A stretch of 61,719 nt of DNA, counting the filler, from Anaerolineae bacterium (lineage in GTDB: Bacteria > Chloroflexota > Anaerolineae > Epilineales > Epilineaceae), in the NCBI GenBank assembly GCA_029262755.1. It is 4 parts of 4 records of this genome, joined end to end, with 100 filler letters (N's around TTAATTAATTAA, not from the genome) between each part and the next. Parts side by side here need not be neighbours in the genome. Positions count along the whole stretch, not along the records: positions 1 to 18,319 come from JAJCYU010000116.1; 3 more parts are not named here. The stretch is one strand, 5' to 3'. The notes beneath the pieces were generated by a model. The model was not told the DNA's origin and did no database searches. It saw only the letters and a program-made list of their open reading frames with translations. Position 1 is the stretch's first letter; each line of letters opens with the position of its first letter. Positions 1-61,719 of this stretch are shown here, piece after piece. The position numbers were made by a program, and so were the translations under genes.

Positions 1-1
1 T

Positions 2-1585
2 CACGCCTTGGCCGAGAAGTGGCGCGAGCTGATCAACCTAGCGATCCGCGAGTTCCAAGGTCGCGCCGAGCTCGATCTCGAGATCCGGACCGACCACGTA
101 CGGATTCGGGATTCCGACACGACCGCCGTCCTGGTTTTCGAGGTGGTCAATAGCGGCGAGGGTCTGGCCTCCAACGTTCAACTCTCGATGGTCTCCGACG
201 AGGCGCCTGAGCTCAAGCTGCAGTCTGCGCCGACCCACTATCTGCCGCCGTTGGGGCAAGGTGACCGGCTGTCGGTAGAGTTCACCGTGCAACGGGAGGG
301 CGCCGGCGTGGTACCGATCACGCTCGAGCTGCGCTACGACGATCCCCAAACGGAAGGGCTGACACGCCGCTTCGCGCGCGAGGTGCGTTTCTTCATCGAG
401 GAAGCGGAGTACCAGGAAATCGGTACGTCGCCGTACATCGCCGGGCCGCCCGTCAAGAGCCGCGAGATGTTCTATGGTCGGCAGTCCACGTTCCTGTGGG
501 TGCAGGAAAATCTTTCCGGCACCTACCAGGCAAACGTGCTGGTCCTATACGGCGAGCGGCGAACCGGCAAGACGTCCGTGTTGTACCAGCTCCAATACCA
601 TCTGCCCGATCAATATGCCTTCGTGCTCATCGACCTCCAGTCGATCGCGTACGCGCTGAGCTCGACCTCGGATCTGCTGTTTGCCATGGCACGCAAGACG
701 ACGAGCGGTCTTCGGCGGCAGGGATTCGAACTCGAGAAGCCGCGAAGAGAAGATTACGCGGATCACCCGTTGGAGCAGTTCGAGCAGCTCGGCGAGGAGT
801 TGGGCAATCAGGCGATCGAGAGCGGCCGCCGTGCGGTGATCATCGCGGATGAATTCGATCTGCTCATCGAGGCGGTGGAGAACGACCAAGTCAGCGCCTA
901 TGTCTTCGACTGCATCCGGGGGCTCATGCAGCACCAAGAGGGACTGTCGTTCATCTTCGCCGGGGCCCATAAAGTCACCGAGATGTTGAAGAATCCTCAT
1001 TCGATCCTGTTCAATACGGCGCTTCGGAGACGGGTGAGCTACCTCGTGACGGAGGAAGCCGAGCGCTTGATCCGCGAGCCGGTCGCCGACGCGCTATGGT
1101 ACGACGACCTCGCGGTAGAGAAGATCCTGCGGGTTACGGCTGGACAGCCCTACTTCATCCAGTACATTTGCCACGAGATCGTGAATCTAGCCCGCAGCGA
1201 TCGCAAGAACTTCGTAACCCTGCGCGACGTCGACCGGGCGCTACAGACGACGGTCGAGGAAACCACGGGTATCATTCGCCACGCTTACATGTCGCTCGGC
1301 ATTAACGAGCGGCTGATTTTGGTCGCGTTGTCACGTATCACCGACGACGGTCGGCCCTTCGTTGGGATGGACGACATCCTCGAGACCCTCGGACAGGACG
1401 AGATTACCTTGGCCAAGCGAGACGCTCACGAACACATGCGCACCCTCACCGAACGTGACTTTGTGACCGAGCGCGGTTCGGAAGGCACGGAACGACAATA
1501 TGGCTTCACGATGGAGCTAGTACGGGTCTGGCTCGAGCGCAACGACGAATACACGCGCCTCCTTGAGGAGATCCGTCATGGTTGA
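2..1585 (+). CDS. STAND/AAA+ NTPase with N-terminal CARDB/Ig-like domain (5' truncated by window edge)
   Basis: Ig-like segment (VVNSGEGLASNV...LELRYDD), then SPYIAGPPV..FYGR, Walker A GERRTGKTS, Walker B IADEFD, GxP motif GQPYFIQ and a C-terminal winged helix; frame open to the window start. Confidence 0.85.
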   Translation, partial: HALAEKWRELINLAIREFQGRAELDLEIRTDHVRIRDSDTTAVLVFEVVNSGEGLASNVQLSMVSDEAPELKLQSAPTHYLPPLGQGDRLSVEFTVQREGAGVVPITLELRYDDPQTEGLTRRFAREVRFFIEEAEYQEIGTSPYIAGPPVKSREMFYGRQSTFLWVQENLSGTYQANVLVLYGERRTGKTSVLYQLQYHLPDQYAFVLIDLQSIAYALSSTSDLLFAMARKTTSGLRRQGFELEKPRREDYADHPLEQFEQLGEELGNQAIESGRRAVIIADEFDLLIEAVENDQVSAYVFDCIRGLMQHQEGLSFIFAGAHKVTEMLKNPHSILFNTALRRRVSYLVTEEAERLIREPVADALWYDDLAVEKILRVTAGQPYFIQYICHEIVNLARSDRKNFVTLRDVDRALQTTVEETTGIIRHAYMSLGINERLILVALSRITDDGRPFVGMDDILETLGQDEITLAKRDAHEHMRTLTERDFVTERGSEGTERQYGFTMELVRVWLERNDEYTRLLEEIRHG

Positions 1586-3056
1586 GAGCTCCACTCCCAG
1601 CCCCTTCGTTCTCGGCAAGCCCATTAAAGAGCCCGAGGACTTCCACGGTCGAGAGCACGCTCGGCGAGAGCTCTTCGAGTCCATCATGAACATGCAGCCC
1701 GTGGCGCTAGTGGGCGAGCACCGCTGCGGTAACACGTCCTTGCTCTATCAGATGATGCACGAGGATGTGCAGGCCGAGTTTATTGAAGCCGGCGCCCGCG
1801 ACGGGTTGCTCTTCGCGTTCTTGAACGCGCAATTGGCCGGAGATTCTCCGGAGTCGCTCTTTCGAAGACTTGCGCGCACGTTGAAGCGTGCCGATCCGGA
1901 TTCCAGCGCGGACTTCGAGGAAGATCCGATCGACGCATATTGGCTTGAGGATTACCTCGATGACCTCGCCGACCGTGACAAACGTCTCGTGCTACTGCTG
2001 GACGAGTTCGACGTTCTCGCCGAGTTTGAGCCCAAGTTCTGGGAGTGGTTCCGCGGCCTGATCACGGAGTACGACATGTCCATCGTCGTCGCTTCGCGTG
2101 TAGATCTGGGCGAGTTTGAGACCCAGTGGGGCACCGGATCGCCCTTCTTCAACATGTTTCGCTCAATCTATGTCGGTTCGTTCACGGCCGAAGAAGCGGC
2201 GGCGTTCCTCGATTTCGTGAGCGATCTGGGTGGGGTTGACCTGCGTCCTGTCGCGCCCGAAATCGCTCGCTTTGCCGGGCGCTTCCCTTACTACATGCAG
2301 GTCGCGGGATCGTTGTTCCACGAGCATGCCGTGCGCGGCGATGACCTGTTGGCCGAATCCACGATTGAAACGGTCGATCAGGAGTTTCGGGCGCGTACCG
2401 AAGCTCTCTTCAACGACGTTTGGGCACGCTTGCCTGCGGTGGAACGCGATGCACTCTGCTGGCTGGCCGTGGATGCCCAACCCGAGGGACGGGAGGGTGT
2501 TGCATTCGAGCAGGCCAGCCAACGGCTGTTTCGGCGGGGCTATGTGTATGACGATGCGATCTTCTCGACGGCCATGGCGGATTTCGCCCGCCGCCAGATG
2601 ACCCGCATCGAGCTCAACGCAGAAACAGGCGAGGTGCGCATTGAGAAGCGGCCGGTCGAGCTGCCTCCCAAAGAGTTCGCGCTGCTGCGTTTCCTGCTTA
2701 GCAAGCGGGGCGAGATCGTGACCAAGGACGAAATCGCGATCGCAGTCTGGCCGGAGTACTCGTTGGAGACGCTCGGCGTGACGGATGCCATGATCCAGAA
2801 GACGATCAGCCGCCTGCGCAAAGAGGTCGATGCGCACGGCTCGTCCTTCCAACATATCGAGAGCATTCGCGGTCAGGGCTACCGGTTCCGCAACGCGAAC
2901 ATCGCCACCGTGTACCAGGGTCGCGATGAATTCGACGACGAAGACGAGCTCGAAGGCGGGCATTCGGACGTCCAAGAGGATGCCGAAAGCATTGGTGGAG
3001 ACGGCGCGACGGCCCCCGTATCGACGCAAGGCAGCGAGGCCGCCGGCAACGATTGA
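1578..3056 (+). CDS. STAND NTPase (degenerate Walker A) fused to OmpR/PhoB-type wHTH DNA-binding domain, acidic tail
   Basis: GEHRCGNTS (Lys->Asn), LLDEFD; C-terminal LPPKEFALLRFL...ISRLRK...IESIRGQGYRF; ATG 1578 behind GAGGAG, overlapping the upstream stop. Confidence 0.85.
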   Translation: MVESSTPSPFVLGKPIKEPEDFHGREHARRELFESIMNMQPVALVGEHRCGNTSLLYQMMHEDVQAEFIEAGARDGLLFAFLNAQLAGDSPESLFRRLARTLKRADPDSSADFEEDPIDAYWLEDYLDDLADRDKRLVLLLDEFDVLAEFEPKFWEWFRGLITEYDMSIVVASRVDLGEFETQWGTGSPFFNMFRSIYVGSFTAEEAAAFLDFVSDLGGVDLRPVAPEIARFAGRFPYYMQVAGSLFHEHAVRGDDLLAESTIETVDQEFRARTEALFNDVWARLPAVERDALCWLAVDAQPEGREGVAFEQASQRLFRRGYVYDDAIFSTAMADFARRQMTRIELNAETGEVRIEKRPVELPPKEFALLRFLLSKRGEIVTKDEIAIAVWPEYSLETLGVTDAMIQKTISRLRKEVDAHGSSFQHIESIRGQGYRFRNANIATVYQGRDEFDDEDELEGGHSDVQEDAESIGGDGATAPVSTQGSEAAGND

Positions 3057-3100
3057 CGGATCCGATCGCGCCCGGCCATCGCGTTCCGACTGGCGGTTTC

Positions 3101-3182
3101 GTCAGCGAATCGTCCGTAGCGTCACACATCAGGCTGGTACGCGTCTGATATACTGACGATGCCATTGCTGACAACACTGACA
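3101..3182 (+). promoter_or_regulatory. Putative promoter (extended -10 TGnTATACT 3146-3154) flanked by GTCAG/CTGAC boxes
   Basis: GTCAG 3101, GTCAC 3121, ATCAG 3128; CTGAT 3145, CTGAC 3153, 3168, 3177. Confidence 0.45.
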
Positions 3183-3232
3183 GCGCGCGGTCGCCGGTCG
3201 GCGCCGCCCTTCGGCGCGCCGCCCCGGAAGGC

Positions 3233-5281
3233 GTGATGGAGACTCTGGCCAAGCGACCGATCAACCCGTATATCCTGACACCGCTCGTCGACGATGTCGG
3301 CTTCTTCGGTCGGGATTCCGTGCTGCGCTTTGTGCGCAATACGTTGGCGTCACCCTATCAGAATCTGGTCGTGCTTTTCGGCCAACGTCGTATCGGCAAG
3401 ACCAGCCTGCTCCACCAACTCCGGCGCGGCAGCAACGTGCCGGACGGTTTTCGCGCCGTGTACTTCGATTTGCAAGGACGTGCCGAACACCGGCTGGAGC
3501 AGGTGCTCTTCGGCCTGGCGCGAGAGATTGCGCGCGAGCTGGACCTCGAGGCACCGTCGCGGCGCGCCTTCGCGGAGGAGAGCTTCTTCCAGTATCACTT
3601 CTTGCCGCTCGTCTACGAGCGCATGGGCAGCGACCGGCTGCTCGTGCTCGTGGATGAATTCGACGTGCTGAGCGGTGAGGCTGTGGAAACACACGCCGCG
3701 TATCACTCTTTCTTCGCCTATCTCCAAGATCTGTTGATCGATGAGCAGCGAGGGCTTGCGTTCGTGTTCGTGGTGGGCCGGAGGCTCGACGAGCTACCGA
3801 GCCGCATCAAGGCCACGTTCAAGAGCGCCCAATGCAAGAGCATTTCCGTGCTGGACCGCCCCGCTGCGACGAGGCTAATCGTCGAGCCGGCCAGGGGAGA
3901 CGTTCGGTTCGCGGACGACGCGGTAGAGCGCTTGCTTGAACTGACAAGCGGTCACCCCTACTTTCTGCAGCTGCTCTGCTACGAGCTGTTCGATCGTGCG
4001 CTGCGTTCCGGACGCGACGAAGTGCGGTCCGAGCATGTCAGCGATGAGGTGCTTGAGGCCGTCATGGAGCTGGGCATGGGGGGTCTTGCCTGGTTCTGGG
4101 ACGAGTTCCCACCCGCGGAGCGATTCATTCTGTCGTCGCTCGCGCACCTTGCGCCCGAGGGCGAAGCCGCGACACTGCGCGAGATCGGTACGGCGCTGCG
4201 GGAACACGGAGTGCGGCTGCAAGGCATGGAGTTATCGTCCGCTCCGATGGTGCTTTCCGAATGGGGCATCATCCGGCCCGTGGGCAACGATGCGTTCGGC
4301 TTCCGGGTCGAGTTTTTGCGGCGATGGATCCTGGCGAAACACTCGCTCGAAGAGGCCAAACGGGAACTGGAACGGGTGAGCGCACGAGCCGTTCGCGATT
4401 ACGAGGCCGGACGAGGACACCACCACGAGGGCCGCCTCGACGACGCGCGCCTGCTGTACCTACGCGCGCTGGCGGCGAACCCCAATCATGCCCGCGCGCA
4501 GCTCGGTCTCGCGCAAGCGCATTACGAGAGCGGTGATATCGAAGCGGCTACCGATGCGTTTGAGAAAGCGTACCGCCTTGACCCCGAAAGCGCACGTGAT
4601 GGGCTCACGGCCGCCCACCGCGATAGCGGCGTCGCCCATGAAGCTGAGGGACGCTACGACCAGGCGCGTCCCCACTACCAGCGCGTGCTTGATATCGTCC
4701 CCGATGACATCGGAGGCCGCCATCGGTTGCGTGACAGCTGGCGCGCGACGGCCGGTGCTCACCTCGCGTCGGGTCGGTGGGAGCAAGCGGCCGAAGCGTA
4801 CCGCGAGGCGTTGCGCTACGTACCGGACGACATGGTCATCCAACGAGCCGTCGTCGACCTCGAGCAACGCCACCTCGAGAGCGAGACGTTGCGTCAGCGG
4901 CGCTTGCAGCTCGAGCGCGCCGTGCTCGAGACGCGCCTGCGCGAGGAACAAGGGAGGCGACGGCGGTTGGAAGAGACGGCCGCAGACGCCCTGCCCACCT
5001 TCCTGGCGATCGCCGCTATCTCGGCTACGGGAGTAGCAGTTGGGCTGGCGATGGTCGGCGGCATGTTGAATTCGCCCTGGGTGCCGCTGGGCGTCGGCGC
5101 CTATCTCGTGGCCATTTCAGGAGCGTTCGTCTGGACCCGGAGCCGGCTCTCGCGCGCTGCGGGAATCGAGCACGCGCCACCACAGCTGGAGTCGAACCGC
5201 GCCGCGGTCGGCATCGACACGGCCGGATCCAGTACCGATACCGAACGAATTCATCGAGCGTCGAGGGGACGAATCTTGTGA
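3233..5281 (+). CDS. STAND NTPase with TPR repeats, coiled coil and two C-terminal TM helices
   Basis: NPYILTPLV..FFGR, GQRRIGKTS, LVDEFD, GHPYFLQ; TPRs (ALAANPNHARAQLGLAQAHY, AYRLDPE); hydrophobic FLAIAAISATGVAVGLAMV and VPLGVGAYLVAISGAFVW. Confidence 0.85.
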   Translation: MMETLAKRPINPYILTPLVDDVGFFGRDSVLRFVRNTLASPYQNLVVLFGQRRIGKTSLLHQLRRGSNVPDGFRAVYFDLQGRAEHRLEQVLFGLAREIARELDLEAPSRRAFAEESFFQYHFLPLVYERMGSDRLLVLVDEFDVLSGEAVETHAAYHSFFAYLQDLLIDEQRGLAFVFVVGRRLDELPSRIKATFKSAQCKSISVLDRPAATRLIVEPARGDVRFADDAVERLLELTSGHPYFLQLLCYELFDRALRSGRDEVRSEHVSDEVLEAVMELGMGGLAWFWDEFPPAERFILSSLAHLAPEGEAATLREIGTALREHGVRLQGMELSSAPMVLSEWGIIRPVGNDAFGFRVEFLRRWILAKHSLEEAKRELERVSARAVRDYEAGRGHHHEGRLDDARLLYLRALAANPNHARAQLGLAQAHYESGDIEAATDAFEKAYRLDPESARDGLTAAHRDSGVAHEAEGRYDQARPHYQRVLDIVPDDIGGRHRLRDSWRATAGAHLASGRWEQAAEAYREALRYVPDDMVIQRAVVDLEQRHLESETLRQRRLQLERAVLETRLREEQGRRRRLEETAADALPTFLAIAAISATGVAVGLAMVGGMLNSPWVPLGVGAYLVAISGAFVWTRSRLSRAAGIEHAPPQLESNRAAVGIDTAGSSTDTERIHRASRGRIL

Positions 5282-6558
5282 TGCCATCGCGATCCGACTT
5301 GAACCCGCCCACCCTTTCTGAAAGCGAGTTGGCGTTTACACCCCACTCGCCGGCGCCACCCGAGCTGTTTACGGGCCGGGAACGCGAGCTGGATCTAATC
5401 TTCGGGCATATTCGGCCCGCACAGCGTGGCAACGTCGCGGTCAGCGGTCCCGTCGGCATCGGCAAGACCAGCCTCTTGCGCATGATTGCCGATCAGGAAG
5501 TCGGCGCCCGATACGGCGTAGTGGCTCCTGGCCACATCGTGCTCCACGTGGACGTTCAGGCGATCTCGCCTTTCTCACACGGAGCCTTTTGGCGTCGCGT
5601 CGCACGCCTATTGCGGCGCGCCGCCGGGCGACCGGGAGCACCTATCGATCGCGATACGGCCGACACGATCACGCAGGTCATCGTGGAGCCCGAAACACCG
5701 GACCTGATGGACGTCGAGGAGTTTCTTGACGCCCTGACCGACCGAGATACGGCGCTCATCCTGCTCTTGGATGAGTTCGAGTGGGCCTTACATGCCGAGG
5801 CGCCAAAGGAAGCCGAGGCGTGCCGTCATTTCTTAGCCCAATTGGCATCCCTTGCTCGTCGCGGGCCACGCACCCTGGCTCTCGTGGTCGCAACGGACCG
5901 ACCTCTACCGGATGCGCTCAACGCCGTCGAAGCCTGGCGTGGTTCCCCGTTTTCGACGATCTTCACCTCGATTCGGCTCAAGCCCCTCTCGCGTGATGAG
6001 GCCGGCGGCCTCATCGCCCGAGCGATCGACGGCCACTATCCAGCCCGATCGTCGGATCACGAGCTGTTGTGGTCGGTCAGCGAAGGGCAGCCGCTCGTCT
6101 TGCAGTCGGCCTGTGCAGCCCTGCTCGCAGCGCGGCGACAAGGCGCCGACGATAGTGTCGTCATCGGAGCCGTTCGCGAAGCCGCCGCGCGCGCCCACGC
6201 ATCGCTGCCCCAGCGACGCGCGAATGAGATGGCCACGCCCGAAGCGCAGCGCGTGCCGGAGAACGGTTTGTGGATCGACGAGGAGAGCGGCACCGTGATC
6301 GTCGATGGCCGACGGGAAGAGAGTTTGACGGCCCTCGAGTACAGCCTTCTGCGGATGCTGTACGACCATCCAGGTCGGCTGTGCAGCAAACAGGACATCA
6401 TCCGACATGTTTGGGGCGAGGAGGCCGCGAGCGATGTGGATGACGCCCGTGTCGAGAAGTTGATCAGCCGCTTGCGACAAAAAGTCGAGTCCGCGCCTGG
6501 CCGGCCCCGCTATATCCGCACGGTTAGAAGTCGCGGTTATCGCTTCGTGGATCGCTGA
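5281..6558 (+). CDS. STAND NTPase fused to OmpR/PhoB-type wHTH
   Basis: TGATG coupling to upstream gene; LFTGR, GPVGIGKTS, LLDEFE, GQPLVLQ; LTALEYSLLRML...ISRLRQK...IRTVRSRGYRF. Confidence 0.85.
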   Translation: MPSRSDLNPPTLSESELAFTPHSPAPPELFTGRERELDLIFGHIRPAQRGNVAVSGPVGIGKTSLLRMIADQEVGARYGVVAPGHIVLHVDVQAISPFSHGAFWRRVARLLRRAAGRPGAPIDRDTADTITQVIVEPETPDLMDVEEFLDALTDRDTALILLLDEFEWALHAEAPKEAEACRHFLAQLASLARRGPRTLALVVATDRPLPDALNAVEAWRGSPFSTIFTSIRLKPLSRDEAGGLIARAIDGHYPARSSDHELLWSVSEGQPLVLQSACAALLAARRQGADDSVVIGAVREAAARAHASLPQRRANEMATPEAQRVPENGLWIDEESGTVIVDGRREESLTALEYSLLRMLYDHPGRLCSKQDIIRHVWGEEAASDVDDARVEKLISRLRQKVESAPGRPRYIRTVRSRGYRFVDR

Positions 6559-6586
6559 GCACAACCACGTAGATCAAGCGGCCGTT

Positions 6587-6616
6587 TTGCCCGCGTCCCG
6601 CGCAGCGGCATACAAT
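6587..6616 (+). promoter_or_regulatory. sigma70-like promoter TTGCCC-18-TACAAT
   Basis: -35 at 6587-6592, -10 at 6611-6616. Confidence 0.5.
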
Positions 6617-6622
6617 GCGGGA

Positions 6623-6706
6623 GCCTGGGCGCTGCGGATACCGGCGCACCGTAAGCCCGTGGCACGTACACGAGGGGGGGCGAATCGCCCCCCCTCGTGT
6701 CTTTTT
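6623..6706 (+). ncRNA. Candidate small RNA (~85 nt) with its own promoter and terminator
   Basis: Promoter upstream; 5' hairpin GCC/GGGC/TGCGG..CCGTA/GCCC/GGC; intrinsic terminator; no downstream + strand gene. Confidence 0.4.
6668..6706 (+). terminator. Rho-independent terminator
   Basis: Perfect 15-bp stem ACACGAGGGGGGGCG-AAT-CGCCCCCCCTCGTGT followed by CTTTTT. Confidence 0.85.
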
Positions 6707-6811
6707 CCTCGTCCGGCGCTGCACCGCTGGGCATGCAACATCGACGCACGCGGCGGATCAACCGGGACGATTGCGGCCGGAGCAGGTGTGAGCGCAGGGC
6801 CCGTCCAACGG

Positions 6812-8059
6812 CTACATTCGGTCGACGACCGCCTGGGCAAAGCCGCTGCAAGACACCTCGGTCGCGTTATCCATCTGGCGCGCAAGATCGTAGGTCACGA
6901 CACCGTCCGCGACCGCGGCTTCAATACCGTTGCGCACGAGGGTGGCGGCATCGTCCCAGCCCAGATACTCAAGCATCATCACGCCGGAGAGGGTGAGCGC
7001 CATGGGATTGACCTTGTCTTGGCCGGCGTATTTGGGCGCCGTTCCGTGCACGGCCTCGAATACCGCGACCTCATCGCCGATGTTCGCGCCGTGGGCTACG
7101 CCGAGACCTCCGACCTGAGCGGCCGCGGCGTCGGATAGATAGTCGCCGTTGAGGTTCGGTAGAGCCAGGACGTCATAGTCGGCCGTCCGCGTAAGCAGCT
7201 GCTGCAACATGTTGTCGGCGATCCGGTCCTTGATGACGATCGCGTCGTTGGGAGCGACGCCTCCGTGGTCCTTCCACAGAGCCTCCTCGCTTACCGTGGT
7301 ATCCGCGAACTCGTCGCGGGCGAGCTCGTAGCCCCAATCGCGGAACGCACCCTCCGTATACTTCATGATGTTGCCCTTGTGCACCAGCGTTACGCTCTTG
7401 CGGCCGCGCGCTTGTGCGTACTCGATCGCGCTGCGCATGAGGCGCTTGGTCTTCATCTCGCTGATCGGCTTGATGCCGACACCGGTACCGGACACGTCCA
7501 GCGTGTCGACCCCCATTTCGTCCCGTAGGAAGCGCAACACCTTTTCCGCGTCTTGGCTGCCCGCCTGCCACTCGATGCCGGCATAGACGTCTTCGGTCGC
7601 CTCCCGGAAGAGCACGATATCCATGTGCTCCGGATGGCGAACGGGGCTCGGCAATCCGGAGATCCAGTAGACGGGCCGCACATTGGTGTAGAGATCGAGT
7701 CGCTGCCGGATGGCCACGTTGAGGCTGCGGATCCCACCGCCGACCGGCGTGGTCAGCGGCCCCTTGATGCCGACACGATAGTAGGTGAACGCTTCGAGCG
7801 TCTCAGCGGGGAGCCATTCGCCGCGCTTGTCCATAGCACGCTCACCGGCGAACACCTCCACCCACGCGATCGATCGGCTGCCGTCGTAGGCCTTGGTGAC
7901 CGCTGCGTCGACCATGGTTCGCATCGCCGGGGTAACGTCCGTGCCGATGCCGTCACCGAGGATGTAAGGAATGAAAGGCCGATCGGGCACGATGCGCGTA
8001 CCGTCGACGAGACCGATGCGTTGTCCGTCGGAAGGAATGCTCAGGTCGGGGAAGGGCAT
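6812..8059 (-). CDS. icd: NADP-dependent isocitrate dehydrogenase
   Basis: [58 protein letters not shown]. Confidence 0.97.
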
Positions 8060-8091
8060 GCAGGAAGCTCCTGAGGGGGGCGCAGCGAAGC

Positions 8092-9690
8092 TCAGCCGCC
8101 GGGGGCGGCCGCGAGCACCTTGGGATCCACGCCGTCGGCGTACTGTTCGAAATTCGCGCAGAACATGGCTGCGAGAGCGGCGGCCTTCTCATCGTAGGCC
8201 GCCCCGTCCTTCCAGGTAGCCCGCGGGTCCAACACGCGCGATTCCACGTCGGGAACCATGTCCGGGACGTGCACCCCGAACACGGGATGAGGCGTCGTCG
8301 GTACGGCATCGAGCGCGCCGCTGAGCACGGCGCGAACCATAGCGCGGGTGTCCGCGAGCGAAAGCCGCTCGCCGACGCCGTACTCGCCGCCCGTCCAGCC
8401 TGTGTTGAGCAGCCACACGGACACCCCGTGTTCGTCCATCCGGCGTCCGAGCATGTCGGCATACCGCCCAGGATGTCGGGGCAGGAAGGGGGCACCGAAG
8501 CACGCGCTGAACGTTGCCGTCGGCTCCTTGACGCCTCGCTCTGTGCCGGCGACTTTGGCCGTATATCCGGAGATGAAGTGATACATGGCCTGTTCCCGGC
8601 TCAATCGACTCACCGGAGGCAGGACGCCAAAGGCATCCGCGGTGAGGAAGATGACCGTGCGCGGATGACCGGCCATGCCGCCGGGGACGATCGTGTCGAG
8701 ATGATCGATCGGATACGAGGATCGCGTGTTTTCGGTCAAGCTTGCGTCGTCGAAGTCCGGATGGCGCGTCGCGTCGAGCACGACGTTCTCCAAGATCGTG
8801 CCGAAGCGCGTCGAAGCGCGGAAGATCTCCGGCTCTGAACTCGACGTGATCCGGATGGTCTTGGCGTAGCAACCGCCTTCGAAGTTGAACACGCCTCGCG
8901 GGCTCCATCCATGCTCGTCATCGCCGATCAACGGGCGATCGGGATCGGCGGAGAGCGTCGTCTTGCCCGTGCCCGATAGGCCGAAGAAGAGGGCCACGTC
9001 GCCTGTCGATCCCACATTCGCCGAGCAGTGCATCGGCAGAACGTCCAATGGAGGTAAGCGATAATTCATGACCGAGAACATGGACTTCTTGATCTCGCCC
9101 GCATAGGCCGTGCCGCCGATAATGACCTCACGCGCCGCGAAGTTGAGCACGATGAACGTTTCCCCGTGCGTGCCGTCGTTGGCCGGATCCGCTTGCGCTG
9201 TCGGCGCGTGAAGCACCGTCCATTCAGGATCGAAACGGGCCAGCTCCGGCGCATCGGGGCGCAGGAACATGTTATTGGCGAACAAGTTGTGCCAAGCAGT
9301 GCTGCTGACAACGCGCAGGCCGATCCGGTACGCCGGATCAGCGCCGCACCAGGCATCCCGCACGTACACGTCGCCTTCGCTGAGCGCGCCGGTGACTTTG
9401 GCTCGCAACGCATCCCAGCTCGCAGGCTCCAAGGGCACGTTAACCGCACCCCACCAGATGTCGGCCTCGCTCGACGGTTCTCGGACGATGTAGCGGTCGT
9501 TGGGCGAACGGCCCGTGTGCGCCCCGGTCTCAGCGACGAAGGAGCCGTCCGCGGTAAGCGTGCCCTCTCCGCGACGGACGGCGTGCTCCACCAGCTCGGA
9601 GGCGGCTAGGTTCCACCAGGCGTCGCCGCTTAGGGCGATGCCGAGCGGCTCGATCGCAAAGCGCGAAGGCCGTTCCACGGCGTGGATCAT
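8092..9690 (-). CDS. pckA: Phosphoenolpyruvate carboxykinase (ATP)
   Basis: [50 protein letters not shown] 9690 behind GGGAGG. Confidence 0.97.
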
Positions 9691-9849
9691 GGGTCCCGTT
9701 CCTCCCATACCGGCAGAACCCGCCGCGCGCGCGCGACGGGCGTAGCGTTTCTGGCAACAACCGCGATAGGATACCACACGGTCTAAGGGCCCTCGAAGGA
9801 TTTCTAGGACGCTGAATTGCCGGCCTACCACCCCCTGCCAGGAGTCCGT

Positions 9850-10407
9850 ATGCGTGATCGAATGAGCTCAGCATCAGCGCGCGAAGTGTCGGAAACGCTG
9901 TCCTTGCAACATAACGAGACGTCGATCGCGATTGCCACCGAGCTCTTGCGGACTCTCTCGGAGCGAGGCTGGACCTGCGCCACGGCGGAGAGTTGCACAG
10001 GTGGTCTGATCGGCGCGACGATGACGGCGATTCCGGGAAGCTCCGGTGCCTATCGAGGCGGAGTCGTCGCGTATGCCAACGCTGCCAAGGTGCAGCTTCT
10101 CGGCGTCCCTCCAGCATTCCTGGACGCCCACGGAGCGGTGTCCGCGGCCGTCGCTCGCGCGATGGCGCTAGGCGTACGAGATCGGCTCGACGCAGACGTT
10201 GCCGTCGCGGTCACGGGCATTGCGGGCCCCGGCGGAGGCGGGCCCGGCAAGCCGGTCGGTCTCGTGTGGCTCAGTTGTGCCACGGCCGAGCGCAGCCGCG
10301 TCGCACGCCACGTCTTCCCAGGTGATCGCGCAGCGGTTCGACGCGCCGCAACGGACGCGGCACTCGCCATGGCGCTGGCAACGGTCGGGGATACCGTGAT
10401 CCGCTAG
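9850..10407 (+). CDS. pncC: CinA C-terminal domain / nicotinamide mononucleotide deamidase
   Basis: ATAESCTGGLI, GAVS, VTGIAGPGGG..KPVGLV, GDR..VR. Confidence 0.9.
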   Translation: MRDRMSSASAREVSETLSLQHNETSIAIATELLRTLSERGWTCATAESCTGGLIGATMTAIPGSSGAYRGGVVAYANAAKVQLLGVPPAFLDAHGAVSAAVARAMALGVRDRLDADVAVAVTGIAGPGGGGPGKPVGLVWLSCATAERSRVARHVFPGDRAAVRRAATDAALAMALATVGDTVIR

Positions 10408-10509
10408 AAGCGCGTCCTAGAACCTCGGATACCGGGAGAAGCGCCTATCTGACGAAAGCCGAAACCAGACCCGAAAACCAGACCCAGAGTACGCTCCGGC
10501 TTTCCCACT

Positions 10510-12327
10510 CTACGCTGCGCTCATCACGGATACGAACGCATCACGATCGAGAGTCTCGACCTCGAGCAATGTGCGCGCTACGTCGTGCAGCCGGTCGATG
10601 TTGTCGGTGATCAAGCGCCGGGCCAGCGTGTGCGCCTCCGTCACGACTCGTCGCACCTCATGATCGATCTGACGCGCCGTCGCCTCGGAGTAGTTTCGCT
10701 GCTCGGAGAGTTCGCGGCCGAGGAAAACCAGCTCTTGACGTTGGCCGAGCGAGATAGGTCCAATCGTCTCGCTCATCCCATAGCGGGTGACCATGTCACG
10801 GGCCGTACGAGTGACAAACTCAAGATCGCCGGATGCGCCTGTTGAGATATCGCCGAAGACCAACTCTTCTGCTGCGCGACCGCCCAGAGCCGCGGCCAGA
10901 TCCGCTTCGAACTTCGAGCGACTACGTAGATAGGTGTCCTCTGCCGGGAGCGCGCTGGTCAGGCCGGCGGCCATACCGCGCGGGATGATCGTGACTTTGT
11001 GGACGGGGTCGCAGTCATCGAGCATGTGCATCACGACCGCATGTCCGGCTTCGTGGTACGCGGTAACCTTCAACTCTTCCGGCTCCACGACCCGGCTGCG
11101 TCGTTCCGGCCCATATCGCACCTTGTCGACAGCCTCTTGAAGATCGGGCCCTGTCACAAGCTTCGCATTGCGCCGCGCGGCCATGATGGCGGCCTCGTTT
11201 ACGAGGTTCTCAAGATCCGCACCACTGAAGCCCGGCGTCTGGCGCGCAACCGTGTCCAGGTCGACGTCCGGAGCGAGCGGCTTGCCGCGGGAGTGAATCC
11301 CGAGGATTGCCCGTCGTCCACCGCGGTCGGGGCGATCGATGATCACGCGTCGATCGAAGCGACCGGGCCGCATCAACGCAGGATCGAGAATGTCCGGTCG
11401 GTTCGTGGCGGCGATAATGATCACGTTCGTGTCCGTATCAAAGCCATCCATTTCGACCAGAATTTGATTCAATGTCTGCTCGCGCTCGTCATGGCTGCCG
11501 CCGAGACCCGCCCCACGTTGGCGGCCGACAGCATCGATCTCGTCAATGAAAACGATGCACGGGCTGTGCTTGCGCGCCTGGTCAAACAGGTCGCGCACGC
11601 GACTCGCTCCGACCCCGACGAACATCTCGACGAATTCGGAGCCGGAAATCGAGAAGAAGGGCACGCCCGCTTCCCCTGCGACCGCGCGGGCCATCAACGT
11701 CTTGCCACAGCCCGGGGGCCCCATCATCAGCACACCGCGCGGTATCTTCGCCCCTAGCGCGATGAACTTCTCCGGCTCACGCAGGAACTCGACGACTTCC
11801 GCCAGCTCCTGTTTGGCTTCCTCAACCCCCGCGACATCCTCAAACGTCACGGTTGGGGTGTCACCGGTCATCATGCGGGCGCGGCTGCGGCCGAAGGACA
11901 AAGCCTGGTTGTTGCCCGACTGCGCCTGGCGCATCAAGAACACGAGGATGCCGAGCATGAGTAGAAACGGCACCAGGGTCGTAAGCAGGGTGCCCAACCC
12001 GGCGAATCCGTTAGGCTTGTCCACGGCAAAGACCACGTCGGACTCGCGCAACGCGGCGTAGTCCAACCCCAATTGCTCGATGAACGGCTCGCCGAGCCGC
12101 TCCTTGAGCACTATGCGCCGGCTGCCGTCCGCAAGCTCGATCATCGCGCGCGACTCGTCGCCCGCGATGTTGATCCGCTCTACGTCACCGGCATTGACCC
12201 GGTCGACGAGCTCGCTTTGGCTCATCTGAAGCCGCGCGCCTCGGTCCGCCTGGTAGGCGAGCAACGCGGCGCTCATGCCGATCAGGACTACACCCCAAAT
12301 CAACCAATTTCGTCTCGAAGAGCGCAT
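10510..12327 (-). CDS. ftsH: ATP-dependent zinc metalloprotease FtsH
   Basis: Two TM helices, [45 protein letters not shown]. Confidence 0.97.
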
Positions 12328-12596
12328 GGGCTCGTCAACACCTTCGCGGTGGCTCGACGCAAGGAAACGCGTCGTTGCGATCCGGCTCAGCCAAGCGGCC
12401 GAACCCAAGGAAACGCAAAGATAGCATAGGGATCGTCGGAGTCGTGTGCGGCCGAAGGAGGGGGGGCGAAGGCCGCACGCTCAGGCGAGTCGGCGTACCA
12501 CCGCCGGCGCATCGATGGTCGCAGCCGCCTTCGCGTAGAGCGCGTCAATCAAGAAGAGGCAGCTACCGAGGGCGCCTATCGTTGTTTGGTAAGCCC

Positions 12597-14597
12597 TTAG
12601 GGCGCGACGACCGTGATGGGTCGAATCTGTACGCCTCGATCGCCCAGCTTCACCATGGGCGCCGTCTCGACTTGCAGACGCAAGTCGGGTGCGTCCGCGG
12701 GAAAGAGCTCAATCCACAGATGATAGGTGTCCGGGGGCACGTCCGCTGGGATGCCAAGCTCGAAGGTCGCCCCGGTAATGCTCTCGCCTTCGGTCCACGC
12801 CGAGGTCGGTCGTCCGTCGACCGGAGCACGCGCCGCCTCCGCGAAGACGACGCCCGCTCCACCGTTGAACGCCCGCCAATCCCCCACCACCATGCGCGCC
12901 TCGTAATCACGCGAGATCGGCTTGATGGCGGACCACAACGGAATCGCCTGCACGATCTGGCCGGCGGCAAGCGTATCCGTAACGAGTTGGACGCCTTCTA
13001 AGAACACACCGTCCTCGAAAGTCTCGCCGAGCGGAAGCCAGCCACCGCTGTCCACGTTGTAGATGATCTTGCTGCCGACAGGCTGCGCCGTTTCGGGAAG
13101 CGGGTCGAGCCCGATGACCTGGCCTTGCGTCGGGCTGGCTGCCCCGCGCCATATGTCACGTCGCTGTGGGATGAATCCCAGCTGGTTGAGCGCGATCGCC
13201 ATGGCGGCCGGATCGAGTTGGACGGCCGGAACGGAGATGGGGGCCTGCGCGGCGAACCGCACGCCGACCGGGGAGCCTTCCAACACCAACGTTCCCGGTT
13301 CCGGTCGTTGATCGACGACCCTTCCGACCTCGGCGCCCTGGCGCACCACCGGCTCTTCGGACGCGGAGAGGTTGATCGAATCGAGCAAATCGCGCGCCGC
13401 CTCAACGCGCATGCCACGCACGTCCGGCACCTCGACCTCCGTGAACGGCGTGGGTGTCGGCGGCACGACCGGAGCGACGGGAACGTCGCGCGGGGCGCGC
13501 GACGAGGCGTCCGCAGGATCGATGATCGCGGGCAGCCCACCCTGCAAGCGCCCAACGGCGGCCATCCAGACGAGGATAAGCCCCGCCATGGCCACCACAG
13601 CCACCACACCCAGGCCAAGTCCGCGCCAATCCAGCCGCGGCGCGCGGCCGCTCCGTGCGGGGGAATCCGCTCGCCGTCCGAAACGCGAGCCTCTGCCATT
13701 GCCGCCGGCCTGTGGAAGCATCGCGGTCACCTGCCCCGCGTCCGTCCGATAGGCCGTCAGCAGGGCAGCCAGTGCGTTTGCGTCGGGCACCCGGTTCTCC
13801 GGCTCACGCGCCATCGTGCGTTCCAGCAAAGCGGCGAGCGGCCCGGGCACCTGCGGGTTCAACTCCATGACGGGCGTCGCCGTCTCGTTCATGACCTTCA
13901 TCGCAACGGCCAGACTGGAGTCCCCCACATGCGGCACGCGGCCGGTCAGCATCTCGTAGAGCACGACACCGAGGCTGTAGACGTCCGACGCAGGCGTGGC
14001 AGGCGCCCCTGCCGCCTGCTCCGGCGCGATGTAGTGAACGGTTCCCATGACAAGGCCGGGAGCGGTGAGACCGGCTGCAGAGATCGCACGCGCAATCCCG
14101 AAATCGGCCACCTTCATGCGACCGTCCGGACCCACGAGCACGTTCTGCGGTTTGATGTCGCGGTGGACCATGCCGGCGTCGTGCGCGGCGCTGACGGCGT
14201 CCGCCAATGCCAGCGCGATCTCGACGGATCGTTCGGGGGAGAGCGGCGCTTCGTCCCGGATCAGCGCTTTCAGATCGCGGCCCGGCACATATTCCATCAC
14301 CAGATAGTGACGACCGTCTGCCTCTCCAACGTCGTGTACGCCGACGACGCCCGGATGGCTGAGGGCAGCAGCGCTGCGGGCCTCTGTGCGGAACCGTTCG
14401 AGAAATTCCGGATCGGCCGCGTACTGTTCTCGCAGCACTTTGACAGCCACGGCGCGATGCAGGAGGGTGTCCTCCGCACGCCAAACAACCGCCATGCCGC
14501 CCTCTCCGACTACGTCGAGGAGGCGATAGCGCTCGTTGAGCAGGTGCGCCCCTTGCGCACCGGCATCGCCGGCGGGGGGTGGATCGGGCTGCGGCAT
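12597..14597 (-). CDS. PknB-like Ser/Thr kinase with TM, two PASTA domains and an extra C-terminal Ig-like domain
   Basis: GEGGMA, VAVK, HRDIKPQN, DFGIA, GTVHYIAPEQ; TM; VPDVRGM PASTA. Confidence 0.92.
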   Translation of the reverse strand: MPQPDPPPAGDAGAQGAHLLNERYRLLDVVGEGGMAVVWRAEDTLLHRAVAVKVLREQYAADPEFLERFRTEARSAAALSHPGVVGVHDVGEADGRHYLVMEYVPGRDLKALIRDEAPLSPERSVEIALALADAVSAAHDAGMVHRDIKPQNVLVGPDGRMKVADFGIARAISAAGLTAPGLVMGTVHYIAPEQAAGAPATPASDVYSLGVVLYEMLTGRVPHVGDSSLAVAMKVMNETATPVMELNPQVPGPLAALLERTMAREPENRVPDANALAALLTAYRTDAGQVTAMLPQAGGNGRGSRFGRRADSPARSGRAPRLDWRGLGLGVVAVVAMAGLILVWMAAVGRLQGGLPAIIDPADASSRAPRDVPVAPVVPPTPTPFTEVEVPDVRGMRVEAARDLLDSINLSASEEPVVRQGAEVGRVVDQRPEPGTLVLEGSPVGVRFAAQAPISVPAVQLDPAAMAIALNQLGFIPQRRDIWRGAASPTQGQVIGLDPLPETAQPVGSKIIYNVDSGGWLPLGETFEDGVFLEGVQLVTDTLAAGQIVQAIPLWSAIKPISRDYEARMVVGDWRAFNGGAGVVFAEAARAPVDGRPTSAWTEGESITGATFELGIPADVPPDTYHLWIELFPADAPDLRLQVETAPMVKLGDRGVQIRPITVVAP

Positions 14598-14680
14598 GGC
14601 GGCGATTGTAGCGGAGCCCAGGGGTCGCGTGAAGCCCGAAACGCGTGACCTTTGGTCAGCCCGACGCTATCATCGCGGCC

Positions 14681-15883
14681 ATGTCTTCTCCGCCCCTGCG
14701 CCGTCCTCGAGCCCGCGTCATCGCCAACCCGGCTTCGGGTGGGTCACGCGATCATGCTGCGTCCGTGCGCGCGGCCGTCGGCGTATTGGCGGAGCGGGGA
14801 TGGACGATCGAATGGCATAACACGCAAGCGGCGGGAGAAGCAGAGGCGCTCGCCGCGGAATCCGCGCAGCGGGGCGATGACGTCGTCGTCGTGGCGGGCG
14901 GCGATGGCACGATTCACGAGGCCATGAACGGGCTCGTCGGCTCGCGCACAGCGTTGGCAGTATTGCCGGCGGGAACGGCTAATGTCTTAGCGGCACAGCT
15001 CGGACTCGTTGGGGTGCCCACTCCGCTACATCGGGCGAACCTGCCCGCTGTAGCGGAAGAACTCGCTCGGGGAGCACCGCGCCCGGTGGACGTCGGGTGG
15101 GCCTTGCCAAGGGGCGGCACCATACGCCACTTCCTCCTGTGGGCGGGCGTCGGTCTCGACGCCTCGATCGCACGCGAGATCGAGACCGAAGCGCGGGATC
15201 TGAAACGCCTGCTCGGGCCGGCGGCTTTCGGCGCGGTCGGGCTGCGGCAGACGGCGCGCGGAGACGGCGGGTCGGAAGCCATCGTCCGCTGGGACAACCA
15301 CAAAGTACGCGATCGGCTGCTGCTGGCCGTGATCGCCAACATCCCGCTCTACGGCGGTGCCTTGCGGATTGCTCCGGAAGCCCAATTGGATGATGGGCGC
15401 CTGAACGTCGCCTTGTTTCGCGGCAGCAACCTACTCACCGCCGTCCAGAGTTATTTGGGCGGGGACGTGCGCTCCGTTATGCAGCATATTACTGCGCTGC
15501 TTGGCGGCCGGGCTGAAGACTCACGGCCGATCACGGAATCCGCGGCAAACGTGCGCATCGTATCGCGCCGCCCACTGCCCGTGCACCTGGACGGGGAGCC
15601 GTTTTGTGAGACACCGGTATCGATCGGTGTGCTCGAGCGGGCATTATTGCTGTGGGTGCCGCCGACAGCGCCTGCGGGCTTATTCCTAGACGATTCGCGC
15701 ACCGTAAATCAGCAAGAGGAGCCCCATGGGGATGGGTCCGGCGAACGAAGCGCTTCGATGCGCGTTCGTGGCGGAGCCGAGGCTACTCGCGAGATTATTC
15801 TCCGGCCAGCCCGTGGCGATCGGCCGCCGTGGCGCGGTCTTTCGGGCATGGCCTTGGCGTATCGAGCGCTTCGCCGGCCGTGA
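14681..15883 (+). CDS. Diacylglycerol kinase family lipid kinase
   Basis: IANPASG, AGGDGTIHE, LPAGTANV, LDDG, HLDGE. Confidence 0.9.
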   Translation: MSSPPLRRPRARVIANPASGGSRDHAASVRAAVGVLAERGWTIEWHNTQAAGEAEALAAESAQRGDDVVVVAGGDGTIHEAMNGLVGSRTALAVLPAGTANVLAAQLGLVGVPTPLHRANLPAVAEELARGAPRPVDVGWALPRGGTIRHFLLWAGVGLDASIAREIETEARDLKRLLGPAAFGAVGLRQTARGDGGSEAIVRWDNHKVRDRLLLAVIANIPLYGGALRIAPEAQLDDGRLNVALFRGSNLLTAVQSYLGGDVRSVMQHITALLGGRAEDSRPITESAANVRIVSRRPLPVHLDGEPFCETPVSIGVLERALLLWVPPTAPAGLFLDDSRTVNQQEEPHGDGSGERSASMRVRGGAEATREIILRPARGDRPPWRGLSGMALAYRALRRP

Positions 15884-16944
15884 AGGTTCTCTATGTGTTG
15901 TTGCTGGCGGCCCCCTTCGCTTTAGCATCGCACGCCTTCGGCGGCAGTCCCTTGATGACATTCGTGCTCGGTATGGTCGCGCTCGCCCCCCTTTCCGAGT
16001 TGCTCGGCGACATCGGCGAAGACCTGGCGGTGCATGCCGGCCCCCGATTTGGTGGCCTTGTCGCCACCATGAGCGGCAACACGCCGGAGATGCTACTTGC
16101 CGTGTTGGCGCTCAACGCCGGCCTATTGCAGCTGGTCAAGGCCAGCATCACCGGCACGATCCTGGCTAACCTCCTGCTCGTGCTTGGAATCAGCTTGTTC
16201 GTAGGCGGCCTGCGCAACGGACGCCAGTACTTCAACCGCGAGCAAGCCTCGATGTCGGCCACGCTCATGGTGCTGTCGGTCATCGCGCTCATCGTGCCGG
16301 CCCTGCACTGGGCGCTCGTACCCGATGCCGCGTCGATCGTGCGCAATGCAGGCACGGTTGAGACGCTCTCCGAGGCCGTAGCCGGCACGATGCTCGCGGT
16401 CTATGCCTTGAGCGTTTATTTCAGCCTCTACTGGGACCGGCAGAGTCAGATCGTGGCCCGCGTCCACCATCTTCGGGCGCGCTGGCCGCTAGGCAAGGCC
16501 CTTCTCCTGTTCGGGTTGGCCGTCATCGCCTTCGTGGCCGTCGGCCGGACCTTTGTAGCGACCGTGCCGCTCGTGACGGAGAGCAGCGGAATCGGACAGT
16601 ACTTCATCGGGATCGTGATCGTTCCCCTTGTGAGCTCGCTGCCTTCGCACCTGGTTGCGGTCGAGAACGCCTTTCACAATCGAGCGGATATGAGCCTCTC
16701 CGTCGCGATGGACGCCAGCATCCACATGGCGTTGTTCGTGGGCCCATCGCTCGTGTTCGTCTCTCTGCTCATCGGCCGGCCCATGGACCTGATCTTCAGC
16801 CAACTCGACCTCGTAGGATTGGCTGCGGCCAGCGGTGTCGCCACCTTGGTCGCACACGACGGCCTCGGCAACTGGCTCGAAGGAGCGATGCTGATCGCGG
16901 TATACGCGATCCTCGCGCTCGCCTTTTTCTGGGTTCCGCTCTAA
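15880..16944 (+). CDS. Ca2+/H+ antiporter (CaCA/CAX family), second signature degenerate
   Basis: GTGA overlap; SGNTPE, KASITGTILANLLLVLG, DGLGNWLEGAML; multiple TM helices. Confidence 0.85.
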   Translation: MKVLYVLLLAAPFALASHAFGGSPLMTFVLGMVALAPLSELLGDIGEDLAVHAGPRFGGLVATMSGNTPEMLLAVLALNAGLLQLVKASITGTILANLLLVLGISLFVGGLRNGRQYFNREQASMSATLMVLSVIALIVPALHWALVPDAASIVRNAGTVETLSEAVAGTMLAVYALSVYFSLYWDRQSQIVARVHHLRARWPLGKALLLFGLAVIAFVAVGRTFVATVPLVTESSGIGQYFIGIVIVPLVSSLPSHLVAVENAFHNRADMSLSVAMDASIHMALFVGPSLVFVSLLIGRPMDLIFSQLDLVGLAAASGVATLVAHDGLGNWLEGAMLIAVYAILALAFFWVPL

Positions 16945-17019
16945 GGCATCGTCGCGAACTTGGTCCCGGTCGAGGGTCGGGTCTATCATCCCACGCTTGC
17001 AACCGGCCAGGAGGACTGC

Positions 17020-17238
17020 ATGCTCGCGGACTACTTCAAAATCGCCTTGATCGTCGTAGGTGGCGTACTGATCGCCTTGATCATGCTGCAGGTGCGTGGC
17101 GGCGGATTCGGCGATATGTTCAGTGGGGACTCACTCTACCGAACGCGGAGGGGTGTGGAAAAGACGATGTTCAACATGACGGTCGTCTTCGCCACGATGT
17201 TCTTGCTGTTCTCGCTGCTTTCGGTGCTGTACAGCTAG
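17020..17238 (+). CDS. secG: Preprotein translocase subunit SecG
   Basis: 72 aa, two TM, LQVRGGGFG..YRTRRGVEK; GGAGG RBS. Confidence 0.92.
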   Translation: MLADYFKIALIVVGGVLIALIMLQVRGGGFGDMFSGDSLYRTRRGVEKTMFNMTVVFATMFLLFSLLSVLYS

Positions 17239-17265
17239 GACAGCCGACCGATCGCGGAAGGGCCC

Positions 17266-18319
17266 ATGACCGTGCTACGCAACCTGCGTTGGCAACTCGC
17301 CCTCGCTGGGGCGGGCATCGCCGTGATCGCGGTGGTTCTTGCCTTGCTATCAAACCGCGCATTCCTAGATCGTCCCGCACGGGGAGGCGAGTTCGTCGAA
17401 GCCGTCGTTGGTGCTCCGGCTACGCTCAACCCTGTATTGGCACACGGCGACGTCGAGCTCGACGTCGCCAGACTGCTGTTTAGCGGACTGACGCGAGTCG
17501 GCGACGACGGGTTGATCCAACCCGATCTAGCGAGCCGATGGACCATTAGTCCGGACGGACGCACCTATACCTTCCACATCCGAGAAAACGCGCGCTGGCA
17601 CGACGGCGAGGTCGTCGATGCCGAGGACGTGCTGGTCACGGCCTGGCTGGCGCGCGACGAAGGCGAGCGGCTCGGCACCGAGCGCAATCCCCTAGCCTCG
17701 GCTTGGGAGTTGGCTGACGTGCGCGCCATCGACGCCCAGACGGTGGAGATCGTGCTCGCCGAGCCCTTCGCACCCTTCCTCGATGCGACGACGATGGGCC
17801 TTCTGCCCGCGCACATCTTCGGGGACATCGCGCCCGATCAGGTTGCTCGCCATCCTGCGTCTACCCGGGAACCCATCGGCGCAGGGCCGTGGAAGCTCGT
17901 GCAACCCGGCGGTTTGGATTCCTCGCAGATTCGGCTCGCTCGCGTGGACGACCATTGGGCGGCAAGCGACAGGGGACCGCTGCTGGACGGCATCGTGCTG
18001 CGCTTCTACCCCACGGCCAGTGAGGCGCTCGCGGCTCTGGGCCGGCGGGAAGTGCAGACGATGGGTGGTTTGAGCGCCGATGACCTTGCACGTTTTGGCC
18101 AAGAGGGCTCCCAATACAATGCCGTGCAGGCCGACTACACCCTGATCTTCTTGAACCCTTCCAAGCAGTTGTTCAACGAGCCGAGCGTCCGCCGGGCGCT
18201 TGACCTCGGCCTCGATCGCGCGGGAATCATCGGCGAGCCCGAGTTGCTCGCAGGGCAGGGCGTGGTCGCAGACGGACCGATCCCGCCTGGCCCGTGGGCG
18301 CCATCGCCTGCCACCGGTG
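17266..18319 (+). CDS. Peptide ABC transporter substrate-binding protein (family 5), 3' truncated by gap
   Basis: LNP, LFSGL, PDLASRWTISPDGRTYTFHIR..WHDG, PIGAGPW. Confidence 0.88.
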
Positions 18320-18419
18320 NNNNNNNNNNNNNNNNNNNNNNNNNNNNNNNNNNNNNNNNNNNNTTAATTAATTAANNNNNNNNNNNNNNNNNNNNNNNNN
18401 NNNNNNNNNNNNNNNNNNN
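18320..18419. other. Artificial contig-joining linker
   Basis: N-run / TTAATTAATTAA (stops in all frames) / N-run. Confidence 0.98.
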
Positions 18420-18584
18420 GGGACGAGGACGGGGCGAGGACGAGGACGGGACGAGGGCGGGGTTAGGGCTGAAGCTAGGGCCGACGCGCAAGGCCGAACA
18501 TTTGCGCCTCGAACGCGCGCTGCGCTGGGAGCCGCACTACCGCGCCGCGATCTCGCGTCCCTAGCGCGCTCCCCGAACTCGCTC

Positions 18585-19211
18585 TTACTCCAACAACGAC
18601 GAGTCCCGCGCCGCCGTCGAATCTACCGCTGTCGCCTCTACCACCTCCGCCCACAGTCCCTCGACGTCCAGGCCGAGCCCCTCGATCTCTTCGGAGTCGT
18701 AGCGGCCGTCCGCGGCCATGGCCACGAGCCAGCGGCCTTCGCGCAGCACGAGGAACTCCGTGGCGTGCGTTTCGGGGTCGACGAGCCAATACTCGCGCAC
18801 GCCTGAGTCCGCGCATAGGCGCAGCTTCTCGCCCCGATCGCGCAGAACGGTGGAAGGGGAAAGCACTTCGACGAGCAGGTCCGGCGCGCCCTCGATACGC
18901 GTGCCCAAGACGCCGGCACGTGCGGCGGTGACCAGCACGAGATCGGGCTGCACAACCGAATGGTCGGCGAGGGCGACGTCGATCGGTGCCACGACGACGA
19001 GCGCGCCGGAGGGCGCCATGGTCTCGCGCAGCCGAGCGAAGATCTCCCCGACCACGACCTGATGGGCCAGCGTCGGGCTGGGCACCCGGTAGAGTCGTCC
19101 GTAGAGCAGCTCGTGCCGGGGTTCATCCGGCAAGCCGGCATAGTCGGACGCCCGGTGCGGGCCGAGCGACGAAGGCGGCGTGAGGGGCGCTTGCGAGCGG
19201 GTCTCGAGCAT
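18585..19211 (-). CDS. Uma2 family (PD-(D/E)XK-like) endonuclease
   Basis: ELLYG, PSP..AHQ, VQPDL, GAPDLLVEVLSPST..DRGEK, GVREYWLVDP. Confidence 0.9.
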   Translation of the reverse strand: MLETRSQAPLTPPSSLGPHRASDYAGLPDEPRHELLYGRLYRVPSPTLAHQVVVGEIFARLRETMAPSGALVVVAPIDVALADHSVVQPDLVLVTAARAGVLGTRIEGAPDLLVEVLSPSTVLRDRGEKLRLCADSGVREYWLVDPETHATEFLVLREGRWLVAMAADGRYDSEEIEGLGLDVEGLWAEVVEATAVDSTAARDSSLLE

Positions 19212-19432
19212 GAGTTTCGATCATAGCAGGCAGGCTCTCCTGGGCGATCGGGGTGTAGAGCCTACCCCGTGTAGCTCTCACGCGGGGATGGGGTTTGCGC
19301 CGATGTTGCGCCCCGATCGCGCCAGACTCGCGCTCTCACTGCGCCAGGTTCGCGCCACGTTCGCGCCTCCGCCGCGCCGTGCCCTATGCCACGTCCACGA
19401 CACGATCGTCGTCGGCGTGAGACCGTACCTCG

Positions 19433-19460
19433 GTGACGCCGCGCGCGGCGATGCCATAAT
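19433..19460 (+). promoter_or_regulatory. Putative promoter GTGACG-16-(TG)CATAAT just upstream of the 18-bp array
   Basis: GTGACG 19433-19438; TG 19452-19453; CATAAT 19455-19460. Confidence 0.45.
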
Positions 19461-19466
19461 GAGCAC

Positions 19467-19600
19467 GTCGCACGACAGGATATCGCCGCACTCCACGTGG
19501 CTTTCGCACCCCAAGGAACCGCCACACCTTAGGGATTCGGCGCACCCTACGTATCCGTCGCACCGAAAAGAACCTGTCCCGTTCAACAACCCTGTCGCAC
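19467..19600 (+). repeat. Six degenerate 18-bp tandem repeats (approx. gYCGCACcnnAnGgAtcc) plus a partial seventh
   Basis: Units at 19467, 19485, 19503, 19521, 19539, 19557; extra GTCGCAC at 19594. Confidence 0.75.
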
Positions 19601-19715
19601 GGACGCGGTCGCCATGACGCTCGCGATCGCGTTCCCTGCGGATCGCCTCGATTACCGCCAGCCGCCGGACCGCGGCGCCGCCTTCGGCGCACGCGACCCG
19701 AGCCCGGAGCTTCTC

Positions 19716-22700
19716 ATGCGCCTACGATCTCGTATCCTCGCCGGATTCGTCCTCACGCTCACGATCGGCCTGCTGCCCTGGGCCTCGGAGGGCGACGGCG
19801 TCGTGCCGGGCGATCGCGCGCCCCACCGCGCTCTGCACGCCCAATCCGCGCCCTTGGCCTACGAGGTTGTCGCTACGTGGGAGGGCATCGCGACGGCGTT
19901 GCCCGCCGATGCGTGGCGGCGCGCGACGGGCCTTGCGCTGGGCGCGAGCGGGTCGATCTACGTCGTCGATGCGACGGACGGGCGCAACTCGGTCATCGCG
20001 CCGGACGAGAGCGAGCGCGCGTTGGCGCCGACGGCGGACGGCGGGAGCGGGCTGCGCGATGCGGTCCATTTGGCCGTGGACGAGGCGCGGGATCGGATCT
20101 ATGTCACCGACGGCACGCGCGGCGAGGTCGCGGTCTTCGACCTGGCCGGCGAGCGGGTCGCCACGTGGGGCAACGTGCTGGAGGCGGCCGGCGTGGCCGT
20201 TGCGCCGGATGGCTGGGTGGCGGCGGGGTCGGCCGAGACGGGCGAGGTCGTGCTGTTTGACGTGGACGGCACGGAGCGGCTGCGGTTCAAGACCTCCACC
20301 ACGACCCAGACGGGCGGGCTCGTGCGAGGGATCGACATCGACGAGGACGGGCGCATCCACGTGCTCGACGGCACGAGCCAGACGCTGCGCGTGTTCAACG
20401 AGGCGGGGCGGCGCACGAGCCAGACCGCGTTGCGCATCCCGGAAAGCATCGAGATCCGCGACGTGGCGGTGGACTACGAGCAGGGCCTGACCTCGTCGCG
20501 GCGGATTCGCTTCGCCACCTCCATCGGCATCTTCACCTACAAGCCGAGCAGCGACGACTACGACATCTTGCCGCGCGGCGACCTACACGCGCTCGATGTC
20601 TCGACCGCAGTGGGCTCCGTGGCTTCGCAGCCGGCGACGCGGCGCAACGAGGGTTCGCTGGTGCTGCGCTTCGCGTACGCCACGATCACCTCCGCCGCGC
20701 CGACGACCGTCTGGGGCCGCTCGGTCGCCGTGCCGGGCACCTTCGACCAGCCCGAGATTGTCGCGATCGGCGCGGACGGTCTGGCCCTCGTGTTGGACCG
20801 GGCGTGGCGCGTGCAGCGCTTCGCGGCCGACGGCGCCGTCGTCGGGCAGCTCGATCCGCCGGGGCTGAGCCTCAACCCCGTGTCCGCGACGAGCGCACCG
20901 GACGGTCGGGTCTTCGTGACGGACGGCGGGATCGTGGCCGGCTTCGACGCGGCGGGCACGGAAGTTTGGCAGCAGACGGTGGCGGCCGGCGGTGGGGAAG
21001 GCAACGCGGTGGCGCTCGCATGGGACCAGGCTTCCGACCTGCTCATGGCACTCGACACCTTGGGCGATACGCTGCACCGCTTCGACGCGGACGGCACGCG
21101 CCTGTCGAGCATCCCCCTGCAGGCAGCGCCGGACGGCAGCACGATCTGGGGCGATCTGGACGTGCGCGACGGGCGCGCGTACGTGCTGGACCGCATCAAC
21201 CGCGCCGTTCGCGTCGTCGAGCCCGCGGGACCCGGCGGCTGGACGCAGCGCACGATCGCCCTGCCGGCCAGGGCGCGGCGCATCGCTGCCGCGCCGGACG
21301 GGGCCGTGCTCACCTTGGAGCGCGACGGTTGGGTGCGCCGCGTCGCCGATGACGGCGCGCCGGCGGGCGCCTTCGACGCGACCCGATTCGACCTGGCCTT
21401 TGCCTCCGCACCGAGCGATCTGGCGGTGGACGATGCCGGGCAGGTGCTCGTCAGCGACCGCTCGGCCAACGTGGTCACGCGCTTCGCACCCGACCCTGAC
21501 CCCGGCGCCGTGCCGCCCGAGCCACCCGGCGATCGGGCTGCGTGCCGGACGTTCCCGGACAAGACCGCGGCGCCGGACACCATCGAGTTGGGCGACACCG
21601 TCGAGGTCCGCCTGACCGTACGCGGCGGCTGCGGCAGCACGGTTTCCAGCGAGCCGCGCGACGTGATTCTCGTGCTGGACCGCTCGGGCTCCATGCAGGG
21701 CGAGCCGATCCGCGTCCTGCGCGAGGCGGCGCTCGCGTTCCTGGCGGACGTCGACTTCACGACGACGCGCGTCGGCGTGGTCGCGTTCAACGAGACTGTG
21801 CAGCGCACCCCGCTCTCGGCCAATCCGGCGCCCGTGCGGTCGGCCATCCGCGGGCTCCAGGCCTCGGGGCAGACCTTGTTGCACGTCGGCCTTGCCGAGG
21901 CTCGTAGCGAGTTCCAACAACGCGGCCGGGCCGATGCGCGGCCCGTGCTGATCCTGTTCTCCGACGGACAGGACACCGGTAGCGACACGAAAGACACCGA
22001 ACGCGAGGCGCGCTTTCTCAAGACGGGCATGGGCGTCGAGATCTTCACGATCGGCATCCAGGCATCGCCCACCCTCCTGCGGCAGGTGGCCACCGACGAA
22101 GACCACTACTACGCGGCGGGCAACGCGCGCTTCCTCTACGGCATCTTCGAGCGCATCGCGCAGCGCGTGACCTCCACGACGCTCTTCCGCAGCCTGGTGA
22201 TCGAGGACGAGCTGCCGGCCGATATGGAGCTGCTGCCCGGCAGCGCAGAGCCGCCGCCGATGGTTCAGGGCCGCTTGCTGAGATGGACCTTGGTCGATGT
22301 TCCGCTCAACGGGCTCGGCCTGCGCTACACCGTGCGGCCCACGACACCCGGCGACCGCCCAACAAACGTCTTCGCACGCGGCACCTTCGAGGACGGCTTC
22401 GGCAACCCGGGCACCTTCGATTTCCCTGTACCGATCGTGCGCGTGATCGTCGACACCCCGACGCCGACGGCCACGAGCACCCCAACGCCCACCGCGACTC
22501 CAACGGCCACGGCCACCGCGACCGCGACCCCCATTCCGGTGCCGATCTTCCTGCCGCTCGCGTTGCACGAGCGCACCTGCAAGCCCGGCGAGCGCCACGC
22601 CGACGTGATGCTGGTGGTGGACACCTCGTCGAGCATGGTCGGCCCGAAGATCGTCGCCGCCCGCGCGGCGGCGCGCCAGTTCATCGACCTGCTCGACCTA

Positions 22701-23171
22701 CCGCGCGACCAGGTGGGTGTCGTGCGCTTCGACAGCGAAGCCCGGCTCGTGGCGCCGCTCTCCGGTGACGCGACGAGCTTGCGCGCGGCGATCGACGGCC
22801 TGGCCACGGCCAGCGGCACCCGCATCGACCTCGGTCTGCGGCGGGCACTGGACGAGCTGGCCTCGGGCAATGCCCGCGCCGGCAACACGCCGACGCTCGT
22901 GCTGCTCACGGACGGCCGGATGCCGGATCCCGACGCCGCGCTCGGCATCGCCGCCGAGGCGCGCGCGGCGGGCGTGCGGCTCTACGCGATCGGGCTGGGC
23001 GACGAGAGCCAGGTGGACTTCGTGGTGCTCGTGCGGCTGGCGGGCGACCGCTCGCGCGCCTTCCTGGCGCCGCGCCCCGAGGATCTGACCGGGATCTACG
23101 CCCAGGTGGCCGGCGAGGTGCCCTGCCCGCCCGATGTCTACTGGGGCCGCCGCGTGATCGGCCGACCATGA
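19716..23171 (+). CDS. Secreted NHL/beta-propeller - VWA(in Ig fold) - PT linker - VWA surface protein
   Basis: Signal peptide; NHL-like repeats (GRIHVLD, GQVLVSDR); MIDAS LDRSGSM and VDTSSSM; TPTPTAT linker; in-frame ATG at 19614 also possible. Confidence 0.85.
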   Translation: MRLRSRILAGFVLTLTIGLLPWASEGDGVVPGDRAPHRALHAQSAPLAYEVVATWEGIATALPADAWRRATGLALGASGSIYVVDATDGRNSVIAPDESERALAPTADGGSGLRDAVHLAVDEARDRIYVTDGTRGEVAVFDLAGERVATWGNVLEAAGVAVAPDGWVAAGSAETGEVVLFDVDGTERLRFKTSTTTQTGGLVRGIDIDEDGRIHVLDGTSQTLRVFNEAGRRTSQTALRIPESIEIRDVAVDYEQGLTSSRRIRFATSIGIFTYKPSSDDYDILPRGDLHALDVSTAVGSVASQPATRRNEGSLVLRFAYATITSAAPTTVWGRSVAVPGTFDQPEIVAIGADGLALVLDRAWRVQRFAADGAVVGQLDPPGLSLNPVSATSAPDGRVFVTDGGIVAGFDAAGTEVWQQTVAAGGGEGNAVALAWDQASDLLMALDTLGDTLHRFDADGTRLSSIPLQAAPDGSTIWGDLDVRDGRAYVLDRINRAVRVVEPAGPGGWTQRTIALPARARRIAAAPDGAVLTLERDGWVRRVADDGAPAGAFDATRFDLAFASAPSDLAVDDAGQVLVSDRSANVVTRFAPDPDPGAVPPEPPGDRAACRTFPDKTAAPDTIELGDTVEVRLTVRGGCGSTVSSEPRDVILVLDRSGSMQGEPIRVLREAALAFLADVDFTTTRVGVVAFNETVQRTPLSANPAPVRSAIRGLQASGQTLLHVGLAEARSEFQQRGRADARPVLILFSDGQDTGSDTKDTEREARFLKTGMGVEIFTIGIQASPTLLRQVATDEDHYYAAGNARFLYGIFERIAQRVTSTTLFRSLVIEDELPADMELLPGSAEPPPMVQGRLLRWTLVDVPLNGLGLRYTVRPTTPGDRPTNVFARGTFEDGFGNPGTFDFPVPIVRVIVDTPTPTATSTPTPTATPTATATATATPIPVPIFLPLALHERTCKPGERHADVMLVVDTSSSMVGPKIVAARAAARQFIDLLDLPRDQVGVVRFDSEARLVAPLSGDATSLRAAIDGLATASGTRIDLGLRRALDELASGNARAGNTPTLVLLTDGRMPDPDAALGIAAEARAAGVRLYAIGLGDESQVDFVVLVRLAGDRSRAFLAPRPEDLTGIYAQVAGEVPCPPDVYWGRRVIGRP

Positions 23172-24193
23172 GCGCCGCCCAAACGACCGCATCCCAAACG
23201 ACCGCCTCCGACGCGACCGCCTCAGACCCGATCGTCGCAGACCCGATCGTCGCCGACACGCTCGGCGGCGCGGGATCGCCGCTGCACCTGGCGCATGCGA
23301 ACGGCTACCCGCCCGCATCCTATCGAGGTCTCGTGGAGCACTTGGGTGCGCACTTCACGGTGCAGGCACTGCGCACCCGGCCGCTGCGCCCCGGCACCAG
23401 CCCTTCCGCGATGACAAGCTGGCACCAGCTGGCCGACGAGCTCGTCGCGTGGTTGGACGCCGAGGACATGCGCGACGTCGTCGGCGTCGGCCATTCGCTG
23501 GGCGGCATCGTAACGATGTACGCGGCGCTCGCGCGGCCCGAACGCTTTCGCGCGCTCGCGCTCGTGGAGCCCGTACTGCTGCCGCCCGCGCTGCTGGCCC
23601 AGGTGGGCGACCCCGACGAGGCCGCGCAGCGCATCGGCCTTGTGAGGGTGGCGCTCCAACGGCGCACGTCGTGGCCAAGCCACGAGGACGCCTTCGCGCA
23701 CTTCCGACCCAAGCCCGTATTCGCGCGCATCTCGGACGAGGTACTCTGGGACTACGTGCGCGGCGGGCTGATACCGGACTCAGCGGCCGGCGCGGATTCC
23801 CGTAGCGCTTCCGAGCCCGCTCCCGCTGCCGCTGCCGCTGCAGATGGCGATGCCGCTACAGATGTCGCTCTCGCTGCCGATTCCGTAGCAAGTGCCGCTG
23901 CCGCCGCCGCTGCGCCCAACCTGACGCTCGCCTTCCCGCGGGAGTGGGAAGCGCGGATCTACAGCACGCCGCCCACCGATGTCTGGGACCTGCTCCCGCG
24001 CCTGTCCGTCCCGACGCTCGCGCTACGCGGCGCAACCAGCGACACGATCAACATCGAGAGCTGGCGGCGCTGGCAGACGCAGCAACCGGAAGCGCGCTTC
24101 GTGAACCTCGACTCCGTCGGCCACCTGCTGCCCTTCGAGGCTCCGGAGCGCGTGGCGGCCGAGATCCTGGACTTCGTCGACGACCTGCGGTGA
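23168..24193 (+). CDS. Alpha/beta hydrolase
   Basis: HANGY, GHSLGG, GATSD, GHLLPFEAP; ATGA overlap. Confidence 0.9.
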   Translation: MSAAQTTASQTTASDATASDPIVADPIVADTLGGAGSPLHLAHANGYPPASYRGLVEHLGAHFTVQALRTRPLRPGTSPSAMTSWHQLADELVAWLDAEDMRDVVGVGHSLGGIVTMYAALARPERFRALALVEPVLLPPALLAQVGDPDEAAQRIGLVRVALQRRTSWPSHEDAFAHFRPKPVFARISDEVLWDYVRGGLIPDSAAGADSRSASEPAPAAAAAADGDAATDVALAADSVASAAAAAAAPNLTLAFPREWEARIYSTPPTDVWDLLPRLSVPTLALRGATSDTINIESWRRWQTQQPEARFVNLDSVGHLLPFEAPERVAAEILDFVDDLR

Positions 24194-25548
24194 GCGAGGT
24201 GGGTGAGGTGAGCGGGCGTGACAGGGCGATGGCGGAAGAGGGCCAGGTCGCGCAGCCCCTTGAGGTGTCGCGCTCTCGTGAAGACTCGCTAGCGCACCCG
24301 GTCCCGCTCCCTCGCGCGGTCGACGTCGTGGTCATCGGCGCCGGCGTGCTCGGCCTGGCCGCCGCGTGGCGTCTGGCCGCCGGCGGCGCGGGCCGCGTGC
24401 TCGTGCTCGAGCGCGCGCACGTGGGGCACGCGCGCGGCGGGTCCGGTGGCCCCACGCGCATCTTCCGCGCCGCGTACCCCGACGTGCGTCACGCGCGGCT
24501 CGCGCGTCTCGCGGCGCGGGTCGATTGGCCCGCGCTCGAGCGTGCGGCCGGGCAGGTGCTGCTGCATCCGCGACCGGCGTGCTTCTTCGGGCCTAGCGAC
24601 GGCCCCATGGCCGAGTATGCAGACGCCGTCGGACGCTCCGGCGCGCCGATCGAGCGCATCGATGCACTCACCGCTGAGCTCCGTTTCCCGGCTTTGCGCT
24701 TCGACACGGTCCCAGATCCCGTGATCCTCGACGATCGCGGCGCCGCGGTGATCGCCACCGCCGACACGCGTGCGGCGCTCGTACGGTTGGCCCGCGCCGG
24801 AGGCGCGACGATCGCCGAGGGCTGCGCGGTGCTCGCGCTGGAGGGCGGCGGTGCGGGCGAGCGGGTGCGGCTGCGGGTTGCGCGCGCGGAGGCGACGGAC
24901 GTCGATCGCCCCGCTGAGGACGGCGTCTCGATCCACGCCGAGCACGTGGTCGTCGCTACAGGAGCGTGGCTCGGCGCGTTGCTGCCGGCGCTGGATGCGG
25001 CCGTCACGCCGGTGCGCCAGCGGGTTGGGTATTGGAAGGCCCCGGGGGCGCGAAGGGCGCTCGAGGCGCAGGAGGCGCACGAAGCTCCGGACGGCTGCGT
25101 GGAGCCGCCGATCTGGGCCTACGTCGGTCACGGGCCCGACGACTTCTACTACGGGCTACCCGACATGGGCGGGGAGGGCCTCAAGGCCGCCCGTCATTGC
25201 ACCATCGGAGGCGAGCATCCGGACACGCCGCGCGACGCGTCGCGGGAAGCCGCCGCGGATCGCGCCGAGATGGCCGCCGTTGCCGATGTGCTCGCGCGCG
25301 TGCTCCGACGACCGCCGTCCACGCTGCTGCGGGTCGAGCACTGCGGTTATGCGATGGCGCCGCGGGAGCGGTTCATCGTCGGTCCGGTGCCCGGTCGGCC
25401 GCAGGTGTTCGTTCTGGGCGGCGGCTCGGGCCATGCCTTCAAGTTCGCCCCGCTCCTCGGCCGCATCGCCTCCGAATGGGTCCGTGATGGTGGCTTCCTC
25501 GATCCCGAGGCCGCCGCTCTTGCTTCGGAATGGGCGCCTTCGGTCTGA
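24190..25548 (+). CDS. FAD-dependent oxidoreductase, monomeric sarcosine oxidase/MTOX family
   Basis: VIGAGVLG, GSGGPTRIFRAAY, VVATGAW, CGY, GSGHAFKFAPLLG; start uncertain (24190 or 24229). Confidence 0.85.
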   Translation: MSEVGEVSGRDRAMAEEGQVAQPLEVSRSREDSLAHPVPLPRAVDVVVIGAGVLGLAAAWRLAAGGAGRVLVLERAHVGHARGGSGGPTRIFRAAYPDVRHARLARLAARVDWPALERAAGQVLLHPRPACFFGPSDGPMAEYADAVGRSGAPIERIDALTAELRFPALRFDTVPDPVILDDRGAAVIATADTRAALVRLARAGGATIAEGCAVLALEGGGAGERVRLRVARAEATDVDRPAEDGVSIHAEHVVVATGAWLGALLPALDAAVTPVRQRVGYWKAPGARRALEAQEAHEAPDGCVEPPIWAYVGHGPDDFYYGLPDMGGEGLKAARHCTIGGEHPDTPRDASREAAADRAEMAAVADVLARVLRRPPSTLLRVEHCGYAMAPRERFIVGPVPGRPQVFVLGGGSGHAFKFAPLLGRIASEWVRDGGFLDPEAAALASEWAPSV

Positions 25549-25705
25549 TCCGGCGGGCCACGTTCCGCAGGAGTTGGCGTCTAGACGTGTCTAAACCCGA
25601 GTGATCTCGGCGCAAACACCCTTTCCGATCGCCATCGAGCGACGGTTGAGCGTGGGGCGCGCGTAGGGTGGGCGTGGGGAACGCGTGACATTCAACCGCT
25701 GGCCT

Positions 25706-25727
25706 ATCACGTAGCATATAATGTGAT
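25706..25727 (+). promoter_or_regulatory. TATAAT -10 (25717-25722) inside an inverted repeat ATCACGT-N8-ATGTGAT
   Basis: Direct reading; lies upstream of the Met/Asp-rich gene. Confidence 0.5.
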
Positions 25728-25795
25728 CCCAAAGCGCCCGGATCCGTTCGTCCCACAATCCACCCTTCACCTTCGTCGGGCGCCCCCACAGGAGC

Positions 25796-26728
25796 ATGCC
25801 GCATATGTCGCTGTCTAAGATTCTTCGCCCCTCTTTGTCGATGGCCATGGCCGCGTCGCTGTTGGTCGCTCTGACCGGCACGGCCGCCGCGGACGGTCAC
25901 GCGATGACGGGCTCCGGTACCGGTAACGTCGGTGGTGCGCACCAGCAGTGGAACGCCACCCTTCCCGCCAACACGGACGCCGAACTCGGCATCACGTTCT
26001 GGCCGTGCATCAACCCGCATGCCATCGATCTCGAGGTCTACGACGCGAGCGGCTTGGCCGGCGCGGCGATGCAGACGGGCCCGTGCTCCAAGAGCCTCAG
26101 CTGGAACACCGGCGCCGGTGGCGACGTGATGATCCAGATGGCCAACTACCTGCACGGCATCGGCACCCACTGGACCATCACCGCCGAGGGCTTCAGCCTG
26201 GGCGAGGGCAGCGCCATGATGGCCGCCTCGATGGACGACGGCATGATGGCTGATAGCGACGACGCCATGATGGCTGACGACGACGCCGCGATGGCTGACG
26301 ACGATGCCATGATGGCCGAGGATGACGGCGAAGAGGCCATGATGGCCGATGACGACGCCATGATGGCCGAAGGCACCAGCGACGCGATGGCGCCGAAGGT
26401 TGCGATGATGGGCGACGACGCGATGGCCGGCACGTTGGTCGGCGACGTCGGTGGCTCGTTCTTCACCTACGACATGCCGGTTACGGCGGGCGAGACGTAC
26501 ACGCTGCGCATGACCAACGGTCTGGGCGTCGGCGGCAACTGGAACGGCGTCGGCTTCAAGGTCTGGGGCCCGAACGGCCTCGTGGCCACGAGCACGACCA
26601 TGCACGGCGCGCCGGATTCGGTGACCTTCACCGCCGACATGGACGGCACGTACCAGGTCCAGGTCTACAACTACCACCATGGCGAGACGTTGTACTACGC
26701 CTTCGACATGGGCGACGACACGATGTAG
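25796..26728 (+). CDS. Secreted protein with two small beta domains joined by Met/Asp-rich (DDAMMA) repeats
   Basis: AGGAG RBS; signal peptide ending TAAA-DGH; repeats ~26215-26430; related domain ends IQMANYLHG and VQVYNYHHG. Confidence 0.85.
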   Translation: MPHMSLSKILRPSLSMAMAASLLVALTGTAAADGHAMTGSGTGNVGGAHQQWNATLPANTDAELGITFWPCINPHAIDLEVYDASGLAGAAMQTGPCSKSLSWNTGAGGDVMIQMANYLHGIGTHWTITAEGFSLGEGSAMMAASMDDGMMADSDDAMMADDDAAMADDDAMMAEDDGEEAMMADDDAMMAEGTSDAMAPKVAMMGDDAMAGTLVGDVGGSFFTYDMPVTAGETYTLRMTNGLGVGGNWNGVGFKVWGPNGLVATSTTMHGAPDSVTFTADMDGTYQVQVYNYHHGETLYYAFDMGDDTM

Positions 26729-26765
26729 TTCGACGCGGGGCAAGGGCCACGCCTCGCGACGAAGA

Positions 26766-26806
26766 ACGAGGGCCCGGCGCGATTCGCGCCGGGCCCTCGT
26801 CTTGTT
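26766..26806. terminator. Hairpin terminator between convergent genes
   Basis: 16-bp perfect stem ACGAGGGCCCGGCGCG-ATT-CGCGCCGGGCCCTCGT followed by CTTGTTT. Confidence 0.8.
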
Positions 26807-26894
26807 TAGGGCGTGTTGACCCAACCGTCTACAGCGCCTGTCCCGCTTACATCGCCTGCCCCGTTGCTCCGCCCGTCGGTCGCACCCAACCTCC

Positions 26895-28052
26895 CTAGTC
26901 CGCCAACCCCACCTCAACGCGTCCCGTCATGCCGGCGCGCAGCGGCAGATCCGTCTCGTCGACGGAGATCCACACGCGGTACACGATCGCGCCGCCGCCG
27001 TCCGGGCTTCCGGTCGACGCGATGCGGCGCACGCGGCCGCTCAACGGGCGGTCGGGCCAGGCGGTGAGCGTCACCTCGGCCGGCGCGCCTTCCACGACGT
27101 CGCCCACGTAGCGTTCGCCCAGGTTGGAGGTCACGAAGTCCAGCGGCGAGGTCTTGGCCACCGTGACGGCGGGCGAGCCTGGCCCCACGTTGACACCAAC
27201 GGCCACGTGGACCACGTCGACGATGCCCGCGAAGGGCGCCACGATCGCGGCATCCGCGCGGGCGTCGTCCGCGCGAGCCACGGCGCGCTCCGCCTGGGCG
27301 ATGTTCGCCCTGGCGGAGGCCACCCGTGCGCGTGCGGCCGCCAGCTCGCCCTCGCGCGCATCGAGCGTCGCCTGGTAGCTCTCCTGCGCGATGAGGAGCG
27401 ACTGTTCCGCCGCCTGTACGCTCGCGTCGGCGCCGTCGCACTCGCTCTGCGGGGTGAAGGCCGTTCCCGCGCGGCCGCAGATGCTGTCACGGCTTACCTG
27501 CTGCGACCACAGCGAGTTCTTGGAGCGCTCCACCTCGAGCCGCCCGGTTTCCACGTCCGTGCCGCGCTCGGCTCGCTGGAGCGCAAGGCTGGCCGAGGTC
27601 AGGCCTTCGCGGGCCGACGTCAACGAGGCCTGCGCGTCCAACACCGCCCCGTCCAAATCCGCCGGGTTCACACGTGCCAACAAATCGCCCACCTCCACCG
27701 GGTCGCCGCTGCTCACCGTCACCTCCAGCACCTCACCCGACGTTGCAAAGGAGAGCGGCTGTGGCGCGATGGGTAGCTCGAGCGCCCCGTCCGCCGTGAC
27801 CACACGCTCTACGCGTCGGTCGTAGGTGGGCGTGGGACCGGGCTCGCCGCCGTCGTCCTCGTCGCCATCTCCGTTATCGTCCTGGTCGCCGTCACGTGCG
27901 CTCGAATTCGCACCGTCGCGATCCTCGCTGTCGCCCGCGTCCGCGGACTGCGCGGCGTCCGACGTTGCGCCCTCGTCCGCGCCCGAGCCGCCGCAAGCAC
28001 CGAGGACGGGCACGAGGCCGAGGAGCAGGAGCAGCAGCGCGATGCGTGGCAT
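26895..28052 (-). CDS. Membrane-fusion/efflux adaptor lipoprotein (HlyD/MacA-like)
   Basis: Lipobox LGAC; LSFATSGEV..GDPVEVGDLLA; coiled hairpin; IVAPFAGIV; LRAGMTGRVEV. Confidence 0.88.
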   Translation of the reverse strand: MPRIALLLLLLGLVPVLGACGGSGADEGATSDAAQSADAGDSEDRDGANSSARDGDQDDNGDGDEDDGGEPGPTPTYDRRVERVVTADGALELPIAPQPLSFATSGEVLEVTVSSGDPVEVGDLLARVNPADLDGAVLDAQASLTSAREGLTSASLALQRAERGTDVETGRLEVERSKNSLWSQQVSRDSICGRAGTAFTPQSECDGADASVQAAEQSLLIAQESYQATLDAREGELAAARARVASARANIAQAERAVARADDARADAAIVAPFAGIVDVVHVAVGVNVGPGSPAVTVAKTSPLDFVTSNLGERYVGDVVEGAPAEVTLTAWPDRPLSGRVRRIASTGSPDGGGAIVYRVWISVDETDLPLRAGMTGRVEVGLAD

Positions 28053-28322
28053 GATGCGGGCGATGGGGCGCGCAGGCGCAGAGGGGCCATGGGATCTCGA
28101 CACCGTAGGGGCGACTAGGTGGGCGCCTTTCTCAGCGTCTCTATCAACAGGTCGGCCGACGGCGGGATGAGGACGGTTCATCGCGGAACTCCATGCGGTG
28201 CGGGATGTGCGAGGCGGGAAACGGGCGTTGGCAACGCGGGCGTGTTGTGATTGGAACGCGGGACTCAAGCTGCGTGGCGGATGTCCGGTCTGCGTTGCGT
28301 TGGTCGGGTGGCATCGGGAGCG

Positions 28323-31295
28323 CTACAACGTGCGTAGGATCTCGACCGCGCGCCGCCGGCGGTAGCCGTGGGTGGCGACGGTGGCGCTGATCAGGCTGGC
28401 CAGGATCATGAGGGCCAGCATGGCGGGCACCACGATGCGGTCCACGGCGAAGGCGGTGGGTACCTCGTTCTGGAAGCCCTCCGAGACGCGGAGCATGTAG
28501 CCGAGCAGCACGCCCGCGCTGACACCGGTCAAGGTGGCGGCGAGGGTCATCACCATGGCTTCGCCCACGAAGACCTTGAGCAGGTGGCGGCCGGGAGCGC
28601 CCATCGCCTTGAGCATGCCGATCTCGGCGCGGCGGCCGTAGATCGAGACGTAGATCACGGCGAAGACGCCGAATACGGCCAGGGCCGAAGTCAGGGCGGT
28701 GAGGATCAGCAGGAACATCTGGCCCGTGCGCGCTTCTTCGCGCACCGTGGCGATGGACTCCGCGGTGCTGTCGATGTTGAGCCCGTGCTGCGTGCCGTAG
28801 CGAAGGCGCAGGTCGCGGGTGAGCTCGGCCTCCCCTTCTTCGTCGATGGCTTCGGACGGCGTCGCGAGCAGCGTGCGCACGATCGGCGTGTTGGGGTCCG
28901 GCGGTCCGGTGACGGGGTCGTTGATGAGCCGGCGATACGTCGCCATGCCAAGCAGGACCGTGGAATCGCCGCCCCACACGGCCGTCTTCTTGGCCGTGAA
29001 GGTGCCCACCCCGCCCAAGCGCTTCGCGATGCCGACGACCAGCACGTCCTCGTCGTGGTCCAGACCGCCGCCCTCCAAGCGCAGGGTCTTGCCGACCGAC
29101 GCGCCGAAGTGGTCGGCCAGGCCGGCACCGATGATCGCGGCGCCCGGCTCGTCGAGCACGCGGGTGAGGGCGGCCTCGCCACCTTCGATGATCTCGATCG
29201 CCTCGTCGTAGAGCAGGCCGCGCAGCTGGCCGTCCGTGGCGGTCACGCGTACGGAGGCATCGCGCAGGCCGACGCCGTCCGAGGCTTGGGTGCGGAAGGG
29301 TGCGGCGAGCGCGACTGTCGGGCCTAGACCTGCGTCGGCGCGTAGCTCCGCGAGCACCTCGGGCTTGAAGTTGCGTTGCTCGACGGGCTGCGGTGGGCCT
29401 GCGCTGGTCTGCTGCAACGAAACCGGCGCGGTCACGCGCAGCGGCGCACCGCCGTCGAGGCGACGGTCGTTCTCCGTGTTGGCCACCTCGAGCGCCAGTG
29501 TCGTCGACAAGAAAGAGGGCAGGGTCGCGCTCATCACGATCATGAGCGAGATCAAGGTGTTGCGGCCCTTGCCGCGCAGTACCGTGCGGCGCACGAAGTA
29601 GCCGGCCCGCGGCGCCGTGATGGCCTGCACGCGCAGCAGCAGCCGCTCGAAGGGCAGGATGATCACGAAGAACAACAGCGCGGCGCCCACGATGAGCGCA
29701 AGCAGCGCGCCGAAGAACAGGGCGGCAAGCACCCACAACACGCCGAAGTCGAAGGCCAGCGGAAACGCGAAGAAGATCAGCAGCGGATAGGTCAGCACGA
29801 CGAGCCCGCTACGCGAGATGCGCAGGTCCGTGCGCCGCTCGCGCATCTTGGCCAAGTCGTCCAGACCAAGCCCGTCCGCGACGCCGGGGTTGATGGCGTG
29901 GGTGACCTTGGTGTTGGCCGCCTTGCGTGCTGGCGCCCATGCGCTGATGGCCAGCACGAGCCCGCCGACGGCCACCGCGAGGAGAACGCCGGACATCGTC
30001 ACAAGCGGCACGTCGGCGATCATGTCGCCGGCGCGCTGCGCGATGAAGCGCACGATGATCTTGTTGTTCACCCACTGCCCCACGACGATCCCGAGGCCGA
30101 TGCCGATCGCACCGATGGCGGCCACCTCAGCGGCCACCGTGTTGAAGAGGAAGCGTCGCGATGCGCCCAAGATGCGCAGGACGGCCATGTCGCGCGTCTG
30201 CTCTTGGACGTTGGTCAGGATCATCGTGCGGATCAGCATGCCGACCACGGACAGGCTGAGCAGCCCGTACATCGAGATCAACGACTGGAAAAAGATAAAC
30301 GCGTTGGCGCCGTCCATCACCGCGCGCGGGCGCGGCATGCGGAACTCCACATCCTCCGCGCCGAGGCTCTCGCGCACGAGCAACGTGACTTCGCGTGCGG
30401 CAAAGGCGGACTTCTGGGGGTCACGTGCGTCATAGAGCGCGGGGTCGTAGTCGAGCACGATGCGTTCGGCCAGACCGGGCACGCCGAAGCGCTCGCCGGC
30501 CGACGCGAGCGAAACGAGGATGCCCTCGTTGCCAGACTCGCCCGTCACGCCGCGCTGGGTGGCCACCGCCCGCACACGCCAGCGCGCGGTCGTACGCCGG
30601 CGCGCGGCGCTCGCCGACGGCGCCTGGCCCGGCAGCCGCGTCTGGGGCGGCGCGTATTGGATCTCGATCACATCGCCCGGAGCCACGCCGAGCACATCGG
30701 CCGTCTGCTGCAGCACGACGGCGCCGGGCACGCCGTCGACCTCGCCGAGCAACGCCTCCATGTCGACAGGGATCTCTTCGTCGCTGGATCGGCCGAATCG
30801 CGAGCGCGCCGCACCCGGTGCGGCTTCGTCGCCGGCCTCCGCGCCATCGCCTTGCGCGCCATCGCCTTCCGCCGAGTCGCCTTCTTCATCGGCCTGCTGC
30901 GAGCCGTCGTCGACGATCTCCAGCGTGCCCGCGGTGTCGACGGCCGGGTCGAGCGCCACCAGCGCCGCCTCGCCGTCGCGCTCCGAGACGCCCGTGCGCA
31001 CCGAGACCACCGCGTGCAGGCGCGGCGCGGCCGAGCGCACGCCCGGCACGGCCTCGACGAGCGGGATGATCTCGCGCGGGACCATGAAGGGATTCGGCGC
31101 CGTGTCCGGGCGGGTCAGGACGAGGTCGAAGTCGCCCACCTCGCCCGCGACCGTGCCGGCGTAGAAGCGGCGGTAGCTGTCCACCGTGGCGTTGAGCGCC
31201 ACGAGGGTGCCCACCCCGACGATCAACGCGAGGATCATCAGAATCGTGCGCACCTTGCGGCGCCGGAAGTTGCGGCGGACGTAGGTGAGGATCAC
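28323..31295 (-). CDS. ABC exporter permease, double FtsX-type
   Basis: RNFRRRKVRTIL; EQTRDMAVLRILGA; RRAEIGMLKAMGA; multiple TM. Confidence 0.9.
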   Translation of the reverse strand: MILTYVRRNFRRRKVRTILMILALIVGVGTLVALNATVDSYRRFYAGTVAGEVGDFDLVLTRPDTAPNPFMVPREIIPLVEAVPGVRSAAPRLHAVVSVRTGVSERDGEAALVALDPAVDTAGTLEIVDDGSQQADEEGDSAEGDGAQGDGAEAGDEAAPGAARSRFGRSSDEEIPVDMEALLGEVDGVPGAVVLQQTADVLGVAPGDVIEIQYAPPQTRLPGQAPSASAARRRTTARWRVRAVATQRGVTGESGNEGILVSLASAGERFGVPGLAERIVLDYDPALYDARDPQKSAFAAREVTLLVRESLGAEDVEFRMPRPRAVMDGANAFIFFQSLISMYGLLSLSVVGMLIRTMILTNVQEQTRDMAVLRILGASRRFLFNTVAAEVAAIGAIGIGLGIVVGQWVNNKIIVRFIAQRAGDMIADVPLVTMSGVLLAVAVGGLVLAISAWAPARKAANTKVTHAINPGVADGLGLDDLAKMRERRTDLRISRSGLVVLTYPLLIFFAFPLAFDFGVLWVLAALFFGALLALIVGAALLFFVIILPFERLLLRVQAITAPRAGYFVRRTVLRGKGRNTLISLMIVMSATLPSFLSTTLALEVANTENDRRLDGGAPLRVTAPVSLQQTSAGPPQPVEQRNFKPEVLAELRADAGLGPTVALAAPFRTQASDGVGLRDASVRVTATDGQLRGLLYDEAIEIIEGGEAALTRVLDEPGAAIIGAGLADHFGASVGKTLRLEGGGLDHDEDVLVVGIAKRLGGVGTFTAKKTAVWGGDSTVLLGMATYRRLINDPVTGPPDPNTPIVRTLLATPSEAIDEEGEAELTRDLRLRYGTQHGLNIDSTAESIATVREEARTGQMFLLILTALTSALAVFGVFAVIYVSIYGRRAEIGMLKAMGAPGRHLLKVFVGEAMVMTLAATLTGVSAGVLLGYMLRVSEGFQNEVPTAFAVDRIVVPAMLALMILASLISATVATHGYRRRRAVEILRTL

Positions 31296-32071
31296 AGGAC
31301 GCGCTCCAAAGCGCGTTGCGGATCCTCGTCGCGGGCGACGATTACGCCGTCGAGCAGGTGGATGGTGTAGTCGGCGTAGGCGGCCATGCGCGGATCGTGC
31401 GTGACGTAGACCACCGTCTTGCCCTGCTCTTGGTTGAGCGTGCGCACGACGTCCATGACCTCGAAGCCCGTCTTGGAGTCCAAGTCGCCTGTCATCTCGT
31501 CACCGATCACGATGGCCGGGTCGTTGGCTAGCGCCCGCGCGATCGCCACGCGTTGCTGCTGGCCGCCCGAGAGCTCGCTGGGAAAGTGCTCGGCGCGATC
31601 GGCTAGCCCTACCAACGCAAGCAGCTCCTTGGCGCGTGCCTTGCGATCGCGCTTGGACAGAGCGCCGAGCAGCACCATGGGCGCCTCGACGTTCTCCTCG
31701 GCCGTGAAGTTGTTCAAGAGGTTGAAGGTCTGGAACACGAAGCCGATCTTCTCCAGCCGCAGGCGCGCCAGCTTCTCTTCGCCCATCGAGACGACGTCCT
31801 CTTCGTCGATGGTCACGTGCCCGCGCCCGGGCTCGTCCAGACCGCCCACGATGTTCAGCAGCGTCGTCTTGCCCGATCCGCTTGGCCCCATGAGGCACAC
31901 CATGTCGCCGCGCTCGATGGCCAGCGATACGCCGCGCAGGGCCGGCACCGCCTCCTTGCCCATCAGGTAGCTCTTGTGGATGTTCTCGATGCGGATGAGG
32001 ACGTCGACCTCTTCGACGGCGTCCTGGGCAGCGTCCTTGGCCGCGGCCGGGGGCGCGCTTGGCTGGCTCAC
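31292..32071 (-). CDS. ABC transporter ATP-binding protein (LolD/MacB type)
   Basis: GPSGSGKTT, LSGGQQQRVAIARAL, DEMTGDLD, VTHD; GTG behind AGGAG. Confidence 0.93.
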   Translation of the reverse strand: MSQPSAPPAAAKDAAQDAVEEVDVLIRIENIHKSYLMGKEAVPALRGVSLAIERGDMVCLMGPSGSGKTTLLNIVGGLDEPGRGHVTIDEEDVVSMGEEKLARLRLEKIGFVFQTFNLLNNFTAEENVEAPMVLLGALSKRDRKARAKELLALVGLADRAEHFPSELSGGQQQRVAIARALANDPAIVIGDEMTGDLDSKTGFEVMDVVRTLNQEQGKTVVYVTHDPRMAAYADYTIHLLDGVIVARDEDPQRALERVL

Positions 32072-32348
32072 GGTGTTCTCCTGGGCAGGCGATGGCGGAA
32101 GGCTGATTATTGCACGCTGCGGGCAGCGGACCGCGCTTCCACGCGCACGACACGCCACGTCCCATGAACATCGACGTCGTGCGGCGGGCCGATCTTATCC
32201 GGCGTGTCGTTCGACCGGGCCGGTCGTGTCCCGCCCGGTTTCGGTGCGCGCCACGGCACGCGGAGGGTGTACTCGTTCGGACGCCATAGGGTTGCGCGAT
32301 GCCGGAAGATATGCCTTCCCCGGCGCCCTCAAAGGACCGGTCAATGTC

Positions 32349-32376
32349 TTGACAGCCCCACCCCCCCATGTATACT
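32349..32376 (+). promoter_or_regulatory. tRNA promoter TTGACA-16-TATACT
   Basis: Near-consensus sigma70 elements 12 nt upstream of tRNA-Gly. Confidence 0.8.
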
Positions 32377-32388
32377 TGCCCACCTTAT

Positions 32389-32494
<106 letters not shown>

Positions 32495-32553
32495 CCGCAC
32501 TGGAACAGCCTGCAGCAAGCCAGTAGCACCCCGCGCGGACCGACATCGCGCAG

Positions 32554-32629
32554 GCCACCCTAGCTCAGTTGGTAGAGCGGCTCACTCGTAATGAGCAGGT
32601 CGCCGGTTCGAGTCCGGCGGGTGGCTCCA
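32554..32629 (+). tRNA. tRNA-Thr(CGT)
   Basis: GCCACCC/GGGTGGC acceptor; GCTCA-CTCGTAA-TGAGC; GTTCGAGTC; encoded CCA. Confidence 0.96.
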
Positions 32630-32747
32630 CGACAATCTACTTGCGGCTGCGTCTCGTTGCCATCTGCGGTTCAGCCATTGGCGCACGCGCCGGATCTTTT
32701 GCATGATCCGGCGTGATCGCGTTAACCGACCGGCCGGGGGCAAAGAC

Positions 32748-35027
32748 ATGGGACGATGGCGGAGGCTGTGGGGAGCAACAACCACGAGACGCTGGGCGAA
32801 TCTTGTTGCTGCCGCCGCCGTCGCTTCCTCCGCCGCCATCGTGCTGATCGGCGTAGGCGATCCCAATTCGCTAAGCAGCCGATGGGACGAGTACGGCGAC
32901 GGTGACGGATGGCGTACGCGTACGCGGAGCACGCTCGCGCAAGCCCCGGCCGTTCCCCAGCGCTTCGTCGACCAACTGGGCGGGGCCAGCCACGCGGTGG
33001 CCTTCGCGGACCACGGATCGCATGTGGTTGCATGGCTGGGTAGCGGGCCGCGGCTGGTGGCCGTCGACGTCTGCCATCCGCATTCTCCCGTCGAGATCGA
33101 GCGCAGCGTTGTGCTCGGCGGGCTCGTGCACGACGTCGTCGTGGACGATGATGCGAGTGCCGGTGGCGGCCTCCGGAGGGCATGGATCGCCGCTGGTGCG
33201 CGCGGGTTGCTCTCGGTCCAGATCGAGCCGCCTTGGTATCCGACGCCGCGCCCGGGCCTTGTCCTGCCCGGTCTGATTCCAGACCTGCCCGGGGAAGCCA
33301 TGGTGATCGCGCAGCGTGGCGACCTGCTCTGGCTCGGTGGATCCGCCGGCGTGCATGTGGTCGATGTCGCGGCGTCGCGCGGTTCTAACGCGACCATCCC
33401 GCCGCGGCTGCTGCGTCATATCGCGGCGCCCGAAGGAGGCTTCGGCGATGCGGTGCGGGGTCTTGCGGTGGTCGGCGAGCACGTGCTCGTCGCCTGGGGC
33501 GTCGAGGGTTTTCGCGTCCTGCGCGCGGACGAAAGCTCGGCGGAGATCGGTGCCTTTGCGCCCCGTGGTATTGTGGCGGCCGCGGTGGACGGCTCGGCGG
33601 ACGGCCGCATGGCCTTCCTGGCCGAAGGCGAATCGCTCGTCGTGCTCGTGTTCGACGAGACCGGCGCGCCGCGTGAAACCGGACGGCTGGCGCTCGGCGA
33701 CGGCGTCAACGGCCGCGCCGTGGCCTTCGTCCCGGGTTCCGGCGACGTTGGCGACCGCGTGGTCGTCGCCACGCGCGACCGCGCCGGCAAGCCCGGTGGC
33801 TTGCTCACGGTGGACGTCAGCGATCCGTCCGCGCCCCGCATCGCCCACGTCCGCGCCCCGGACGCTGCCGCCTACGCGGCGGCGCCGGGCCTGCCCGTCG
33901 AGCGGCCCGTGGACCTCGCGCTGCACGGCGACGGCGCCCACGTGCTGTGGGCCGAGGACGACGTGGGCCCGCGCGTGGTGAGAACGGACGGGGACAGCGA
34001 GCCCGAGACCTCGCCTCTCACCGCGGTCGGTTCGCTGGACCAGGCGCCCGGCCTGCGCGCCGTGGCGGCCGATCCGGATCACGCCTGGCTCGCCGGTGGC
34101 GGCACGCGTCTGCGCTGGTCCTGGCCCTACGGCGGCTTCCCCCAGGCCGAGCTGCTCGGTGGCGTCGCGCTGCCCGACGCCGGCGCGCCGCTCGCGGCCG
34201 TCGCGCTGTCGGGCGAGATCGTGGTCGCGGCGGCCGGCGGATTGTACGTTGCGCGCAGTGGTCCGCCGTGGGCAGCCGACATCGGTGCGCTGCTTGGCCG
34301 TGCGCCGGGAATCGCCACGGCGCGCGACGTCGCGCTGACCGGCCCGCCGGCTCGCCCAGTAGCGGTCGTCGCCGACGACGCGCAGGGTGTGGTCACCGTC
34401 GATCTATCGGACCCGGCGGCGCCGCGCATCCTCGGCCGGCTGGCCCTGGTCGAGCCCGCGGGCCCGGTGGCGCCGCCCGAGGCCGTGGCCGCGGCCGACG
34501 GTCTTGCCGCGGCGGTGGACGGGCTCGCGCTCACGATCATCGACCTGTTCTCGCCGGCCGAGCCGCGTGTCCTGGCCCGCATCGATACCGGCGGCGGCGC
34601 GCGCGACGTCGCGTTGGGCGGCGAGCTAGCCCTGGTGGCGGCCGAGTTCGCGGGCCTGCTCGTCTACGACCTCGAGCGCGCGGAGCGCCCGGTCCTACGC
34701 GCGACGTTGCCCATCACTACCGGCGCGCGCGCCGTGGCCTTCGATGCGGCGACGTCGCTCGCTTGGGTCGCCGCCGGCGCGGGCGGCGTGCTGGCGGTCG
34801 ATCTGCGCGATCCGGGTGCGCCGAACGTACTCGCCCGCTTCGCGACCACGGGCTGGGCCGAGCACATCACGCTACAAGACGGCGTGGTCCTGATCGCCGA
34901 CGGCGCGGGCGGCCTGCTCGTCCTCGCCGACGTGCGCGGCACGCCGATGCCACGCTTGCCCGCGCCGACCCCGCATCCGCCCTGCCGCCCGCCGGGTGCG
35001 TGGCTGCCCGCGCTCTCGGTGCCGTAG
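32748..35027 (+). CDS. Secreted LVIVD-repeat beta-propeller protein
   Basis: Signal-like N-terminus; repeats LLTVDVSDPSAP, VVTVDLSDPAAP, LAVDLRDPGAP, IADGAGGLLVL; C-terminal AWLPALSVP. Confidence 0.82.
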   Translation: MGRWRRLWGATTTRRWANLVAAAAVASSAAIVLIGVGDPNSLSSRWDEYGDGDGWRTRTRSTLAQAPAVPQRFVDQLGGASHAVAFADHGSHVVAWLGSGPRLVAVDVCHPHSPVEIERSVVLGGLVHDVVVDDDASAGGGLRRAWIAAGARGLLSVQIEPPWYPTPRPGLVLPGLIPDLPGEAMVIAQRGDLLWLGGSAGVHVVDVAASRGSNATIPPRLLRHIAAPEGGFGDAVRGLAVVGEHVLVAWGVEGFRVLRADESSAEIGAFAPRGIVAAAVDGSADGRMAFLAEGESLVVLVFDETGAPRETGRLALGDGVNGRAVAFVPGSGDVGDRVVVATRDRAGKPGGLLTVDVSDPSAPRIAHVRAPDAAAYAAAPGLPVERPVDLALHGDGAHVLWAEDDVGPRVVRTDGDSEPETSPLTAVGSLDQAPGLRAVAADPDHAWLAGGGTRLRWSWPYGGFPQAELLGGVALPDAGAPLAAVALSGEIVVAAAGGLYVARSGPPWAADIGALLGRAPGIATARDVALTGPPARPVAVVADDAQGVVTVDLSDPAAPRILGRLALVEPAGPVAPPEAVAAADGLAAAVDGLALTIIDLFSPAEPRVLARIDTGGGARDVALGGELALVAAEFAGLLVYDLERAERPVLRATLPITTGARAVAFDAATSLAWVAAGAGGVLAVDLRDPGAPNVLARFATTGWAEHITLQDGVVLIADGAGGLLVLADVRGTPMPRLPAPTPHPPCRPPGAWLPALSVP

Positions 35028-35356
35028 GGGCGAGGGAAGGCGGCGGGGAAGGCGGCCAGGACGGTGGCGTGGAGGCGATCGAGAAGGAGGCAGGGCAGGC
35101 GAACGGGAAGGCGAACAAGGAGGTATCCGCGACGGTCGGCACGTCGCGTAGAACGCGGGGCCCCGTGCTCGACGCCGTTGGTTCGCCGTTGCTCCTTGAG
35201 CGCGGCCGGTAGCCGGGGTATGGTGGTTCGGGCCGTACGTCACGAATCGGTAGCCCGCGCGATTCGAAACGTTCTCGCCCCGCCCTCGCTCCCCCCCCTC
35301 GCCCACGCCCACGCTCCCCCACGTCGGACCGCAGCCCATCCCGATCGGAGGCCCCC

Positions 35357-35938
35357 ATGCGCCGCATCGTCATCCTTGCCGCCGTCGCTACCGCGTTGGC
35401 GATCGTCTGGTGGCTCGCATCGCCGCTCTTCCTCGACGAGACCGTAGACGAGGACTTCCCCATCTCGCTAGAGCTCCAGCTGCCCGAGGGCATGGAGGAG
35501 TCCGACGCCATGGCCACCATGGATTCCGCCGCGGCCGACGACATGCGCGCCGACGACACGATGGACGATCGCATGGTGGAGGCCATGGTCGTCTCGCGTG
35601 GCTCCTTCCGCGACGTGGACGCGGTGCATCGCGGCAGCGGCGAGGCCGCGATCTATCTCCTGGAAGACGGAGACTACGTTCTCCGTCTCGAAGGACTCGA
35701 CGTGACCAACGGTCCCGACCTCTTCGTGACGCTTAGCCGCCATCCGGACCCCACGAATCGCGACGAGCTGCACGACGGCTTCGTCGAGGTTGCCCCGCTG
35801 AAGGGCAATCGCGGCAACCAGAACTACACGCTGCCGGCAGACGTCGACGCCTACGACATCGGTAGCGTGTCCGTCTACTGCCGCGCCTTCGGTGTGCTGT
35901 TCAGCGTTGCGCCGTTGGAGCTGGAGGCGGAGGGCTAG
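35357..35938 (+). CDS. DM13 domain protein with Met/Asp-rich linker
   Basis: SPLFLDETVDE, GSF..VDAVHRGSG, NGPDLFV, LKGNRGNQNY, VYCRAFGVLF. Confidence 0.92.
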   Translation: MRRIVILAAVATALAIVWWLASPLFLDETVDEDFPISLELQLPEGMEESDAMATMDSAAADDMRADDTMDDRMVEAMVVSRGSFRDVDAVHRGSGEAAIYLLEDGDYVLRLEGLDVTNGPDLFVTLSRHPDPTNRDELHDGFVEVAPLKGNRGNQNYTLPADVDAYDIGSVSVYCRAFGVLFSVAPLELEAEG

Positions 35939-36098
35939 TACTTCGGCAAGCTTGCAGTTGTGGGTAGTGAGAGAGCCAATGCGCCGCGCCAGGGGTTCGA
36001 TGAGACGAGGGAATCGTGGAGCTATTGCCGAGGAACAGCGGGCCGCTGGTGCGAGTGCAGTGGCTGCCGAGCCCGCAAATGCAGGCTTGACGAAGTCC

Positions 36099-37475
36099 AT
36101 GGGCGTGAGCGGCGGCGCAAAGAAGGGCGTGAGCGGCGGCGCAAGAGAGATTGATCTTCCGCGTACGACCGACTCCGAGGACCGACTACGTGCCGCGCTG
36201 CTGGATTGGTACGCGGCGAACAAACGCGTGCTGCCGTGGCGGGATGAGCGGGATCCCTACGCGATCTGGGTGAGCGAGATCATGCTCCAGCAGACGCGTG
36301 TTGCGGCGGTGATCCCCTACTACGAGCGCTGGATGGCCCTCTTTCCCGACGTCGCGACGCTGGCGGAGGCGCCGCTCGAAGCGGTGCTCGGCGCCTGGCA
36401 GGGGCTCGGCTACTACAGCCGCGCTCGCAACCTGCATCGCGCAGCCCGTGCGATCGCCGCGGACGGCGGCGCGCTGCCCGCGGACCGGGCCGCCTGGCGC
36501 GCGCTGCCCGGCGTGGGCGCCTACACCGCCGGCGCTATCGCATCCATCGCGCTCGGCGAGCCGGTCGCGGCCGTCGACGGCAACGTGAAGCGCGTGCTCG
36601 CGCGGCTGTACGCGGTGGACGCGGATCCCGCACGGGTCGCGTTCCGCCGGGCTATAGAGACCCACGCGGATCGCCTCGCGGCAGGCGTGCCCGCTGTTGG
36701 CGGCGCCCCGGGCGACTGGACGCAGGCGCTTATGGAGCTCGGGGCGACCGTGTGCGTGGCGCGGGGGCCGCGCTGCGAGCAATGCCCGGTCGCCGCATGG
36801 TGCGCCGCACTGGCCGTCGGCCGCGTCGACGAGCTGCCGCGCCCCGCCGCGCGCAGCCGCGTACGCGAGTCACGCGTGCTGGCGCTGCGGATCGCGCGGC
36901 CGGGCCTGGGGGAGGGGCCGGACGGGTCCGAGCATTTGTTGGTCGCGCGGCGACCGCCAGAGGGCTTGCTCGGCGGATTGTGGGAGCTGCCGCTCGTGCC
37001 ATGGGATCCCGGCTACGAGACCGGGCGGGACGAACCGGCGGCGATCGCGCATACGCTGCTCGACGGCCTGCGCGACGGATCGGGGGCCAAGCTCGCGATT
37101 CACGAGGCGCTGCTCCTGCCGCCGGTCGAGCACGTGTTCAGCCACCTGCGGCTGTCGGTCGAGCCGTTGGCGATTACGCTGGCGGCGGGGAGAGGGGGGT
37201 GCTCGTCCCGCGGCGATCGCTCCAGCTCCGGCGATCATTCCGCGGCCGACATTCGCCCCGTCGCCCGCTACGGCCAACTCGACCGCGACCCCATCGTCGC
37301 CGTCCTGCGCGAAGGTGGGCCGGACGCCGCGTCCGCCCGTCGCGCGGGGCTACCGGTAGCCTACGAAACCTGGCGCTGGGTGACGCGTGAGGAACTCGCC
37401 GAATTGGCGACCTCGGTGCTGATGGACAAGCTGGTTCGTGCCTTCGAGCACGCCGCGCGACCACAGGATCGGTAG
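36099..37475 (+). CDS. mutY: A/G-specific adenine glycosylase (start uncertain)
   Basis: LPWR..DPYAIWVSEIMLQQT, WQGLGYYSRARNL, LPGVGAYTA, VDGNV, C-x6-C-x2-C-x5-C. Confidence 0.93.
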   Translation: MGVSGGAKKGVSGGAREIDLPRTTDSEDRLRAALLDWYAANKRVLPWRDERDPYAIWVSEIMLQQTRVAAVIPYYERWMALFPDVATLAEAPLEAVLGAWQGLGYYSRARNLHRAARAIAADGGALPADRAAWRALPGVGAYTAGAIASIALGEPVAAVDGNVKRVLARLYAVDADPARVAFRRAIETHADRLAAGVPAVGGAPGDWTQALMELGATVCVARGPRCEQCPVAAWCAALAVGRVDELPRPAARSRVRESRVLALRIARPGLGEGPDGSEHLLVARRPPEGLLGGLWELPLVPWDPGYETGRDEPAAIAHTLLDGLRDGSGAKLAIHEALLLPPVEHVFSHLRLSVEPLAITLAAGRGGCSSRGDRSSSGDHSAADIRPVARYGQLDRDPIVAVLREGGPDAASARRAGLPVAYETWRWVTREELAELATSVLMDKLVRAFEHAARPQDR

Positions 37476-37857
37476 GAATAGATCCGGCGCGTGGGGAGTT
37501 GGTGACGCTTTTGGATCTGCCGAGCAATGCAGCGTCCATCACAGGGCCCGGCGGTTGCTCCAACGATGTGATAATCGAATCTCGCAGACGACCTCCTGAA
37601 GTGGAACCCAACCCCACGGTCTCCGTGTGCGTTCGCCTCCGCGTTCATGCTTTGATAGGCTCGTCGTTCATGGTCGGCATCGACCAATCGGTCCGCCGCG
37701 TGAGCCCATCGGGACTTTGATCCTGATCGCGGTCGGCGCCGTATCTACCAGTTACGAGAGCCTCCCAATCTCGGACGTGGAGAAACACGTGCGCCCCCCA
37801 CCTCCATTGCGACCCTCTCTGTCGGCTCGGATGCCCGGCGAAACGTAGGAGAACGTG

Positions 37858-39083
37858 ATGAACCGCACCCACCTTGCCTGCCTGACGGCGGGCCTGACCC
37901 TCTTCGGCCTGCTCGCGGCGCTCGGAGTCCTGTCCCACGCCGAATCGCCCGTCGAGGCTGCTCCGGCCGCGCAGGCGACCACCGCGTGCGACGGCGTCGT
38001 ATCCGCCACGCTATCGACCGAGGACGCGGCGAAGTGCCGCTTCGACGTCGGTGTCGAGCTGGAGCCCGAATGTCCCATCTGCCCCAACGGTGTGCGCCTG
38101 GTGTTTGTCCAGGCGGCCCTTGCGCCGGAGGCCGGTTGGCAGAACGAGCAGTCGATCCAGACCTTGGAAGAGGTCCTGCGGCTGGTCGGCGACGACGTGA
38201 CCGTCGAGGCCGGCGTGGTCCACTACGACGAGAACCAGAGCCGTATCGCGCTGCGCATGAGCGACAACGAGTCGCGCATCCGAGGTGCCCTGCGCAAACC
38301 ATCGACGGGCTACGCGCCGCGCGCGGTAACCATCGAGCGGGCTGCGCAGGAGGCGGTGCGGATGCTGCAGCAGTCGCGCAGGGAAGCCGGTGTCGACAAG
38401 GCCAATCCCGAAGACCTATGCGAGCTCATGGTGATCTTCGGCTACACCAAGTCCCACTACGACGACATGCGGCAGGCCATGCTCGACGCGGCGAAAACCA
38501 TGCATCGGGAGCGGATTCCCGTCCTGGTCGGCTGCCCGACGGTCCCCGGAAGCTGGTATTGCAGTGTCGCGCGCGAGATGCCGCGTAGCGCACGCTATTA
38601 CAGTGAGTTCAACGAAAGCGGGACCTTCCGCAGGGTGACGCGCAACGAGCTGCGCGAGAAGCTGCAACAGCAGGACGAGGTGGTTGCCGTCGACCTCGTG
38701 CAACACTTGCCCGAGGGCCTCCAGTACCTCGATGGCTCAGCGCCCATGACGCCCACATTGGAGACCGTCGAGGACGGCACGCTGCTGCGTTGGGGGTGGG
38801 AAGATCTGCAGGGCCTGAGTTGGCCGGTCACGATGACGTACTCCGTGCGCCCCACCGCGCTTGGCATGCACGAGATCTCCGGCGACATGACGATTCGTGA
38901 CCGCCGACGCCAGGTCCGCGAGCTGCCGGCGCCGACCCACGCGCTCACGGTGACCACGATCTGTCCGAACGCCACCGCGGAGCCGCCCACGGCGCCGCCT
39001 CCGCCGCCACCGACCGCGACCCCGACCGACCCGCCGACCGCCACCGCAACCCCGCTCCCGACGGCCACGCCCACGGCGGTGCC
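37858..39083 (+). CDS. Secreted degenerate VWA/Ig-fold paralogue with PT linker, 3' truncated by gap
   Basis: Signal peptide; AGVVHYD, PVLVGC, RYYSE; QHLPEGLQYLDGSA..LRWGW..TMTYSVRP; PTATPT. Confidence 0.75.
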
Positions 39084-39183
39084 NNNNNNNNNNNNNNNNN
39101 NNNNNNNNNNNNNNNNNNNNNNNNNNNTTAATTAATTAANNNNNNNNNNNNNNNNNNNNNNNNNNNNNNNNNNNNNNNNNNNN
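39084..39183. other. Artificial contig-joining linker
   Basis: N-run / TTAATTAATTAA / N-run. Confidence 0.98.
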
Positions 39184-39185
39184 GG

Positions 39186-40328
39186 TTGCAAGCCACGACC
39201 GACCTGACCATGGAGCGGCCACCGTCCAAGGTCAACGAGGTGGCACGCCGTATCGGTGAGCTCCGTGGGCCGGAGCGCGCGCGGCAGGCCATCGCGGTGC
39301 GCCTGGAGCCGCCTGCGCGCAGCGGCGAGATCGTGCTGCGCACGAAGGGCGTGTTGATCGGCTACCCGGGCACGCCGCTTGTGCGCATCCCGAACCTCGA
39401 GGTGCGACGTAAGCAGGTCATCGCCTTCATCGGGCAGAACGGAACCGGCAAGACGACCTTCCTCAAGACCTTGCTCGACAAGGTGCCGCTGCTGGAAGGC
39501 GAGCTGAAGCTCGGCGCCAGCCTGGATCTCGGCTACTTCGCTCAAGCGCATGAGGGGCTCGTCCAAGACAATACGGTCCTCGACGAATTGATGCGCCACT
39601 ACCGCTTGAGCCCAGGCGAAGCCCGCGGCTACCTGGCCGGCTTCCTGTTTCAGGGCGACGACGTCTTCAAGAAGGTGTCGGCTCTTTCCGGTGGCGAGCG
39701 CGGCCGACTTGCCCTCTCGATTCTGGCCAAGCGCGGCGCGAACTTCCTGATCTTGGATGAGCCAACGAATCACTTGGACATTCCCGCCCAAGAGGTGCTC
39801 CAAGCGGTGCTAGAGGCCTACGAGGGTACGGTGCTCATGGTCACGCACGACCGCTACCTCGTAGACCGCTTGGCCACCCGGATCTGGTCGATTGTCGACG
39901 GCCGGTTGGAGGACCACAAGGGCAACTACCAGCGGCTACTGCGCGAGCGTGCCGCTGCGCGGGAGAAGCAGGCGTCGGCGCCGGCTCCCGCTCCGCGGCC
40001 CGCACCGGTCGCAAAGCATGCGTCGACGGCGAAGAAGGCTGTCAGCGCCGGCGCGACCTCAAACGGCGCCGGCCCAGATGCGGCGGAAGCCGTGGATGCG
40101 CTCAGCAAGAACGAGCGTCGACGCCTCGAGAAGGAGATGAAGAAGATCGAGGCGACGATCGCCGAACTAGAGCAGACGATCGCGGAGCTGGCGGACGACA
40201 TGCAAGATGCGAGTGCAGAAGGCGATTACGATGCGATCCAACGCATCGGCAGCGCGCATGACCAGACGATGGCGACGCTCACGAAGCGCTACGCCGACTG
40301 GGAGGCGATGGCCGCGTCGCTGGCATAA
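39186..40328 (+). CDS. ABC-F family ATPase (Uup-like), 5' truncated
   Basis: [34 protein letters not shown]-terminal coiled coil. Confidence 0.92.
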   Translation: MQATTDLTMERPPSKVNEVARRIGELRGPERARQAIAVRLEPPARSGEIVLRTKGVLIGYPGTPLVRIPNLEVRRKQVIAFIGQNGTGKTTFLKTLLDKVPLLEGELKLGASLDLGYFAQAHEGLVQDNTVLDELMRHYRLSPGEARGYLAGFLFQGDDVFKKVSALSGGERGRLALSILAKRGANFLILDEPTNHLDIPAQEVLQAVLEAYEGTVLMVTHDRYLVDRLATRIWSIVDGRLEDHKGNYQRLLRERAAAREKQASAPAPAPRPAPVAKHASTAKKAVSAGATSNGAGPDAAEAVDALSKNERRRLEKEMKKIEATIAELEQTIAELADDMQDASAEGDYDAIQRIGSAHDQTMATLTKRYADWEAMAASLA

Positions 40329-40531
40329 GGACTAGTCGGCCTCCGGAGCACAAGGTCGCTCGCGCCGATCCCGCAGCGCTCCGATCGAGGTGGAAACGTG
40401 AACGGGTCGAGGTGCGCTCGGACGTGCCCACCGGTACGGTTTGTCTCGCAACCCCCACGTCGCGTGTTATCTTGACCCAAGGCCGCGCTGCTCGTCGATC
40501 ACGACCGCGTAGGCATCCCCTGGAGATCACC

Positions 40532-42577
40532 ATGTCTGCACGACTCCCCTTCCTTCCCGCATTCGGGCTTGCCCTACTGCTGGTGGCGACCACGTTCGCC
40601 ACATTGCGCCTCGCTCAAACCGCGGGCGCGGCCCCGGAATCGGCATCGCCGGCCGTGCAGGAGATCAGCCCGTGCGTGCTGACCGGTACGAAGCGCGCGG
40701 CGCCCGAGCAGGTGCTGTTGGGTGAAGAGGTGCGCATCACGATGACCGTCGGCGCTGCCTGCCCCAGCCCGCCCGTGCATTGGGTACTGGTGCTGGACGG
40801 CTCGGATGCGATGAGCGGCAACGCCCAACGCGATGTGCAGCGGGCGGGTCAGGACCTGGTGCGTGGGCTGAACCTCGACGATCATCCTGAGCGCCAGATC
40901 GGCGTGGTGGTCTACAACGACGAGCCGAATTCGGTGTGCCAGCTGACCAATCGCGAGAGCATCGCGTTGCGCTGCCTCGATCGGCTGACCAGCACCGGTT
41001 CGCGCGACATCGGCGCCGCGATCGAAGAAGGCCGCCGGGTGCTGGTGCGTGGCCGACCCGGCCGTCCGGATGCCCGCGAGATCATGCTCGTGCTCTCCGC
41101 CGGCGAGGATGCGCAGGGCTGTTCGAACGTCTCGGCCAATGCCGGACAGACCAAGAGCCAGAACGTGCTCTTGGCGATGGTCTGCCTCGGCCAGGACTGC
41201 GATACACAGTGCTTCAGCCAGGCGGCCTCCAACCGCAGATACTTCCACCAGGTCGATCAATCCGGCCAGCTGCGCCAGACTTTCCAGGAGGTCGCAAACG
41301 AGGCTTCCCCCGCCTCCGCCGACGTCGAATCCGCCGCGCTGGTCGATCCGCTAGGCGCCAAGGTCGGGCTCGTCGCCGGCTCGGCCATGCCGCCCGCCAC
41401 GCTGCCCGGACCCAACGGCCGGCGACCCACGTGGCAATTCGGCACAGTGCCGGAGAGCGGCATCACCGTGACCCTCTTGGTAACCCCCACCGGCGCGGGC
41501 TTCGTCACGACCAACGCCGGAGCCACCTGGACGATCACCGACAGTGAGGGCCTTACCGCAACGATGCGCCTGCCGGATCCACGAATCCTGGTCCTGCGCC
41601 CGGCGCCGCCGCCGAGCGCGACGCCCACCGCCGCCTCCGGCTCCGCGACGGCCACGTCGAGCGCGCCTACCGCGCCGCCGACGATCAGCGCGACGCCGCA
41701 GTCGCCGCCCACCGCCACGTTCACGCCTCCGCCGACGCGCGGGACGCCCTCCGGGCCGAGCCCGACCGCAACGCCAACGCCAACGCCCACCGGCGGTGTC
41801 ACGGGCGAGCCGCCCAGTGCGACGCCGACGCCGGCGGAGGGCACGGAGCCCGCGACCGCGCAGCCCACGTCGATCCCGACCGGCGACGGCGGTGCGACAT
41901 CCACCCCGACCCCGTCGTCCGGAACGCCGGACGATCCGGCGCCTGAGGCCATCTATCTGCCGGTCTTGAGCCAGGGCGCCTTCCTCGGCGGCGATCCCGA
42001 CACAGGGGGCGGCGGCTCGCGCCTCGATACGATGATCGCGTTCGAACGCCACGCGTCGACCACGACCGACCCGCTAGGCACGCAGCGCGCAATCCGCCAG
42101 CTCGCCCAAGGGCTGCTCTTCCCCGTCGACGAGCTCCCCCGTCGCATCGGCCTCGTCTCCTTCGGCGGCGTCGCCGTCACGTGCCCGCTCGGATCGGACA
42201 TCGATGTCTTCGACGCCTGCGTCGGCCGAGCGCTGGCGTCGGGACCGGCCGTGGGCGGCAACCTCGCCGCGGGGCTCGACGCCGCCCGCGCCGCGCTGGA
42301 CGCCGCGGCCGACGGCCGGGACGGCGCGCAGGCCGTGGTTGCGATTGCGGTCCTCGAACGCCCGGCCGGCTGCGACGCGGCGCTCGTCGCGCGCGATGCA
42401 CTCAGCGCTCAGGGCGCGCGGTTGATCACCCTCTGTCCCGGCGACGGCTGCGAGCGCACGTGCCTGCGCGACGTCGCCAGCGGCCGGGCGGACTACATCG
42501 TGATGCAATCCTTTGCATGGCTGCTGCCGACGCTCAACGGGGTGCTCGATCGCCTGATGCCGATGGGCATGCCGTAG
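40532..42577 (+). CDS. Secreted VWA(in Ig fold) - long PT linker - degenerate VWA protein
   Basis: GGAG RBS; signal peptide; KRAAPEQVLLGEEV; VLVLDGSDAM; IGVVVYN; IYLPVL; IGLVSFG. Confidence 0.82.
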   Translation: MSARLPFLPAFGLALLLVATTFATLRLAQTAGAAPESASPAVQEISPCVLTGTKRAAPEQVLLGEEVRITMTVGAACPSPPVHWVLVLDGSDAMSGNAQRDVQRAGQDLVRGLNLDDHPERQIGVVVYNDEPNSVCQLTNRESIALRCLDRLTSTGSRDIGAAIEEGRRVLVRGRPGRPDAREIMLVLSAGEDAQGCSNVSANAGQTKSQNVLLAMVCLGQDCDTQCFSQAASNRRYFHQVDQSGQLRQTFQEVANEASPASADVESAALVDPLGAKVGLVAGSAMPPATLPGPNGRRPTWQFGTVPESGITVTLLVTPTGAGFVTTNAGATWTITDSEGLTATMRLPDPRILVLRPAPPPSATPTAASGSATATSSAPTAPPTISATPQSPPTATFTPPPTRGTPSGPSPTATPTPTPTGGVTGEPPSATPTPAEGTEPATAQPTSIPTGDGGATSTPTPSSGTPDDPAPEAIYLPVLSQGAFLGGDPDTGGGGSRLDTMIAFERHASTTTDPLGTQRAIRQLAQGLLFPVDELPRRIGLVSFGGVAVTCPLGSDIDVFDACVGRALASGPAVGGNLAAGLDAARAALDAAADGRDGAQAVVAIAVLERPAGCDAALVARDALSAQGARLITLCPGDGCERTCLRDVASGRADYIVMQSFAWLLPTLNGVLDRLMPMGMP

Positions 42578-42897
42578 GGCCCACGTGTTCGAAGCACGGC
42601 GCGGTGCTCGCTCGGACGCAGCCCTCCTGCTCGACGACCTCGGATCCGGTGGTCGTTCCAGTCGCCATGCGCGTCGACGTCAAAACCACGGTCCGCTCTC
42701 GCAGCTCGAGCGGGACGGCCGGCGTCCGATCGCAGCGCTCGCCGGCGCGCAGGGGCTGTAACTTCGGGCCCTTCACGCGTGTCAGTTAAGGCGTAGTGAG
42801 CACGAACTGCGGCCATCGGACAGGCAGGGCAAACGTCTAGTCCTCTGGCGCTCCACCATTTCCTCAATAATTTTCGCCTGACTGGAGCCTTGGCCTA

Positions 42898-44166
42898 ATG
42901 AATACGTCACGCATATACAGTGCAGTTGTCGCCGCGGGCTTCCTCGCGCTTGTCGCCTTCGCCGGCCTCGCGGTCGTGGGATTCGGTCCAATCGCATCGC
43001 CCGTTTCTGCGACACGTCTCGGGCAAGACCCGGGCGTCGTCCCCTCGACGTGCGAGGTCACCTCGCGCGCATCCGCCTCGCCGGACATCGTCCTGCGGGG
43101 GGAGGCGGTCACCGTCACGCTGCACACGGCGATCCAATGCCCGGCCGTGACCCCGACGGTCCACATCGCGCTCATATTGGACGGATCTGCCGAGATGGCC
43201 GGGGCGCCGATCCGGGATCAGACCGATCGGATGCGCGAGTTTGTGCAGGGTCTCGACTTGGAGAACAACCCGGGCGTGCAGGTTGGCGTTGTCGGGCATG
43301 GTGACGGAACCGCGTCGAACCTTTGTGCGCTGTCGAACAGTACGGCCCGGCTGCGAAGCTGCATCAGTCGCATCGGCGCATCCGGCGCTCCGGACCTGGA
43401 GGGTGCCATCGATGAAGGGCTGCAGCTGATCACACGGGGTCGAGCCGGCATCTCGTCGCCGGATGAAGTGAGCGAGATCATGCTCGTGGCCTCTGGCAGC
43501 ACCATCGGAGGCAATGGATGCAACGATGCCAAGCGCGCCGCCGGCGGCGTGAAAGCGCAGGGTATCCTCTTCATCACGACGTGTGCGGGCCGTACGTGCG
43601 ACCAACAATGTTTGAACCAGTTGGCGTCAAGCCCACGGTACTACTGGGATGAGATCGATGTCGGGCTGATCCTTGCAGCCATGCGCCCCATCCTCAATCC
43701 CACCGCCGGCGCGTTGGTCCGATTCATGGCCCTCACCGAGACGCTGGCGGCCGGTGTGACGCTCGTTCCCGGCAGCGCTTCCCCCGCGCCGAACGATGTG
43801 TCGCCCGACGGGATGACGCAGACATGGCGCACGGCTTTCGTGCCGCGCGAAGGCGTGACCTTCACCTTCCAAGCGAAGCCCAGCCGGCTCGGGCCGCAGG
43901 CGGTCGATACGGGCGCCGAGGGACTCTTGCGGGACACGGCGGACCGCGAGCGGAGCTTCCGCCTTCCCGCGCCCCGCGTCCTCGTGCTCGCCCCCTCCGT
44001 CGTGCCGACGGCAACGCCGGACGCATCGTCGGAGCCGCCTGCGACGGGCACTCCCGGCGCAGGCGCGACAAGTACGCCCACCCCACAACCACCATCGACG
44101 CAGACTCCGACGGCGCGCCGCTATCACATTTACCTGCCCTACGTCCTGCTCAACCACGAGATGTAG
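42898..44166 (+). CDS. Secreted VWA/Ig-fold paralogue with C-terminal IYLPYV tail
   Basis: Signal peptide; ASPDIVLRGEAVTVTL; ALILDGSAEM; CLNQLASSPRYY; WRTAFVPREG. Confidence 0.82.
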   Translation: MNTSRIYSAVVAAGFLALVAFAGLAVVGFGPIASPVSATRLGQDPGVVPSTCEVTSRASASPDIVLRGEAVTVTLHTAIQCPAVTPTVHIALILDGSAEMAGAPIRDQTDRMREFVQGLDLENNPGVQVGVVGHGDGTASNLCALSNSTARLRSCISRIGASGAPDLEGAIDEGLQLITRGRAGISSPDEVSEIMLVASGSTIGGNGCNDAKRAAGGVKAQGILFITTCAGRTCDQQCLNQLASSPRYYWDEIDVGLILAAMRPILNPTAGALVRFMALTETLAAGVTLVPGSASPAPNDVSPDGMTQTWRTAFVPREGVTFTFQAKPSRLGPQAVDTGAEGLLRDTADRERSFRLPAPRVLVLAPSVVPTATPDASSEPPATGTPGAGATSTPTPQPPSTQTPTARRYHIYLPYVLLNHEM

Positions 44167-44403
44167 GCGCGTGTCGGTCGCGGTCGGCTCGGGTGGGTTG
44201 CGAGTTTCTCGACCATCCAGCGGTGATCGACACACAACGGACCCGGACCATCCTCTATGGCCCGGCGCGCGGCTGGGGGGCCGTCCGCCGGGCCGTTGTC
44301 CGTGGTATTGGTTGGAGGCCGCGTCGTTCGGCGTGGTGGAGCACACGATCATTCGATCTCGCGCAGTGTCCTGACCGAGCAGCCTCACGCGTTTTATCCC
44401 TGC

Positions 44404-45592
44404 ATGAACGACTCGAATGTGCGTGTAGCACGCGCCCCCCGATCGCCGACCTCCAGCCGCGGATATGCGCGCGCAGGCCGGTCCGCGGGTCTCGCGCTCG
44501 CCGTCCTTCTGGCGGCGATCGTTGCGCTGCCTCCACATCACACGGGGGTTGTAGGGGCCCGCATGCTCGAAACGTCGAGCTGTATCGATGTCCACCGGGC
44601 CAGCCAGAGTTCGAAGGTGGTGCTTCTCGGTGAGAGCGTGACGGTCACGCTGTCGGTCTCGATTCTGTGCGCTGGAATCTCCTTTCCGGACGACCAGATC
44701 ATCGTGGCCGGCAAGCCCGCACGTTGGCCGTGGAGCGAAGCCCGCGGGGCTGCACGCGTGCTCTCGGACACGATTCCGTTGGTGGGCGAGTACCCGGTCG
44801 GGATCGTCGGCCTTGCAGACCGTGGGAATGTGCCCCGATGTGTGCCAAAAGCGCGGAACCTTGATCTCGCTGCGTGTCTGAGCGCCGTAGGTGGACTTTC
44901 GCCGAACGGGTGGGAGGATGCCATCGACGGTGCCCGGCGTTCCCTCGGTGCGGCAATCGACCCAACCTTGCCGATCGAGGTGCACAAGCTTCGGCTCTGG
45001 CTACTCTCGGACGATACCCTGAGCGCCAAGGACTGCGACGATATCGCGGCGGTTCTACCCTGGGTGCAGCGCGGCGGCGTGCTCGTTGGAACGGCGTGTG
45101 CAACACCCGGATGCGGGAGCCGCTGCATGGATTCCCTGGCGAGCATTCCCGATCTTGCTCTCGGTCACGTGGACGGGCCTCTCTTTTGCTGGAAGACTCG
45201 CCCGATCCCGGCAACGATTCTTTCTTAACCTGATCCACGCCCTTCAACTCGACGTGCCCCGCGCTGAGGGCGTCGTGGTCGAGCATACCGAATCGCATGC
45301 AGAGCACGAGCCGGTCGGGGATGGACCGACGCTGCGGTGGCGCACGACGTTCGTGCCGCGCGCCGGCCTCACCTTCACGCTGCGGCTGCGTCCAACGGCG
45401 GCCGGATTCCAGCCCCTGATCGGCGCACCGACGATGGCCTACACCGACAGTGTCGGGCGCGGCGCGGAGGTGGACTGGATGGACGGCCGGAACTACCAGT
45501 CGCGGATGGTTCTCGTCGTAGAGCCGAGAGCGCTGGGCGCGGCGTATCCGGTGCGAACCTTATTCCTACCCTATGGGTTGGTCAGACCCTAA
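44404..45592 (+). pseudogene. Third VWA/Ig paralogue split by a frameshift near 45165-45230
   Basis: First frame (to 45228): KVVLLGESVTVTL..CMDSLAS; next frame (to 45592): LRWRTTFVPRAGLTFTLRLRP..LFLPYG, matching the neighbour's C-terminal half. Confidence 0.7.
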
Positions 45593-45865
45593 GGGCAGAG
45601 GAGAGGGAGAGGTAAGCGACAACCATTGCTCGTCGAACAACATTCCCGCGCAACCGTGCCAGGGCCAGGCCCGTCGGGTACGACTTGCCCGTCGGCGATT
45701 CGACGCACCGTCGATCGCGCACCCATCAGCGATGGCAGAGGTCGACGGCCGGGTTGAACGCGACGTCCGGCATCGCGGCTTCCGTCGCCGGCCGGTGAGC
45801 CGGTCGCGCGGGCACCCGGGGCGATTGCGTCTCCCATCCAACCGCCTCTACACCCCAGCCAGCGC

Positions 45866-46996
45866 CTAGAAGAACACCTTCGCCAGGCGCAGCGCGCCCT
45901 GCTTCCATGGCACGCGGTGGCTGACGCCGGAGGCCTTCTCGAAGTCCGCGCGGTGGGCTACGTACCAATCGTAGTTGCGGACCAAGGCGTCTTGGTTCGA
46001 AAAACGGGGTGCATAGCCGAGCACGCGTTCTGCCTTCTCGATGCTGACGAAGGAGTCCTTGGTCACGGTTTCGTAGACCCAGCGGTAGAGGGGCGACCAG
46101 CCGACACGGTCAAGGAGGCGAAGGGTAATCAGGGCCGGGAGTGCCGGGATCGGAACGATCTGCTTACCGTGGCCGGCCGCGTCGAGCACGGCCTGGTAGT
46201 CCGCCCGCAGCGTTGTGTATTCCTTTGCGCCTATGTTGAACACGTCGTCGACATCGGCCTTGGGCAGTGTCGAGAGCGACCACAGCGCGTCGCACAGGTC
46301 TTCCACGTCCAGGAGCTGGTAGCGGTTGTCGCCGCTACCGAGCACGGGGAAGTTGTGGCCGTCGAAGGCCCAGTCGTAGAGCAGGGCGAAGACGCCGAGG
46401 CGCTCCGGGCCCACGAAGGATTTGGGCCGGACGACGGGTACGCAGAGGCCCTTCGTCCGGTACTCCGTGCACATCAGCTCCGCGATGACTTTGCACTCGC
46501 CGTAGGGTCCCACGCCCACGAGCTCGTCGGTCTCGTGGAGCGGATGGTGGTCCGGCACGCCGTAGACGGCCGTGGACGATACGTGGATGAAGCGGTCGAC
46601 GCCGTGCTCGTAGGCTGAGTCCAGGCAGTTGCGGAGGCCGTCGAGGTCCGTCGAGTAGATGTCCTCGGGATCGTAGAGCGGTAGCGCCGCCGCCGTATGG
46701 ATGACGACGTCAATGCCGTGCATGACGGCGTCTACGGTCACGCGGTCACGGATGTCGCCGCGCACGGCGGTCACGTCGCCGCGTTCCGGGTAGTCGAAGT
46801 CGGCGATATCCAACGACACGACCCGTTGCCCGTTGGCCAGCAGGTGACGGACCATGTTGATGCCCAGGAAGCCGGCACCGCCGGTGACCAGGAAGGTTCG
46901 CGCTTCGCGGTCGGATTCGGTGTCGGTGGCGAGGTTCGAGGCGGCGTCGACCGGGGAGGTAGCGGCGGACGCGGGACGTTCGGAAGCGTTGGTCAC
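45866..46996 (-). CDS. NAD-dependent epimerase/dehydratase (extended SDR)
   Basis: LVTGGAGFLG, HTAA, VSSTAVYG, YGECK. Confidence 0.92.
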   Translation of the reverse strand: MTNASERPASAATSPVDAASNLATDTESDREARTFLVTGGAGFLGINMVRHLLANGQRVVSLDIADFDYPERGDVTAVRGDIRDRVTVDAVMHGIDVVIHTAAALPLYDPEDIYSTDLDGLRNCLDSAYEHGVDRFIHVSSTAVYGVPDHHPLHETDELVGVGPYGECKVIAELMCTEYRTKGLCVPVVRPKSFVGPERLGVFALLYDWAFDGHNFPVLGSGDNRYQLLDVEDLCDALWSLSTLPKADVDDVFNIGAKEYTTLRADYQAVLDAAGHGKQIVPIPALPALITLRLLDRVGWSPLYRWVYETVTKDSFVSIEKAERVLGYAPRFSNQDALVRNYDWYVAHRADFEKASGVSHRVPWKQGALRLAKVFF

Positions 46997-47516
46997 GGGG
47001 GCACGTCTTTCGGATAGATGCTTCGCGGTGTCGGTTGGACGAGGATGGGGCGCGGCGCTGGTCGACCGACACCCATGAATCCGGCGCGGTGAACTCGAGC
47101 GGACGCGCGAACCCGACGGAGGAGCAATGCAATGGGCTTCATTGTCGGCGCGGGAGATGGTAGGACCCGTCTGGGGTGGCGGCAAGCGCCGAGCGGCCTC
47201 TCGAATTGAGCTTTTGACGCGTAAGCTCCGGTACCGGCGCGCCATCGCCGGCATGCGGTCTCATCGGCGATCTCGCAGCGGGGGCTAGTGCTGCGCGGGC
47301 ACAAGAACACGGTCGATCGCCAGTCCAACCCGAATGTGCAACAGCGGGATACGCATTCATTCCTCGACCAGCTTGCAGTTGCTGAACTGGGCGCGCCAAT
47401 GGGCCGTGCGTGGGTCGAAGGGACCAGGGTATTGCGGCGAAAATGGCTGGGGAGCAGCGGACCTCCGGTGCGCGGGCCGTAGCCATTTATCCCGTAGAAG
47501 CAGGTTGGACGAAGCC

Positions 47517-49313
47517 CTAATCCGCGGCGGCCAGACCCGTGCCAAGATCGAGTTGGGCCAGGTCGAGCTCGCCCATCGACGTGAAGCCGGCGGCGGCGAG
47601 CGCGTCGGGCGCGAGATCGTCCATGGCAAGCACCCGGCGCGGGTCGCGTGTCATCGTCGGGATGTCGAGCAGGCGGCGCGATGATTCGTGGCGCGCGAGC
47701 AGGGTCTCCCAGCGGCGTACGACCGACCACAGGCGCCGCCAGCTACGGTCGGTGACGTCGGCGCCGAGCTGGGGGACGAAGCAGTGGATATCCACCACGC
47801 GCGGGACGTCCCATAGCCGCAGCACGCGCCCGGCCCGCTGTGCGAGTTCGATCGGCGTCCAGGCCAGGTCGTAGCTGATGACCGCACGTGCGTCTTGCAG
47901 GTTGACGCCGAGACCCCAGGCGTCGGTCGCGATCAATACATCGTAGCCGCCGCGCCGGCCGACGCGTGCATCGTTGGCGATCGGGGCGAAGTCATCGATC
48001 AAACGCCGAATGCGGCGCGCCTCCTTCTGACGGAAGCCGTCGCCGGCCGCCTCGACCGTTGCCGCCACGCGTAGCTCCGGCCGTAGGATGCGCAGGGCGC
48101 GGCGCAAATAGGCCACGGTGGCCAGGCGCTCGCAGAATACGAGGGCCTTGTCGCCGTCGGCACGGAGTGCGTCCAGTAGCAACAGGAGTCGGGCCAGCTT
48201 CTCGTCATCCGCCGGGGCTAGAGCGTCCAGCTGTGCAAGCAAGGGCTCGAGCACGACGCGTCGTTCTTCGGGCGTCCGGCGGAAGCGCGCGCGGGTGTAG
48301 CCTCCCGGGCCGGGCGTAGCCAGCGTGCGCCGCAGAACCTGCCGCAGCGCCCACGGGCTGCTGGTCAGGCCGAGACGAACGTGTCGGTCGACGCCGCCCA
48401 CCGGCATTTCCTCGCCGCCGGCGTCGAAGAGACCGTCGGCCAGGGCCAATGCAACGGGACGACCGAGCGGGACCGGCGTATCGACGCGGTGCAGCGCGAC
48501 CCGTGGGAAGTACTTGCGCACCCGACCGAAGCGCACGAAGACGCCTTCCGCATCGCGCTCGCCGTGGCGATGGGCGACACGGGGCGTCGTGGCGACGACG
48601 GTCACGGGCAGGCCTTCCAGCGCGCCGGAACGGGTCACGCGCCATGCACGCGGATGCTCGACGCCCTCGTCGAGCAAAGCGCGGGTCGGCGCCGTGTGCG
48701 GCAAGAGCAGCAGCTGGTTGTTGAGATTCTCCGTTCGCGTGGAAAAGGGCGTTGCGGTCATGGCCAATACCGGGCAGCGCGCACGCGCCACCGCCGGCAG
48801 CCAGCGAAGAAACGCGCGCCGCTCCTGTCCGCTTGCACGACGATTGCGCAGCTGGTGGCACTCGTCGACGATCAGCAACCAGCGTTTGTCCAACGTCCGG
48901 AGCCGCTCCGCGAGCTCCGCCGCGGGACGCGAATGGCGGATATCGGCGTCGAGCGCTTGTACGTTGTGCAGCAGAAAGGGCAAGCGCGCGCTGTCAAGAT
49001 GCCGTCCCCAGGCGCGATGCACGGCATTGGGCGCGATCACGATCACCCTCTCGATGACGCCGTCGCGCCGCAACCTGCGCGCGATATCCGTGGCGATCAC
49101 GGTCTTGCCGAGCCCTGTGGAGGCCACCAGGTAGGCGCCCCGATAGCGACGGACGCGGGCCAACACGGCTTCGACGACCTCGTGCTGGTAGGCCACGGGA
49201 TAGCGATAGTCGGGTCGGGGAAGCGGAACGGGAACGCCGGCTGTCGCGTAGCGATCGAGCGGGATGGGGCGATGGACGGCGCGTCGCGGTGGGGGCGCGG
49301 GCACGGCGGTCAC
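47517..49313 (-). CDS. SF2 (SNF2/Res-like) helicase
   Basis: YQHE Q-motif, ASTGLGKT, IVDECH, MTATP, KALVFCE, ATDAWGLGVNL, QRAGRVLR. Confidence 0.88.
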   Translation of the reverse strand: MTAVPAPPPRRAVHRPIPLDRYATAGVPVPLPRPDYRYPVAYQHEVVEAVLARVRRYRGAYLVASTGLGKTVIATDIARRLRRDGVIERVIVIAPNAVHRAWGRHLDSARLPFLLHNVQALDADIRHSRPAAELAERLRTLDKRWLLIVDECHQLRNRRASGQERRAFLRWLPAVARARCPVLAMTATPFSTRTENLNNQLLLLPHTAPTRALLDEGVEHPRAWRVTRSGALEGLPVTVVATTPRVAHRHGERDAEGVFVRFGRVRKYFPRVALHRVDTPVPLGRPVALALADGLFDAGGEEMPVGGVDRHVRLGLTSSPWALRQVLRRTLATPGPGGYTRARFRRTPEERRVVLEPLLAQLDALAPADDEKLARLLLLLDALRADGDKALVFCERLATVAYLRRALRILRPELRVAATVEAAGDGFRQKEARRIRRLIDDFAPIANDARVGRRGGYDVLIATDAWGLGVNLQDARAVISYDLAWTPIELAQRAGRVLRLWDVPRVVDIHCFVPQLGADVTDRSWRRLWSVVRRWETLLARHESSRRLLDIPTMTRDPRRVLAMDDLAPDALAAAGFTSMGELDLAQLDLGTGLAAAD

Positions 49314-49415
49314 GAGCACCTCGGTTGTGGGGAGGGCGGGTCGACGGCGATCGCTGGAGAACACATTCGGTGGCGACGATCCAGAGATGAATCTCGGGAA
49401 TGCTAGAAACGTGTC

Positions 49416-49464
49416 GTTATAGCACGCATGTTCTATGTTACGATGAGGCACGACAGGAAGTCAA
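49416..49464 (-). promoter_or_regulatory. Helicase promoter TTGACT-18-TAACAT with LexA-like box AGAAC-ATGC-GTGCT
   Basis: -35 at 49459-49464, -10 at 49435-49440; near-palindrome ATAGCACGCATGTTCTAT 49419-49436. Confidence 0.6.
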
Positions 49465-49598
49465 CAAGCAGAGAGCATCGAGCGCTGCTTCGGTGATCGC
49501 GCTCGATGTGGGTCACCGAGCCAGGAACTTGAACGGCCCCCAGCAATCCGCGGTCATCTCCAAGTACCCGTTTTGCCTCGCGAACGAAGGAGCCCTGC

Positions 49599-49951
49599 GT
49601 GCCCGAAACCACCCAGTCCCCGTCATCTTCCGCCGCGCCGCCGGACGCCGCGCGCGCCCTCGCCGAGCGCTATGCGCGCGAACCGGTATGGGCCGTCGTG
49701 GGGGCGAGCAACGAGCGCGCGAAGTTCGGCAACCGCATCTATCGCACGCTGCGCGATGCGGGATACACGGTCTATCCGGTGAACTTGCATACGTCCGAAG
49801 TCGAAGGCGACACGGCCTATGCGTCCGTGCTCGACCTCCCCGAGCCGCCGACGGTCGTGGATTTCGTGATTCCTCCTGATCGCGCGTTGCCGGTTGCCGA
49901 AGAGGCGATCGCGGCAGGCGCACGGTGCCTGTGGTTCCAACCTGGAGCGGA
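49599..49951 (+). CDS. CoA-binding protein (YccU-like), 3' truncated
   Basis: WAVVGAS..KFGNRIY, YPVN, AYASVLDLP, LWFQPG. Confidence 0.88.
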
Positions 49952-50051
49952 NNNNNNNNNNNNNNNNNNNNNNNNNNNNNNNNNNNNNNNNNNNNTTAAT
50001 TAATTAANNNNNNNNNNNNNNNNNNNNNNNNNNNNNNNNNNNNNNNNNNNN
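49952..50051. other. Artificial contig-joining linker
   Basis: N-run / TTAATTAATTAA / N-run. Confidence 0.98.
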
Positions 50052-50463
50052 GGTGCCAGGTCATGCTGACAAAGGGCTGCTTGCTGTCGTACTCGGTCTC
50101 CAGGAATAGGATCATCTCCGGCGGAAAGTCGTCGAACGAGTAGTCGAAGGTGAAGGACATATTCACCTCCTCCACGTTGTCGTCGATCGTCTCGCGCGAC
50201 TTCGTGCCGTCCCCATCCTTACTCGAGAGCACGATGGTCTCCGGCTTGTCGTCCCTCGAAAGCCAGTTCTGCCAGACGGGCGCTGCGTTCTTCGGATTAC
50301 CGGTCACATCTTGGTTGCCGCGCCAGTAGTCGATCGCCTCCGGGTACGGAATCGTGACCACCGTGTAGACCGACAACACGGCCAGACCCGCGATGATCAC
50401 GAGCCCAACCACCGCGGACGGGTACCTGCGCAGTTGCTTGAATCGCGCCATAAACTGCGTCAT
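50052..50463 (-). CDS. Oligopeptide ABC permease (OppC-like), N-terminal part
   Basis: RRYPSAVVGLVII TM; NPKNAAPVW; ATGA-coupled to the OppB-like gene. Confidence 0.75.
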
Positions 50464-51620
50464 CGGCCCGTGCCTCCCTTGCCGACCCGCACCCGTGGAT
50501 CGACGAGCGCATAGAGAAAGTCCAGCATAAACACCGTGAGGCCCAGCAGGTACGCGTAGACCACGGTCACCGCGACGATGACGGGCGTATCGAACAAGCC
50601 GATCGCGCGGAAGTACAGCTGGCCGAGCCCCGGCCAGTTGAAGACCGTCTCCAGGATGATCGCGCCGGTCCAGAGCGAGATGATCATCAACGCAAAGCTG
50701 GTGATGATGTTCGGAAGCGTCGGGCGCAGCACGTAGCGGCGCTCGATCATGGAATCGGGCAGCCCCTTGGCCTTCGCCAGCTCGACATAGTCCTCGCTGG
50801 AGAAGATCAGGAAGAAGGTCCGCCAGTTGTAGATGCTGAGGAAGATCGCACCGATGAGCGTCGCCATCACGGGCAGGATCATGTGCTTCATGACGCTGAG
50901 CGCATAGGCGCTCGTGCTCTTGGGTGGTGGCGATTCAACCATCCCGCCGAAGGGTAGCCACTGCAGCAGGCCGGCGAAGATCAAGATCAGGAACAAGCCG
51001 AAGAACCATCCCGGCGCCGCCGAGGTCGGCGCGAGCGCCATGACCAGCTTGTCCCAGAAACTGCCGTAGCGGCGCGATAAGCGCAGCGCCGCAAAGATCG
51101 CTAAGAAAAATAGAAGTAGGTTCGAGGTACCGAAGAGCACCAGCGTGGATGGCAGCCGTTCCGTGATGACGTTGCGCACCTGTTTGGAGCCGCTATCGCT
51201 GGTGAGCTGTTCCGCGAAGCCGAGATTCAAGGTCAGGGCGTTGCGCAGATAGGTGAAGCTACGAATGAGGAAGGGCTGGTCCAAGCCCACACGCTTCTCG
51301 CCGCGTGCGACTTCGCCCGCAATGAACTTATCGCGTTCTTCCGCGCTCAGGCGCTGCATCGACGGATCCGCCTGCATCCGCAGATCGACCCCCTCGCGAA
51401 TCTGAGCTCGCCGGATCTCATCAACGTAGCCGCCCATATTGGCGATCAAGATCGTGAGATACACGCCGATCACGACGGTGAAGAAGAGGGCCACGAGCCG
51501 CAGGCCCGTGAAGCGCAACAAGCGTAGGTAGGCGTCGCGCGTGGCCTTCTTGGCCGAAGTTTCCACGGCGCCTATGTCGATCAAGGCTCCGTCCTTCAGG
51601 GTTGCCGCGTCCTGAGCCAC
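50460..51620 (-). CDS. Oligopeptide ABC permease (OppB-like)
   Basis: GLDQP, ERLPSTL, EDYVELAKAKGL, ETVFNWPGLG, LYALVDPRVR. Confidence 0.92.
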   Translation of the reverse strand: MAQDAATLKDGALIDIGAVETSAKKATRDAYLRLLRFTGLRLVALFFTVVIGVYLTILIANMGGYVDEIRRAQIREGVDLRMQADPSMQRLSAEERDKFIAGEVARGEKRVGLDQPFLIRSFTYLRNALTLNLGFAEQLTSDSGSKQVRNVITERLPSTLVLFGTSNLLLFFLAIFAALRLSRRYGSFWDKLVMALAPTSAAPGWFFGLFLILIFAGLLQWLPFGGMVESPPPKSTSAYALSVMKHMILPVMATLIGAIFLSIYNWRTFFLIFSSEDYVELAKAKGLPDSMIERRYVLRPTLPNIITSFALMIISLWTGAIILETVFNWPGLGQLYFRAIGLFDTPVIVAVTVVYAYLLGLTVFMLDFLYALVDPRVRVGKGGTGR

Positions 51621-51733
51621 GATGCGCTCCTTCCAGTGCGACCGGTCGTGCTGGTTGAGGTGGAATTGAGTTGAACGGTGGGAATAGCTTGGGGCGGAAC
51701 GGGTACCGGCGCATGATGCGCACGGACCCGTGG

Positions 51734-51773
51734 GAAGGACCGGCGCGCCCCGCGGAGGGGCGCGCCGGCCTTC
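51734..51773 (-). terminator. GC-rich hairpin after the binding-protein gene (mRNA stabiliser/attenuator)
   Basis: GAAGG-A-CCGGCGCGCCCC-GCGGA-GGGGCGCGCCGG-CCTTC; no clear U-tract. Confidence 0.55.
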
Positions 51774-51785
51774 GCTATGCGGCTG

Positions 51786-54392
51786 CTACGGGGTGGTGAC
51801 GAAGTCCATCGAACCCAGGCTGGGCAGCGCGACGAGGTTGGAAACAACAACCACCTCGAGCCGGTTGGAACCGGCCTCAAGCTGACCCGTGACGTCGCTA
51901 TCGAGCGTGACCTGCCACGCTCCGTCGTTGACGCCTTCCGCTTCTCCTGAGCTGATCATGTCCCCGTTCGCGTCGAACACGAGGTACTTGACCTGCTGAA
52001 CGTCGTCCATCGCGTACGCGTCGCCATCGAAGCTCACGTCGATGTCGAACACGGCTTCCTCGCCGGCGGTGACACGGCCGGGACCGTCCACCTCAACAAC
52101 GGCGATGGCGGGAGCGGAGAACCGAGCCCACTTGTCGGACGCATCCGGGAAGTTCGGGTTGCGGTTGAGCACCACGTTGCCCTCAACCGGGAATGCTTCT
52201 TCCAGGAAGAACGGACCCGAGCCGACCCAGAAGTGGCCCTTCTCTTCGTTCCAGGCGGCCAGGTTGGTGTAGCGTGCTTCGGCCTCGCCGTCTGCAATGA
52301 AGGCGCTGAGTGTCGGCGAGTAGGGGACCGTCCCCGCTGCGGCCGACTCGGCGAGCACGTTGTCCATGATCTCCAGCGTCGGACCGGCGATGTAGTTCAG
52401 CTGCTCGATCTCGAGCGTCGTCGCCTTGTCGGCCGAGAAGGCAGCCTGGCCGGCCGTTTCCGCGCCGATGCCGATGGCGACCGTGTGCCACGGCGCCTCG
52501 CCGTAGCCGTACTGCGGCCACGCCGCGCGCAGGCTCGTCACGGCGTTCTCCGCGTCGAGCGACCAGTTGTCCGTGTAGAACTCGATCGTGAACGGATCCT
52601 GCGACGTGATGCGGAAGCCCTTGAACGTCGACATGAAGGAGTCGAGTGCGGGCACCTGCGCCTCGTCGTAGACGGCGCTGGCTTCCTTGGCCACGTCGAA
52701 GTTCATGATCAAGCTCATGACCATGTCGGCGGCCGAGAAGGCGCTGCCGTCATGCCACGTCACGGTATCGAAGAGGTCGTCCGGATAGGTGGTGGTCACC
52801 TTCATCAACGCGGTGGCCGTCTCCGTGTAGAAGTCGGATGCGTTGATGAACGTCTGCGACTCCGCGTCCCAGTCCGCCCACGCGTCGTCCGGCACGACGA
52901 TCTCCGCCGCCGTGTCGAGACCGATCCAGTCGAGCGTCTTGCCGACCGGAAGGTCCTCTTGCGCCAACACGTCCACCGAGGCCACGCGCTGCGGCCACTG
53001 CAGGCCCGTGTTGGGGTCCGCCATGACGGGCCAGTTACCCGTCGCGCGATACAGCGTGGAGTCGTAGATCCAGTTCGTACCGGCGATCGGGTTCCACGGC
53101 TCGGTCAGGATCGAAGCGCTCGCCCACGTCAGCGAGCCGCCCTCTTCACCGATCGTGCGCAGGGTGTACGGCCACAAGGTCGTACCGTAGATGCTGCCCG
53201 AAAGGTCGGCCGAAACCGACACGTCGTCTCGCAGGGGCGCGACCGAACTGCGGTCGAGCAGCCAAACGCGTGCCGAATCTTCGAGCGCCATCGGCAACGC
53301 CTCGGCGAACAACTCCGCCCGCTCCTCGAGCGAAGAGTAATCGCTGTCGTTCAGGCGCTGCGACACCGCGGCGAACTCCTCGGTGGGCGTGTATGCCTGC
53401 CACAGCGGCCGGGGAAGGCCGGAGGGCGTATAGAAGAAGTTGAAGTTGGTGCTGGCATCGCGGTTGATCGCCGTCGACACCCAGCCACCGGTGTAGTAGT
53501 TGAAGAGGCACTCGCTCGGCTCGGACTGCTGCCAGATCGGCGCAGCCTCGGCCGACGTCTTGTAGTCCGGGCGCACCGTGAAGCCGATCTGCTGCAGCTG
53601 GTTGGCGAAGTAATCACCGATCTGCTGCCGCTCGTCCTCGACACGGATGATGCCGATGATCTCGACCGGCTCGCCGTTGTACATCCACGCGCCGTCGACG
53701 CGCTCGGCACCGAGCGCCTCCATCTCCTCCGTGACAACCTCGTCCGCACGTTCCATATCGTGGCCGTACTTGGCCTCGATCGCGCGAATCTCCGCGGCGA
53801 GCGCGCCGCGGTCCGCCGACGCACCGTTGATCGGCACGAAGCGCGGGGTACCCAGACCACCCATGATCTCCGCGATGATGTACTCGCGGTCGACCAGCCA
53901 GTTCATGGCTTCACGGATACGCGGCACGGCAAAGGGGTTGATCTTGCCTTCGTCCGCGCACTGTCCCGGGTTGAAGGTCAGCTCCGTGTAGGAGCCATAG
54001 GACGTCTTGTAGTCAATGCCGGCGGTATCGAGGATCTTGGCGTAGGTCTGCGGCGACGAGATCGTGAAGGCGTAGACGTCGATGTCGCCCGCCTCCAGCC
54101 GCGTCACGGCCTTGTCCGCATCCGGCTCCTCGACGACGACCAGCTCGTCGATCCATGCACCGGTCCGATCCGTGGTCGGCTCGTCCGGCTCCGTGTTTGC
54201 ATCCGCGTCTGCATCCGCATCCGCATCGGCATCGGCGTCGGCATCCGCGTCGACATCGACGTCCGGATCCACCGCACCTTCATCGCCCACGGGGGGCGTG
54301 TCCACATCGGGCGTGTCACCTCGGTCGCACGCGACCACCGAGACACTCAGCATCAGCATCATCATGAGCACCAGCAGCTTATTCATTCTCAT
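51786..54392 (-). CDS. Large acidic oligopeptide-binding lipoprotein (family 5) with C-terminal Ig-like domain
   Basis: Lipobox VVAC; (DA)n linker; NPFAVPRIREAMNWLVDR; TWHDG; GSGPFFL. Confidence 0.9.
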   Translation of the reverse strand: MRMNKLLVLMMMLMLSVSVVACDRGDTPDVDTPPVGDEGAVDPDVDVDADADADADADADADADANTEPDEPTTDRTGAWIDELVVVEEPDADKAVTRLEAGDIDVYAFTISSPQTYAKILDTAGIDYKTSYGSYTELTFNPGQCADEGKINPFAVPRIREAMNWLVDREYIIAEIMGGLGTPRFVPINGASADRGALAAEIRAIEAKYGHDMERADEVVTEEMEALGAERVDGAWMYNGEPVEIIGIIRVEDERQQIGDYFANQLQQIGFTVRPDYKTSAEAAPIWQQSEPSECLFNYYTGGWVSTAINRDASTNFNFFYTPSGLPRPLWQAYTPTEEFAAVSQRLNDSDYSSLEERAELFAEALPMALEDSARVWLLDRSSVAPLRDDVSVSADLSGSIYGTTLWPYTLRTIGEEGGSLTWASASILTEPWNPIAGTNWIYDSTLYRATGNWPVMADPNTGLQWPQRVASVDVLAQEDLPVGKTLDWIGLDTAAEIVVPDDAWADWDAESQTFINASDFYTETATALMKVTTTYPDDLFDTVTWHDGSAFSAADMVMSLIMNFDVAKEASAVYDEAQVPALDSFMSTFKGFRITSQDPFTIEFYTDNWSLDAENAVTSLRAAWPQYGYGEAPWHTVAIGIGAETAGQAAFSADKATTLEIEQLNYIAGPTLEIMDNVLAESAAAGTVPYSPTLSAFIADGEAEARYTNLAAWNEEKGHFWVGSGPFFLEEAFPVEGNVVLNRNPNFPDASDKWARFSAPAIAVVEVDGPGRVTAGEEAVFDIDVSFDGDAYAMDDVQQVKYLVFDANGDMISSGEAEGVNDGAWQVTLDSDVTGQLEAGSNRLEVVVVSNLVALPSLGSMDFVTTP

Positions 54393-54755
54393 TCCTTTCT
54401 CTCTCCTCCCATCGTTCCGCCGCCGCGGAATCGGGCACCGAATGTTCTGTCCCTACGGGCATACAGCATGCTGCAACCAGGGGACGATATCGTGAGCCGC
54501 GACTTCGGGCCAATCGGCCGTCTCCACGGGGGGGGTCACGGCCACGACGTCGGTGCGAACATTGTGGGTTTCCCTCGTGTGAGAACAGGACGGGTTCGGG
54601 CGGATTTCGGTTCAATCGCCATCACCGCTGGACAGCAATACGCGCCGGAGCTACGCCGCCACCTCATTTGGCCGCAACCAATCCATACCCTGGTGCGTCG
54701 TCCCCTATGTATGGGAGCGAAAACCCCTGCTCCCCTTGGAACTTGGAGGATAGCG

Positions 54756-54968
54756 ATGCACGAGATGATGCCGATCACCGCGCTGCGACAGACCGATTCC
54801 CGCGCACCCGTGCGCCGAGAGTTTGGCCTGCCCGCCCTTTTGATCTTGCTTGGCATGCTCTTGGCGTATAGCGGCGGTCTGGTCCGCGCCCACGGTGAGG
54901 CCCCCGGCACCTATACGCCGGTTTCGAGCCACGTCACGACAGCCGCACCGGGCGGACTCACGCACTAA
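54756..54968 (+). CDS. Small (70 aa) membrane/secreted protein
   Basis: GGAGG RBS before ATG 54756; hydrophobic FGLPALLILLGMLLAYSGGLVRA; hidden at the end of the antisense 52233-54968 ORF. Confidence 0.5.
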   Translation: MHEMMPITALRQTDSRAPVRREFGLPALLILLGMLLAYSGGLVRAHGEAPGTYTPVSSHVTTAAPGGLTH

Positions 54969-55037
54969 GCGCGGGCTGATTCCGCTCGCGCTGATCGACG
55001 CGTGAGGGCTGCCCGCCCGCGAGCGAGCGAGTTGCCC

Positions 55038-55526
55038 CTACGGCACCTGGTCGTCCGTGCCCGCGAGCTGTCGCAGGATCTCCATCTGCCCGACGTGATA
55101 GGTCTCGTGCCACGCGAGGCCCGCCAGCTGTTCGGCAAGGCTGCGCCCGCGCTCCTCGTCCACGATCGACGCCAGTTGCTCGTCGCTCGCCGCAGCGAGT
55201 GCGTCCTCGAGCGCTTGCTGCGCCGCATCCCAGTCCGCGCGCAGCTGCGTGAAGCTGCGCACACCGTCTTGATCGGCCGCCGTGATCGGCGCGCTGCCCG
55301 TGGCGTAGGGCTCTCGCTCCCCTTCGGACCACGGGTGCTCCGCGCCGAGCAGCCCGAGCATGTAGCCGCGGTGGTGGACGAGGTGGCCGACCGTCCAGTT
55401 CAGGCAGTTTCCCCGGAAGGGCAGCTGCAACAGGCTGTCCTCGTCGCTGAGGTCCTTCCACAACATTCCCGTGAGGAAGTTGTTGCTACGCAGGGTGTTT
55501 GTGATCTGCCGGCCGTCGATAGGCAT
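55038..55526 (-). CDS. DinB/YfiT family protein
   Basis: NCLNWTVGHL, WHETYHVGQ; GGAGG RBS. Confidence 0.88.
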   Translation of the reverse strand: MPIDGRQITNTLRSNNFLTGMLWKDLSDEDSLLQLPFRGNCLNWTVGHLVHHRGYMLGLLGAEHPWSEGEREPYATGSAPITAADQDGVRSFTQLRADWDAAQQALEDALAAASDEQLASIVDEERGRSLAEQLAGLAWHETYHVGQMEILRQLAGTDDQVP

Positions 55527-55649
55527 GTTCGCCGCGCCTCCCCGGGATCCGAATCGCAGTGGGTCCCGAGTTATGACGCGCCGGCAGCGCTGCGGCAAGC
55601 GATCGCGAAGCGAACGACCACCGTGGTCAGGCGCGTACGACCACCGTGC

Positions 55650-57185
55650 TCAGCGAGCCGCGAACCCGTCCTCGTCGCGCCGGATCGCGAACTCGGTAGC
55701 CTCCGCGGAGAGCAGCACACCCGGCACGCCCGCGCCCGGATGCGTGCTCGCCCCCACGAAGTAGAGCCCGCGCACGTCTTCGCTGGCATTGTGCGGCCGG
55801 AACCACGCCGTCTGGCTCAGCTTGGGCTCGATGCCGAAGGCATTGCCGACGTAGGCGTTTAGCCGCCCTCGGAAATCGTCCGGCGTAAAGACTTCCACGA
55901 CATCGAGGTTGGCGCGCAGGTCCTCGAGCCCCCAGCCCTCTAGGAAGTCGATGATGCGATCGGTGAAGGGCTCCTTCATCGCCGACCAGTCGATGTCCGC
56001 GCGCAGGTTCGGCACGGGCACCAGCACGTACATGCTCTCGCCGCCCGGCGGCGCCATGCCGGGATCGGTCCGCGTGGGTGCATGGAGGTACAGGCTGAAG
56101 TCGTCGGCCAGGATCTTCGCATCGAAGATGTCGGCCAGCAGCGCCTTGTAGCGCTTGGACAGGATCAGCGTGTGGTGCAGCAGCTTCGGATACTGCCGGC
56201 GGCTACCGAGATAGAGTAGGAAGCAGCTCATCGTGTAGTCGAGCGCCTCTACCTTGCGGTCGGTCCACTTGCTGCGGTGCTGCGGCGCGATCAGCTCGGC
56301 GTAGGTGTGCCCCACGTCGCCGTTGCTGACCACAATATCGGCAGGGACGAACACGTCGTCTACCCGAACGCCGATCGCGGCACCGTCCTCGACCACGATC
56401 TCCTGCACCTCGGATTCGGTGCGGATCTCGCCTCCGATGTCCTCCAAGAGCGTCGCGAAGGCGCACACGAGGCCGTACATCCCGCCCTTTGTGAACCACA
56501 CGCCGCCCTCGCGCTCAAGGTAGGGGATCGAGAGATAGACCGAAGGAGCTCGGAAGGGGTTGCCGCCGATGAACAGCGGGTGGAAGCTGAACATGAAGTG
56601 GTGGCGGAAGTCGCGGAAGAACAGGCGCACGAATGTCGCCACGGGCAGGATGGCGCCCGTGCGGATCATGCGCGGCAGGAAGGCCGCCATGCTGCGCAGC
56701 GTGTCGAAGGGCTTGCCGCCCAGTCCGTCGCGGATCACCGCGTCGTAAATCGGGCGGATCGCGCGCATGAAGGCATCGTAGCGGCCCGCGTCGCGTGGAT
56801 CGAAGCGCGCCATCTGCGCCTTCATCGCGGCGGCGTCGCCGCTGTAGTCGATGTGGCTGCCATCGTGAAAATAGATGCGGTAGAAGGGGTTGAGCGGCAC
56901 GAACGAGAGGTAGTCCTCGCGCTGCTTGCCGGCGACCGCAAACACCGCGTCGATGATCTCCGGTGCCGTAATCAGGCTTGGCCCCATATCGAAGGTGTAG
57001 CCGCCACGTTCCAGCTGGTAGGCGCGGCCGCCGACCCGTTTACGCTTTTCGAGGATCGTCGTCTGATAGCCCATGGCCTGCAGGCGAACCGCAGCGGCGA
57101 GCCCGCCGAAGCCACTGCCGATGACGACCGCTCGACGCATGTGTGTCGGCATAGGCGGAGCCGTTTGTGCTTCGATAGTGGCCAC
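55650..57185 (-). CDS. crtI: Phytoene desaturase
   Basis: VIGSGFGGL, GYTFDMGPSLIT, FIGGNPF, SLYLHAPT.TDP..AP, FRPHN, STHPGAGVPGVL. Confidence 0.93.
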   Translation of the reverse strand: MATIEAQTAPPMPTHMRRAVVIGSGFGGLAAAVRLQAMGYQTTILEKRKRVGGRAYQLERGGYTFDMGPSLITAPEIIDAVFAVAGKQREDYLSFVPLNPFYRIYFHDGSHIDYSGDAAAMKAQMARFDPRDAGRYDAFMRAIRPIYDAVIRDGLGGKPFDTLRSMAAFLPRMIRTGAILPVATFVRLFFRDFRHHFMFSFHPLFIGGNPFRAPSVYLSIPYLEREGGVWFTKGGMYGLVCAFATLLEDIGGEIRTESEVQEIVVEDGAAIGVRVDDVFVPADIVVSNGDVGHTYAELIAPQHRSKWTDRKVEALDYTMSCFLLYLGSRRQYPKLLHHTLILSKRYKALLADIFDAKILADDFSLYLHAPTRTDPGMAPPGGESMYVLVPVPNLRADIDWSAMKEPFTDRIIDFLEGWGLEDLRANLDVVEVFTPDDFRGRLNAYVGNAFGIEPKLSQTAWFRPHNASEDVRGLYFVGASTHPGAGVPGVLLSAEATEFAIRRDEDGFAAR

Positions 57186-57193
57186 TCCCTCGC

Positions 57194-58420
57194 TTACCGA
57201 GCGGCGGGATCGGACGAATCCGGACCGCCCAAGGGGTGCGTGACGAGGGGCCGCAACGCGTGCCGGCCGGGCCGCATCGACCTGATGGCGAGAGAGGTCA
57301 GCCCCCGCGCCGCAAGGACCGGCTTGCGCGCGGTGCTCGTTGCAGCGCGCAGGCGTAGATTGTCGTGGTCGTTGCGCCGAATCTCGCCGAGAATGCCACG
57401 GTAGACGGCGGACGCGGCGGCCATGGGGCGAGCAAAGTAGGTGGGCAGCTCAGGCAGCGCCTCATCGGCCAGTTCGTAACAACGCTCCGCCCGGTCCATG
57501 AGATCTTCGAGCATCGACCGATACGCGGGCGAAATCGGTGCTCCGGCGGCCATCGCTTCGAGATCGGCGCGCTCGACCCGGAAGCGTTCCATGTGCGTGC
57601 GCGGCAGATAGACGCGGTTCATGGCGAGATCTTCTCCGACATCGCGCAGGATGTTGGTCAGCTGCAGGGCAACGCCCATGACCTCCGCCCGCTCGATCAA
57701 GGCCGGGTCGTCGATGCCGAACATGCGGGTGATCCACACGCCCACGACCGAGGCTACCCGGTAACAATACGCCAAGAGCTCCTCGGTATCCTCCATCACT
57801 ACGGGACCGATGTCACTCGCCACGCCATCGAGCAGCGATTCAATCAACGAAAAGGGCACGCCACGTTTCGCCGTGCGGCTCATGATCTCGTTGAGGAACT
57901 CGTAGGGTGTCGGCTCACCACGGTAGGCCTGCTCGGAGAGTGCGCGCCAGCGGGCGAGGTCGGATTTGGCGGTGTCCACATCGCCCACCACCATCCGCTT
58001 GTCGACCAAATCGTCCGACAACCGACAATAGGCGTAGATCAGCGTGATCACCCGCCGCTGTTCGGCGGGAAAGAGCCGGGCGGCGTAGGAGAACGAGCGG
58101 GAGTGCTGCGCAAAGAACGCGTTGGGTGCGTGGGACACGAGCGTGGCCGTGCGGTCCATCAACCGTAGCGTTGCCACGGCGTGCGGCCGCGGATCGGCGG
58201 ATTCACCCCACGCCTTCCGGCGGCGCTTGCGGCCCCGCTCGGCGGCGAAGGGCACGTCCATCGTGGACCCGGACGGTGCCACCAGGGAACGCGGTCGGGG
58301 CGCGATCACGTCATGGTCTGCCTCGGGCGCATGGTCTGCTTCGGCCGCTGCGACCGGCTCGGACTGCTTGACGGATGTTGCCGGCGCAATGGGACGCTCG
58401 GCAATGGACGGCAAGGTCAT
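57194..58420 (-). CDS. crtB: Phytoene synthase with a long N-terminal extension
   Basis: HSRSF, YAYCRLSDDLVD, YCYRVASVVG, LQLTNILRDVGED, RVYLP; ATGA-coupled to the regulator. Confidence 0.93.
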   Translation of the reverse strand: MTLPSIAERPIAPATSVKQSEPVAAAEADHAPEADHDVIAPRPRSLVAPSGSTMDVPFAAERGRKRRRKAWGESADPRPHAVATLRLMDRTATLVSHAPNAFFAQHSRSFSYAARLFPAEQRRVITLIYAYCRLSDDLVDKRMVVGDVDTAKSDLARWRALSEQAYRGEPTPYEFLNEIMSRTAKRGVPFSLIESLLDGVASDIGPVVMEDTEELLAYCYRVASVVGVWITRMFGIDDPALIERAEVMGVALQLTNILRDVGEDLAMNRVYLPRTHMERFRVERADLEAMAAGAPISPAYRSMLEDLMDRAERCYELADEALPELPTYFARPMAAASAVYRGILGEIRRNDHDNLRLRAATSTARKPVLAARGLTSLAIRSMRPGRHALRPLVTHPLGGPDSSDPAAR

Positions 58421-59403
58421 GCTCTCGACCACGGTACGAACTCCTCGAGGCGCGCGAACGCACGTATCGAATCTGGGGCCGCACCGCGGTGCGTCGCGAG
58501 GGACAGTCCCTCGACTTCTTGTTCGATAGGCATGTTCGCGACGTCCCCACCACCCAGCGCAAGCCTATACGGCCGCGTAGGATCTTGGGCGCGGTCCAAC
58601 GCGCGCAGCAGTCGGCCGACATCGGCCACCGATTGCGCGATCGAGAACGAGACACAGACGAGCGAGGCGCCTGTGCGAAGCTGTTGGGCGGCCAACTCGT
58701 CGTACGGCACGTTCGCGCCGAGATAGGTGACCGGTACACCCTCGGCCTCCAAAACGAGCCGCGTCATGAAGGCGCCCATGGCGTGCTCGTTCCCCTCGCT
58801 GGCGGCGACCAGTGCTCGCGGCAGCGACTCGGCGCTGTTCGACGGATGCGGCACGCCCGCCCGTACCGCTTCGAGGCGGATCGAGTGCAGGGCATCGTAG
58901 ATCTGGTGGGTCACCAGGTGCTCGTCGCCGACACCGATCAACCCCGTGTTCCACGCGTCGCCGATTTCGTACGCGAGTACGGCTATGCCGCGATCGAAGA
59001 GGCGATCCATCGGGATGCCGTCTTCGAGCAGCAGGCCAAGCGATTGGGCAAGCAGCGCTCGTTCGGGCATGTCCTGCAGCAGCCATCGTTGCCACAACGC
59101 GATGAGGTCGTCGAATCGATCCCGTTGGATCGCGTCTCGGCTTGCTCGCCAAAGCGCGTCCGCCATTCCCCCGAAAACCTGCCAGGGCATTTCAATGTCA
59201 TGTTCACGCGCAAATCGGATCAGCGCGGACAGTCGGATCCGGCGGTGTCCACCCTCCGTGCGCTCGCATTCGAGCTCACCGGCGTCGCACCATCGTTTGA
59301 TGGTGGAAGCGTGAACATCGCAGAGTTCCGCGGCACGGCGGGATGTCACCCTTACGGGTGATGGGTGTGTCCGGGCGCGCGAGGAGGCGGTTTCGATGGG
59401 CAT
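58417..59403 (-). CDS. CarH/LitR-like B12-dependent photoreceptor repressor
   Basis: N-terminal HTH (AAELCDVHASTIKRW..RTEGGHRRI); W-x9-EH (WNTGLIGVGDEH); NEHAMG; YLGANVP; LGGG; directly upstream of crtB-crtI. Confidence 0.85.
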   Translation of the reverse strand: MPIETASSRARTHPSPVRVTSRRAAELCDVHASTIKRWCDAGELECERTEGGHRRIRLSALIRFAREHDIEMPWQVFGGMADALWRASRDAIQRDRFDDLIALWQRWLLQDMPERALLAQSLGLLLEDGIPMDRLFDRGIAVLAYEIGDAWNTGLIGVGDEHLVTHQIYDALHSIRLEAVRAGVPHPSNSAESLPRALVAASEGNEHAMGAFMTRLVLEAEGVPVTYLGANVPYDELAAQQLRTGASLVCVSFSIAQSVADVGRLLRALDRAQDPTRPYRLALGGGDVANMPIEQEVEGLSLATHRGAAPDSIRAFARLEEFVPWSRA

Positions 59404-59410
59404 GCTGTCG

Positions 59411-59450
59411 ATAGTAACACAGTTTTCGATCAAACACAATGGTTTGATCG
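59411..59450 (-). promoter_or_regulatory. Leaderless promoter TTGTGT-17-(TG)TACTAT with operator palindrome CGATCAAAC-N6-GTTTGATCG
   Basis: -10 at 59411-59416, 7 nt before ATG; -35 at 59434-59439; perfect 9-bp inverted repeat 59427-59450. Confidence 0.65.
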
Positions 59451-59524
59451 TTTTTGTAATCCGTTGCCCAATCTAGATTCTGAATAATCGCTCGCAGTCC
59501 GGCCGTTTGAAAGAATATCGTCGC

Positions 59525-60313
59525 CTACTGCTTGTCATGACGCGTCGCCCAACCCTGCCCTCCCCAGAGCGCGGCCGCGAGCACCACCGGCGCCCACTGC
59601 CCCAACAGCGCGTTGATCAACCCCCAGAAGACCAGGAACGCGCGCAGCGTGTCCCACATCCAGGGTGCTTGGCGTAGCCGGCGCGACCACGCCGCCCGAT
59701 CCGCGCCCCACGACATGACCGCCATCGCGATCCCGCCGCTGAGCATCCAGCCCACGAAGTTCTGCAACGGGACGCCGTAGTAGCGACCTGGCTCGTCCCA
59801 GCCCCAGAAGCCGAGCCCGACCGCGCCGGGATCCAACACGCCGTCGAGCAGCACGAGCGCAAGCACGGCGCGCAGCCATATCGTGATTCGCGAAACGTCC
59901 GGGCGGGCGGACGCAAGTGCCAAGAGCGATGCGTTGAGCACCATCGGCACCCAGAAGAGCGGCAGCGGAAGCGGCACCCGGCCAAAGAGCAGGGGCTCGA
60001 GGCCCAACGCGTACGAGAAGCGCCCGTAGGGCACACCCGTCTCTACCCCGACGCCCTCGATGACGTAGCTGAACAGGGCGACGCTCGCGAGCGCGATGAT
60101 CCCGCGCCGTCCCAGCACAGGCCACAGACCGGCGGCCAGCGGTAGCGCCATCGCCAGGTTGGCGGCCACCAGCAGCAACGGCGACCGCAAGGCCGTCTCC
60201 AACGCCGGCAGCTCTACGTAGCGCTGCACGGCGAAACCGACGGCCCCAACGAACGGCACGAACAGCGCGATCGTCCCCCGATTCCCGGATAGCCACCGCT
60301 CGACGGCGTTCAT
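59525..60313 (-). CDS. cruF: Carotenoid hydratase, CruF/DUF422 family
   Basis: IEGVGVETGVPYGRFSY, VPLPLPLFW, DGVLDPGAV.LGFW.W, YYGVPLQNFVGW. Confidence 0.82.
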   Translation of the reverse strand: MNAVERWLSGNRGTIALFVPFVGAVGFAVQRYVELPALETALRSPLLLVAANLAMALPLAAGLWPVLGRRGIIALASVALFSYVIEGVGVETGVPYGRFSYALGLEPLLFGRVPLPLPLFWVPMVLNASLLALASARPDVSRITIWLRAVLALVLLDGVLDPGAVGLGFWGWDEPGRYYGVPLQNFVGWMLSGGIAMAVMSWGADRAAWSRRLRQAPWMWDTLRAFLVFWGLINALLGQWAPVVLAAALWGGQGWATRHDKQ

Positions 60314-61230
60314 CTCGTCAGGCGCCACAGCCCGGCGAGCGTCAGGCTCATGCCCACGACCGTATTGAGCGCGGGGAACCACCAGTAGGCGCGCTCGACA
60401 TCGAGTCGCAGCCCGACGATCGCGCCGACAAAGACCGGATAGAGCCCCAGTACGGGCACGAAGGCCCACGATAGGCTGCCGAAGGCCGCGGCCGCCGCCA
60501 GCCAGCAGGCGCTGCAATAGGCGTACGCGCCGCGCGTCCCGAGCACCGTGGCCGTCGTCCGCACGCCCGCCGCCCGGTCCGGCGCGATGTCGGGGATCGC
60601 CGAAAACGTATGCATCGCCATCGTCCACAGCCAGCCGCCGAGGATCGCAGCCGTGGGCGGTGGCTCGCCGGCCAGCAGCGTATATGCGGCCACGCCGGGC
60701 AGGATGTAGAGCCCGTTGGAGAGCGAGTCGAGCAGCGGCCGCACCTTGAAACGCAGCGGCGGCGCGCTATAGAAGACGGCCAAGAAGAAGAAGCCGAGCA
60801 TCCATACGCGCGTTCCAGGAGGGAGCCAGGCCGTCAGCAGCGCGCCGAGCAACGCGCTTCCCCCGATGGCCGCCCAGACCAGGGCACCTCCCGCGAAGCG
60901 AGCCTCGCGGCCCTCCTTCTTTGGGTTCGCGGCGTCCATCTCCCGGTCGAAGCGATCGTTGACACCGTAGATCAGGACGTTGGCCGGCAGCAGCGCGTAG
61001 GCGAACAGAGCGAGCAACTGCGGCCTCCAGAGATCCGCGACGCTCTGCGCGCCAAAGGCCGCGCCTACCAGCACGGGTCCCGCTACGTAGAGCCAAAAGC
61101 GCGGCCGCGACAGCACGAGCAGGTAGCGCAGCACGCCGGTTTCGTCGCGCGCGCCGCGCTCCGTGCGCGCGTCGTCCACGTTGTGTGAGCCCCCCTCGTC
61201 GCCGCCGCCCGCGCGCGATCCCGCGCTCAT
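60310..61230 (-). CDS. lyeJ: UbiA-family prenyltransferase, lycopene elongase (LyeJ/CrtEb type)
   Basis: LSRPRFWLY, PANVLIYGVNDRFD..D..NPKK, YSAPPLRFK, HTFSAIPDIAPD; between a desaturase and cruF. Confidence 0.8.
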   Translation of the reverse strand: MSAGSRAGGGDEGGSHNVDDARTERGARDETGVLRYLLVLSRPRFWLYVAGPVLVGAAFGAQSVADLWRPQLLALFAYALLPANVLIYGVNDRFDREMDAANPKKEGREARFAGGALVWAAIGGSALLGALLTAWLPPGTRVWMLGFFFLAVFYSAPPLRFKVRPLLDSLSNGLYILPGVAAYTLLAGEPPPTAAILGGWLWTMAMHTFSAIPDIAPDRAAGVRTTATVLGTRGAYAYCSACWLAAAAAFGSLSWAFVPVLGLYPVFVGAIVGLRLDVERAYWWFPALNTVVGMSLTLAGLWRLTR

Positions 61231-61719
61231 CGACCGTGATCCTCGAGGACCGCGCGCGCCGTATGTTCGCCGCTGATCAGGCACATCGGCACCCCGATAC
61301 CGGGCGTGGTGTACGCGCCGGTGAAGTACAGCCCGGCCATGCGCTTGGAGCGCCGCCGCGGCCGAGCGAAGGCGCTCTGCGTCAACGTATGCGCCAGCCC
61401 GAGCGCCGAGCCTTCCGCCGCGTGATAGCGCGCCGCGAAGTCCGACACGCTGAAGGCGCGCTCAAACACGATGCGCTCACGCAGGTCCTCGCCGGTATGA
61501 CGCGCGACGTCCTCCAGGATCCGATCGCGATAGGCCCTGCGCGTCGCCTCCCCATCTTCCAGCCCCGCGGCGATCGGCACGAGCACGAAGAGGTTGCTGT
61601 GCCCGGGCGGCGCCACGGTGTCGTCGGTCTTAGAGGGTACGCAGAGGTAGTATGCCGGATCATCCGGCCACGCGGGCCGGCTGAAAAGGGTGTCGAAGTG
61701 CGGCTCCCAGTCGTTCGGC
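61227..61719 (-). CDS. crtD: Second phytoene-desaturase-family enzyme, probable carotenoid 3,4-desaturase (C-terminal part)
   Basis: PAYYLCVPSKTDDTVAPPGHSNLFVLVP, ALGLAHTL, YFTGAYTTPGIGVPMCLISG; ATGA-coupled to lyeJ. Confidence 0.75.
   Translation of the reverse strand, partial: PNDWEPHFDTLFSRPAWPDDPAYYLCVPSKTDDTVAPPGHSNLFVLVPIAAGLEDGEATRRAYRDRILEDVARHTGEDLRERIVFERAFSVSDFAARYHAAEGSALGLAHTLTQSAFARPRRRSKRMAGLYFTGAYTTPGIGVPMCLISGEHTARAVLEDHGR

Follow-up and report, generated by a model that had tools for sequence, protein, structure and literature searches.

Two adjacent gene pairs of ORC/Cdc6-like STAND ATPases as candidate split sensor–regulator modules in an Anaerolineae bacterium

Four homologous ATPase genes lie in tandem

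The window, the whole stretch of 61,719 nucleotides analysed here, carries at 2-6558 an uninterrupted run of four homologous ATPase genes of the ORC/Cdc6-like STAND kind (g1, g2, g3 and g4), all on the plus strand (Table 1). A sequence-only reading of this DNA had placed four STAND genes here with an overlap inside each pair, and both overlaps are as it described: 8 nt between g1 and g2, where the stop of g1 and the start of g2 both fall within ATGGTTGA at 1578-1585, and 1 nt between g3 and g4, where the stop of g3 and the start of g4 share TGATG at 5279-5283. At four loci (L032, L033, L034 and L037), 1-3 nt separate the end of g2 from the start of g3, and the four genes there therefore resemble a single operon. 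Here, the g2–g3 spacer contains a TATACT that may be a -10 element, a by-eye reading that we keep tentative since a consensus scan for sigma-70 promoters found no full site around it.

Table 1. Coordinates of the genes and features of the cluster in the window
Feature	Position	Strand	Description
g1	2..1585	+	5' open; C-terminal 527 aa of a ~1590-aa NACHT–HEAT–β-sandwich–STAND protein
g1 β-sandwich ("Ig-like") domain	71..397	+	fragment residues 24-132; AF2 model pLDDT 88.5, β strands exclusively
g1 second ATPase module	428..1540	+	residues 143-513; P-loop GERRTGKTS, Walker B DEFD, lid, winged helix
g2	1578..3056	+	nSTAND2 ATPase module, then OmpR/PhoB winged helix
g2 non-canonical P-loop	1713..1739	+	GEHRCGNTS, Walker A Lys→Asn; family alignment
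g2 Trans_reg_C winged helix	2649..2888	+	residues 358-437; Pfam 62.2 bits (cut-off 26.2)
Candidate operator, direct repeats in g2–g3 spacer	3101..3124	+	GTCAG-N6-GTCCG-N4-GTCA; aligned with exact triple 11-nt-period GTCAG repeats of L030, L031 and L050
TATACT, possible -10 element of internal g3-g4 promoter	3148..3153	+	by-eye reading, tentative
g3	3233..5281	+	ATPase module (GQRRIGKTS), TPR repeats, coiled coil, two-segment membrane anchor
g3 hydrophobic hairpin	5000..5137	+	two predicted membrane segments; Kyte-Doolittle scan
g4	5281..6558	+	ATPase module, canonical Walker A and B, then OmpR/PhoB winged helix
g4 Trans_reg_C winged helix	6316..6546	+	residues 346-422; Pfam 76.2 bits
Terminator-like hairpin	6668..6700	+	15 pairs + T run; 110 nt past g4

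Contig C116 begins at window position 1, so g1 is cut by the contig end. We located the N-terminal 1055 aa of its protein on contig C37 (G000:C37:4515-7681), with ~8 residues absent between the two contigs. This part contains a Walker A motif (GPTGIGKS) and HEAT repeats, and g1 orthologs also score for NACHT. The proposed Ig-like domain of g1 has a counterpart in the all-β stretch of the AF2 model, but g1 is not the small stand-alone sensor it had been taken for; it is the last third of a far longer protein whose remainder lies on C37. A conventional kinase–REC relay was looked for in this truncated upstream part, where NACHT and HEAT were found instead. In agreement with the earlier view of the window, a search of the main ORFs of C116 and C37 found no histidine kinase and no REC domain.

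Sensor-type and output-type modules are encoded by separate genes

In Pfam, g1 matches AAA_22 (39.3 bits, cut-off 27), with ATPase_2 and nSTAND1 under their cut-offs, and g2 matches nSTAND2 (48.7 bits, cut-off 24). The matches of g3 are AAA_22 (28.3 bits, cut-off 27) and many TPR families, while those of g4 include AAA_16 (56.1, cut-off 32.6) and nSTAND1 (29.7, cut-off 27.1). Both g2 and g4 have Trans_reg_C above cut-off, which bears out the proposal of an OmpR/PhoB winged helix behind a STAND domain, and the g2 winged helix superimposes on the PhoP DNA-binding domain with a TM-score of 0.84 and 31% identity. The TPR, coiled-coil and two-TM architecture proposed for g3 likewise holds, the predicted membrane segments corresponding to Kyte-Doolittle peaks at residues 589-607 and 616-634 (681-aa form). 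Some relatives of g2 and g4 bear a kinase or an adenylate cyclase.

The C-terminal part of g1 (g1C) aligns with g3 (30% over 377 aa, E 4e-38) and with g2 (25% over 257 aa, E 1e-10). Similarity between g2 and g4 extends over the ATPase and the winged helix alike, and the DNA for their recognition helices is 78% identical (family D1). In a quick tree, the sensor-type modules of g1C and g3 form one clade (SH-aLRT 100). The separation of sensor-type and output-type STAND modules into different genes, as first proposed, is real. The nearest fold neighbours of the AF2-modelled ATPase modules are PAB2304, SSO1545 (archaeal ATPase_2) and Orc1/Cdc6, with plant NRC/ZAR1 next. Since the modules are closest by fold to ATPase_2 and Orc1/Cdc6, the label "STAND-class" is justified by Pfam in the case of g2 and g4, and by homology in that of g1 and g3.

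The Walker A Lys→Asn change of g2 is present in 21/21 aligned family members, with Walker B retained, and in all 8 g2-group rows of the quick-tree alignment. On the other hand, Lys62 and the DE pair of g4 are retained in 21/21 aligned members; because this P-loop is intact, an "eroded partner" pattern suits the first pair only.

Pairing is conserved but not obligatory

A g1 ortholog lies directly 5' of a g2 ortholog in 12/12 contig loci with upstream DNA, and tblastn places the two side by side, with gaps of 5-55 nt, in all 13 family-f1 genomes that have a g1 ortholog; the two sets overlap. In family f84, a g1-like gene (38-40%) adjoins a g2-like gene (30-32% identity) in G423, in G421 and twice in G424. 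The g3 and g4 genes are adjacent in 17 of the 18 genomes in which g3 has an ortholog, and the one remaining is cut by a contig end; this count takes in four genomes of family f83, which are without g2 orthologs. This neighbourhood survey upholds the expected conservation of the pairs, but the pairing is not obligatory. In one genus, g4 is a lone gene (G407 and G408, 95% and 87% complete, with no g3 match at E 1e-40), and g2 paralogs (43-56% identity), which retain the Lys→Asn P-loop, have no STAND neighbour in 12/12 loci. Among distant g1C-/g3-like genes of the phylum, a second STAND gene lies within ~1.5 kb at only 4/24 loci. On metagenome contig L086, the order is g3-like (1052 aa), nSTAND2–kinase–TIR (824 aa), g3-like (1048 aa) and nSTAND2 (276 aa), which appears to be output swapping within the same sensor-then-output gene order.

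Lone g4 genes, lone g2 paralogs and the few tandem genes at the distant loci would suit an explanation without any complex, as would the placement of the GTCAG repeats described below before g1 and g3, as for target genes. Here, g2 and g4 would be self-contained one-component regulators with the ATPase domain as the switch, and g1 and g3 their targets or unrelated operon neighbours. We consider this unlikely, since each regulator gene lies 3' of a sensor gene and its start codon overlaps the sensor's stop codon, adjacency is retained down to 30-40% identity, and a kinase–TIR output is found elsewhere in the same gene order. In addition, by Pfam, g2 and g4 are without sensor repeats, whereas their neighbours have repeats and are without an output domain.

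The genomic context speaks to a different possibility, a two-gene nSTAND2 system for anti-phage defence or conflict, where sensing of an invader would lead to a transcriptional response. Passages on nSTAND2 two-gene operons predict them to be counter-invader systems (PMC8195603), one relative bears a TIR domain, and PADLOC gave weak matches of g3 to PDC-S27 (E 5.6e-6) and of g4 to mad8 (E 4.3e-5). However, g2 and g4 are present in 16/16 other family genomes, and g4 occurs in just 3/401 genomes of a phylum-wide sample, all three belonging to the same family. The flank 5' of the cluster is conserved in 9/10 loci, and the surrounding genes have housekeeping roles (icd, pckA, cinA, ftsH and a PASTA kinase). 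Mobile-element genes were not seen, and the outputs are DNA-binding domains rather than toxic ones. The cluster is inherited vertically within one Anaerolineae-type order. Given this inheritance and context, and with no defence hallmarks, a role in defence, one of the options first suggested, is disfavoured, and we rate it as very improbable.

A g1–g2 interaction is weakly predicted

We predicted the complex of g1 residues 130-527 with g2 residues 1-445, alongside three controls. The pair scored 0.50, 0.50 and 0.47, compared to 0.00 for the best control, with at least 90% contact agreement between runs and a partner pLDDT of at least 82; the prediction gave no interface as output. The mark for such predictions is attained by 116/157 solved complexes and 2/215 mismatched pairs, and scores of 0.60 or below belong to only 18 of those 157 solved complexes and to both passing mismatches. 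The expected interaction of the first pair is thus predicted with weak support; given the weak pass and the existence of solved Orc1/Cdc6 and ORC assemblies, the score may reflect resemblance to known complexes.

Conserved pairing and weak fold support are also compatible with an interaction of the opposite sign, in which partner binding is kept but g1 and g3 would hold g2 and g4 inactive, g3 at the membrane, until a signal frees the regulators to self-associate on DNA. At least one hydrophobic segment is found in g3 and in 119/120 family members among the matches listed, and long forms of g3 relatives have an additional extracytoplasmic BNR/Sortilin propeller. With intact Walker motifs and a solitary gene in G407 and G408, g4 is presumably able to act alone. 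The arrangement would be like an anti-sigma factor holding its sigma, and a precedent exists in MalT, a regulator that MalY and other inhibitory proteins sequester (PMC10427625). On the other hand, the invariant Lys→Asn P-loop of g2 speaks against autonomous nucleotide-driven self-assembly, and the sensors have homologous ATPase modules of their own that would be superfluous for a simple anchor. We therefore hold such sequestration to be improbable as well.

GTCAG direct repeats mark a candidate operator

GTCAG-N6-GTCAG is found 5' of g1, on the opposite strand, in 11/11 loci covering the region and in 2/2 f84 loci. Triple GTCAG repeats precede g3 in L030, L031, L050, G413, G414 and G404, and also precede the lone g4 of G407 and G408; L029 and L036 have no GTCAG repeat before g3. 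The pentamers are constant while the spacers vary. Exact sites number 0 in 189,284 nt of 12 g2-paralog loci, and genome-wide counts of the exact two-repeat motif show no enrichment (10 observed versus 13.7 in shuffles). These direct repeats with an 11-nt period are a candidate operator before g3/g4 and between g1 and a divergent Tad-like cluster.

A model of two sensor–regulator modules

Our preferred explanation, to which we assign a probability of roughly 0.5, is that the cluster comprises two paralogous two-gene modules in which a sensor ATPase associates with an OmpR-type output ATPase whose winged helices act on the GTCAG repeats. Each module has a sensor-type ORC/Cdc6-like STAND ATPase, cytoplasmic and ~1590 aa long in g1 and a membrane-anchored STAND–TPR protein in g3. 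Directly 3' of each sensor gene lies that of an output ATPase of the same superfamily, without sensor repeats and ending in an OmpR/PhoB winged helix. A putative signal at the sensor would make the sensor's ATPase module associate, in a nucleotide-dependent manner, with the ATPase module of the output protein, and the physical hetero-oligomer that we infer would gather several winged helices head to tail, allowing them to bind tandem GTCAG repeats one helical turn apart as the presumed DNA site of each protein. Repeats before g3-g4 would confer self-regulation, and others occupy the divergent region that separates g1 from the Tad-like pilus/secretion cluster. In this model, the pairing and the split proposed by the sequence-only reading stand, g1 as a small Ig sensor does not, and the defence role is disfavoured. 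If true, genes may be switched on without the usual kinase–receiver relay.

Comparison with known systems

Both AF2 models find their best structural matches in PAB2304 (PDB 2qen), SSO1545 (PDB 2fna) and Orc1/Cdc6; the similarity to ATPase_2/Orc1/Cdc6 spans the ATPase, lid and winged-helix modules, with a target-normalised TM-score of up to 0.71 for g1C. Identity is only 11-18%, however, and these proteins are without an OmpR domain or sensor repeats; none is known to act as a paired regulator.

With OmpR/PhoB response regulators, g2 and g4 share the C-terminal Trans_reg_C domain, and the usual sites of that family are direct repeats in tandem, spaced by roughly one turn of the helix. Unlike them, g2 and g4 have no REC domain and no histidine kinase nearby, and all NCBIfam response-regulator models score far under their cut-offs, matching the C-terminal part only.

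MalT, AfsR/SARP, GutR and IniR, in the passages that describe them, likewise couple a nucleotide-switched ATPase to a DNA-binding domain, and AfsR has both an OmpR-type winged helix and TPR repeats. These factors combine sensor, ATPase and DNA-binding domain in a single chain, whereas here the winged helix is C-terminal and the sensor repeats are in a separate protein. The AfsR winged helix is N-terminal and accompanied by a BTAD domain, which a Pfam search did not detect in the four proteins, and MalT uses a LuxR-type HTH.

NAIP–NLRC4, paired plant NLRs and the NRC network share the concept of a division of labour in which sensing falls to one STAND protein and the output to a related one. 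The g1C and g2 models match NRC3/NRC4, and the g2 model also ZAR1 (TMq 0.35-0.47 across them), but there is no membership at sequence level, and the output here is a transcription factor rather than a pore or protease platform.

The split-STAND idea itself is not wholly new, since passages of Kaur, Iyer, Burroughs and Aravind (eLife 2021; PMC8195603) already describe in silico a two-gene nSTAND2 system in which one partner is eroded and bears the effector, and for which a hetero-multimer is predicted. As there, two STAND-type ATPase genes are adjacent, the NTP-binding motifs of an output partner are eroded (Lys→Asn in g2), and g2 is above the Pfam nSTAND2 cut-off. No OmpR, wHTH or Trans_reg_C term was found in the supplements of that paper. 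The published account presents those operons as mobile, with effectors of the GT4 or HEPN type and a counter-invader role (PMC8195603); the present cluster differs in its OmpR winged-helix output and vertical inheritance within one order, in a sensor partner that falls short of the nSTAND2 cut-off, and in a second pair, g3-g4, with two intact P-loops.

Organization of the locus and its gene products

The four consecutive genes g1 to g4 form two pairs, each consisting of a sensor-type gene (g1, g3) followed by an output-type gene (g2, g4) that ends in an OmpR/PhoB winged helix. Both gene overlaps match their description in the sequence-only reading, and a spacer of 176 nt separates g2 from g3 (see the table of features below). 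In Pfam, g2 scored 48.7 for nSTAND2 (cut-off 24) and 62.2 for Trans_reg_C (PF00486; cut-off 26.2), while g4 matched AAA_16, nSTAND1 (29.7 against a cut-off of 27.1) and Trans_reg_C (76.2 against 26.2). For g1, AAA_22 was over its cut-off, ATPase_2 was under and nSTAND1 reached 21.7 of the required 27.1; g3 matched AAA_22, barely over the cut-off, and many TPR models, with no STAND model. By the Pfam cut-offs, g2 and g4 are STAND proteins, with g1 and g3 tied in by homology.

The identity of the winged helix is given by Pfam score in both g2 and g4 and, for g2, by fold as well, since the DNA-binding domain of PhoP matches its OmpR-type domain with a TM of 0.84. The AF2 model of g2 (pLDDT 85.4) runs from the ATPase through the lid and a winged helix to the OmpR-type domain. 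The g2 tail (window 2929-3056, residues 452-492) is acidic and modeled with low confidence (pLDDT <50); it is absent from most orthologs, whose ends fall near residue 447-460. Pfam detected no Response_reg (REC) domain in g2 or g4 and no BTAD domain in the locus, and NCBIfam response-regulator models matched g2 and g4 in the C-terminal DNA-binding part only, far under their cut-offs. No histidine kinase was found among the main ORFs of C116 (the contig that carries g1 to g4), C37 (the contig that carries the rest of g1) or the orthologous flanks, and Rfam at gathering scores returned nothing for window 1-18419.

Our genome is a draft of 428 contigs (84% complete), several of which are chained in the window, and g1 proved to be interrupted by a contig boundary: its first part runs to the end of C37, the rest opens C116, and comparison with an ortholog puts the loss at the join at ~8 residues. 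Orthologs of g1 span 1575-1650 aa: a NACHT-type module at the N-terminus is followed by HEAT repeats, and after these comes the module that the window shows; correspondingly, the C37 part has a Walker A motif (GPTGIGKS) at residue 102 and HEAT repeats. Since this upstream part is of the NACHT-type/HEAT kind, it holds no kinase or receiver; a conventional relay in the truncated region, which would have counted against the sequence-only reading, is thus not what lies there. Its four STAND genes are likewise present as stated, except that g1 is only a fragment. Contigs start at window positions 1 and 18420, where separate contigs were joined.

In the AF2 model of the g1 window fragment (pLDDT 88.5, 28-row alignment), residues 24-132 contain β strands only and are followed by an ATPase with its lid and then a winged helix. 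What had been described as an Ig-like domain is therefore an all-β stretch indeed, within the C-terminal piece of a giant protein. The nearest solved folds are Orc1/Cdc6 and the archaeal ATPase_2 proteins 2qen and 2fna, then NRC4/NRC3. This combination of β-sandwich and ATPase module is common at the C-terminus of large proteins; a 50%-clustered library gave 7631 matches at E <= 0.001, of which 968 reach E <= 1e-30.

Features of the locus, its relatives (L-numbers, recovered loci) and other contigs of the same genome (C-numbers)
Feature	Position	Strand	Remarks
g1 to g4	window 2-6558	+	four genes fill the stretch
g1/g2 junction	window 1578-1585	+	ATGGTTGA contains g2 start and g1 stop
g3/g4 junction	window 5279-5283	+	TGATG contains g3 stop and g4 start
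Candidate operator	window 3101-3124		GTCAG-N6-GTCCG-N4-GTCA; TATACT 24 nt further on
Terminator-like hairpin	window 6668-6700		downstream of g4
PknB-like Ser/Thr kinase with PASTA domain	window 12597-14597	-	6 kb downstream; no link to cluster
Missing 1055 aa of g1	C37:4515-7681		reaches end of C37
GTCAG-N6-GTCAG upstream of g1	C37:4264-4279		own genome
Divergent Tad-like cluster	L050:40-4896	-	
Divergent Tad-like cluster	L084 (G000, own genome, C37):3033-4043	-	
Near-perfect GTCAG units, three or more	C387:2410-2447; C388:589-615, 3105-3131; C389:294-320		11-nt period
Promoter-like block, family f83	L116, L117, L118, L122		strongly conserved; CTGACAAGTCTGACA, then TTTGcC, ~17 nt, TGTGATAGTAT
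Four-gene metagenome locus	L086:656-11818		same gene order as window; two tandem pairs of same design
L086 gene 1			g3-like, 1052 aa
L086 gene 2			nSTAND2–Ser/Thr kinase–TIR output, 824 aa
L086 gene 3			g3-like, 1048 aa
L086 gene 4			nSTAND2 ATPase module alone, 276 aa; next ORF 258 aa

Two kinds of related ATPase module

Comparison of the ATPase modules shows that all four are homologous and of two kinds, sensor-type and output-type. The C-terminal part of g1 aligned with g3 at 30% over 377 aa (E 4e-38) and with g2 at 25% over 257 aa (E 1e-10), g2 and g4 matched over the ATPase as well as the winged helix, and g3 and g4 gave a weak match (E 3e-4). In a quick maximum-likelihood tree of 42 trimmed modules, with SH-aLRT as the only support measure, the g1 C-terminal part and g3 formed one sensor-type clade (100), g2 formed a clade (88) and g4 joined a STAND–kinase protein (86); one row (P0359) was trimmed at the wrong P-loop and has a very long branch, and P0228, which had no Walker A match, was left out. 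From the homology and the tree groupings, the locus thus looks like two paralogous sensor/output pairs.

The modules differ in their P-loops. The P-loop of g2 reads GEHRCGNTS, so that the canonical Walker A lysine is absent and replaced by asparagine, in 21/21 aligned members (34-76% identity), with Walker B retained. All 21 aligned members of g4 retain Lys62 and the DE pair, and the g1 C-terminal part and g3 share a GxRRxGKTS P-loop with the canonical lysine present. Invariant arginines are present in the aligned modules, and the STAND core order (P-loop ATPase, helical lid, winged helix) is found in the AF2 models of both g2 and the g1 C-terminal part, which in the PDB come closest to 2qen, Orc1/Cdc6 and NRC resistosome chains.

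The pairing is conserved among relatives

Relatives of g2 and g4 at E <= 0.001 comprised 127 and 111 clusters, respectively, and from identical lengths of the longest contig we judged many of them to lie on shared contigs. Our survey recovered 25 loci from genome contigs, 13 of them with a g2 ortholog (at least 58% identity). A g1 ortholog (72-77% identity) lies directly upstream of g2 in every one of the 12 g2-ortholog loci having upstream DNA. Downstream, g3 and g4 follow g2 in 8 of the 13 and their beginning is seen in a ninth; they are missing from the 10 kb downstream of g2 in three loci (L026, L027 and L035), and one more locus is cut. Among the g2 paralogs (43-56% identity), none in 12 loci has a STAND neighbor, and the flanks are unrelated enzymes. 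Since 1-3 nt separate the stop of g2 from the start of g3 in L032, L033, L034 and L037, the four genes look like one operon there. A ~1.3-kb AT-richer insertion separates g2 from g3 in L036 (L036:11336-12633), and the spacing at the other loci is 2-180 nt.

An order-level sample of 35 genomes, our own included, gave the following distribution by family.

Occurrence of the four genes by family (f1, f83 and f84) in the order-level sample
Gene	f1	f83	f84
g1 C-terminal part	13/16	2/6 (distant)	5/10 (38-40% identity)
g2	16/16	0/6	4/10 (30-32% identity)
g3	13/16	5/6	0/10
g4, full-length	15/16 (16th, G405, partial at contig end)	5/6	winged-helix region only

The pairing, whose conservation the sequence-only reading had named as a check, is conserved in this neighborhood survey: g1 and g2 are side by side in 13/13 f1 genomes with a g1 ortholog. 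A g3 ortholog occurs in 18 genomes, in 17 of which g4 is next to it; a contig end cuts the remaining one. Adjacency of g1 and g2 extends to f84 (G423, G421 and, twice, G424). The two pairs sit on different contigs in G413 and G414, and in genus g223 (G407 and G408) g4 is solitary and flanked by unrelated genes. Since the order-level genomes overlap the genome-contig loci and are kin, these counts do not represent independent events. Across the phylum, g4 was present in 3/401 sampled genomes, all three of family f1, and the g1 C-terminal module had matches in 21/301. A second STAND gene lies within ~1.5 kb in only 4/24 distant sensor-type loci, which rules out, in this phylum sample, a STAND-output partner for every giant protein resembling the g1 C-terminal part.

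Outputs vary among relatives, and some sensors resemble receptors

In relatives of the g2/g4 module, the winged helix is replaced by a Ser/Thr kinase or a class 3 adenylate cyclase, and the outputs of such modules therefore appear to be exchangeable. In the long relatives of g3 (~1040 aa), a single membrane segment precedes a BNR/Sortilin-type propeller, which is the architecture of transmembrane receptors. On a metagenome contig, L086, the gene order of the window recurs with a kinase–TIR output, and the ORF after gene 4 had no family match.

GTCAG repeats form a candidate operator

Alignment of the g2–g3 spacers revealed a common block of direct repeats, with three GTCAG units at an 11-nt period in L030, L031 and L050. 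Since a consensus sigma-70 promoter scan of window 2900-3300 found no site, an internal promoter at this position would rest on the reading of TATACT and on the alignment with relatives. Where g3-g4 lies apart from g1-g2 (G413, G414 and G404), three exact units are found ~100-180 nt upstream of g3 in the same orientation, and the lone g4 of G407 and G408 is preceded by three exact units in like manner. The region upstream of g3 has no repeat in L029 and L036.

A two-unit form, GTCAG-N6-GTCAG, precedes g1 in 11/11 loci holding that region, always on the opposite strand, and in 2/2 f84 loci examined; the pentamers are constant, and the spacers differ from locus to locus. No exact GTCAG site occurs in the 12 g2-paralog loci (189,284 nt). 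In our own genome, the exact two-unit motif is not enriched (10 observed against 13.7 in shuffles); only the three-unit form is conspicuous, with 5 windows at 4 places, compared to 0, 1 and 0 in shuffles. The genes near these four places (a VWA protein, an SGL protein, a C39-like peptidase and unknowns) have no clear theme. One of the places adjoins a VWA-domain gene, and the lone g4 of G407 (L083) also adjoins a large VWA protein.

In f83, which has the g3-g4 pair only, CTGACAAGTCTGACA lies upstream of g3 in 3/4 regions, and the fourth differs by one mismatch. This is the reverse complement of the f1 pentamer, at a 9-nt period, and by eye the repeats seem to abut a -35/-10-like pair.

The usual binding sites of OmpR/PhoB proteins are direct repeats in tandem, spaced by roughly one turn of the helix. 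In the DNA that encodes their recognition helices, g2 and g4 are 78% identical, and apart from this shared stretch, a repeat scan of window 1-7000 found short chance-like pairs only. The GTCAG repeats may be the DNA target of both regulators, and tandem repeats would be well matched to several winged helices arrayed by an oligomer of the ATPases.

Genomic surroundings favor a regulatory role over defense

Downstream of the locus lie housekeeping genes (isocitrate dehydrogenase, PEP carboxykinase, CinA, FtsH and a PASTA kinase). Upstream of g1, a divergent five-gene cluster is common to 9/10 related loci and encodes a TadA/CpaF-type ATPase (Pfam T2SSE, E 2e-19; NCBIfam TadA family, E 3e-38, under cut-off) together with faint CpaB- and CpaE-like matches. 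Since the GTCAG repeats upstream of g1 face this Tad-like cluster, it is a candidate target.

We also considered whether the locus could be a defense system, for which PADLOC-DB 2.0 returned weak partial matches only, the best being g3 with PDC-S27 (E 5.6e-6) and g4 with mad8 (E 4.3e-5). No mobile-element genes were seen in the surroundings, and g2 and g4 are present in 16/16 other genomes of the family (g4 of G405 being partial). Near-universal presence in the family, with no mobile-element genes seen, speaks for a regulatory system particular to this lineage and against a mobile defense island, and we rank the defense explanation low.

A predicted g1–g2 complex

We folded g1 residues 130-527 (28-row alignment) together with g2 residues 1-445 (21 rows) and obtained scores of 0.50, 0.50 and 0.47, compared to 0.00 for the best of 3 controls, with contact agreement of at least 90% between runs and partner pLDDT of at least 82. 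The mark used is passed by 116/157 solved complexes and by 2/215 mismatched pairs, and scores of 0.60 or below include only 18 of the 157 solved complexes plus both passing mismatches. The modules resemble solved assemblies of Orc1/Cdc6 and ORC, and this similarity may account for the pass. The interaction envisaged by the sequence-only reading is thus predicted, if weakly, and given the strong prior of conserved, overlapping gene pairs, we count the fold as modest support.

Interpretation

Functional coupling within each pair is well supported by comparative genomics, and to this extent the earlier view of split, coupled sensor/effector STAND pairs stands; its further element, physical hetero-oligomerization of the partners, is a step that we infer. 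A broader reading, to which we give a probability of roughly 0.3, is that the pairs represent a general, phosphorelay-free class in which a sensor STAND protein nucleates its cognate output STAND protein, with swappable outputs, much as NAIP does with NLRC4. In this so far undescribed class, the sensor would be a cytoplasmic or transmembrane STAND ATPase, and the output domain would be an OmpR winged helix, a Ser/Thr kinase with or without TIR, or an adenylate cyclase. NAIP–NLRC4 or sensor/helper NLR pairs would thereby have a bacterial equivalent that serves ordinary gene regulation. In the present lineage, both paralogous pairs would converge on GTCAG repeats of 11-nt period, and this operator would control the Tad-like pilus/secretion cluster as well as the expression of the pairs themselves.

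To our knowledge, all characterized bacterial STAND transcription factors (MalT, AfsR and GutR) combine sensing, switching and DNA binding in one chain, and a sensor/helper division of labor is known from animal and plant immune receptors. If the broader reading is true, a conserved bacterial pair would show that sensor/helper logic is older and broader than immunity, with one STAND protein sensing while its relative, whose P-loop is degenerate in one of the pairs, bears the OmpR-type DNA-binding domain. It would also mean that OmpR-type promoter activation can be reached without phosphorylation. The case is unusually testable: the partner genes are defined, and so are a candidate operator and candidate targets. 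Because the source organisms are uncultured Chloroflexota, a laboratory host would serve for protein study.

Comparison with known systems

Unlike a two-component system, g2 and g4 have no REC domain and their operon has no histidine kinase. MalT, AfsR and IniR are described as single-chain STAND regulators. SARP/AfsR proteins join an N-terminal OmpR-type winged helix to BTAD, NB-ARC and TPR regions in one chain, whereas here the winged helix is C-terminal, BTAD has no match and the TPR region is in a separate protein. In the accessible parts of the literature, including PMC7159879 and bioRxiv 10.64898/2026.01.04.697583, neither an N-terminal STAND module with a C-terminal OmpR winged helix nor a pairing of STAND–OmpR proteins is described, although the supplements of the preprint might hold the former.

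Within the same accessible portion, Kaur et al. (PMC8195603) give the closest description, a two-gene nSTAND2 operon. There, each gene encodes a copy of one new STAND module; one copy, whose NTP motifs are eroded, is joined to a variable effector (GT4 or HEPN), and a toroidal hetero-multimer is predicted. The terms OmpR, wHTH and Trans_reg_C do not occur in those of its supplements that were searched. In our locus g1 and g2 are adjacent and homologous, and of the two only g2 reaches the nSTAND2 cut-off. The first pair is alike in that its output partner has eroded NTP motifs, which holds for g2 but not g4. On the other hand, the output of our locus is an OmpR winged helix rather than GT4 or HEPN, and the locus is vertically inherited with 9/10 upstream flanks kept, whereas the published systems are described as mobile and patchy. 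Further differences are that the sensor of the first pair is a giant NACHT–HEAT protein and that the g3-g4 pair has two intact P-loops.
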